Shown in pieces: positions 1 to 64,000 of a stretch of DNA of 64,000 nucleotides; the first letter of the stretch is position 1; each line of letters opens with the position of its first letter. The notes under the pieces are model-generated. The model had not been told where the DNA came from. It saw nothing but the letters and a program-made list of their open reading frames with translations, and made no database searches. The translations under genes were made by a program, and so were the position numbers. The stretch spans positions 2,480,001 through 2,544,000 of the forward strand of contig NW_027590117.1 of assembly GCF_964213995.1 (NCBI RefSeq), given 5' to 3'. The stretch is from Mustelus asterias. Lineage: Eukaryota.

Positions 1-12042: not shown

Positions 12043-12429
12043 TTACTTGGAGCTGGTGTACTTGGTCACCGCCTTTGTCCCTTCCGACACGGCGTGCTTG
12101 GCCAGTTCCCCGGGCAGCAGCAGGCGCACGGCGGTCTGGATCTCCCGGGAGCTGATGGTGCTGCGCTTGTTGTAATGGGCCAGGCGGGAAGCCTCACGCG
12201 CGATGCGCTCGAAAATATCGTTCACGAACGAGTTCATGATGCTCATGGCCTTGGAGGAGATGCCGGTGTCGGGGTGAACCTGCTTCATCACTTTGTAGAT
12301 GTAGATGGAGTAACTCTCCTTCCTCGACCTTCGCCGCTTCTTCCCGCCCTTTGTTCCCGGTTTCTTAATCACCTTCTTCGCCCCCTTCTTGGGAGCTGGT
12401 TTCGATGTTGGTTTCTTCTCATCAGCCAT
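12043..12429 (-). CDS. H2B: Histone H2B (replication-dependent), 128 aa, carries G75R
   Basis: [58 protein letters not shown]; intronless; stem-loop downstream. Confidence 0.97.
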
Positions 12430-12474
12430 CTTGAATTTCACGCAGAAATAAAGCAAACCCCTTCCGAGCGCTGA

Positions 12475-12630
12475 TTAAATAGACAGTCCCACAGAACTAT
12501 GCTAATGAGGAATTGGAAAAGCAATGATTGTGATTGGACATTTTGAAAGTTATTACAGTCACTTATCAGGGATTCAATTGAGTGGATATGAAAACAGACC
12601 AATCAGATTGAGGAGTTTCCGCCAATCACA
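12475..12630 (-). promoter_or_regulatory. H2B copy 1 promoter: TATTTAA, ATTAGCAT octamer variant (12499-12506), CCAAT boxes
   Basis: Motifs seen directly; near-identical inverted copy upstream of H2B at 47330-47482. Confidence 0.7.
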
Positions 12631-12804
12631 AGCCCCCTTACCACAATCAGGAAATACATTTCACAAAGAATCTCCAGCGCCAGTTTCTCAGTGTGTAAAG
12701 ATCCACCGGGAAATGTCGCCTGGCTGTCGGTGTGAGGGACCCTTCTCCACAGAGGGACTGTGCGGGAGTGTGGGATTCCTTCCGGAACTGTGAATCTCTG
12801 GTAA

Positions 12805-12920
12805 TGTGTGTGAGTGTGGGATTTACTCACTCTCTCTGATACAGTGTGTGAGTGTGGGATTTACTCACTCTCTGACACAGTGTGAGAGTGTGGGAGTTAC
12901 TCTCTGATACAGTGTGTGTC
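12805..12920. repeat. Short tandem repeat (~32-36 bp, gtgtgagtgtgggatttactcactctctgatacag)
   Basis: About 3 units visible; expanded inverted counterpart at 46880-47170. Confidence 0.7.
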
Positions 12921-13422
12921 TGCATGGGATTAATTCACTGTTTGTAAGTATGGAGTACATTATGTGAGTTTGGAAATCATGTATCTGACTTGCTCTGACC
13001 ATGTTTGAGTGTTGGATTCATTCTATATTTGAGTATTGGACTCATTTGTTTCTGGGGATTCATTGTGTATCTGTTCGATAGTGAGGCATGTGAGTGAGTG
13101 TATTGATTCTCTCCCTGGGGATAAAAGGCAGTGCTGAATTAACTGTGCATGTGTCACATTCACCATGCTGGACTTATTCTGTACTTGTCACTTTCTGGAA
13201 CTGTATGTAAAAGAGATTCACCCTGTTACTGTCATTCTCTAACACTGTACGTCAGTGTGAAATTGATTCAGTCTGGGTTTCTTTGTCTGAGTGTGAACTT
13301 CTCATCCACTGTCAGTGCCTGGTACTGTGTGGGAATGTGAGTTTAACTCTGTACCTGTTAACATCTGCTGCTGTAAGGGTGCACGGATCTCAATCTGTAT
13401 CCGTCAGTCTATGCATCACTTT

Positions 13423-13766
13423 GGGCGGCACGGTAGCACAGTGGTTAGCACTGCTGCTTCACAGCTCCGGGGTCCCGGGTTCGATTCCCGGCTCGGGTCA
13501 CTGTCTGTGTGGAGTTTGCACATTCTCCTCGTGTCTGCGTGGGTTTCCTCCGGGTGCTCCGGTTTCCTCCCACAGTCCAAAGATGTGCGGGTTAGGTTGA
13601 TTGGCCAGGTTAAAAATTGCCCCTTAGAGTCCTGGGATGTGTAGGTTAGAGGGATTAGCGGGTAAATATGTGGGGGTAGGGCCTGGGTGGGATTGTGGTC
13701 GGTGCAGACTCGATGGGCCGAATGGCCTCCTTCTGCACTGTAGGGTTTCTATGATTCTATGATTCT
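13423..13766 (+). mobile_element. Full-length HE1-like V-SINE
   Basis: tRNA-derived head (GGCACGGTAGCACAGTGG; GGTTCGATTCC), V-domain GGGTTTCCTCCGGGTGCTCCGGTTTCCTCCCAC, CR1-like tail GGGCCGAATGGCCTCCTTCTG..(CTATGATT)n. Confidence 0.92.
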
Positions 13767-13944
13767 CTGGTGCTGAATGGGTGTGTGGAGTTCATTCTGT
13801 ATCTGTCAGTCTTTGGTCCCAAAAGAAAATATGCGGAAAATCTCAGCAGGTCTGGCAGCATCTGTAAATAGAGAAAAGAACTGATGTTTCAATTCCAGAT
13901 GACCGTTTGTCAAACCTTTGACCCGGAGAGAGGGGGGGGGGGCA

Positions 13945-14792
13945 AGAACAATACAGCACAGGAACAGGCCCTTCGGCCCTCCAAGCCCACGCCACTCCCT
14001 GGTCCCAACTAGACCATTCTTTTGTATCCCTCCATTCCCACTCCGTTCATGTGGCTATCTAGATAAGTCTTAAACGTTCCCAGTGTGTCTGCCTCCACCA
14101 CCTTGTCCGGCAGCGCATTCCAGGCCCCCACCACCCTCTGTAAAATACATCCTTCTGATATCCGTGTTAAACCTCCCCCCCACCCCCGCCTCACCTTGAA
14201 CCTATGACCCCTCGTGAACGTCATCACCGACCTGGGAAAAAGCTTCCCACCATTCACCCTATCTATGCCTTTCATAATTTTATACACATCTATTAGGTCA
14301 CCCCTCATCCTCTGTCTTTCCAGAGAGAACAACCCCAGTTTACCCAATCTCTCCTCATAACTAAGCCCTTCCATACCAGGCAACATCCTGGTAAACCTCC
14401 TCTGCACTCTCTCTAAAGCCTCCACGTCCTTCTGGTAGTGTGGCAACCAGAACCAACGTTCTATACAACTGCAACATCAGACCCCAACTTTTATACCCTA
14501 TGCCCCGTCCTATAAAGGCAAGCATGCCGTATGCCTTATTCACTACCTTCTCCACCTGTGACGTCACCTTCAAGGATCTGTGGACTTGCACACCCAGGTC
14601 CCTCTGCATATCTACACCCTTTATGGTTCTGCCATTTATCGTATAGCTCCCCCCTACGTTAGTTCTACCAAAATGCATCACTTCGCATTCATCTGGATTG
14701 AACTCCATCTGCCATTTCTTTGCCCAAATTTCCAGCTTATCTATATCCTTCTGTAGCCTCTGACAATGTTCCTCACTATCTGCAAGTCCAGC
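13945..14792 (-). mobile_element. 5'-truncated CR1 LINE with internal deletion
   Basis: ORFs 14361..14795 and 14009..14446 (WQMEFNPD, LERVQRRFTRMLPG, WNALP). Confidence 0.88.
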
Positions 14793-15159
14793 CATTGGAA
14801 GTGGGGGAATGGAGAGAAGTGGGGGGTGGAGAGAATTGGGGGAGGTGGAGAGAAGGGGGAGGCAATGTCAAAGCCACGTTCTTAATGGGGGAGGCAATTC
14901 ACAGACAGGTTCTGAACAAGGCCAGGGGGACACAATGGCAAGAACTCATTATTCAACATTGTTGCTGTTTTCACTCCCAAACCGCCGGGAAGGTGCCTCA
15001 TTTAGTTCCCATCTCCCAATGTTTGTTATTATTATTGTACAATGAACAGCGGAAATGTAACTGCACAATAACCACGAGAGCAGCCGTACAAACAAGTTCT
15101 ACTGTCGGCAGCAGGTTTGGAGTGGGAAGGAGAGGGTTTACAAAGTGGCTGCTTGTTTA

Positions 15160-17545
15160 TTTTTCGATATTTGTTTAAAGTGGGAGCAGGAAATAGATAT
15201 CTGACCTGTGCAAAAGTTACTGCTGCTTCGCACAGCTCAACTCAATCAGCAGTGCATGGATTGGGCTGTTTCTGAATGTCACAAAATTGTTTTAAACTCG
15301 CCCCAAACACCCAGTGAGCAAAAGCAGTTTGGTGTATTAGTGAAGTGATCTCAAATATTGTTTGTGCTCATGGTTTTCCTTTTACCCAGGTTCCCAAATA
15401 ATTGTTATTTGTGAAGTTATATCGAAACTTTTGTACCTTTTATTTCATCTGTTCCTCAGTTAAGTTAGTTATTTTTCTTTTTACAGGCAGATATTTGAAG
15501 GTCTCAGATGATTCCTTGGCACAAGCACAATTTCATCAAGCCAGTTCCAACACAAAGCAGTTCCAGTATCATTCACAGAGCACAGAGATACTGCCAACTC
15601 ATTGGGTTCACTGTCACAAAGAGAAGTATTCAGCCCCATACTGTTTGCAAGGTAAGAGACAACTTTTCAATCCAAGAGTTGAACAGGAAAAGAGGCTTTT
15701 TTTTATTTCCTTCCCCACAAATGTGGGACATAGGATCAGGAGTTGACCATCCAGCCCATTGAGCCTGCACCACCATTCAATCTGATTATGGCTGACCATC
15801 TCCTTCAATGCCCTTTCCCCTCTCTATCCCCAATTTCCTTTTATGACATTGAGATTTAGAAATCTGTCAATGTCTACATGAATGTTTACTCTGTGTGTGA
15901 ACTTCCACAGCCCTCTGAGCTACAGAATTCCAAAGGAGCACAACGCTGAGTAAAGAAAAATGCAGATCTCGGTCCAAAGAGGATTTTCCCTTATTTTAAA
16001 ATTGTGTCTAGACTCCCAACCGGGGAAACATCTCGCCTGCATCTACCATGTATACCCTTTTAAATACTTTGTTGTTTTCAGTGAACGACAGGCCCTGTTT
16101 CCCCAGGATTTCTTCATAAGACAGTCCCACCATTCCTGGAACAAATCTGCTGAACGGTCATTGCACTCCCTCTGAGGCAATAATATTATTCGTAAGGTGA
16201 GGGGACTGAAACTGCACACAGTATTCTAGATGCAATCTAATAACACTGCTATACAACTAAACCAAGGCTTCACTACTCCTCCTGTACTCAGATCCTCTTG
16301 CAATAAAGACCAATGCACCATTAACCTTCCAAATTACCTGCTTCATTTCCTTGTTACCTCCAGTGACTTATTAATGAGGATACCCATGTCCCTTTGTACA
16401 TCGACACTTTCTAACCTCTTAGCATTGAAGAAATACTCTGAACATCTGTTCCTGCTGCGAAAATGGAAAATCTCACACATTCCACATGATATTCCATCTG
16501 CAATGTTCTGAACATCTCATTACTTCTGTCCAAATCCTCCTGAAGCTGCTTTGTATCTTTCTCCCAACACACATTCGCGTTGAGCTTTGTGTCAAGTGCA
16601 AACTCCTCAATATTATATTTGGCTGACAGGTAGATACATCAATCACAGGATTTCAACAAAACACACCACTCACAGATATAAAACATTGTGTCATGTTGGT
16701 CACAAATTGAATAAGAATTCATAGCCAGAATAGACAAAAAAATGATGTTGTGATACTAAAAAAAATTGCAATTAATTACCTCAGAATATAGGCATTGACA
16801 CATTTTGTAAACCAATCCAAAACTCTCAATGAGTCAAACTGAAAGATGCAATGACAATTCTGTTACTACAAACTGCAGTAATTAATTACCAGGTTATGTA
16901 TCCAAATGTTACCATTCACAGAGGTATAAATTGAATACCATTTGCACAACTTAAAAACAGCTACTGAATATAACCCATGACTGTAAAATGTACCCAAATC
17001 CATGTGATAAATTGAATCAAATGGCAAATAAATATCAATGCATTATGTTTTAAATAAATAGTTTCTAACACAGTGCCTGAAATGCATGTAAATTTAAAGT
17101 GCAAAAGTATCCCACATTTCAATACATCACAAGGAACAACTGCAGGAGGATTGATTCCTACACTTGCAAAGATAACGAGAGAATCACAGATGTAAATTTA
17201 ATCCTGCATTCACAAATTCCCAAGAGACAGATGGAAGAACAAAGAATTCCATAACATACTCATGAATGACAACGACAGAATGATTCTTACACCCAAACGT
17301 TCATCAGAGGAAAAGTGAAACAAAATGAACTCCACACTCACACGGTATCAGCAAAGTAACATTTACAGAATGAATCCTGTAGTCATACACAGCACCACAG
17401 GAACAGAGATACAGAAGGAAAATAACTTCGAGCTGCTGTACCAGGGATGGATACAAACAGTATGAATCACACACTCATGTTCTTACTCAAAATCTGAAGA
17501 CTGCAAAACTGAAATCAAACTCATGTTGACTTCATGGCAAACTGA
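15160..17545. repeat. Direct segmental duplication, copy A (partner ~54490-57925)
   Basis: tttcgatattt..aaatagatatctgacc..caaaagttactgctgcttc shared; ORFs 15402 and 54737 homologous; ends at aactgaaatcaaactc..gttgacttca in both. Confidence 0.88.
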
Positions 17546-18659
17546 GGAACAGAATTAACCCCATATTAACATACAACAGCGGAGACTGACATAGTGCCAG
17601 AGTCACAAAATCGTGTTCATCTCATCTCACACATGCAGACGGACAACAGTGTCCAATACTTATAGGCACAAAATTAATCTCATTCTTTATAAGAGATGGA
17701 GAGATGCAGATTGAGTCCCACACTCAGCCTCACTGAGTTGTTGCAGTGTATCTCACGGATGGTCCACATTGTGCACCAGTGGCTGAGGAATTAAATGCTG
17801 AAGCTGGTGTGCAAGTGAAACCCAAAATATTATTTTGTTTTTGAGATTCTTTCATGTTGTTGGAGATGCACTTACCCAGTGAGTGGAGAGTATTCCATCT
17901 CTGACCTGACATGCGACTTTTCAATTGTGGAAAGTCTTTGGGGAAATAAAGGGTCAGTCAGTAGCTGTGGACATGCTCTGCTCTATATTTAAAGCCACAG
18001 TCACATTGTGACAGGATACGAAAAGAACCTTGGAGTCATTTGTCATTAATTACAGTCACAAAATGATGACCATGCTGAAACATAATTAAAGATGTAAATT
18101 GTGAGGAAGAGTAGGCCATTCAGCTCTTTGAGCCCATATTGTCACACAATGAGGTCATGGCTGATTTTCCACTTCAACACCATTTCCCTGCTGTATCGCC
18201 ATATCCCTTGATGTTACTAATACGTAGAAATCTATCCATCTCACTCATGAACTTAATCAACAAGTAAGACTCCACAGCCCATTGGACTGATAATTCCAAA
18301 GAATCACCCACTCAGGGAAATAATTCCACCACATCTCAGTCCTAAATGAGCTGTATCCTTTGGTTCCAAATACACCAGCCAGGGAAAGCATACTTCCTGC
18401 TTCTACCCTCTTGGGCCCTGTAAGATTGTTGTATGTTTGAATGTCAGCAACTCTCATTCTTTTAAATGCCAGAAAATAAACACCTGGTGTTTCTCGTTTT
18501 TACTCATCCAACAATCCCTCCAACCAAGAAATTCATTTCGTGAACCTTCATTCCACTCCCTTTATGGCAATCATATCTTTCTTTTAGTAAGGAGAACAAT
18601 ACTGCACACAATAGTCCAGCTGCTGTCTCAGCAAGACTATATAATTATGGAATACTCTG

Positions 18660-19699
18660 CATTTCTGAATGGAGGGCTGTGACAAGTGGTGTTCCTCAGG
18701 GATCAGTGCTGGGACCTTTGCTGCTTGTAATATATATAAATGATTTGGAGGAAAATGTAACTGGATTGATTAGTAAGTTTGCGGATGCCACAAAGATTGG
18801 TGGATTTGCGGATAGCGATGAGGACCATCAGAGGATACAGCAGGATATAGATCAGATGGAGATTTGGGCGGAGAGATGGCAGATGGTGTTTAATCCTGAC
18901 AAATGTGAGGTAATGCATTTTGGAAGGTCTAATACAGATAGGAAATATACTGTAATTGGCAGAACCCTTAGGAGTATTGATAGGCAAAGGGATCTGGGTG
19001 TACAGGTAAACAGGTCACTGAAAGTGGCAATGTAGGTGGAGAAAGTAGTCAAGAAGGCATACAGCATGCTTGCCTTCATCGGCCGGGGTATTGAGTTTAA
19101 AAATTGACAAGTCATGCTGACGCTTTATAGAACCTTAGTGAGGCCACACTTGGAATATAGTGTTCAATTCTGGTCGCCACACTACCAGAAGGATGTGGAG
19201 GCTTTGGAGAGGGTACAGAAAAGATTTACCCGGATGTTGCCCGGAATGGAGGACATTAGCTATGAGGAGAGGTTGGAGAAACTTGGTTTGTTCTCACTGG
19301 AGCGACGAAGGTTGAGGGGAGACCTGATAGAAGTCTACAAGATTATGAGAGGCATGGACAGAGTAGATAGTCAGAAGCTTTTTCCAAGGGTGGAAGAGTC
19401 AATTACTAGGGGGCATAGGTTTATGGTGCGAGGGGCAAGTTTTAAGAGATATACGAGGCATATTTTTAACACAGAGAGTGGTGGGTGCCTGGAACCCGTT
19501 GCCGGGGGAGATAGTGGAAGCAGATACGGTAGTGACTTTTGAAGGGCGTTTTGACAAGTACATGAATGAGATGGGAATAGAGGGATATGGTCCCCGGAAG
19601 CGTAGGGGGTTTTAGTTAAGTCGGGCAGCATGGCTGGTGCAGGCTTGGAGGGCCGAAGGGCCTGTTCCTGTGCTGTAATTTTCTTTGTTCTTTGTTCTT
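18660..19699 (+). mobile_element. CR1 LINE 3' portion nested in an older antisense CR1 relic (~18100-20290)
   Basis: ORFs 18679/19114: [33 protein letters not shown]; 3' tail ttctttgttctttgttctt; stop codons present. Confidence 0.9.
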
Positions 19700-21855
19700 A
19701 GTACAGTAAACATCTTTATCCCGTATTCAAAACATCTTGTAATAAAGGCTTACATTCCATTTTCCTTCTTAATTGCTTGTTCTAGCTGCAGATTAGTTTT
19801 CTGTGACTCATGAACAGGAACAGTCAAGTGCTTTTGAATTTCAACACTTTCAAGCCCCTCATCATTTAAGGAATACTCTGCACATTGCATTCCATCTGCA
19901 AAATTGTTGCCCACTCTCTTAGCCACTTCAAATCCCCTTGAGGAGTTTTTGCCTCCTCTTCACAACTCACATTTCCAGCTTATTTTGTGCATTCTCCAAA
20001 GATTGATATAGATTGTGAATGTTGGGGCCCAAGCACTGATCTTTGTTGTACCCTACTTGTCATTGTCTGCTAACTTGATATGACCTATTTATATCCATTC
20101 TCTGTTTTCTGTCCTTTAACCAGTTCTCAATCTAGGCCAGTATTCACCATGTGTTCTGATTGTGTTTATTAACCTCTTGTGTGGAAACTTATCAAAGGAT
20201 TTCTGAAAATGTAAATATACCACAACAGCTGGTTACTCCTGATCTATTCAGTTAGTTGCATCCTCAGATCTCCAACAGGTTTGCTGAACCTGATTTCACT
20301 TTCATCAGACCATCAGGAACTGTTAAAAATAGAAACATAGAAGATACAAGCAAGAGTAGGTCATTTGGCTCTTGGAGCCTGCTCCAACATTCGTTTTGAT
20401 TGTGGCTGATTATCAAGATCAATATCCTGTTCCCGCCTTCCCCCCATATCCCTTGATCCCTTGAGTCCAAAGAGCTATCTCAAATTTACTCCACAGATTG
20501 ACCAAGATCTGGGTGAAGAAATTTCTCCTCACCTCAGGTCATGTTTCCTGGATTTGTTGTCACCTAACATAGAAGCAAAGAAACTAGAGGTAGGAAACAG
20601 AATACTGTATTTGCAATCAGCAAATTGACAAGAACAGCATAAAACACTGCTACTCATAAAATACAGCAGCTACAGAGTACAACCCACATCTTCCTCACAC
20701 TGACAGGAAAAATAATACTCACATTGCAACAATTAACAGATTCTGCGTAAAGACACGCAGACCTACCACACACTGACAGCAGGACATACTTGAAGTCCTT
20801 CCAGGCCAGAAACAGAGAGGGACAGAATAAAGCCCGTTGTAATAAAGCAGAAAATGACTGGCACAGACTGAAATCCATATTTATGTTTCAGGAACTTATA
20901 AACAATCCACACCTCGCTAGCAGAGTGTACTAGATGTTGAATAAAGAACATGCATAAGTTAATAGTCACGGTAGGCAGGATGGTGTCTCATCTCTATTTA
21001 GTGCATTAGTGACTAAGTGACGTTTCATAGAATCCATACAGTACAGAAGGAGGCCATTCGGCCCATCGAGCCTGCACTGACCACAGTCCCACCCAGGCCC
21101 TTTCCCCGGAACCCTATGTATTTATCCTTCAATCCCATGACGCTAAGGGGCAAATGTTGATTCGTTGGTTAGTGTTGACTTTAATTTGTTACAGTACAAG
21201 TTGTGAACCTTTGTCATGTGACCCTTTCAGATGGTCACTGGGCAATATCAATCTCAATGGGAACTGTAACATCACACATAACTGAGACCTTGAGAATTAG
21301 TGGTAGAGACACACTCCAAATAATAGAACAGCATGTTTGGGAAAATACCAACACACTTATACCAAAGACTGTTATGCATAGATTAAAAACTTACTCACAT
21401 GGCAGAAATTAAAGTGTGCAGTGAAATAACACAAACAAATCCAAAACTGAGAAGCGCAGCTCGAAAAAAATCGCAAGATTTTCCATTTCAGAAACCAACA
21501 GGTGCCAAATGAAATACAGAATAACATCCCAGAACCAACAGACTGTAAAGCCCACACTCTCTTAAATACTGAATGTTATAGAGAAAATAAAACACACGGA
21601 CATATATCAGAGATTGCATTTTCTGAATTAAATCTTAACATCACCGACCGTAGACTAACAGAGATAGAAGCAACATAGAAATATCAGATACGAGTCGACA
21701 CAGCATGAAACCCACTCGCACATGGCTGACAGAGAAGCAGTTTGAAATAGAATGTGTGTATCCTGTTGTGGAATCGCTCTCGCATTGTTCCATAACTGGT
21801 ACCGAATAGATTCTGTTTGATCCCTCAATGTCATCCCCCCAGCACTCTAATAGTT

Positions 21856-22187
21856 TTTTAAATACTTTTCCAATTCAATCAAATCAAATCCAATTCAGAG
21901 TCTCAACAAGTTGAGACATTTCAGATCCAGGCTGACAAGACAGGGCGAGCGACCAAACCACCCTGTCCTGGGCCTGATCTACATGAGCCAAGCTGATTGG
22001 AGGAGGGGGAGGTTCCTCCTCCAAGACTTGAGCTCATTTGCATCTTAGCCAAAAGGCCGAGATGCCGCTTTTAAAAATTGCTTCATATGAAACATATGAA
22101 GCTTCAGTGTAACCTGATGACCTCGACCAAGTGCGGCCGAACATGGGCTGCCGACCATACTACACTTGATCTTAGCCAAAAGGCCGA
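21856..22187 (-). mobile_element. U2 snRNA-headed structured retroposed element (SINEU-like or derivative of a U2-targeting retroelement)
   Basis: U2 nt 9-39 at 22157-22187, U2 nt 7-27 at 22042-22062, several strong hairpins, short A tail, AATAGTT repeated at 21849-21855 and 22187-22193. Confidence 0.72.
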
Positions 22188-22659
22188 ATAGTTGTTTTGA
22201 ACAGTAAATCACCCTCCGGGATTGTTTGACTAATCGTCCCTGAACACCTTGCAGCCAGTAATGTCCAACTCTCATTCCAGTCCTTCTTTCAGTCACTTTT
22301 CTGTTTTAGCCACAATGCTAGTGTCACATATGGGACTTGTGGCTGCTGCTTATCAAACATATTCCCTTTTAACACGCACAGCAGAGCTCGCATTAACCCC
22401 TGCCTGAGCCCAGATATTCTGCACTGCCAGCTCCCGGTGATGGGCAGAAGTAAAGCAGAGCAGTTGGTGCTGGTGAGGAAGGGGAAATGTATGAACAGTA
22501 TCAGCAGTCTGATAGAGTGATGTGGGATTAGCAGCAGAGAGAATGCGCTGGTGCGGGAGAGGGAGTGAGAGGGTCAGGGGGTTGGGTGGATCGGGGCGGA
22601 CAAGGGGAAAGGACGGATTGACAACAGACAGTTTGTGGATTTGAGCAGCAACCAATGTG

Positions 22660-22790
22660 TTTGGGTGTCTAAACTAACCAATCAGAGACAGCATCACGAA
22701 TTGACATCACTGTGAATGAGCCAATGGGGAACACGTCTTTCAGCCATGCTTCATTAGCATAGGCCTCTGCTTTGGTCTATAAAAGAGGAG
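22660..22790 (+). promoter_or_regulatory. H2B copy 2 promoter: CCAAT boxes, ATTAGCAT (22753-22760), TATAAAA (22778-22784)
   Basis: Motifs seen directly, TATA ~55 nt upstream of the ATG. Confidence 0.75.
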
Positions 22791-22836
22791 TTCCGAGCGC
22801 GACTCAGTGATTCTGTGTCTGAAATTAACTGTAACA

Positions 22837-23214
22837 ATGGTGGATGAGAAGAAAGCGCCGGTTTCCAAGAAGGGCGCTAAAAAAACGCAGAAAAAGCTGC
22901 CAGCAAAGGGAGGCAAGAAGAGGAAAAGATCCAGGAAGGAGAGTTACTCCATCTACGTCTACAAAGTGATGAAGCAGGTTCACCCCGACACCGGCATCTC
23001 CTCCAAGGCCATGAGCATCATGAACTCGTTCGTGAACGATATTTTCGAGCGCATCGCGGGTGAGGCTTCCCGCCTGGCCCATTACAACAAGCGCAGCACC
23101 ATCAGCTCCCGGGAGATCCAGACCGCCGTGCGCCTGCTGCTGCCCGGGGAACTGGCCAAGCACGCCGTGTCGGAAGGGACAAAGGCGGTGACCAAGTACA
23201 CCAGCTCCAAGTAA
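22837..23214 (+). CDS. H2B: Histone H2B (replication-dependent), 125 aa, distinct N-tail
   Basis: [52 protein letters not shown]. Confidence 0.97.
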
Positions 23215-23250
23215 AACTCCACAATGGACTGAAAAGCAGCCAAACACAAC

Positions 23251-23266
23251 GGCTCTTTTAAGAGCC
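23251..23266 (+). promoter_or_regulatory. Histone 3' stem-loop of H2B copy 2
   Basis: GGCTCTTTTAAGAGCC-ACCCA, HDE GAAAAGGCTG at ~23282. Confidence 0.93.
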
Positions 23267-23544
23267 ACCCACAATCCCTGGGAAAAGGCTGTATCATCCA
23301 TTTAGTTTCAATTATTATATTACGACGCAGCGTCTCGAACAATGATAATTGTTGTTTTTCTGGTTATCAATGAAAGACACGGAGGAATGTAAGTCAATCG
23401 CCCCGTGGATCATTGGCTCTGAGTAATATTTAAAATTAATTAACTGGTTCCTCACCCTCTCTGGGTTTAGATCTCAGACGCGTTGATATTCGGTCCCTTT
23501 TCCAGGCTTTCGAAAGAGAGCGAGGTAATGGAGCAAATGTGTCA

Positions 23545-23775
23545 GAATCATCGAATCCCTGCAGTACAGGGGGCCATTTGGCCCATCGAGTTTGCACCTA
23601 CAACAATCCCTCACCCGTCCTCGTAACCCTAAATATTTACCCTGTTAATCCCCCTCATACTGGGGCAATTTAGCATAGCCAATCCACCCAACCCGCATAC
23701 CTTTGGGTTGTGTGAAGAAAGCGGAGTGCCCGCAGGAAAACCACGCGGAATCGGGGGAAAAAGTGCAAACTCCTC
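23545..23775 (-). mobile_element. Decayed HE1-like SINE fragment
   Basis: atcatcgaatccctgcagtacag..ggcccatcgag..gggcaatttagcatagccaatccacc. Confidence 0.65.
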
Positions 23776-24488
23776 AGTTTCCAGTTTGGTCTCAATGATC
23801 GATCAGTTTATTCCCTATAAGCCCCGGTTGTGCAGGAACCCTCAGTCTCGACGAAGATGGAGAACAGCCCGTCCGTTTGCAGAACGATGTCAATGAAACT
23901 TTCTGGCGGCTGGTTCGAGAGTTTTAAAAAGAAAGAGATTAACCCCGAATGTATCCCGCATTCTAAAAGCAAATCTGCAACTTGGGATAAAATGTGAAAT
24001 TGTGCAAACACAGACTGATGTTTTAAAAACGTTGTTGATAGATAGTTAATTATTGATGGGATTTGGTATTAACCGCATTTCTTGTTTGAGAAATATATCT
24101 GCGTACTTTCCAAAATTGAACAATTTATTTTCGGCTTGTTTTCAGATAAACCCAGACTGAAAATCAGAAACTGCCAGTTACAGGTTAACTATAGACTGGG
24201 GAAGAGAGAAAGGGAGATTCTTACATTCCTCAAAATGAATTCACCATTACCGATTAGAATAATTTCCGAAACTCTTGTTCTTTTCCGCTATGGCGGCTTT
24301 TACGGTTTGAAATGAAATCGGTTGGAATCTGAGATTTTGGCGCCGTTATTTTCCGCTATCACTCCGTGGGCTCTCCGGATTGGTGAGTTAAGCAGATTTC
24401 TGATTGGTCATATGAACAAGATGCTGAGAGGCAGCAACAAAGTGACCAATCAGCAATGTCCGCACCTCCATTCCTCCCGGAGCTATAA

Positions 24489-24938
<450 letters not shown>

Positions 24939-24956
24939 AGCGACCGTTCTTTAATC

Positions 24957-25010
24957 ATAGAAATCATAGAAACCCTATCGAGTCTGCACCGACCACAATC
25001 CCACCCCACA
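24957..25010 (-). mobile_element. 54-bp HE1 SINE 3' fragment inserted in the H2A 3' UTR (TSD TAATC)
   Basis: atagaaatcatagaaaccct-atcgagtctgcaccgaccacaatcccaccc matches 1159-1236 with deletions; absent in the H2A copy 2 UTR (49186-49215). Confidence 0.85.
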
Positions 25011-25027
25011 TAATCTGATAACCCAAA

Positions 25028-25043
25028 GGCTCTTTTCAGAGCC
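25028..25043 (+). promoter_or_regulatory. Histone 3' stem-loop of H2A copy 1
   Basis: AAA-GGCTCTTTTCAGAGCC-ACTCA, purine-rich GAAAAAGGGCG downstream. Confidence 0.93.
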
Positions 25044-25312
25044 ACTCACTTTATCTGAAAAAGGGCGATCTGTTTAACCGTCAGAGACACTGTACTGCTA
25101 TTCACAGTAGAGCTGTTTCTCGCTTTGCTTTATCAATCCGTAATTCGCCCTGTGCACATTATTGACCCAGGTGTTTTAATGCATGTAAATTTATGCTATT
25201 TATTGGAGAACATTTTACATATGTTGGAAATATCATTTCCAGCACCATGTCTGAGGTAATTATTTAAATGCAGGTACACAATTGCCCCAGAGTGAGAAAC
25301 AGCATCAAAGAT

Positions 25313-25380
25313 TGATGGCTGAAAAGCACCTCAAACTCAACGGCTCTTTTAAGAACCAACCACAATCTCTGAAAAATCTG
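25313..25380 (+). pseudogene. Orphan H2B 3' UTR with mutated stem-loop (CDS absent)
   Basis: atggctgaaaagcacctcaaactcaacGGCTCTTTTAAGAACCaaccacaatctctgaaaaatctg aligns to the H2B copy 1 3' UTR. Confidence 0.8.
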
Positions 25381-26802
25381 CGCCATCTTTTCCCTTATTG
25401 AGTTAATGAGAAATCTCTTTCTGGAGGATAGAGATTTGTCCCGTTCCGGAATGCTGTGAATGGGACTTCATATCCGCCCCTCACACAAACACTCAGATTG
25501 AAGGAACAATCAAACTGAACTGAGAGCAGATTTTAAAACCCAGCCTGGGATTTGTGACGGACAATGAGGCCCAGCACAATATCAGGACGTAATTATTTAC
25601 ATTTAATGATAACTATGTTCAGTTTCAGAATAAGATTTTTTTTTCACTCGAGTTATCTGGGCACCGCTCCCGGAACAGAATAAAGGCGGGAATTAAGAGG
25701 TTATTCTCGGGCTGATCTGTTTATTCCGCAGTTTTCCCAGAGGACGGAATCAGCGAGATCTGCGCACAAGCTGCGCCTGAGTCCATTGCAGCGCTTTAAG
25801 ATCTGCCTCCCCCCTGCCCTCGCTACTCTCCGGACACAAAGCTGCCTGTTCCACCGGCGGGATTGAGTCAGGAATTCTCTCCACACCTTCCATTGTAACA
25901 TTCCCGACAGCTTTCAGGGGAGAGGGTCAGAAATCAGCCGTTTCTCTCTGTCCCTGTGAAGCCTGTGTGAAGGAGTTGGTTGGTAATCTCTATGTTTCTG
26001 CTTTTCCACTGAGCTGAGATTTGCTCCGTTTCAAATTGCTGAACGGGGACTGATTACCGCGGGCTATAGATAAGAGATTGAGAAATTCAAACTGTTCCTA
26101 AAATAGCGCCAGGATTCTGTGAGGGAAAATACAATAAACAGATTATAAAGTATGAGATTTAAATAGTTTCCTGAACATTAAGGTGTTCCGTTATTTTATA
26201 TTTTTCCTGCACTGAAATTGGCGGGTTTTTCCCAATTTGAAAATGTGAACCAATCAAAACCTCCCATTTCTTCTCCCTTGCTCTCCGATTGGTGAAGAAT
26301 TGGATTGAAATGTGAGTGACCAATCAGAGCTAGAGTCTGGCTGCAGCCTCACAAACCGCTCACAATGATTATTAATAGAGATTAAACTGACGGAATCTGT
26401 ATTTGAGATATTAAATGTACTTTGTTTCCACAGATAAATATTTGAAGAAACCACATATTTCCTCCACACGAGTTACAGGGAAGAATGTCGCCAGCTCCTT
26501 CTCACACATACTCCGAGCTCAGAGAAATAATCACATTTTAATTTGATGTTTTTAAGTTTCCTTTGTACTTTGATTTCTGTTCGGGCTGTTCCCCCTCCTT
26601 TTTGGGGAGCTGCCCCTTTTACTTTGTCCTGATTTAATCTGAGTTTGTTTACTTGGTTTGGTTTGACCTAAAAAGAGGACACAGACAGCTCATCAATTCC
26701 ACAGTCTCCGAGAACAGAAATTATTGCAGAGGGACATTTTCAATCCAGCAATCAAACAGCAGGAATGGCAGATGCTGTGTCCCTATCACGTCTCGTTTTC
26801 GT

Positions 26803-26884
26803 ACCAGGATGGCCGAGTGGTTAAGGCATTGGACTTAAGATCCAATGGACATATGTCCGCGTGGGTTCGAACCCACTCCTGGTA
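26803..26884 (+). tRNA. tRNA-Leu (TAA), near-canonical
   Basis: ACCAGGATGGCCGAGTGGTTAAGGCATTGGACTTAAGATCCAATGGACATATGTCCGCGTGGGTTCGAACCCACTCCTGGTA; one substitution and one missing C in the T-arm relative to the canonical vertebrate gene; TTTTT at 26891-26895. Confidence 0.85.
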
Positions 26885-28454
26885 GAAGGATTTTTAACAC
26901 TACATTCTGCACCTTCTCCTCTGTATACACTGCGAAATGCGCACGCAACCAGAGTTTTCACAACAGAGTAATTATTTCTTGTCACAATAAGAAATCAAAT
27001 CAAACTCAATACCGCCGACAGGGTGATCCATAAATCCCAGTCCAAACCATTATCAGATCATCACTGTGTCAATCCCACAATAGAGCAGCCTTAGCTCCAA
27101 ATTAAGTATCTGATAAAACCGTAAAATGGTTTTTTGGTTAAATGTTACACAATTAACCTTAATAATGTACTTTGAGATTCCAGTTAAATACCAGTCATAT
27201 CACCCACATCAGGGGTTTGGAACTGGCAGTACTAATCGCCATGGTGAGTTCTCACAAATACATTAGATACAAATCTGAAGGACAATCTCAGATTGAGATA
27301 TTCTGAAAGCGAGTATAACCTGAGATACAAACTCAGGTTCCAGTTGAAAACTCACCTAAATTATGAACCTAAAAGTTACAATATCAATTTGATGACTATG
27401 AACTGAACCATAAATTATAAACTAATCCTCACTCACACTGAGCCAGATGGAAGACATTGTGCCAATTCCAGACTGAGCTCCATTTTACACCCATGTCAAA
27501 ATTCTTACTCCGAATCAGACTGTCACAGATCATATCAATGTGAACAACCTGAGTGAAACTTGCATAGCAATCCAGTATCAGATTGAAGGATACATTACCT
27601 TTCACAGTTGTGTTCACAGTGACAGAGATTTGTTACTGGGCCAAAACTCACTCACATTATTTTCTTCAAACCTACTACATCAGTGGCCTATTTCTATGTT
27701 GGAAAGTTATTTGGAATTAATCCAAATAGATAACTTGTCCCAGAGATTGAAGGTTATTTAATTAATCCCATACTCACACTAAATACCAAAGACTGATAAA
27801 TAAGAGAATAGTTCTGATCACATGTTCAGCATCAACAGCTGAAAAGTACAGGCTGTTTACTGCACTCACTCACAGGAGCTGAGTCTGAGTGATATGAAAT
27901 AAATCACACACACACCAATTGTATCACTGAGGGATTTGGAAACAACCAAAGGCTCACACAGAGTAACGGAAACAAATGGAAGATTAGACAGAGAGAGACG
28001 TGAGTGACAAATCCCAAATGAGACACACAATTTTAAACAGCACCATAGATTTACATACATGATTAATTCCACTGACAGGAACAGCATGAAGCTGATGTTC
28101 TGCAAACAGTACCAGAGGAATTAAAGCATATATTCCACAAACAGCAGCAGGGGATTTAAAATTACTGATGTTTGCCACACTTATATGAAATGCTCACAGA
28201 TATAGAGGCCATTGACAGGTCTCGAATGATCCAACACTCACACACTTTATAAGAGTCTGCCAGATATATATAACTGGCTCCTTCAGAAATAACACCAGAC
28301 AAATTCAGATTCAGAATGGAACCAGATACTGAAACATGTGAATTGATTCCAACACTGATTGTGTGTCTTGGGCAGCCCATACCTACGGGGATATGGTGGA
28401 TCATGACGGCAAATCCTACCATATACATCACCAGGCAGGTCGCTACTGCACAAA

Positions 28455-28650
28455 TAAAAGCAAATTACTGTGGATGCTGGAATTTGAAATCAAAAGAGAA
28501 AATTCTGGAAAATCTCAGCAGGTCTGGCAGCATCTGTAAGATGACAAAGGTCTTCGACAAAGGGTCGTCTGGACTTGAAACGTCAGCTCTTTTCTCTCCT
28601 TACAGATGCTGCCAGACCTGCTGAGATTCTCCAGCATTTTCTCTTTTGCT
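28455..28650. mobile_element. Second Penelope-type palindromic repeat family with variant hammerhead-like core
   Basis: aaatctcagcaggtctggcagcatctgtaag ... cttacagatgctgccagacctgctgaga inverted arms; related copies at 13830-13920 and 49735-49835; absent from the left arm. Confidence 0.65.
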
Positions 28651-29648
28651 ACTGCACAATGTGATTCTGCAATGGGGCAACACTTACTAAATAATCCTGA
28701 TTGTGCTCAGAATTACACTGAAAATGTGACCAGAAGGGCAGAGTTTTTTTTTGAAAAATGTGACCTACCCTTTAAGGCAGAGGTGAGGAGGAACCTTTTT
28801 GATCAGTTGTTTTTTTTTTCTTTATCCATTCATGGGATGAGGGCATCACTGGCTCAGCCAGGATTTATTGCCCACACTTAATTGCCCTGGGGTAGGCAGT
28901 GCTGAACTGCAATCTTCAACTGCTGCTGCCAATGTCATGTAGGTACACCCACAGTGTGTTTTTTCTTTGGCAGGGGGGGGGGGGGGGGGGATGCTGGGGA
29001 GTGGGAAGTTCCTGGATTCTGACCTACTGACACTGAAGGAACGGCGATATATTTCCAAGCCCTGATGATGAGTGGCTTGGAGGGAGATTTCCAGGTGATG
29101 TTGTTCTGATGCATCTGCTTTTCCTTTTCCTTCTAGGCGATAGTCATGGTGGGTTTGGAAGGTTCTGTCAAATACACCTTTGTGAATTCTGGCAATGCAT
29201 CTTGTAGATGGTGTGCACTGCTGACCCTGTCTGTCAATGGTAACATAAGCCTTATTGTGACTAATAAATACACTTTAACTTTAACTTTTGGTGGAGGGAG
29301 TGACTCTTTGTGGTTGGGAAACGAATTAAGTCAGATATTTTGTACTGGATAGTGTCAAACTTCTAGTGTTGTTGGAGATGCATTCACCCAGGCAAGTTAC
29401 ATGTGGAAACCGGGTACTCCGGCTTCCTTCCACAGTCCAAAGATGTGCAAGTTGGGTGGATTGGTCATTCTAGATTGCCCTTTGTGTGGTAAAAAGTGAA
29501 GGTTAGGTAGATTAGCGGGGTGGGTGCGTGGGGCTCTGGCGATAGGACATGGATGGGATGCTCTGTTGGAGAGTCAGTGCAGTTTCAATGGGCCAAATGG
29601 TCTCCTTCAGCACTGCAGGGATTCTGTGATTTAAAGGTCATTTGACTG

Positions 29649-29701
29649 TCCATCGACCTCTGGGTTATGGGCCCAGCACACTTCCGCTGCGCCACTCTGC
29701 T
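29649..29701 (-). pseudogene. 3'-truncated tRNA-iMet pseudogene
   Basis: AGCAGAGTGGCGCAGCGGAAGTGTGCTGGGCCCATAACCCAGAGGTCGATGGA then unrelated sequence; most of the T-arm and the 3' acceptor strand are deleted. Confidence 0.88.
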
Positions 29702-32700
29702 ATAAGCTAACAGTTTCCTGCTTATTATTGCTGAGCTGTAGCAGGACAAAATGTCACTGTTGCATTGCTGTTTAATGTCAGAAAATGTGCTCGGCAGCTC
29801 CGCCTGGCGGCACAATTCCATGCTTAACACACCAAGAATGGAACACACATAAAAGCAGCAAGAGACTGACAGGAGGCACACGCAGAGGAGAATGGACCGA
29901 CTGATCATTTGTGTAAAGTGTTCATGAAAAGATCAGCCATGATCTTATTGAATGGCGGTGCAGGCTCGAGGTGACAAAAGGCCGACTGATGCTCCATGCT
30001 TTTATAATCTCATATTCTTCTTTGGATCCAATACTATTAATTTATTTTGTTATCCATGATTGGGCCACTTTCCAGTTATGTTTACGTGCCAGAAAGGAAT
30101 GTATAACTCTTCCATTACATACAACTATGCCTTAAATATTAGCCATTGCCTATCGACCGTTATGCCATTTTATGAATCTATTAATCCGTAATCTATTTTA
30201 GCAAACTCACCTCTCATAACTTCCTAGTTTACGTTATTTAGGTTTAGGATTCTCGTTCAGGATTGGATCTGAGTCATGCTTCTGGACTGATGGGAGATGT
30301 TCCACAAAGCAGTCACTCAATCTACCAATGCAGAGCACATCATTAGCAGTGAAATTTTAGAAAAAATATAATGTTGCAAAAGCTCATTCTCCTGCATGTA
30401 GACACTGAACTGTGAGGAAAGGTAATGTGGCCTTCCATTCAGGAACTTCTGGTATTTCTTCCCTTTCCTCAACCAATCTTCTCACCACTCTGTGGCAGGC
30501 AGGGTTCTCAAGTGTGTCGCTCCCATGTCCCACACTTGGAACATTTCCAATCAGTTCACAATGATGATTGAATTTCTGAGAAGAGTTTCTAGTCACCTGC
30601 CATTTTCATTCTGCATCTCACTCTCACACGGATTATTCTGTCCTGGGTCTTTCCTGGTGTTCAGAGCACCTCTCCTCCATTCAGATTTTTCTTACTTTAT
30701 GTATCTGGTGATTATCCCTTTCACTGTGTAACTAATTCTTATTATTTAATGCATGCGTGCATGTCACAGATATTCCATTTCGTTCTTTTTCACATGAGCC
30801 CCTCTCCTCTCCATTTGCCTGTAATGTATTACATTTCTAACTTCAAACAGTTCTGATGGGCAGATGTTGATCTGAAATATTTGCTATTAACTGTTTGTCT
30901 CTGCAGCAGCTCACTTGTTATGTAATTACAGATCTTCGAAATTAAATTCATATTTCCTGCATTCATACCATTTGAAGTCAGTACTAAGGTTGAGAGGAGT
31001 TTTCAGAGAGGTGATTGAAATCATGATCGGTTTCAATAGAGTAAATGGAAATAAAATGTTTCTGTGAAACAATGGCACGGGTTCGTTGTGAATGATATAA
31101 AAGAACAAAGAAAACCGTCAGGGAATACATTTGTCATTACATTGGGCAGCAAGTTGCTGTGATCTTGAATATGATGCCTGTAATCGAAGCCAATTAGAAT
31201 GAAAAGTAAATTGTATTCATTCATGTGATGTGTTCATCACTGGCTTGGCCAGCATTTATTGCACTAATTTCCCTTGAACTGAGTGGCTTGTTAGGCCATG
31301 TCAGAGGGCATTAAAGAGTCAAAAACATACTGTGGGTCTGGAGTCACAGGGAGGCCAGAAAAGGTAATGTGGGTGGGTTCCTTTCCTATAGGGGTATCAG
31401 TGAACCAAATGGGTTTTTACAACACGGCCATCATTAGACCTTTAATTCCAGATTTTAATTGAGCTCAAATTGCACACTGTGCTGAGGTGATAATCAGGTC
31501 CCATTGAATTGCACTGGACCTCTGGGTCACTAGTCCAGTGACAATACCACTACGCCATTACCTCCTCACGTGGGAACTGTGGCCGCCACGAGCAGATATC
31601 AGCAAGTAGTTTATTGTAGGCTGATTGTCTGTGAGCTGAAACATGAACTCTGTTTCTCTCTTCACAGATGCTGCCTGACCTGTTGTGTATTCCAGAATTT
31701 TCACCTTGTTTCAGATGTCCAGCGTCCACATGATTTTACCTGTGAATTATTGCAGCTGTTGCTCAGAAAACTGAGGCCTGAAATAGACAAATTAAGAGCG
31801 ATTTTGAATCAAGCTGGATGTTGGTTTTGGAATTCGGCCCCTCAGTTTCTGTGAAGGTATGTTTTTGTTTGGGTGACTTTAGTGTGTAGAAGCAGGAGAA
31901 AGTGATGGGTTTAATTCTGAGTAAATTTGAGAGCAGTAGGGTCAAAACACTTCTGATCAAAGATCATTAACTGTGTCTTGTACAGTTAAAGAAACATTGC
32001 ACACTCACATACAATAAGTGTTGGACAGAGAATCAATTCCACATTGATATGCAGTATCAGACTGAGTTAATTCCACACTGAAAACTGTAACAGAGACTGA
32101 GAAAAGGAGTTAGTCCCACACACACACTACCAGAACATAAGAAAAAGGAGCAGGAGAAGACCATTCAGCCCATCAGGCCTGTTCTGCCATTCAGTAAGAT
32201 CATGGCTGATCTGATTGTGGCCTCCACTCCACTTCAGTACCTGTCCCCATAACCCTTGATTCTCTTGTAGCTCAAAAATCTGTCTAACTCAAGATTGAAT
32301 CTATTCAATGACAAAAATTAAGGTTCCCTTAAAATAAGTAATTCCTCCTAATCTCCATCTTAAATTGGAGATGCTTTATCTTTAAACTGTGCCTCTCGTT
32401 CCAGTTTCCCCCTACACATTGCAACATCCCACTCAGCATCTACACTGTCAAGCCCTTGAGAATCTTATATGTTTTAGTACGATCCTCGCTCATTCTTCTC
32501 CACTGAAAATTGGCCAGACTTGTTTAATTTTTCCTCATAAGAGAACTCCTTCATCTCAGGAATCAGCCTCCACTCGCTGCAGTTTTCTAAGCTGACAGTG
32601 ACCCACTTCCATACACGAACAGACACTGACACAGACATTATTATCAATTGATTGAGTCAATTCCACATCTACACACAGTAATAGAGATTGACAGAGTGTT

Positions 32701-33496
32701 AATGCCACACTGCAGTAAAGGATAAAGAATAGAGAAGCGTTAATTCCAGCTTCATGTCCAAATCAGAGATGAACAGTGTTAATGCCCCATTCACATACAG
32801 TAATAAAGAATAACAGATACAGAATTAATTCTATATTCACATACGCTAACAAAGATGGACAGAAAGGTAATGGCTAAATTCAGCACAGTCCCAGATGACC
32901 ATCGGCTGCTCTCTCCTTTCATGAATATCCTCAGCTGGTACAGGAATATGAACCCACGCTGTTGGGGTTACTCTGCATCACAGTCCCGCTGTCCAGCCAA
33001 CTGAGCAAATCAACCCCCAGGGTAGGACAGAGAACAAAGAAAATTACAGCATAGGAGCAGGCCCTTCGGCCCTCCAAGCCTGCACCAACCATGCTGCCTG
33101 ATTTAACTAAAACCCCCTACGCTTCTGGGGACCATATCCCTCTATTCCCATCTCATTCATGTACTTGTCAAGATGCCCCAAGAGAGGTAATTGCAAACTG
33201 AAACACAGGAACTGAGACTGGCGAATCAATTTAATTCCACACTCACTTGCACGAATACAGGCTGACACATCAGAGAATTAATCCATCCTCAAATAAACTG
33301 ACAGGAAGAAATTCACTGTAGTTCCACCCTGGGATACAGTAACAGAGACTGACAGAGTGAATCGTGCTCTCATGTACAGATTGACAGATAGCAGGAATGA
33401 GTTAACTCCACATTCTCATACAGTAACAGAGATGGACAGATCGAGTGTGAATTCCACACTCTAATGGTTCTCACTTGAAGAATTCTTCTGATATGC

Positions 33497-34710
33497 ATAG
33501 AGTCATAGAGGTTTACAACATGGAAACAGGCCCTTCAGCCAAACTTGTCCATGCCGCCCCTTTTTAATAACAAAAAGTCAAGGTAATCCCAATTGCCCGC
33601 ATTTGGCCCATATCCCTCTATACCCATTGTACCCATGTAACTATCTAAATGCTTTTTAAAAGACAAAATTGTACCCGCCTCTACTACTACCTCTGGCAGC
33701 TTGTTCCAGACACTCACCATCCTCTGTGTGAAAAAATTGTCCCTCTGGACACTTTTGTATCTCTCCCCTCTCGTTTTAGACTCCCCTACCTTTGGGAAAA
33801 GATATAGACTATCCAGCTGATCTGGGCACCTCATTATTTTATAGACCTCTATAAGATCACCACCTACGCTCCAGAAGAAAAAGTCCCAGTTTATCCAGCC
33901 TCTCCTTATAACTCAATCCATCAAGTCCCGGTAGCATCCTAGTAAATATTTTCTACACTATTTCTAGTTTAATAATATCCTTTCTAAAATAGGGTGACCA
34001 GAATTGCACACAGTATTCCAAGTGTGGCCTTACCAATGTTTTGTACAACTTCAACAAGACATTCCAAGTCCTGTATTCAGTGTTCTGACCAATGAAACCA
34101 AGCATGCCGAATGCCTTCTTCACCACTCTGTCCACCTGTGACTCCACTTTCAAGGAGCTATGAACATGTACCCCCAGATCTCTTTGTTCTGTAACTTTCC
34201 CCAATGCCCTACTATTAACTGAGTCAGTCCTGCCCTGGTTCAATCTACCAAAATGCATCACCTCGCATTTAAACTCCATCTGCCATTCGTCAGCCCAATG
34301 GCCCAATTGATCAAGATCCCCTTGCAATTGGAGATCACTTTCTTCACTGTCCACTCTGCCACCAATCGTAGTGTCATCTGCAAACTTACTAACCATTCCT
34401 CATATATTCTCATCAAATCATGAATATAAATGACAAATAACAGTGGACCTAGCACAGATCCCAGAGGCACATCCCTGGTCACAGGCCTCCAGTTTGAAAA
34501 ACAACTCTCTACAACCACCATCTGGCTTCTGTCAAGAAGTCAATTTTGTATCCAATTAGATACCTCACCCTGGATCCCGTGAGATTTAACCTTATGCAAC
34601 AACCTACCATGCGGTACCTTGTCAAAGGCCTTGCTAAAGTCCATGTAGACAACATCAACTGCACTGCCCTCATCTACCTTCTTGGTTACCCCTTCAAAAA
34701 ACTCAATCAA
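33497..34710 (-). mobile_element. CR1 LINE 3' portion
   Basis: ORFs 34258, 33953, 33535 ([35 protein letters not shown]). Confidence 0.9.
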
Positions 34711-35302
34711 ATGGCCTCTTCATTGTTTCATTATACTTTCTATCTTCCTCATCCTCCAAGGAGCCCTGGCTTTGGTTCCCCTCCCTTTCACCCTGGTTAG
34801 AATGTACCGAGTCTGTACCTGAAACATCTCCTGAAAGATCACCCATTGTTCTGTGACAGCTTTTCCTGTCAGATTTTGGCTCCAGTTTACTCTGGCTCAA
34901 TCCCAGCTCCTCCCATTGAGGTTAGTCCTCTTCCCATTCAGATGTGCTACTTTAGATTGTTCCTTGCTAATATCAAGCTTGTGACACAATGATCACTGTT
35001 ACTCAAGTGACCACCTCCAGACACTTGGATCATGTGGTCAACCTCCCTGTCAGTCTGTGTGAGAATGGAATTAATTCTGTATCTACAATGCATGATCTGC
35101 CTGTAGATTTGCTGCTCTATTTCCTTCTCACCACACCTACCTTTTACCCTTCTCTCTTTTCTGTTCACATTGTATTGAATAGTAATCGCCCGGTTCTCTC
35201 CATTTCCAGACCACATTTTCAACATTGACACTCTCTTGTGTTCCTATGTGGCTATTTGTGCTTCTAACTCACCAACCTTATTCACCACACTGTCCACTAT
35301 GT

Positions 35303-36540
35303 TACCAAGATTGCTGGCATAGTGGACAGTGAAGAAGGTTATCTAGGATTGCAACAGGATTGTGATCAATTGGGCCAGTGGGCTGACGAATGGCAGATGG
35401 AGTTTAATTTCGACAAATGCAAAGTGATGCATTTTGGTAGATCGAACCAGGGCAGGACTTAGTCAGTTAATAGTAGGGAGTTGGGGAGCGTTATAGAACA
35501 AAGAGATCTAGGGGTACAGGTTCATAGCTCCTTGAAAGTGAAGACACAGGTGGACAGAATGGTGAAGAAGACATTCAGCATGCTTCGTTTCATTGGTCAG
35601 AATATTGAATACAGGAGTTGGGACGTCTTGTTGAAGTTGTACAAAACATTGGGTCGTTGAAATTGTACAAGACATTGGGACGTCTTGTCGAAGTTGTACA
35701 AGAGGGCATGGGTTAAGGGTGAAAGGAGAAAAGTTTAAAGGGAATATTAGGGGGGGCTTCTTCACGCAGAGAGTGGTGGGAGTGTGGAATGAGCTGCCGG
35801 ATAAAGTGGTAAATGCGGGGTCACTTTTAACATTTAAGAAAAACTTGGACGGGTTCATGGATGAGAGGGGTGTGGAGGGATATGGTCCAAGTGTAGGTCA
35901 GTGGGACTAGGCAAAAAATGGTTCGGCACAGACACAAAGGGCCAAAAGGCCTGTTTCTGAGCTGTAATTTTCTATGGTTCTATGGTTCTATTGATCAGGC
36001 CACACTTGGAATACTGTGTACAGTTCTGGTCACATTATAGAAAGGATATTATTAAATAAGAAAGAGTGCAGAAAAGATTTATAGGATGCTACCGGGAGCT
36101 GATGGTTTGAATTATAAGGAGAGGCTGAATAGACTGGGACTTTTTTCTCTGAAGCGTACAAGGCTGAGGGGTGATGTTATAGAGTGTTATAAAATAATGA
36201 GGGGCAGCGAGATAGTCGATATCTTTTCCAAAATGTAGGGGAGTCTAAAACGAGAGGGCATCGGTTTAAGGTGAGAGGGGAGAGATATAAAAGAGTCCAG
36301 AGGGGCAATTTTTTCACCCAGAGGGTGATAAGTGTCTGGAACAAGCTGCCACAGTAGTAGTAGAGGTGGGTACAATTTTGTCTGTTAAGAAGTGTTTAGA
36401 CAGTTACATGGGTAAGATGGGTATTGAGGGATATGGGCCAAATGCAGGCAATTGGGACTAGTTTAGGGGTTAAAAAACGGGGTGGCATGGGCCAGTTGGG
36501 CCAAAGGGCCTGTTTCCATGCTGTAAACCTCTGACTCGAT
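35303..36540 (+). mobile_element. CR1 LINE 3' portion with a nested second CR1 3' end (~35700-35990)
   Basis: Same family as 9668-10449; the nested piece encodes FFTQRVVGVWNELP and ends in (ttctatgg)n. Confidence 0.85.
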
Positions 36541-36624
36541 GACACTTTGTGTGATTACACACATGCTTTCCAAACCTATCCTTGTATTCCACTGAGATTC
36601 CTTCTTCATATACTCCTACCTTAT

Positions 36625-39345
36625 ATGATTTGATTTATTATTTTCACGTGTATGAGTATATAGTGAAAATTACTGTTTCTTGCGCGCTATATAGACTAAG
36701 CATAACTTTCATAGAGAAGGAAAGGAGAGAGTGCAGAATGTAGTCATAGCTAGGGTGTAGAGAAAGATCAACTTAATGCAAGGTAGGTCCATTCAAAAGT
36801 CTGGCAGCAGCAGGGAAGAAACTGTTTTTGAGTCGGTTGGTACGTGACCTCAGACTTTTCTATCTTTTTCCCAACGGAAGAAGGTGGAAGCGATAATGTC
36901 TGGGGTGAGTGGGGTCCTGAATTCTGCTGGCTGGCAGCAGGAAGTGTATACAGAGTCAATGGATGGGAGGCTGGTTTGCGTGATGGATTGGGCTACATTC
37001 ACAACATTTTGTAGTTTCTTGCAGTCTTGGGCAGAGCAGGAGCCAAACCAGGTTGTGATACAGCCAGAAATAATGCTTTCAATGGTGCATCTCTAACAGT
37101 TGGTGAGAGTCGTAGCTGATGTGCTAAATTTCTTTAGTCTTCTGAGAAAGTAGAGGCGTTGCTGGGGCTTTCTTAACTATAGTGTCGGCATGAGGGGGAC
37201 CAGGACAGGTTGTTGGTGATCTGGACACCTAAAAACATGAAGCTCTTGACCATTTCTACTTCGTCCCCGTTAATGTAGACAGGGGCATGTTCTCTCTTAT
37301 GTTTCCTGAAGTAGATGACAATCTACTTCATTTTGTTGACATTGGGGGACAGATTATTGTCACCGCACCAGTTCACCAGATTCTCTATCTCGTTCCTGAA
37401 CTCTCTCATCATTGTTTGCGATCCGGCCCACTGCGGTGGGGTCGTCAGCAAACTTGAAAATCGAATTGGAGGGGAATTTGGCCACACAGTCACAGGTGTA
37501 TCAGGAGTATAGTAGGGGGCTGAGAACACAGCCTTGTGGGGCACCAGTGTTGGGGATGATCGTGAAGGAGGTGTTGTTCTTATCCTTTCTGATTGTGGTC
37601 TGTGGGTTAGGAAGTTCAGTATCCAGGCGCAGAGAGAGGAGCCGAGGTCCAGGCCACGGAGTTTGGAGATGAGTTTTGCAGGAATATTGGTGTTGAAGGC
37701 TGAGCTGTAGTCAATAAATAGAAGTCTGCTGTAAGTGTCTTTGTTATCGAGGTGTTCCAGGGCTGAGTGCAGGGGCAGGGAGATGCCGTCTGCTGTGTAC
37801 TGTTGCGCTGGTAGGCGAACTGTTGTGCATCCAGATAGTCTGGGAGGCTGGAATTGATTTGTGCCATGTCTAATCTTTCGATGCGCTTCCTAATGATGGA
37901 TGTCTGAGCCACTGGATAATGGTCATTGAGGCACGCTGCTTAGCTTTTCTTTGGCACTGGGATGATAGTCATCATCTTGAAGCAGGTAGGGACCTGAGAT
38001 TGTTGTAAAAAGAGGTTGAAGATGTCTGCGAATGCGCCCGCCAGCTGATCCATGCAGGATCTGAGTGCTTGTCCGGGTACCCCATCCGAGGCAGTCACTT
38101 TCCTTGGGTTGACCTCTGAGAAAGCTGCTCTGACATTTGCAATGGTGACCTCAGATACATAAGAACATAAGAAATAGGAGCAGGAGTAGGCCATCTAGCC
38201 CCTCGAGCCTGCCCCGCCATTCAATAAGATCATGGCTGATCTGACGTGGATCAGTACCACTTACCCGCCTGATCCCCATAACCCTTAATTCCCTTACCGA
38301 TCAGGAATCCATCCATCCGCGCTTTAAACATATTCAGCGAGGTAGCCTCCACCACCTCAGTGGGCAGAGAATTCCAGAGATTCACCACCCTCTGGGAGAA
38401 GAAGTTCCTCCTCAACTCTGTCTTAAACCGACCCCCCTTTATTTTGAGGCTGTGTCCTCTAGTTTTAACTTCCTTACTAAGTGGAAAGAATCTCTCCGCC
38501 TCCACCCTATCCAGCCCCCGCATTATCTTATAAGTCTCCATAAGATCCCCCCTCATCCTTCTAAACTCCAACGAGTACAAACCCAATCTCCTCAGCCTCT
38601 CCTCATAATCCAAACCCCTCATCTCCGGTATCAACCTGGTGAACCTTCTCTGCACTCCCTCCAATGCCAATATATCCTTCCTCATATAAGGGGACCAATA
38701 CTGCACACAGTATTCCAGCTGCGGCCTCACCAATGCCCTGTACAGGTGCATCAAGACATCCCTGCTTTTATATTCTATCCCCCTCGCGATATAGGCCAAC
38801 ATCCCATTTGCCTTCTTGATCACCTGTTGTACCTGCAGACTGGGCTTTTGCGTCTCATGCACAAGGACCCCCAGGTCCCTTTGCACGGTAGCATGTTTTA
38901 ATTTGTTTCCATTGAGATAGTAATCCCATTTGTTATTATTTCCTCCAAAGTGTATAACCTCGCATTTCTCAACGTTATACTCCATTTGCCATATCCTCGC
39001 CCACTCACTCAGCCTGTCCAAATCTCTCTGCAGATCTTCTCCGTCCTCCACACGATTCACTTTTCCACTTATCTTTGTGTCGTCTGCAAACTTCGTTACC
39101 CTACACTCCGTCCCCTCCTCCAGATCATCTATATAAATGGTAAACAGTTGCGGCCCGAGTACCGATCCCTGCGGCACGCCACTAGTTACCTTCCTCCAAC
39201 CGGAGGGTAACGAGTGGCGTGCCACTAGATACAGATTCATCTCAGGCTTCCAGGGTGGAGCGCGTGCTCTCACTGACCTCTTGCTCAGAGCAGGCACAGA
39301 ATGCATTGAGCTCATCAGGGAGGTGTGCGTTGGAGCCGGTGATTT
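36625..39345 (-). mobile_element. Rex1/Babar-type LINE (decayed), interrupted by CR1 at 38160-39226
   Basis: ORFs 37940 (DQLAGAFADIFNL..TIIPVPKK), 37616 (LDAQQFAY), 37323 (NLVNWCGDNNLS); resumes at 39227; antisense homolog of 40470-43668. Confidence 0.82.
38160..39202 (-). mobile_element. Young 5'-truncated CR1 LINE, TSD AGATACA
   Basis: Open RT frame (ORF 38251..39315); nearly identical to 60811-61860; agataca at 38153-38159 and 39227-39233. Confidence 0.93.
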
Positions 39346-39459
39346 TTTTTCTTTCTCTAGATATTCCTCTTTTCCACTTCTATAGAATGGTGCCCATCCC
39401 CCTGCCAGTTTAGTTCAAACCCTCCTCGTCCACATGAGTGACCCTCTCCATGAGGACAC

Positions 39460-40030
39460 AGGCATTGAGTACAGAATCATGCAAGTTATGCTGAGCCTTT
39501 AGAAAACTCTGATTGGATCACAGCTGAAGCATTGAGTCCAGTTCTGCTCAGCACACTTGAGGAAACATGTGACGGTGGTTCAGCGGGTGCAGGGGAGATT
39601 GACCAGAATGGTTTCAGCAATGAGGGGTTTTAGCCACAAAGTTAGGTTGCATAAGCTGGGGTTGATCTTTTTGGAGCAAAGCAGATTGAGAGAGCGATCT
39701 GATAGAGGTGGACAGGATTATGGCTGGTGTGGTTCAGGTAGACAAAGAAAAGCTGATCCCATTCACTGATAGTATAAGGACTGAGGGGCACAAGTTGAAG
39801 GCTTTGGAAGAGACACTGGGGGGGGGATGTGTGGAAGAACTTCTCATGCAGCGAGTGACAACCTGGAAGTTGCTGTCTCTGAGGTTGGAAGCCGAGATGA
39901 TGAATTATTTCAAAGAGGAATTTGGAGGGACATTTGAGGGAAATAAACTTGTCGGGCTATGGGGATAGAGCAGGAGAATGGGACTGACTGGATTACTCCA
40001 TGGAGAACCAGCATGGACTGGATGTGGCGA
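39460..40030 (+). mobile_element. Old CR1 3' fragment
   Basis: ORF 39557 VQRVQGRLTRMV; tail gcgaatggcctccttc. Confidence 0.7.
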
Positions 40031-40469
40031 ATGGCCTCCTTCCATACGGTAATGACTCTAATTCCAGTCTCCCCTGGTTTGCTGTGATTGGACAGTGAAG
40101 ATTGGAAGCAGAGGCAGACAGTCAGGATGTGGGGAGTTAGACAAAGAGCAGCTCTTGCAGGCACCAGGTGAGAACGAGGATGGACACATTTTAAACAGAG
40201 ACTGTTTGGTTTTGATTACTATCTGGTTAATCACACGGGAGCAATGAATGGAAATATGAACATTACAAATGTCCCTGCTCCATCCGGTTATCCCATTCAT
40301 GGAGCAGTGCAGGGTTTCAGTTCTATCTGAATGTCATTGAATTGTTGTAGCGCCTACCGCCACTGATCATGCATCTCGTACACAGACACTGAGGCCTGCA
40401 GTCAGACATTGACAATGTTTGTATCACTGGGGTTCCTTTGTGGATGTTCAATATGATTATATACTGAGA

Positions 40470-43400
40470 TTTATAAATTACTAAAACTGCTCTTTTAAAT
40501 TTATTTGCAAGACCAGAGATCCTCTGACCTCGGAAGGGAGACCCCGACCTGGCAGTGACCCGGAGAACCCGAACACGTGGACCCAGCCGTGACCCCAGAG
40601 ACCCCATCCACTAACCGGCCTTCAACCCGTCCACGCCGGAGTGTGGTGTGAACACCCTCCAAACTCAAACCGCAGCCCGACAGCGACCCGAAACTCCCGA
40701 CCGCTCAGACCCGACTGCCGACGCAGGAACCGTGACCATGGCAACAAATCCACCACCCACACACCAACCAAAGCGGAAACAGGATACAGCTACACCCTTG
40801 ATCCCACAGACTAAACACCGTCTCACAGGCACGACAGGAAGCAGCGACCCCAGGAAGCGTGGGAAACGCGCAGGCTTGCAGGTGAGACTGAAACAATGTG
40901 GTTCCAAGGCCCCCCTCCCCAGCTTACTCCTGGCAAATGTTCAATCTCTGGAAAACAATCTAGATGAACTTAAAACCAGACTCGCTTTTCAAAGGGAACT
41001 GAGAGACTGCTGTGTGCTCTGTTTCACGGAGACACAGATCACACCTCCTTCACCGGACAGTGCCCTACAACCTCAGGGCTTCTCCATCCACCGAATGGAC
41101 CGTACAGCGGCCTCAGATAAGGCTTGCGCAGGTGGCGTCTGCCTTCTAATCAACACCTCTTGGTGCTCCGGTGTCACAACACTGGCGAGTTTCTGCTCCT
41201 CGGACCTAGAATACCTGACGCTGAAATGCTGCCCCGACAACCTTCCACGGGAGTTCACCTCTGTTATCCTGACAGCAGTTCACATTCCACCCCAGGCAGA
41301 CATGAAGGTCGCGCTGGATGAAATATCTACCACCACAAACAGCCTTGAGACAAAATATCCCGAGGCCTTGTTCATCGAGGCCGGGGACTTCAACTAGGCC
41401 AATCTCAAGAGTGTCCTACCAAGGTACTACCAACATGTCACCTGTCCCACCAGAGGCCCAAACATCCTCGACCACTGTTACACAAAAATCAAACATGCCT
41501 ACCGTTCTTTCGCCCGCCCAAACTTTGGCAAATCAGATCACAAGGCTGTGCTCCTGCTCCCAGCTTACAAGCAAAAAACTGAAGCAGGAGAATCCGATTA
41601 AAGAAAGTCACGCATTGTTGGTCTGAGGAATCGGATGATCTCCTACGTGACTGCTTCGAGTCAATGCACTGGTCAATATTTAAAACTCAGCAAGCACCCT
41701 GAATGAGTACGTCACGACAGTAACTGACTTCCTTAGTAATTGCATAGAAGACTGAGCCAAAGAAGCAAATCCATGTTTTTCCCAACCGGAAAGCATGGAT
41801 GAACAGGGATATCCACTGCTTCCTGAAGTCCAGGTCTGAGGGGTTTCAGTCAGGGGACCCTGAACTGTAAAGAAATCCAGATGTGATCTACAGAGAACCA
41901 TCAAAGATGCCAAGTGCCAGTACCGGACCAGGCTAGAGTCCTAGGCTCGCCACATGGACTCCCACCGTTTATAGTAAGGTCTGAAAGACATAACAGGCTA
42001 CCAGATGAAGGCATGTCGAATTGCCAGCGACAATGCCCCTCTCCCTGATGAGCTCAATGCATTCTGTGTCTGTTTTGAGGGAGAGAGAGGATGCCCTCCA
42101 CTCTGAAAGCCTTGGCCGAACCTGTATCCGAGGTCACCATCACAGACTTCAGATCAGCCTTCTTGAACGTCAACCCGCAGAAAGCGAGTGGCCTGGATGG
42201 GGTACGGGGACAGGCACTCAGATCCTGCGTGGACCAGCTGGCAGGGGTATTCGCAGACATCTTTAACCTCTCCTTACACCAATCTGAGGTCCGTATCTGC
42301 TTCAAGGAGATGACATCATCCCTGTACCAAAGAAAAGCCAGGCGTCGTGCCTTCATGACTATTGCCTGGTAGCTCTGACATCCATCATTATGAAGTGCTT
42401 CGAAAGGTTAGTCATGGCACGGATCAACTCCAGCCTCTCAGATTGCCTGGATCCACTACAGTTCACCTACTGCCGCAACAGGTCCACAGTAGATGCCATC
42501 TCCCTGACTGTATACTCAACCCTGGAACACCTGGATAATAAAGACTCATGTCAGATTCCCATTTATTGATTACAGCTCAGCCTTCAGCACCATTATTCCT
42601 ACAAAACCCATCTTCAAACTCCATGGCTCGGGTTTGGCTCCTCCCTCTACGACTGGATCCTAGACTTCCTAACCCACAGACCGCAATTAGTAAAGATAAG
42701 CAACGACACCTCCTCCACGATTATCCTCAACACCAGTGCCCCACAAGGCTGTATCCTCAACCCCTGACGATGCTCCTTATACCCTTATGACTGTATGGCC
42801 AAATTCCACTTCAAATCTATTTTCAAGTTTGCTGATGATACCACCATAGTGGATCGGATCTCAAACAATGATGAGACGGACTACAGGAATGAGACAGAGA
42901 ATCTGGTAAATTAGTGTGACGGCAATAATCTCTCCCTCAATGTCAACCAGACAAAGGGGATTGTCATTAACTTCAGGAAGCATCGTGGAGGACATGCCCC
43001 TGTCTACATCAATGGGGATGAAATGGAAATTGTTGAGAGCTTCAGGTTTCTGGGTGTCGAGATCATCAATAACTTGTCCTGGTCCTTCCACCCTGACACT
43101 ATAGTTAAGTAAGACCTCTAATTTCTCAGGAGGCTAAGGAAATTCAGCATTTCCGCTATGACTCTCACCAGGTTTTACAGATGCACCATAGAAAATACCC
43201 TTTCCAGATGTATCGCAGCTTGGTATGGCTCCTGCTCTTACCAAGACCGCCTGAAACTACGAACAGTTCTTAAAGTAGCCCAGTCCATCACACAAACCAG
43301 CCTCCCATCCATTGACTCCGTCTGCACTTCCCATCACATCAGAAAAGCAGTCAGCATAATCAAACACCCCCACGCACCCCGGACATACTCTCTTCCACGT

Positions 43401-43668
43401 TCTTCCAACAGGAAAAAGATACAAACGTCTGAGATCATGTATCAACCAACTCAAGAACCGCATCTTCCCTGCTGCCATCAGACTTTTGAATGGACCTGCC
43501 TTATATTGATCTTTCGCTACAGACTAGTTATGAATGTAACACATTCTGCACTCTGTCATTTCTTTCTCCCCGTGTACTCTATGAATGGTATGCTTTGCTT
43601 GTATAGCGCACAAGAAAAAATACTTTTCACAGTATGCCAATACATGTGACAACAGTAAATCAAATTGA
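40470..43668 (+). mobile_element. Near full-length decayed Rex1/Babar-type LINE (endonuclease + RT)
   Basis: ORF 40648..41397 (KRGKRAG..LPSLLLANVQSLENNLDEL..CVLCFTET..AGDFN), later DQLAGVFADIFNLSL, KFADDTT, FYRCTIE; tail gtgacaacagtaaatcaaat; stops and frameshifts. Confidence 0.87.
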
Positions 43669-43789
43669 AAAAGGGCTGTGTATTATTCCCTCACCTGTAA
43701 TTGGGTTACAATGAGTAAATTATTCCTGACAGGCAAATCATTGAACCAATCAAGGTTAGTTTGAAGTTTCCTCACCTAAGTTGCAATGA

Positions 43790-44075
43790 ACAGTGCAGCG
43801 AGCTCCTCACACATAGTATGTCTGTTCTCTCTCACAGAGTGCATCAGTTCCACAGTCTCAGGCAGCAGAAATGGTTGCAGAGACACATTTTCAATCCAAC
43901 AATCAATCCGAGCAGGAGAGACAGACATTGTTTCCATGTCATCCCAAGTCAGTACCACTGACAGGGAGATACATAAATCCCAGTCCAAATTCTCACCCGC
44001 TATCAGATTGTCAGTGTGTCAGTCCTACAATATTGTAGCATTAGATGCAATTCAATTGAATACCAGATAGAAATA
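43790..44075 (+). repeat. Third copy of the tRNA-Leu flanking sequence lacking the tRNA and LINE tail
   Basis: catcagttccacagtctc..acattttcaatcca joined to gtaccactgacaggg..cataaatcccagtccaaa; compare 26690-26802 and 27008-27080. Confidence 0.75.
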
Positions 44076-44984
44076 AATGATTGTATAATCTGAGACACAC
44101 ACTGATTATTGTAATAAGGATACATATAAATTGGTACAAACTGAGATACAGATCACATACCTGACTTAAAGCCTCAGACGTGTAGGGCAGAAATTGTAAT
44201 AATTCTCAGTCAAACAGAGCTCAACATTCAAGTATTAAAGTTCTCCCAAACAGAGTGAATGATGAAGGCATCAATTTGATTATTAAAATGTGAATTACAC
44301 TTACCTTTACTTAACAATGGCGTGTTACATGAAAAGATGCATGATCCTCCACAATTGTGCTCACACAGAAAGTGATTTAATACAAGGCAAAAATTAGAAT
44401 TAAAAAAAAAACCTGCAGCATCAATGGCCTGTTTCTGCACTGAAATTTCAATGTGGAATGAATCCAGACTGTTAAACTGTCTCAGAGCCTGCGGTTATGT
44501 AATGAATCCCACACTGTCAGAGTAGCAGTGACTGACAGATTCAGAATCAGTCTCCAGCACATGTCCATTACCAGACACTGACAGACACAGACTGTTACTG
44601 AACTCACTGACAGCACCTGATCCTGAATGACACGAATCAGTCTGACACACATATATGGTACGACTGATAGAGTCCAGAAATCATCACAAACCCACACAGA
44701 CTGATGAATGTGCCCAGACTACACACCCCATATTAAAGAAAGGAAGTTACAGACCCACATTTTCTTACAGATTTTCCACATTACCATAGAGAATCACTGA
44801 ATTTTACTAAACTAATCCTACACTCATATCCAGCACAAGGTCCTGGCAAACACAGAATGAGTTCCATATTCGCATCCAGCACCAGTATCTGACATAGGTA
44901 ATCAACACAGTCAAACAGCCCTCTTCACCCCCACCCCCCCCCCCCCCCCACACACACACACACACACAGACTATTTGCACAACT

Positions 44985-45420
44985 GAAAGAAGCCACTTGC
45001 CCTGTCAAATCTGTACTGACTCTCCAAGTGAGTAACACACCTTGTTCCATCCGTCCACCTTCTCCCCACATCTCTGCACATTCTTCCTTTTCAGGCAATA
45101 ATCCAATTCTTTCTTGAATGCCTTGATTGAAGCTGCCTCTAGCGCACTGTCCGGCCCCACATCCCAGATCATAACCACTCGCTGCATGAAAAGGTTTCTC
45201 CTCATGAATCTATTCCTCCTTTTCCCAATTTCCTTAAATCTGTTCCCTCTGCTTCTCAATCCTTCCCACAATGGGAACAGTTTCTTCTCTATCTACTCTG
45301 TCCAGATTCCACCTTATTCTGAATATTGTTATTAAATCTCTTTTCAACCTTCTCAGCTCCAAGGAAAGTGGTTCCAACTTCACCAGTTTATCTCAGGAAC
45401 TGAAGCTCTTCATCCTTCAC
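44985..45420 (-). mobile_element. Old CR1 3' fragment
   Basis: ORF 45005 (SRGNRFK..RRNLFMQRVVMIW..AFKKELD). Confidence 0.7.
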
Positions 45421-46444
45421 AATGTGTCTCATTTACACATGCTCGAGGCTACACACATTCATATGGAGGGCCCTGTTCTCCACAGGCAAAAGGAACGTGT
45501 CCAGGCACTGTGCCTATGTTGAATTGAACAGAAGTATACAGGGCTAAGTTTTCTTTGTGCCCTCCCCATGACAACGTCTTGACCAATTAGAGTTCACTTG
45601 TCAACGATCAGCATCCTTTTTTTCCAGTACTTGTTCCTCCCTTTGACATTTGGCATTCTTGCATTTGTTCTTATGAATGCAAAATCAAAAGCTTCAACAG
45701 GCTGTCTCTTTGTTTGGCAGTTATAGAATGGGTAAAGCACATAAGGAGACCAGTCTGCCCATTGATCTGTACCTACTCTATTCAAAAGCAACTCAGCTAC
45801 TCCCACTCACCCATCACGTCCCTATAGCCTTGTTTTTATTTCTCTTTTCTGTTAATTTCTCCTTTTTCTGTGTCTCTCGTGCCCATCAAACTAAAATAAC
45901 CGATCCACACGGAAAGAATGTGTTCCCTTCATAAACACCAGTCATATCCCCTCAAAATCAATGCTTCGCAGGGTTCATTGTCTAAGGCAATGCTGCTGAC
46001 AGCTTGTTTCAAGAACAATATTGATAACTCGACATCAGCTTCATTCAGCAACACTGTTACAAAGCAGCTTTAATCAATCCTTTGTTGTATCTTAGGATCT
46101 ATCCCACTCCAGTCAGCTCCAATTCTCTTCTTCATTACCCTTTCCATTCTCAGATTTAGTTGTCCTGAGCTGTCTGGTCCCCAATCCAATTCTCCTATTG
46201 AAATATAAGTGTTTTCATTTGATTCAACTTCTGAAATGAGCAATTAACTAGTTTGGGTTCAGTTTCCTTCTTTTAATTCTGAGGAGCTGCTGTTGGTTTG
46301 CTTGGATTCAAAAATCATTTTCCAAGTTCAGGTTGTAAATCCTGGAAAAACATCCAGAGGGTCAGTGATCACTGGTGGCTGCAGGAGATGAGTTTTTTTA
46401 TTAATTCACAGGAAGTGGGCCCAGTTCTAATTGCACTCTCACAG

Positions 46445-46810
46445 ACACCACCATTAACTAACAGAATTAATCCCAATCTCTCATACAGCACCACTGACTG
46501 ACAGAATTAATCCCACTATCACACACAGCACCACCGACTGACAGAATTAATCGCACTCTCACACACAGCACCACCGACTGACAGAATTGATCCCACTCTC
46601 ACACACAGCACCACCGATTTACAGAATTAATCCCACTCTCTCACACAGCACCACCGACTGACAGAATTAATCCCAATGTCACACACAGTACCACCATGTG
46701 AAATTATGAATCCCACTCTCACATAGAGTATCACCAATTGACAGAATTAATCGCACTCTCACATAGAGTACCACCGACTGACAGATTGAATCCCACTCTC
46801 CCAGACAGCA
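46445..46810. repeat. 40-bp minisatellite, about 9 units
   Basis: Unit ACAGCACCACCGACTGACAGAATTAATCCCACTCTCACAC. Confidence 0.92.
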
Positions 46811-46879
46811 CAGAGGATAATCAGATGCAGAATTGGTTTGAAAGATTCCAAGGTACTGAGAATGCAAAAATAAATCGCA

Positions 46880-47170
46880 CAGACACCATCAGAGAGTGAG
46901 TAAATCTCACACTCACACTCAGTGTGTCAGAGAGTGACTAAATCCCACACATACACACTGTATCAGAGTGAGTAAATCCCCCACACACACTGTATCAGAG
47001 AGTACGTAAATCCCACACACACACACATACTATCAAAGAGTGAGTAAATCCCCCCCCCCCCCCCCCCCGCCACACACACACACACACACACCCACTGTAT
47101 CAGAGAGTGAGTAAATCCCACACTCTCACACTGTGTCAGAGAGTGAGTAAATCCCACACTCACACACATT
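46880..47170. repeat. ~32-40-bp tandem repeat with poly-C/(CA)n expansion
   Basis: Repeated cacactgtatcagagagtgagtaaatccca; inverted counterpart at 12805-12920. Confidence 0.8.
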
Positions 47171-47526
47171 CCCAGAGATTCACAGTTCCGGAAGGAACCC
47201 ACACTCCCCCACAGTTCCTCTGTGGAGACGGGTCCCTCACACCGACAGCCAGGCGACATTTCCCGGTGCATCTGAAAAACTGGTCCTGGAGAGATTCTTT
47301 GTCAAAGGTATTTCCTGATTGTAGCTTGTGATTGGCGGAAAGGCTTCAATCTGATTGGTCTACTTACATCTTCACTCAAATGAACCCCTGATAAGTGATG
47401 TGGCAACTTTCAAAATGTCCAATCACAATCATTGCTTTCCCAATTCCTCATTAGCATAGTTCTGTGGGACTGTCTATTTAATCAGCGCTCGGAAGGGGTT
47501 TACTTTATTTCTGTGCGAAATTGAAG

Positions 47527-47913
47527 ATGGCTGATGAGAAGAAACCAACATCGAAACCAGCTCCCAAGAAGGGAGCGAAGAAAGTGATTAAGAAACCGGG
47601 AACAAAGGGCGGCAAGAAGCGGCGAAAGTCGAGGAAGGAGAGTTACTCCATCTACATCTACAAAGTGATGAAGCAGGTTCACCCCGACACCGGCATCTCC
47701 TCCAAGGCCATGAGCATCATGAACTCGTTCGTGAACGATATTTTCGAGCGCATCGCGGGTGAGGCTTCCCGCCTGGCCCATTACAACAAGCGCAGCACCA
47801 TCAGCTCCCGGGAGATCCAGACCGCCGTGCGCCTGCTGCTGCCCGGGGAACTGGCCAAGCACGCCGTGTCGGAAGGGACAAAGGCGGTGACCAAGTACAC
47901 CAGCTCCAAGTAA
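47527..47913 (+). CDS. H2B: Histone H2B (replication-dependent), 128 aa
   Basis: [31 protein letters not shown]; ATTAGCAT 47450-47457; stem-loop GGCTCTTTTAAGAGCC 47950-47965; promoter and gene are an inverted duplicate of 11970-12900. Confidence 0.97.
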
Positions 47914-48735
47914 AACTCGCCATGGACTGAAAAACATCCCAAACACAACGGCTCTTTTAAGAGCCACCCACAATCTCTGTGAAAAAGCTGTACCTGGCTC
48001 CTTCCTATTCGATGGTTAGAATGTAAAATAGAAAAACTTCCACTGCTGTTTGTGTCTCCTGTCCTGTAATCCAAACACTGACCCAGAATTCACTCATTGC
48101 CTTCGCTTTGTGCTGAAAGCTGTTATTATTCTGTTATTTTCACAGCTCCTAAATGACCTCATTAGCGGCTGTTTTTCGCGGTTAACGGTCCCTTCTCTCA
48201 ATTCCTGAAATGTTCATTGATTCATCATTTTATTCACAGTAATTCTCCGCAATGTAACAGTCCGGAGTGGGATTATTACAGAGCGGAATAAGGACAGTGT
48301 GAGGACTCGATCCGACTCCCTGTTTTCAGTGAAGGACACTGGGTTCTGATTGAAGACTAAACGGAGTGTTTTCCTTCTGGGAATGCTGTGAACAGGGATT
48401 GATTCCCGCCCGGGACAGTTAGAAAGCGATAGGAGAATGAAGCACATTGAAAGAAAATGTTAAAGTCGCGCCTGCGATTGGTGACGGGAAGAGCTGAATA
48501 AAAGCAAATCAATAGAAGGGATTTGAAATCTCTGACTAAGGACGACATTGATTTGAATTCGCTCCTTTCCCACAATGAAATTGGCGGGCTTTTGGAAATG
48601 GACAAATTCTCTGCTTCTGCCGGTTGTTGTGGGGAAATCCCGCCCTCTTCTGTTTCCAGTGAGCTGATTGGTGAAGAATATAGGCAAATGAGGTGAATAG
48701 AGCAGCGGCCAATCAGAGGAGCTGTCAGTTTATAA

Positions 48736-49185
<450 letters not shown>

Positions 49186-50424
49186 AGCGACCATTCTTTA
49201 ATCTGATAACCCAAAGGCTCTTTTCAGAGCCACTCACTTTATCTGAAAAAGGGCGACCTGGTGTCTATCGGTCAGATTCTGCACTGTTATTCACAGTACA
49301 GCTGTTTCCCACGTTGTCTTATCGATCCGAAGTGTTCTCTGTGCACGGAATTATTGACACAAACAGTATTTTGATGTTTGCAACTTGCTGCTATTTATTG
49401 GGGAAACTATCCCAGTGAACTGAAATGATCCTATTTCCAATATCATTTCTTTGAAATGTGAGTCTGTGATGCAACTGATAATTGCATTGTCTTTAATCAT
49501 GAATTTTCAGAGCCACTCACTTTATCTGAAAACAGGTTGAATTATTATCTGTCCTCATGTGCAAGTGTCTCTGCAATGACTATATCTGTGCGAGTGGGTT
49601 TCTGAGAGACACGTTTCATACTCTGAACCTCATTGACATCAATTCCGAGCTCAGCTGTGAATACCACTATTCATAGAGAAAGTATATTAGGGGAAGAAAG
49701 TCTAGTAATCTGATATGATCGCAGATCCAATCAAACCAAAAGAGACAATGCTTGAACATCTCAGCCGGTCTGGCAGCATCTGTAAGGCGAGAAAGGAGCT
49801 GACGTTTCGAGTCCAGATGACCCTTCGTCAAAGCAGATCCAATAAATTTGTTCTCAAATTGTCTGCGCTACAAATGTTAACCATGATGTGGAGTTGCCGG
49901 CGTTGGACTGGGATAGGCACAGTAAATAGTCTCACAACACCAGGTTAAAGTCCAACAGGTTTATTTGGTCGCAAATGCCATGGTTGCTGTGGCAGGGTTG
50001 TGTGGTGTCGTGGTCACTGTTCTGAAGGCTGGAGGCTGGGTAGTTAGCTGCGGACAATGGTCTGTTTGAGGTTGTGCGGTTGTTTGAAGGCAAGAAGTGG
50101 GGGTGTGGGGATGGCCTTGGCGAGATGTTCGTCTTCATCAATGACATGTTGAAGGCTGCGGAGGAGATGCCGTAGCTTCTCCGCTCCGGGGAAGTACTGA
50201 ACGATGAAGGGTACTCTGTCCACCGTGTCCCGTGTTTGTCTTCTGAGGAGGTCAGTGCGGTTTTTCGCTGTGACGCGTCGGAACCGTCGATCAATGAGTC
50301 GAGCGCCATATCCTGTTCTTATGAGGGCATCTTTCAGCGTCTGGAGGTGTCTGTTGCGATCCTCCTCATCCGAGCAGATCCTGTGTATATGGAGGGCTTG
50401 TCCGTAGGGGATGGCTTCTTTAAC

Positions 50425-52019
50425 ATAGAACATAGAACATAGAAAGTCACAGCACAAACAGGCCCTTCGGCCCACAAGTTGCGCCGATCACATCCCCACC
50501 TCTAGGCCTATCTATAGCCCTCAATCCCATTAAATCCCATGTACTCATCCAGAAGTCTCTTAAAAGACCCCAACGAGTTTGCCTCCACCACCACCGACGT
50601 CAGCCGATTCCACTCACCCACCACCCTCTGAGTGAAAAACTTACCCCTGACATCCCCCCTGTACCTACCCCCCAGCACCTTAAACCTGTGTCCTCTCGTA
50701 GCAACCATTTCAGCCCTTGGAAATAGCCTCTGAGAGTCCACCCTATCCAGACCCCTCAACATCTTGTAAACCTCTATCAGGTCACCTCTCATCCTTCGTC
50801 TCTCCAGGGAGAAGAGACCAAGCTCCCTCAACCTATCCTCATAAGGCATGCCCCCCAATCCAGGCAACATCCTTGTAAATCTCCTCTGCACCCTTTCAAT
50901 GGCTTCAACATCTTTCCTGTAATGAGGTGACCAGAACTGCGCGCAGTACTCCAAGTGGGGTCTAACCAGGGTCCTATAAAGCTGCAGCATTATCTCCCGA
51001 CTCCTAAACTCAATCCCTCGATTAATGAAGGCTAGTACGCCATACGCCTTCTTGACCGCATCCTCCACCTGCGAGGCCGATTTAAGAGTCCTATGGACCC
51101 GGACCCCAAGGTCCTTCTGATCCTCTACACTGCTAAGAATGGTACCCTTCATTTTATACTGCTGCTCCATCCCATTGGATCTGCCAAAATGGATCACTAC
51201 ACACTTATCCGGGTTGAAGTCCATCTGCCACTTCTCCGCCCAGTCTTGCATTCTATCTATGTCTCGCTGCAACTTCTGACATCCCTCCAAACTATCCACA
51301 ACACCACCTACCTTGGTGTCGTCAGCAAACTTACCAACCCATCCCTCCACTTCCTCATCCAGGTCATTTATGAAAATGACAAACAGCAAGGGTCCCAGAA
51401 CAGATCCCTGGGGCACTCCACTGGTCACTGACCTCCATGCAGAGAAAGACCCCTCCACAGCCACTCTCTGCCTTCTGCAGGCAAGCCAGTTCTGGATCCA
51501 CAAGGCAACAGCCCCTTGGATCCCATGCCCTCTCACTTTCTCAAGAAGTCTTGCATGGGGGACCTTATCGAACGCTTTGCTGAAGTCCATATAGACCACA
51601 TCCACCGCTCTTCCTTCGTCAATGTGCTTGGTCACATTTTCAAAGAACTCAACCAGGCTCGTAAGGCACGACCTGCCCCTGACAAAGCCGTGCTGACTAC
51701 TTTTGATCATACTAAACTTCTCTAGATGATCATAAATCCTGTCTCTCAGGATCCTCTCCATCAACTTACCAACCACTGAGGTTAGACTCACCGGTCGGTA
51801 ATTTCCCGGGCTGTCCCTGTTCCCTTTCTTGAATATAGGGACCACATCCGCAATCCTCCAATCCTCCGGAACCTCTCCCGTCTCCATCGACGATGCAAAG
51901 ATCATCGCCAAAGGCTCCGCAATCTCCTCCCTCGCCTCCCACAGTAACCTGGGGTACATCCCATCCGGTCCCGGCGACTTACCAACCTTGATGCCATTCA
52001 ATAGTTCCAACACATCCTC
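50425..52019 (-). mobile_element. 5'-truncated CR1 LINE with intact RT frame (501 aa), TSD TTAAC
   Basis: KSPGPDG, PIFKKG..NYRPVSLTS, DFSKAFDKV, GVPQGSVLGP, FADD; (GAACATA)n tail; splits the Penelope frame KHVK|EAIPY. Confidence 0.95.
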
Positions 52020-52334
52020 TTAACGTGTTTAGGGTGGAAGCTGGAGAAGTGGAGCATCGTGAGGTTATCCATGGGCTTGCGGTACAGTGAGGTGCTGAGG
52101 TGATTGTCCTTAATGGAGATGCATGTGTCCAAGAATGCAACCAATTCCGGAGAGTAGTCCATGGTGAGTCTGATGGTGGGATGGAACTTGTTGATGTCAT
52201 CATCTTGTTGTTGCAGTGATTGTTCACCATGAGTCCAAAGGAAGAAAATGTCATCGATGAATCTAGTGTATACCATCGGTTGAAGGTCCTGTGTGGTGAA
52301 GAAGCCTTGTTCGCACCTGTGCATGAAGATGTTG

Positions 52335-52492
52335 TAAGAAGTTTAACAACACCAGGTTAAAGTCCAACAGGTTTATTTGGTAACAAAAGCAAAAGTGTGG
52401 CTTTTGCTACCAAATAAACCTGTTGGACTTTAACCTGGTGTTGTTAAACTTCTTACTGTGTTTACCCCAGTCCAACGCCGGCATCTCCACAT
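52335..52492. mobile_element. Penelope terminal-repeat hairpin element inserted into the Penelope RT, TSD CATGAAGATGTTG
   Basis: 13-bp direct repeats at 52322-52334 and 52493-52505; ~50-bp inverted arms. Confidence 0.82.
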
Positions 52493-53094
52493 CATGAAGA
52501 TGTTGGCATATTGAGATGCGAATTTGGTCCCCATGGCTGTTCCGTGTGTCTGGATGAAGAACTGGTTGTTGAAGGTGAAGACATTATGGTCCAGGATGAA
52601 GCGGATGCATTGTAAAATTGCATCTGGAAACTGGCAGTTGTCAGCGTTGAGTACTGAGGCCGCTGCAGCAATGCCATCATCGTGGGGGATGCTGATGGGG
52701 GTTGCTACGGCATCCCCTCCGGAGCTTTCAACATGTCATTGATGAAGACGAACATCTCGCCAAGGCCATCCCCACACCCCGACTTCTTGCCCTCAAACAA
52801 CCACACAAAGTCAAACAGACCATTGTCCGCAGCAAACTACCCAACCTTCAGAGGAACAGTGACCACAACACCACACAACCCTGCCACAGCAAGCATGGCA
52901 TTTGCTACAAAATAAACCTGTTGGACTTTAACCTGGTGTTGTTAAAACTCTTACTTATTTTATTGAATCAGACCTAAAAAATGAAACAAATTTCCAACCA
53001 GTCAATGTCTGTCTGAGAACTGGCAAGGAATAGGGCTGACATTGAAACGGTTCAGATTTAATTAATTACAGCAAATTGATCCTTTAGTGTAATG

Positions 53095-53256
53095 CTTTCA
53101 GAGGAACTGTCATAGTTTCTTAAAAGATCAGTTGCGCTTGTTTTTTGTTTGTTCAGTAATTTTGTGAATCTATTTGGAGCGGGTGCAGTTGGTCAGTATC
53201 TGTGCCTCTTGCTTGGCCAGCTCCGCGGCAGCAGCAGCTCCATTCCTGTCCAGATG
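53095..53256 (-). pseudogene. Heavily decayed H2B C-terminal pseudogene with stem-loop remnant
   Basis: Minus strand ctgctgctgccg-cggagctggccaagca..accaactgcacccgctccaaatag ~ [17 protein letters not shown]; then caactgatcttttaagaaac ~ caacggctcttttaagagcc. Confidence 0.72.
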
Positions 53257-53375
53257 TGTGGGCACAAATAGCAAATCCGAATTATTGTTCACTGCTGCCA
53301 TCTCCTGGCTGAACGCGAGTTGTGCAGCAAGCTAACCGTTCATTCAGAACCCTTATAGATTGAAGACAGGAGTGA

Positions 53376-53447
53376 GCGATGGTGGTATAGTGGTGAGCAT
53401 AGCTGCCTTCCACGCAGTTGACCCGGGTTCGATTCCCGGCCATCGCA
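53376..53447 (+). tRNA. tRNA-Gly (TCC)
   Basis: GCGATGGTGGTATAGTGGTGAGCATAGCTGCCTTCCACGCAGTTGACCCGGGTTCGATTCCCGGCCATCGCA, 72 nt, stems intact. Confidence 0.92.
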
Positions 53448-53768
53448 TTGAAAATTTATTTAGAAACTTATCCACGGTCTGCGTTTTAAACTGAGTGGAC
53501 AAAAACAGTTCAAACGCAAACTTCGACGACAAAGTAAAGCAGTTTTATTTTTCGGACATAAAATTCGGGTTCAATTCTTTTTTATGAAAAGTTATTCAAA
53601 TAGAAGAAGAAATCTCTGAACTAATAAATGAGTTCTCAATCAGAGACAAATATATAAAAAGGGGAAGGAACACATTTAACTCACTGATTGTAATCTCAAT
53701 AATCTTGGTGCCTGATGATGTAAATATAAACGTTACTGGGGTGGTTGCATCATTCTGACAAATAAGTA

Positions 53769-53851
53769 GTTGTAATGGCCGAGTGGTTAAGGCGTTAGAC
53801 TTCAAATTCAACGAGGGATTTTCCGCGCAGGTTCGAACCCCGCTCGCAGCG
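53769..53851 (+). tRNA. tRNA-Ser(TGA)-type gene with mutant anticodon TCA, probably a pseudogene
   Basis: TGGCCGAGTGGTTAAGGCG D-arm, loop CT-TCA-AA (anticodon 53802-53804), long variable arm, GCAGGTTCGAAC; mismatches in acceptor, anticodon and T stems. Confidence 0.75.
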
Positions 53852-53993
53852 AGTATGATTGAAGCTGTTTACTCGGCTTTCCCAGGCACCTACTGACGTG
53901 AGAGTGAAATGCAATTTCCAGTTGTAAGTACTCTGAGTGTTGTAAACTCTAGGCCTGTTGCTGGAAGGTGAGATTCGACAGGGCATGAGGGTG

Positions 53994-54412
53994 CAGTGCC
54001 AGAATCAAGCATAAACTAAACAAGCTACAGCTTAGGGCCTCACAATCCGCAGGGGCCTCACAAAATTTCAGAAGGTTTCCAATGAAGAGAACATTTAAGG
54101 AGTGGATACCAGAAAAGAAAAAGAAAGCACCAGCTTGAAGAGCAACTCAAAAAATTACCAAAATCTATGAGAGAGATCAAGCCAGCCAAATGATAAATAT
54201 GTAATTGGTAAATGCACTCATTTGAAAATAATTTGTATTTTTCAATTTAAATACCTTGCTATTAAATAATTAAAAGGTTTTCAATTCTTTTATGGCGACC
54301 CAAGGTCCTGTTTTGGCACGCACCTTTGTGAGACCTTTTGGTGTAACTTTTTAACAAGGGGCCTCCAAGCTTTATATAGCTTAGGGCCTCACCAAGTCTA
54401 AATCCGGCACTG
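53994..54412 (+). mobile_element. Non-autonomous hAT-like DNA transposon
   Basis: TIR CAGTGCCAGAAT / ATCCGGCACTG, subterminal GGGCCTC repeats at both ends, internal SGYQKRKRKHQLEEQLKKLPK-like peptide; no clear TSD. Confidence 0.6.
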
Positions 54413-55326
54413 CCTGGCTGTGACAAGATCGGTGGAAAAACCTCAATCTGTGCTGCAACCTTTCTGAGGTTCTTTCTATGATTGTTTGTGTTTCGATATT
54501 TGATGAAAGTGAGAACTGAAAATAGATATCTGACCCGTGCAAAAGTTACTGCTGCTTCACTCAGCTCAACTCAAGGAGCAGTGCATGGATTGGGCTGTTT
54601 CTGAATGTCACAAAATTGTTTGACATCCGCTCCAATCACCCAATGAGCAGAAGCAGATTGGTGTATTACTGAAATGATCTCAAACATTGTTTGTGCTGAT
54701 AATTTTTCTTTTACGATGGTTCCTAATAATTAGTGTTTGAAAAATTATATTGATAGATTTTATATATTTTATTTCATCTGTTCCTCAGTTAAGTCAGTTA
54801 TTTTTCTGTTTGCAGGCAGATATTTGAAGGAACCAAATGATTCCTCGATGCAAGCACAATTTCATCAAGCCAGTTCCAACACAAAGCAGTTCCAGTCTCA
54901 CTCACAAAGCACAGAAATACTGCCAGCTCATTGTCACAAAGAGAAGTATTCAGCCCCAAAGGAAGAGACAACTTTTAATCCAAGAATTGAAAAGCACGAG
55001 AGGCTGATTTTTTCTCATTTCCCTCCAAAATAGGACCATAGGATCAGGAGTGGGCCATTCAGCCCATTGAGCCTGCTCCACCATCCAATCTGATCACACA
55101 CTTCAATGCCTTTTTCCTACTCGATCTCCAGATCCCTTTATGTTATTGGCATTTCAAAACCTGTTAATGTGTATTTTAAAAATACTCAATGACTAAGCTT
55201 GCACAATCCTCTGGGCTAGAGAATTCCAATGTCCCCCAGCTTACTGAGTTTTAAAAAAAAACTCTGATCTCTGTCTAAATGTGGTACCCCTAATTTTGAA
55301 ATTGTGTTTCTTGGTCCTAGACAGTC

Positions 55327-55790
55327 ATGATGTGGAGATGCAGGCGTTAGACTGGGGTAAACACAGTAAGAAGTCTAACACCAGGTTGAAGTCCAACAGG
55401 TTTATTTGGTAGCAAAAGCCACTAGCTTTCGGAACAGGCTGTTCCTTCATCAGGTGGGTGGGAGTTCTGATCAAACAGGGCACAAAGACACAAACTCAAT
55501 TTACATGAATAATTATTGGAATGTGAGTCTTTACAGCTAATCAAGTCTCAAAGGTACAGACAATGTGAGTGGAGGGAGCATTAAGCACAGGTTGAAGAGA
55601 TGTGTATTGTCTCCAGACAGGACAGCTAGTAAGATTTTGCACATCCAAGCAAGTTGTGGGGGTTACAGATAGTGTGACACAAACCCAGTTATTTGTTCTA
55701 GCTGTCCTGTCTGGAGACAATACACATCTCTTTAACCTGTGCTTCATGCTCCCTCCACTCACATTGTCTGTGTTGTCAGACTTCTTACCT
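55327..55790 (-). mobile_element. Penelope-like 3' fragment with inverted repeat and hammerhead-like core
   Basis: Terminal repeat as at 49884; CTGATGA-A-GGAACA-GCC-TGTTCC-GAAAGCTAG at 55423-55453 (-); 55558-55628 inverted at 55697-55770. Confidence 0.72.
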
Positions 55791-55954
55791 AGACAGTCAA
55801 CCAGGGGATGCATTTTACCTGCACATACCCTGTCTATGTTGTTAAGTATTATGTCAGATTCAGTGATGTACAGGACCAGTTTCTTCATAGAAGAGTCCTG
55901 CCATTGCTGCACACATCTGGCGAACATTAATTGCTTTCTCTCTATGGCAGTAAT

Positions 55955-56535
55955 AAGAACAAAGACGAACAAAGAAAATTACAGCACAGGAACAGGCCCT
56001 TCGGCCCTCCAAGCCTGCACTGACCATGCTGCCCTACTGAACTAAAATCCCCTACTCTTCCGGGGACCATATCCCTCTATTCCCATCCTATTCATGTATT
56101 TGTCCAGACGCTCCTTCAAACTCACTATCGCATCTGCTTCCACTACCTCCCCCCGGCAGCGAGTTCCTCTGTGTAAAAAAAAAAATTACATCTTCTTTAA
56201 ATCTATGCCCCCCAGGAATTGATTCTTCTACCCTGGGAAAAAGCTTCTGATCATCCACTCTGTCCATGCCTCTCATAATCTTGTAGACTTCTGTCAGGTC
56301 GCCCCTCAACCTGCGTCATTCCAATGAGAACAAACCAAGTTTCTCTAACCTCTCCTCATAGCTAATGCCCTCCAACCAGGCACCATCCTGGTAAATATTT
56401 TCTGTACCCTCTCCAAAGCTTCCACATCTTTCTGATAGTGTGGCGACCAGAATTGAACACTATCTTCCAAGTGCGGCATAACTAAGGTTCTATAAAGCTG
56501 CAACATGACTTGCAATTTTTAAACTCAATGCCCCA
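55955..56535 (-). mobile_element. CR1 LINE 3' fragment
   Basis: ORF 56088 MRGDLTEVYKIMRGMDRV; same family as 18660-19699. Confidence 0.85.
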
Positions 56536-57929
56536 AATATTCTTACTAATGTAAGGCGGGCAAAATTGCAAAGAACACTAGTTATGGTCTAACCAAGCTG
56601 CTATACAGTAAAAGTAAGACTTCACTCCTGGAAAACTCAAATCCTCCTGCAGTAAAGGCCAACATACCATTTTCAATGAGGACATCCAGGTCCCTTCATA
56701 CATCTACACTTTTGAATATCTTACCATTTAAGAAATACTCTGCACTCCCCTCGTATCAACGTGGAAAACCTCATATGGTGGCACAGTGCCAGGGACCTGG
56801 GTTCAATTCTGGCCTCAGGTCACTGTCTGTGTGGGGTTTGCACATTCTACCCATATCTGCATGGGTTTCCTTCAGGGGATTGTCAGGGGGACTAGCAGGG
56901 TAGGAATATTGTCAATGCATGCTTGATGGGCCGACTGGACTCATTCTGCACTGTCAGAACACTATTTTTCTATATTTTCCACATTTTATTCCATTTGCAA
57001 AGACTTTCCAAGGCCGCTTGATGCTGCTTTGTATCTTCCACATGACACATATTTCCACCGAGCTTTGTGTCATCTGCAAACTTGTCACTATTGCATTTGA
57101 CCTACAGGTAGATACATCACAAGATTTTAAAGTCACCCACTCACAGATATAAAACACTGTCACATTCGTCACAAATTAACTAACAATTCATCACGAGAAC
57201 AGACAAAAACTGTACAATAATTAATAAATTGCAACTAATTCACTCAGAATTTAGATAGAGAAACATGTTATATACAATCCAATTTTTCTCAATCAGTTAG
57301 ACTGAAAGATGCAATGACGATTCCCTTACTACAATCTGTAGGAATTACTTACCAGGCTCTGTATCCAGATGTTACTATTCACAGGGCTATAAATTGAATA
57401 TTATTCAATTGAAAAGAAAACAAATATCATGTATTACATTTTAAACAAGTAATTTCTAACAAAGTACCAGAATGCATGTAATTTTAAGGTTCAGAAGTAT
57501 CTCACATTTGATACAACATCAGAGACACTTGTATAAAGATTGAGTCCTGCACTCACATAGATAAGAAGAGAATCACAGATGTAAAATTAATGCTACATTC
57601 ACAAACTCTCGAGAGACGGGCAGAAGAGCAAGGTTTTCCAAAATGTACGAGAGATGGTCCACTACGGTGTGATTCCTACATCCAAACGTTCATGAGGGAA
57701 ATCATGAAACAAAATGATCTCAACACTCGCACAGTATCAGCAAGTAACATTTGTAGAACGAATCTTGCAGTCATACACAGCACCACAGAGAGATACAGTA
57801 GGAAAAGTACATCCAGATGTTGTACCGGAGACTGATGCATACAGTATGAATCGGACACTCATGTAGTTGCTCAATGACTGAGGATGGCAGAACTGAAATC
57901 AAACTCTCGTTGACTTCAAGACACTTAAG

Positions 57930-58870
57930 GTGAAACCAAAATTGTACACAGTATTCCTGCAGAGGTCTCACTAACACCGTGTAAAATTGCAACAAAATCT
58001 CCATAGTTTTGAATTCCATCCCCTTTACAGTGTTGGCCAGAATGCCCTTTGCCGCCTTAACTATTAGTTGAATCTGCCTACTAGCTTTTTTTACATTCTT
58101 GCACTAGAAACCTAGGTCCATCTGTACTTCACTCACCTGCAGCCTCTCTCCATTTAGATGATAATCTACCTTTTGTTTCTTCCTGCCACAGCACATGAGC
58201 TCACACTTACCCACATTAAACTCCATTTGCTAGATTTTCACCCAATCACCCAATCTATTTCCATTGCAGATTCGCAATATCCTCATTAAAACCTGCCCTT
58301 TCATCTATCTTTGAATAGTTGGCAAATTTGGAAACCTTACATTCCATTCCTTCTTCCACTTTAATAGTGTAAATGATCAACAATTGCAGGCCAAGAAATG
58401 ATTTCTATGATACTTCATTAGTTACATATTTGCACTTTGAAAATAATCCATTTTTTCCAACTCTGTTTTCTCTGTGATAGGCAGGTTTCAATCCGTGCTA
58501 ACACACTTTCTGCAATTCTATGGACGTTTCCTTTATGCACCAGCCTCTTATGTGGTACCTTGTCAAATGTTTTTTTGGAAATCTATATACACTATATCTA
58601 GAGGTTGATCTCTATCATTTCTCCCTGTAACATCCTCAAAGAATTCAAGTAAACTTGTCAAACATGATTTACATTTTGTAAAACCATGTTGACTCGGTTT
58701 GATTACATTCAACTTTCCAAAATGATTAGCTATTTCCTCATTGATTATTGACACCAGTGTCTTGCTAATAATAGCTGTGAAACTAACTGGCCTACAGCTC
58801 CCACCTTCTGTCATTTTCCCTTTCTTAGCAACCGAGTCACATTGGCTGTGTTCCAATCTTCTGGTAACTT
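57930..58870 (-). mobile_element. Old CR1 RT fragment
   Basis: ORF 58563 (RPVSFTA..SQHGFTK..SCLTSLLEFFE..VYIDFQK) and ORF 57771 (LVRPLQEYCVQFW). Confidence 0.78.
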
Positions 58871-59249
58871 CTTGGTACTGAGTGAGCTAGAAGCTGGGTC
58901 AATGAGTATGGGTAGATTGATAATCAATAAAGGAATCAAGGATTATGAGGATAGGGTGAGATAGTGAAATTTGGATTATCATGTCGGATCACTCATTGAA
59001 TGGTGGAGCAGAATTGAGAGTCTGAGTGGCCTACTCCTGCTCCTAATTTAATTGCTATCCCATCCTTTCTAAAAGATTGTAGCATTTTCCCTGCTGTTGA
59101 TGTCAGGCTAATGGGTCTGTGGTTTTCCCTTCTCTCTCTTCTTCAAGTAATCAGTTTATATTTACCACCTTTCAATCTGCAGGAACCATTGCCAAATCTA
59201 TAGAATTTGGAAAGATGACTACCAATGTATCCAACATCTCCAGTTTAAG

Positions 59250-59535
59250 TTTATTTATTAGCGTCACAAGTAGGCTTACATTAACACTGCAATGAAGTTA
59301 CTGTGGAAATTCCCTCGTTATCACACTCTGGTGCCTGTTCGGATACACTGAGGGAGAATTTAACATAGCCAATGCCTGTCTTTCGGACTGTGGGAGGAAA
59401 CCAGAGCAGCCGGAGGAACGTCATGCAGACACGGGGAGAACATGCAGACTCTGCACAGACACTGACCCAAGCCGGGAATTGAACCCAGGTCCCTGGCACT
59501 GTGAGGCAGCAATGCTAATCATTGTGCTGCCCCTC
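59250..59535 (-). mobile_element. HE1-like V-SINE (alternative tail)
   Basis: Reverse complement resembles 6343-6640; GGTTCAATTCC B-box and V-domain. Confidence 0.78.
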
Positions 59536-59540
59536 ATGTC

Positions 59541-59616
59541 CGGCAGCTCTGGGATTCAAACCTACACCCCCAGAGACTGCAACCTTAATCCAGCACCTTA
59601 GACCGGCCACGCTACC
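59541..59616 (-). pseudogene. tRNA-Leu(AAG) pseudogene
   Basis: GGTAGCGTGGCC----GGTCTAAGGTGCTGGATTAAGGTTGCAGTCTCTGGGGGTGTAGGTTTGAATCCCAGAGCTGCC; D-arm deletion and CpG decay. Confidence 0.78.
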
Positions 59617-60309
59617 ACCCCTTTCAAAACTCTGGAATTTACATCAGTTTATGGAGATTTATTAAATTTCAACCCCATTAATTTCTCCAGTTTTTTTTCA
59701 CTAATACTAACCTCTTTCAGTTCCTCATGCTCACTACTCCCTTGGTTCTCTCGTGTTTTTAGGGTGATTTCTGAATCTTCCTCCATGAAGACAGACACAC
59801 ATTTAGTTGATCTGCCATTTATCTGTTCCACATTATAAACTCTCCTGTCTCTGCCTGGAATTGATCACATTTGCCCTTGCTAATCTTTTCCTTTTCTAAC
59901 TTCTATGGTTTTTATGTTTCTCACCAATCTGCTCTCATATTCTATTTTCTCTTTCTTTTTTTAGTTTCTTGGTCCCCCTTTACTGAATTCTAAAACATGT
60001 TCCCAATCCTGAAGCTTTTGACTATTTTGGGCAGGATACGAGTCCCTTCCTTTGATCTGATGGAATCTTCCACTGTCCTTCTTAGCCACAGTTGCTTCGC
60101 TTTTCCTGTTGGATTTTTGTTCCTTAAAGGAATCTATAATTGTTGTATATATGTGAAATTAAAGTCTCCCAAAATTCCCAGAGGACCATAATGTTAAGAC
60201 CCAAGCCAGAAACTCCAAGGTATCTTGTCAAGTTAACCTCGACCCTAAATGTTACATTTGATTTTGGCAGTAGGGTGAGCATTATGTATTTCACTCCAGG
60301 TATGATTTA

Positions 60310-60795
60310 ATTTTGATTTGATTTATTATTGTCACATGTATTAATATACAGTGAAAAGTATTGTTTCTTGCTCGCTATACACACAAAACATACCGTTCAC
60401 AGAGAAAGAAACGAGAGTGTGCAGGATGTAGTGTTAAAGTCATAGCTAGGGTGTAGAGAACGATCAACTTAATGCAAGGTAAGTCCATTCAAAAGTCTGA
60501 CAGCAGCAGGGAAGAAGCTGTTCTTGTGTCGGTTAGTACGTACCCTGAGGCTTTTGTATCTTTTTCCCGAAGGAAGAAGGTGGAAGAGAGAATGTCCGGG
60601 GTGCGTAGGGTCCTTAATTATGCTGGCTGCTTTGCTGAGGCGGGAAGTGTAGACAGAGTCAATGGATGGGAGGCTGATTTGCATGATGGATTGGGCTACA
60701 TTCATGACAAGTTCTCCTTTACGCTTCCTGAAGTTGATGACAATCTCCTTTGTTTTGTTGACATTGAGGGACAGATTATTGTTGCCGCAACTACT
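60310..60795 (-). mobile_element. Rex1/Babar-type LINE 3' fragment (internally deleted)
   Basis: ORF 60469 (NNLSLNVNKTKEIVINFRK..LLPSGKRYKS..NSFFPAAVRLLN); (ttgat)n tail. Confidence 0.85.
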
Positions 60796-60810
60796 TAAGT
60801 GACCCACTTA

Positions 60811-63800
60811 AGAACATAAGAACATAAGAAATAGGAGCAGGAGTAGGCCATCTAGCCCCTCGAGCCTGCCCCGCCATTCAATAAGATCATGGCTGATCTG
60901 ACGTGGATCAGTACCACTTACCCGCCTGATCCCCATAACCCTTAATTCCCTTACCGCTCAGGAATCCATCCATCCGCGCTTTAAACATATTCAGCGAGGT
61001 AGCCTCCACCACCTCAGTGGGCAGAGAATTCCAGAGATTCACCACCCTCTGGGAGAAGAAGTTCCTCCTCAACTCTGTCTTAAACCGACCCCCCTTTATT
61101 TTGAGGCTGTGTCCTCTAGTTTTAACTTCCTTACTAAGTGGAAAGAATCTCTCCGCCTCCACCCTATCCAGCCCCCGCATTATCTTATAAGTCTCCATAA
61201 GATCCCCCCTCATCCTTCTAAACTCCAACGAGTACAAACCCAATCTCCTCAGCCTCTCCTCATAATCCAAACCCCTCATCTCCGGTATCAACCTGGTGAA
61301 CCTTCTCTGCACTCCCTCCAATGCCAATATATCCTTCCTCATATAAGGGGACCAATACTGCACACAGTATTCCAGCTGCGGCCTCACCAATGCCCTGTAC
61401 AGGTGCATCAAGACATCCCTGCTTTTATATTCTATCCCCCTCGCAATATAGGCCAACATCCCATTTGCCTTCTTGATCACCTGTTGTACCTGCAGACTGG
61501 GCTTTTGCGTCTCATGCACAAGGACCCCCAGGTCCCTTTGCACGGTAGCATGTTTTAATTTGTTTCCATTGAGATAGTAATCCCATTTGTTATTATTTCC
61601 TCCAAAGTGTATAACCTCGCATTTCTCAACGTTATACTCCATTTGCCATATCCTCGCCCACTCACTCAGCCTGTCCAAATCTCTCTGCAGATCTTCTCCG
61701 TCCTCCACACGATTCACTTTTCCACTTAACTTTGTGTCGTCTGCAAACTTCGTTACCCTACACTCCGTCCCCTCCTCCAGATCATCTATATAAATGGTAA
61801 ACAGTTGCGGCCCGAGTACCGATCCCTGCGGCACGCCACTAGTTACCTTCCTCCAACCAGAAAAACACCCATTTATTCCGACTCTTTGCTTCCTGTCGGA
61901 TAGCCAGTCCCCAATCCACTTTAACACACTACCCCCAACTCCGTGTGCCCTAATCTTCTTCAGCAGCCTTTTATGGGGCACCTTATCAAACGCCTTTTGG
62001 AAATCCAAAAACACCACATCCATCGGTTCTCCTCCATCAACCGCCCTCATCACATCTTCATAAAAATCCAACATGTTCGTCAAGCACGACTTTCCCCTCA
62101 TGAATCCATGCTGCGTCTGATTGATCGAACCATTTCTATCCAGATGCCCTGCTATCTCCTCTTTAATAATGGATTCCAGCATTTTCCCTACTACAGACGT
62201 TAAGCTGACCGGCCTATAGTTACCCGCCTTTTGTCTCCTTCCTTTTTTAAACAGCGGCGTAACATTAGCCGTTTTCCAATCAACCGGCACTACCCCAGAA
62301 TGCAACGAGTTTTGATAAATAATCACTAACGCATCCACTATTACCTCTGACATTTCTTTCAATACCCTGGGATGCATTCCATCCGGACCTGGGGACTTGT
62401 CCACCTTCAGTCCCATTAGTCTACCCAGCACTGCCTCTCTGGTAACATTAATTGTATTAAGTATTTCTCCTGCTGCCAACCCTCTATCGTTAATATTTGG
62501 CAAACTATTTGTGTCCTCCACCGTGAAGACCGACACAAAAAACTTATTTAAAGACTCAGCCATATCCTCATTTCCCACTATTATCTCCCCCCTCTCGTCC
62601 TCCAAGGGTCCAACATTCACTCTAGCCACTCTATTCCTTTTTATATATTTATAAAAACTTTTACTATCATTTTTTATATTAATTGCTAGCCTAGCTTCAT
62701 AGTCTATCCTTCCTTTCTTTATCGCTTTCTTAGTCTCTCTTTGTTGTTTCTTAAATTTTTCCCAATCACTTGTTTCTCCACTATTTTTGGCCACTCTGTA
62801 CGCAGCTGTTTTTATTTTAATACTCTCCTTTATTTCCTTCGTTATCCACGGCTGGTTCTCCCTTTTCTTACAATCCTTGTTTTTTGCTGGAATATATTTT
62901 TGCTGAGAACTGAAAAGGATCTCCTTAAAAATCCTCCACTGTTCCTCAGCTATCCTACCTGCTCTCCCAGTCTACCTTAGCCAATTCATCCCTCATCCTA
63001 TCATAATACCCTCTATTCAAACAGAGGACACTGGTTTGAGACCAAACTTTCTCCTCTTCCATCTGAATCAGAAATTCGACCATATTGTGGTCACTAGACC
63101 CAAGAGGGTCCTTCACAATAAGATCCTTAATTCTACCTACCTCATTACACAATACCAGATCCAAAATAGCTCGTCCCCTCGTCGGTTCCGTAACATGCTG
63201 TTCATGGAAACTATCCCGACAGCATTCTAAGAACTCTTCCTCCATTCCACCCTTACCGACTTGAGTCTGCCAGTCAATGTGCATGTTGAAGTCCCCCATG
63301 ATTATTGCCGTTCCGTTTTTACACGCATCCCTTATCTGCTTGTTTATAGCCCTCCCTACCTCAACATTATTATTTGGGGGCCTATATACCACACCTACTA
63401 GTGTCTTTCTCCCTCTACTATTCCTCATCTCTACCCATAATGATTCCACGTTTTGTTCCTCAGAGCCTATGTCATCCCTCAGTACTACCCTGATATTATC
63501 TCTTATTAATAGCGCAACCCCACCACCTTTTCCTTCCTGTCTATTCTTCCTAAACGCCTGATACCCCTGGATATTCATCTCCCAGTCCGGGTCACCTTTC
63601 AGCCACGTTTCTGTAATGGCCACTAGATCGTACCCACTTGTGCTGATTTGCACCATCAACTCATTCACCTTGTTCCGAATGCTTCGTGCATTCAGGCAAA
63701 GTGTCCTTATTCCAGCTTTTATCTGAACCCGCTTTGATGAGTCGCGAACACCCTCTCCCTCTACTCCCTTATCTAAATTACCACCTTCATTCACTTGCAC

Positions 63801-64000
63801 CCTCTCCTCTACCATTAATTTTGTAATTCCCCTTACCCCTGCATCCTCCCCCCCATCAATTAGTTCCTTGATCCTAGTCAACTCTTCTAGCTCCCCTCCC
63901 CCCAACCTATCTAGTTTAAATTCTCCCCAGTAGCCTTAGCCAACCTACCGGCCAGGATATTGGTCCCCGTGTGATTCAAGTTCCACCCGTTTTTTGTATA
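60811..64000 (-). mobile_element. Young, long CR1 LINE: ORF2 endonuclease (62955-63905) and RT (60908-62794) split by one frameshift; continues beyond the window
   Basis: LNARSIRNK, ETWL, YRPP, GDFN, LDLV, SDH endonuclease motifs; full RT motif set; (AGAACATA)n tail. Confidence 0.95.

Follow-up and report, generated by a model that had tools for sequence, protein, structure and literature searches.

The stretch of DNA analysed here ('the window') is 64 kb of the Mustelus asterias contig NW_027590117.1, and its contents are those of a vertebrate histone/tRNA cluster: five histone stem-loops, four tRNA matches, H2A and H2B open reading frames and many LINE fragments. The histone/tRNA unit carries old segmental duplications (about 73-95%), partly inverted, which pair ~768-12034 with ~25315-33462, 11966-12892 with 47083-47990, and 24516-25210 with 48763-49405. 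Two LINE copies (38157-39204 and 60814-61861) are 99.6% identical over 1048 nt, one of them containing ORF 60908-62971 (-) of 687 aa with an RT domain, and on this identity they appear to represent a recently active family. A tRNA at 53769-53851 is called SeC (tca) by ARAGORN and reaches only 39.4 bits with Rfam, perhaps as a mutated copy; it adjoins a tRNA-Gly-like gene (53376-53447) with an odd anticodon arm. By its kinds of repeat the window has a shark-like appearance. Among these features, on the minus strand at 21849..22193, sits a non-coding element of ~330 nt, overlapped by no open reading frame of at least 100 aa, which is real, unusual and more thoroughly derived from U2 snRNA than was first thought. 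Its parts, from the neighbouring gene and then along the U2-sense strand, are as follows.

22837..23214 (+): histone H2B gene (Pfam Histone), neighbour of the element and divergent from it
22187..22198 (-): 5' copy of the target-site duplication (TSD), exact over 7 bp at 22187-22193, or extending over 11-12 bp when one difference is allowed
22157..22187 (-): head A, U2 nt 9-39 unchanged, with nt 1-8 absent (5'-truncated); 31/31 against the reference U2, and Rfam
22135..22156 (-): start of the insert, a small hairpin stacked on the head duplex in the predicted fold, with U2 nt 35-39 left as a bulge
22111..22134 (-): antisense arm to head A, predicted to pair with it over 20 bp (6 of them G.U) at the expense of stem-loop I (1/500 shuffles)
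22104..22117 (-): tentative stem IIa-like hairpin of an alternative fold (58/1000 shuffles)
22080..22102 (-): perfect 10-bp hairpin of the predicted fold, in a IIb-like position
22070..22079 (-): single-stranded, Sm-site-like AU5A tract (mean pairing 0.1), end of monomer A
22033..22069 (-): head B, remodelled U2 nt 1-36 (32/36 identical; hairpin z -4.1)
21983..22037 (-): long 21-bp hairpin (z -7.0)
21957..21981 (-): second antisense arm, directed at the diverged U2 nt 39-63 region (z -5.6)
21874..21944 (-): diverged U2 nt 39-107, comprising the BSL 3' strand, stem IIa, stem IIb, the IIc strand and a decayed Sm site (46/66; shuffles and tiles)
21900..21917 (-): U2 stem IIb, kept as a 7-bp hairpin in which one C-G pair of the reference U2 is replaced by U-A, a double change (fold and alignment)
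21849..21873 (-): 3' end without clear poly(A), followed by the 3' TSD copy (21849-21859), from alignment of the flanks

The H2B start codon (22837) lies 644 nt from the element, which points away from the gene, in keeping with the original prediction of a landing site ~650 bp upstream; a Histone3 stem-loop at 23246-23291 is found near the same gene. The predicted 7-bp TSD is present and exact, with its 5' copy at 22187-22193 and its 3' copy at 21849-21855, and it shares one base with U2 nt 9. It can be extended to 11-12 bp with one difference, in which case the 3' copy spans 21849-21859 and the reconstructed insertion target reads as an L1-type TTTT/GA nick, a GA variant that is tolerated at the L1 nick. 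The preferred L1 nick is TTTT/AA (PMC2912911). Since the extended TSD absorbs the run of 4-6 A residues that had been taken for a short A tail, that tail is doubtful, and under this reading the locus has a TSD and no A-rich tail, as a tailless retropseudogene does. Together, the TSD and the L1-type nick support the earlier proposal that this is probably a retroposed copy. An empty site was sought upstream of two other H2B genes, and no upstream sequence was held in common; within the 64-kb window there is no second copy of the element. One of the two perfect octamers in the window lies at 22036-22043, ~800 nt upstream of the H2B start codon. Octamers function in both snRNA and H2B promoters; this one arises in 2.7% of shuffles and may be there by chance.

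As a U2 reference we used a vertebrate-type U2 gene (190.7 bits) from a metagenome contig (locus L015), which stands in for the host's own U2. Natural variation was drawn from 128 loci holding 134 motif matches, 125 of them unique and 102 with an intact head; 17 of these were too short at contig ends and were dropped, leaving 85 full-length rows. The same collection held observations of its own. Among its 23 headless matches, several (in L038, L122, L115, L082, L091, L106 and L016) have non-U2 sequence ending in GTA just before U2 nt 39, and these upstream sequences may mark Utopia-like 3' junctions or U2 genes that have been disrupted. In L062 (match at 155-173, -), the branch-recognition region of a U2 gene is interrupted by ~60 nt, possibly an intron, and the reference contig links vertebrate-type U1 and U2 genes ~640 nt apart (824-1014 and 1656-1819, -).

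By alignment, three segments of the element derive from U2. The first, the 'exact U2 nt 9-39' with which the element had been said to begin, is just that: 22187-22157 is identical to the reference at all 31 positions, and to 45 of the 85 natural rows. Rfam U2 (RF00004) scores the element at 30.4 bits (E 5e-4), less than the gathering score of 46. The second segment overturns the view that everything after the head is a 'non-U2 body', as 21944-21874 is a diverged copy of U2 nt 39-107, identical at 46 of 66 aligned positions. An end-to-end, transition-tolerant alignment, a score picked after a covariance-model hit had been seen, gave 26.7 against 4.6 +/- 3.2 for shuffled sequence (0/400), and was matched by 0/5000 further shuffles and 0/630 window tiles. 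With 75 of the 85 natural rows the alignment starts at 21935-21955, the vertebrate one scoring best, and the same score was null for three U1 pieces and for the antisense strand. The covariance model in question, of U2 IIa-IIb-Sm from 33 loci, matched 21939-21879 over its full length, though weakly (E 2.6); plain local alignment of this region was not significant (121/500 shuffles as good) and nhmmer returned no hit for it. It follows from the homology that the hairpin at 21917-21900 is U2 stem IIb, and that the GATTT-like repeats noted at the 3' end, which do exist, cover the decayed IIc/Sm region of U2, the homologous Sm site after IIb having itself decayed. These repeats were also considered as the tail of a partner LINE and rejected, as they lie inside the U2 alignment and are antisense to the (CAAAT)n-like LINE ends in the window; such ends occur on LINE fragments at 60304-60330, 10460-10480, 26992-27010 and 43655-43665. 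U2 nt 108-191, with stem-loops III and IV, is absent from the element (best alignment not significant, 171/400 shuffles).

The third segment had been recognised as a second copy of U2 stem-loop I; a second U2 copy is indeed present, but it is more than stem-loop I, spanning nt 1-36 at 22069-22033 with 32 of 36 positions identical. Here stem-loop I has gained 3 bp, the branch-recognition sequence is broken and two changes have created the octamer at 22036-22043.

Read in order, the element consists of U2(9-39), an insert of 212 nt (22156-21945), U2(39-107) and a short end. Head A terminates at the position at which Keno and Utopia enter U2, and U2 resumes at nt 39 after the 212 nt, which bears out the predicted link to that breakpoint. 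The junction raises the alternative that the element stems from an autonomous LINE, Keno/Tx1 or Utopia, either as its U2-headed 5' end or as an internally deleted (SIDE-like) derivative, copied here in short or 3'-truncated form. Besides the junction at nt 38/39, there is precedent in the tandem insertion of Utopia in U2 genes (PMC4640811), in the U2 head of Tx1-11_Crp (PMC4494074) and, in principle, in the R2 SIDEs (PMC3414825). The 3' part of the element comes from U2, however, and not from a LINE 3' UTR, and neither an HDV-like nor a hammerhead ribozyme was matched: a descriptor search was empty on both strands of the element and the Rfam HDV family gave E 7.2. Furthermore, three motifs of the body are absent from the text of 10 Utopia supplement files (whose figures may be images), and the non-U2 body compared with the 128 U2-motif loci yielded nothing beyond two chance hits. 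We regard such a LINE origin as decidedly unlikely.

The element is equivalently readable as a dimer, each half being a remodelled 5' part of U2. In this arrangement monomer A can be read as head A and its antisense arm, followed by two hairpins, one IIa-like and one IIb-like, and by a tract resembling an Sm site; monomer B is then U2(1-36) and U2(39-107) with 90 nt inserted between them. The IIa/IIb/Sm resemblance of monomer A to U2 is weak, an alignment with U2 47-107 as good being reached by 58/1000 shuffles, and the order of a IIa-like followed by an Sm-like feature occurs in 0.66% of 20000 shuffles when looked for post hoc. An A follows the U run in 10 of the 85 natural U2 rows, and the AU5A motif alone turns up in 21% of shuffles. 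The inserts of the two monomers show no likeness to one another (319/500 and 244/500 shuffles).

All structure described here is prediction from one sequence. Within that scope the structural part of the original prediction held up well, each of its five hairpins being found where it had been placed. The fold reaches -149 kcal/mol (z -9.2, 0/100 shuffles), or -146.1 kcal/mol (z -7.1) on 328 nt with 60 shuffles; 89 GC-matched window tiles average -81 and go no lower than -138.7 kcal/mol. Just one of 160 window tiles folds lower than the element, and it is a DNA foldback. It is one of two MITE-like foldbacks with long inverted repeats in the window (2058-2248, 90 nt, 84%, the tile just mentioned; and 28491-28648, 58 nt, 91%). 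On the U2-sense strand of the element the fold is more stable than on the complement by 29.8 kcal/mol, a difference that averages 15.8 +/- 5.3 in shuffles (2/80 as extreme), and contains 17 G.U pairs versus one 1x1 A.C mismatch, a pattern that selection acting on an RNA of U2-sense polarity would leave.

The suggestion that the body pairs back onto the head proved sound, and the predicted duplex is longer than had been claimed, joining 22185-22162 with 22134-22111 over 20 bp; one as stable is found in 1/500 shuffles. Within it, the pair probability of stem-loop I in head A falls to 0.005 (0.07 with nt 1-8 modelled in). The arm at 21981-21957 is likewise predicted to bury U2 39-63, by pairing with 21950-21922, such that forming stem IIa costs 7.2 kcal/mol. 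The two antisense arms of the insert are thus predicted to sequester both the head and the stem IIa region. Of the six changes from U2 within nt 39-63, five are matched by the arm as G-C pairs, and in these models base changes keep or strengthen pairing on the U2-sense strand. The two duplexes are asymmetric, with head A unchanged at 31/31 positions and 6 G.U among its 20 pairs, versus G-C pairs at five of the six changed positions of the IIa duplex. The simplest account is that something external, either renewal or function, keeps head A fixed, and that the remainder has adapted to it. In human cells, full stabilisation of the BSL likely prevents the U2 snRNP from assembling (PMC12407996), and masking of this kind would therefore plausibly keep the RNA from splicing.

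These features lead us to a tentative reading, to which we give a probability of about 0.45, that the element is a retrocopy, of L1/Tx1 type, of a selfish, SINEU-like RNA whose own locus has a U2 promoter; the antisense arms of this ~330-nt RNA are predicted to mask its splicing-active surfaces. The source copies would be U2 loci with the cassette at nt 38/39. Their transcription would start from the upstream U2 (pol II snRNA) promoter, given that the element lacks an internal promoter and contains oligo-T. The head would stay perfect because intact U2 renews it, whether through gene conversion, a template switch or insertion at the Keno/Utopia site, and the cassette would have evolved its pairing with the head. 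With the head masked, the second stem-loop I locked and stem IIa buried, the RNA would be kept outside the spliceosome and be harmless to carry. A LINE of the L1/Tx1 clade may then have copied it in trans to the present site, with the loss of nt 1-8; the missing nucleotides and the flanking TSD copies make it likely that this copy is not the source gene. No partner LINE tail for the element was identified in the window, whose inspected open reading frames we take, by their motifs, to be of CR1/L2, Rex and Penelope types.

The fold itself offers the main rival reading, in which the host has retained a low-copy U2 paralogue (a variant snRNA, decoy or regulator), the locus is its tailless retropseudogene, and the head is perfect because it functions, opened by a switch. 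A U2-like alternative fold, with stem-loop I, a BSL-like stem, IIa-like and IIb-like hairpins and a free Sm-like tract, lies 3.2 kcal/mol above the MFE and keeps this reading alive, as does the post hoc IIa-like to Sm-like order given above. Nucleotides 35-39 of U2 are unpaired in both folds, and nt 35-37 are the toehold in real U2 (PMC12407996); 22 of 25 ncRNA retrocopies are without poly(A) (PMC2912911), and human spliceosomes take in variant U2s (PMC8457000). Such a paralogue would have to do without U2 108-191 and its stem-loops III and IV, with a decayed homologous Sm site, with a stem IIa that is costly to form and with the branch-recognition sequence of head B broken, and the resemblance of monomer A to the U2 IIa/IIb/Sm region is weak. 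On balance we find it rather unlikely. If the RNA is host-retained, it would be a U2 paralogue with an architecture that was not found in the literature searched.

Evidence from outside the window bears on how far the element extends. Thirty-four words sampled from it were sought in sequencing runs. The words are specific to the element because the U2-identical head yields only one 31-mer and the diverged 3' U2 part has none in common with U2. Part of the element is present in 20 of the 23 runs listed, 17 of which contain 0.23-0.82 of the words with no small-share flag; the three small-share runs and the three with no words were left out of the evidence. When one possible source study (P1) is omitted, 13 runs from 7 studies remain, with 0.23-0.68 of the words; they cover eight coded organisms and a fish metagenome, and in three of the seven studies half or more of the words are present. 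The element is not private to this genome and is present in several species, and as the words record presence only, they fit a single orthologous locus equally well as a multi-copy family. Body motifs had 0 matches in metagenome contigs or viral contigs, collections not expected to hold the host, and a match in genome contigs, to a bacterial MAG (L128), was rejected as chance (33 nt at 88%).

A single orthologous locus is what would be expected if the element were a one-off chimera, a decayed U2 pseudogene joined to fold-back or template-switch pieces, fixed once and orthologous in related species. There is one copy in the window, and a fold-back that arose once the U2 segment had diverged would pair with the derived bases too. 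The three U2 segments differ in divergence, however (100%, 32/36 and 46/66), and the strand-biased G.U pairs and the retained IIb hairpin speak for a long history as a folded RNA before insertion, making such an accident improbable. Returning to the selfish, SINEU-like RNA, a broader version would have it as a lineage-wide, U2-born RNA resident in U2 loci, gaining a fresh perfect 5' end with each entry at the Keno/Utopia site and having evolved arms that switch this end off. We think this broader version unlikely; if true, a spliceosomal snRNA gene would for the first time be seen to have a non-autonomous parasite, or else the RNA would be a domesticated two-state U2 decoy, the latter keeping a branch-site toehold and an Sm-like site. 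If the retrocopy reading is true, snRNA-headed SINEs reach beyond crocodilians, and should the source of a U2-headed retroposon sit under a U2 promoter, the transcription of SINEUs would become testable. The anatomy also suggests a rule, that an RNA borrowing a spliceosomal promoter may need to hide the splicing-active sequence that accompanies it.

Set beside known systems, several assignments fall away: that to a Keno/Utopia LINE, as the element has no ORF; that to an R2-type SIDE, as it shows no ribozyme; and that to intact U2 (30.4 vs 46 bits). Rfam matches to SNORD94, BLV_package, mir-26 and Afu_191 are far under gathering. Retrozymes are hammerhead retroelements, and the element contains no hammerhead ribozyme by Rfam or descriptor search. 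The literature searched, which lay outside Repbase Reports and most subscription journals, contained no paper on a U2-derived SINE or U2-like RNA for cartilaginous fishes. Keno (of the Tx1 clade) and Utopia are U2-specific LINEs that insert at nt 38/39, so that the downstream U2 starts at nt 39 (PMC4640811). The element shares their breakpoint in U2; unlike them, it has no reverse transcriptase or endonuclease ORF and no identified LINE UTR, and its downstream U2 part is 70% identical and lies within the TSD. Like the R2 SIDEs (PMC3414825), it would be a short, non-autonomous passenger of a multicopy RNA gene, with co-transcription probable in the present case; unlike them, it lacks a 5' HDV-like ribozyme and is made mostly of host-gene pieces and not of LINE ends. 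Tailless snRNA retropseudogenes (PMC2912911) resemble it in TSD, L1-type nick and want of a clear A tail, but here the template would be a remodelled, structured derivative and not U2 itself. Variant U2 snRNAs (PMC8457000) have in common with it a perfect U2 5' end and an Sm-like tract, and differ from it in its 212-nt insert, its lack of stem-loops III/IV and its predicted self-masking.

A close parallel is with the SINEUs (SINEU-1, -2 and -3), which are described from crocodilians only; U1/U2 heads were added to them repeatedly, one family is dimeric, they contain oligo-T but lack an internal promoter, and their Tx1 partner is related to Keno; all groups are poly(A)-tailed, and their mode of transcription is stated as open (PMC4494074). 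The present element comes from Mustelus asterias, not a crocodilian, and has no clear poly(A). Its insert at nt 38/39 keeps U2 39-107, whereas SINEU-3 is an internal deletion, and its antisense arms over U2 parts have no counterpart described in the main text of the SINEU report (PMC4494074). It shares with those elements a U2 head, a length of <500 bp, at least two parts that come from snRNA, oligo-T within the sequence, the absence of an internal promoter and, probably, mobilisation of the Tx1/L1 type.
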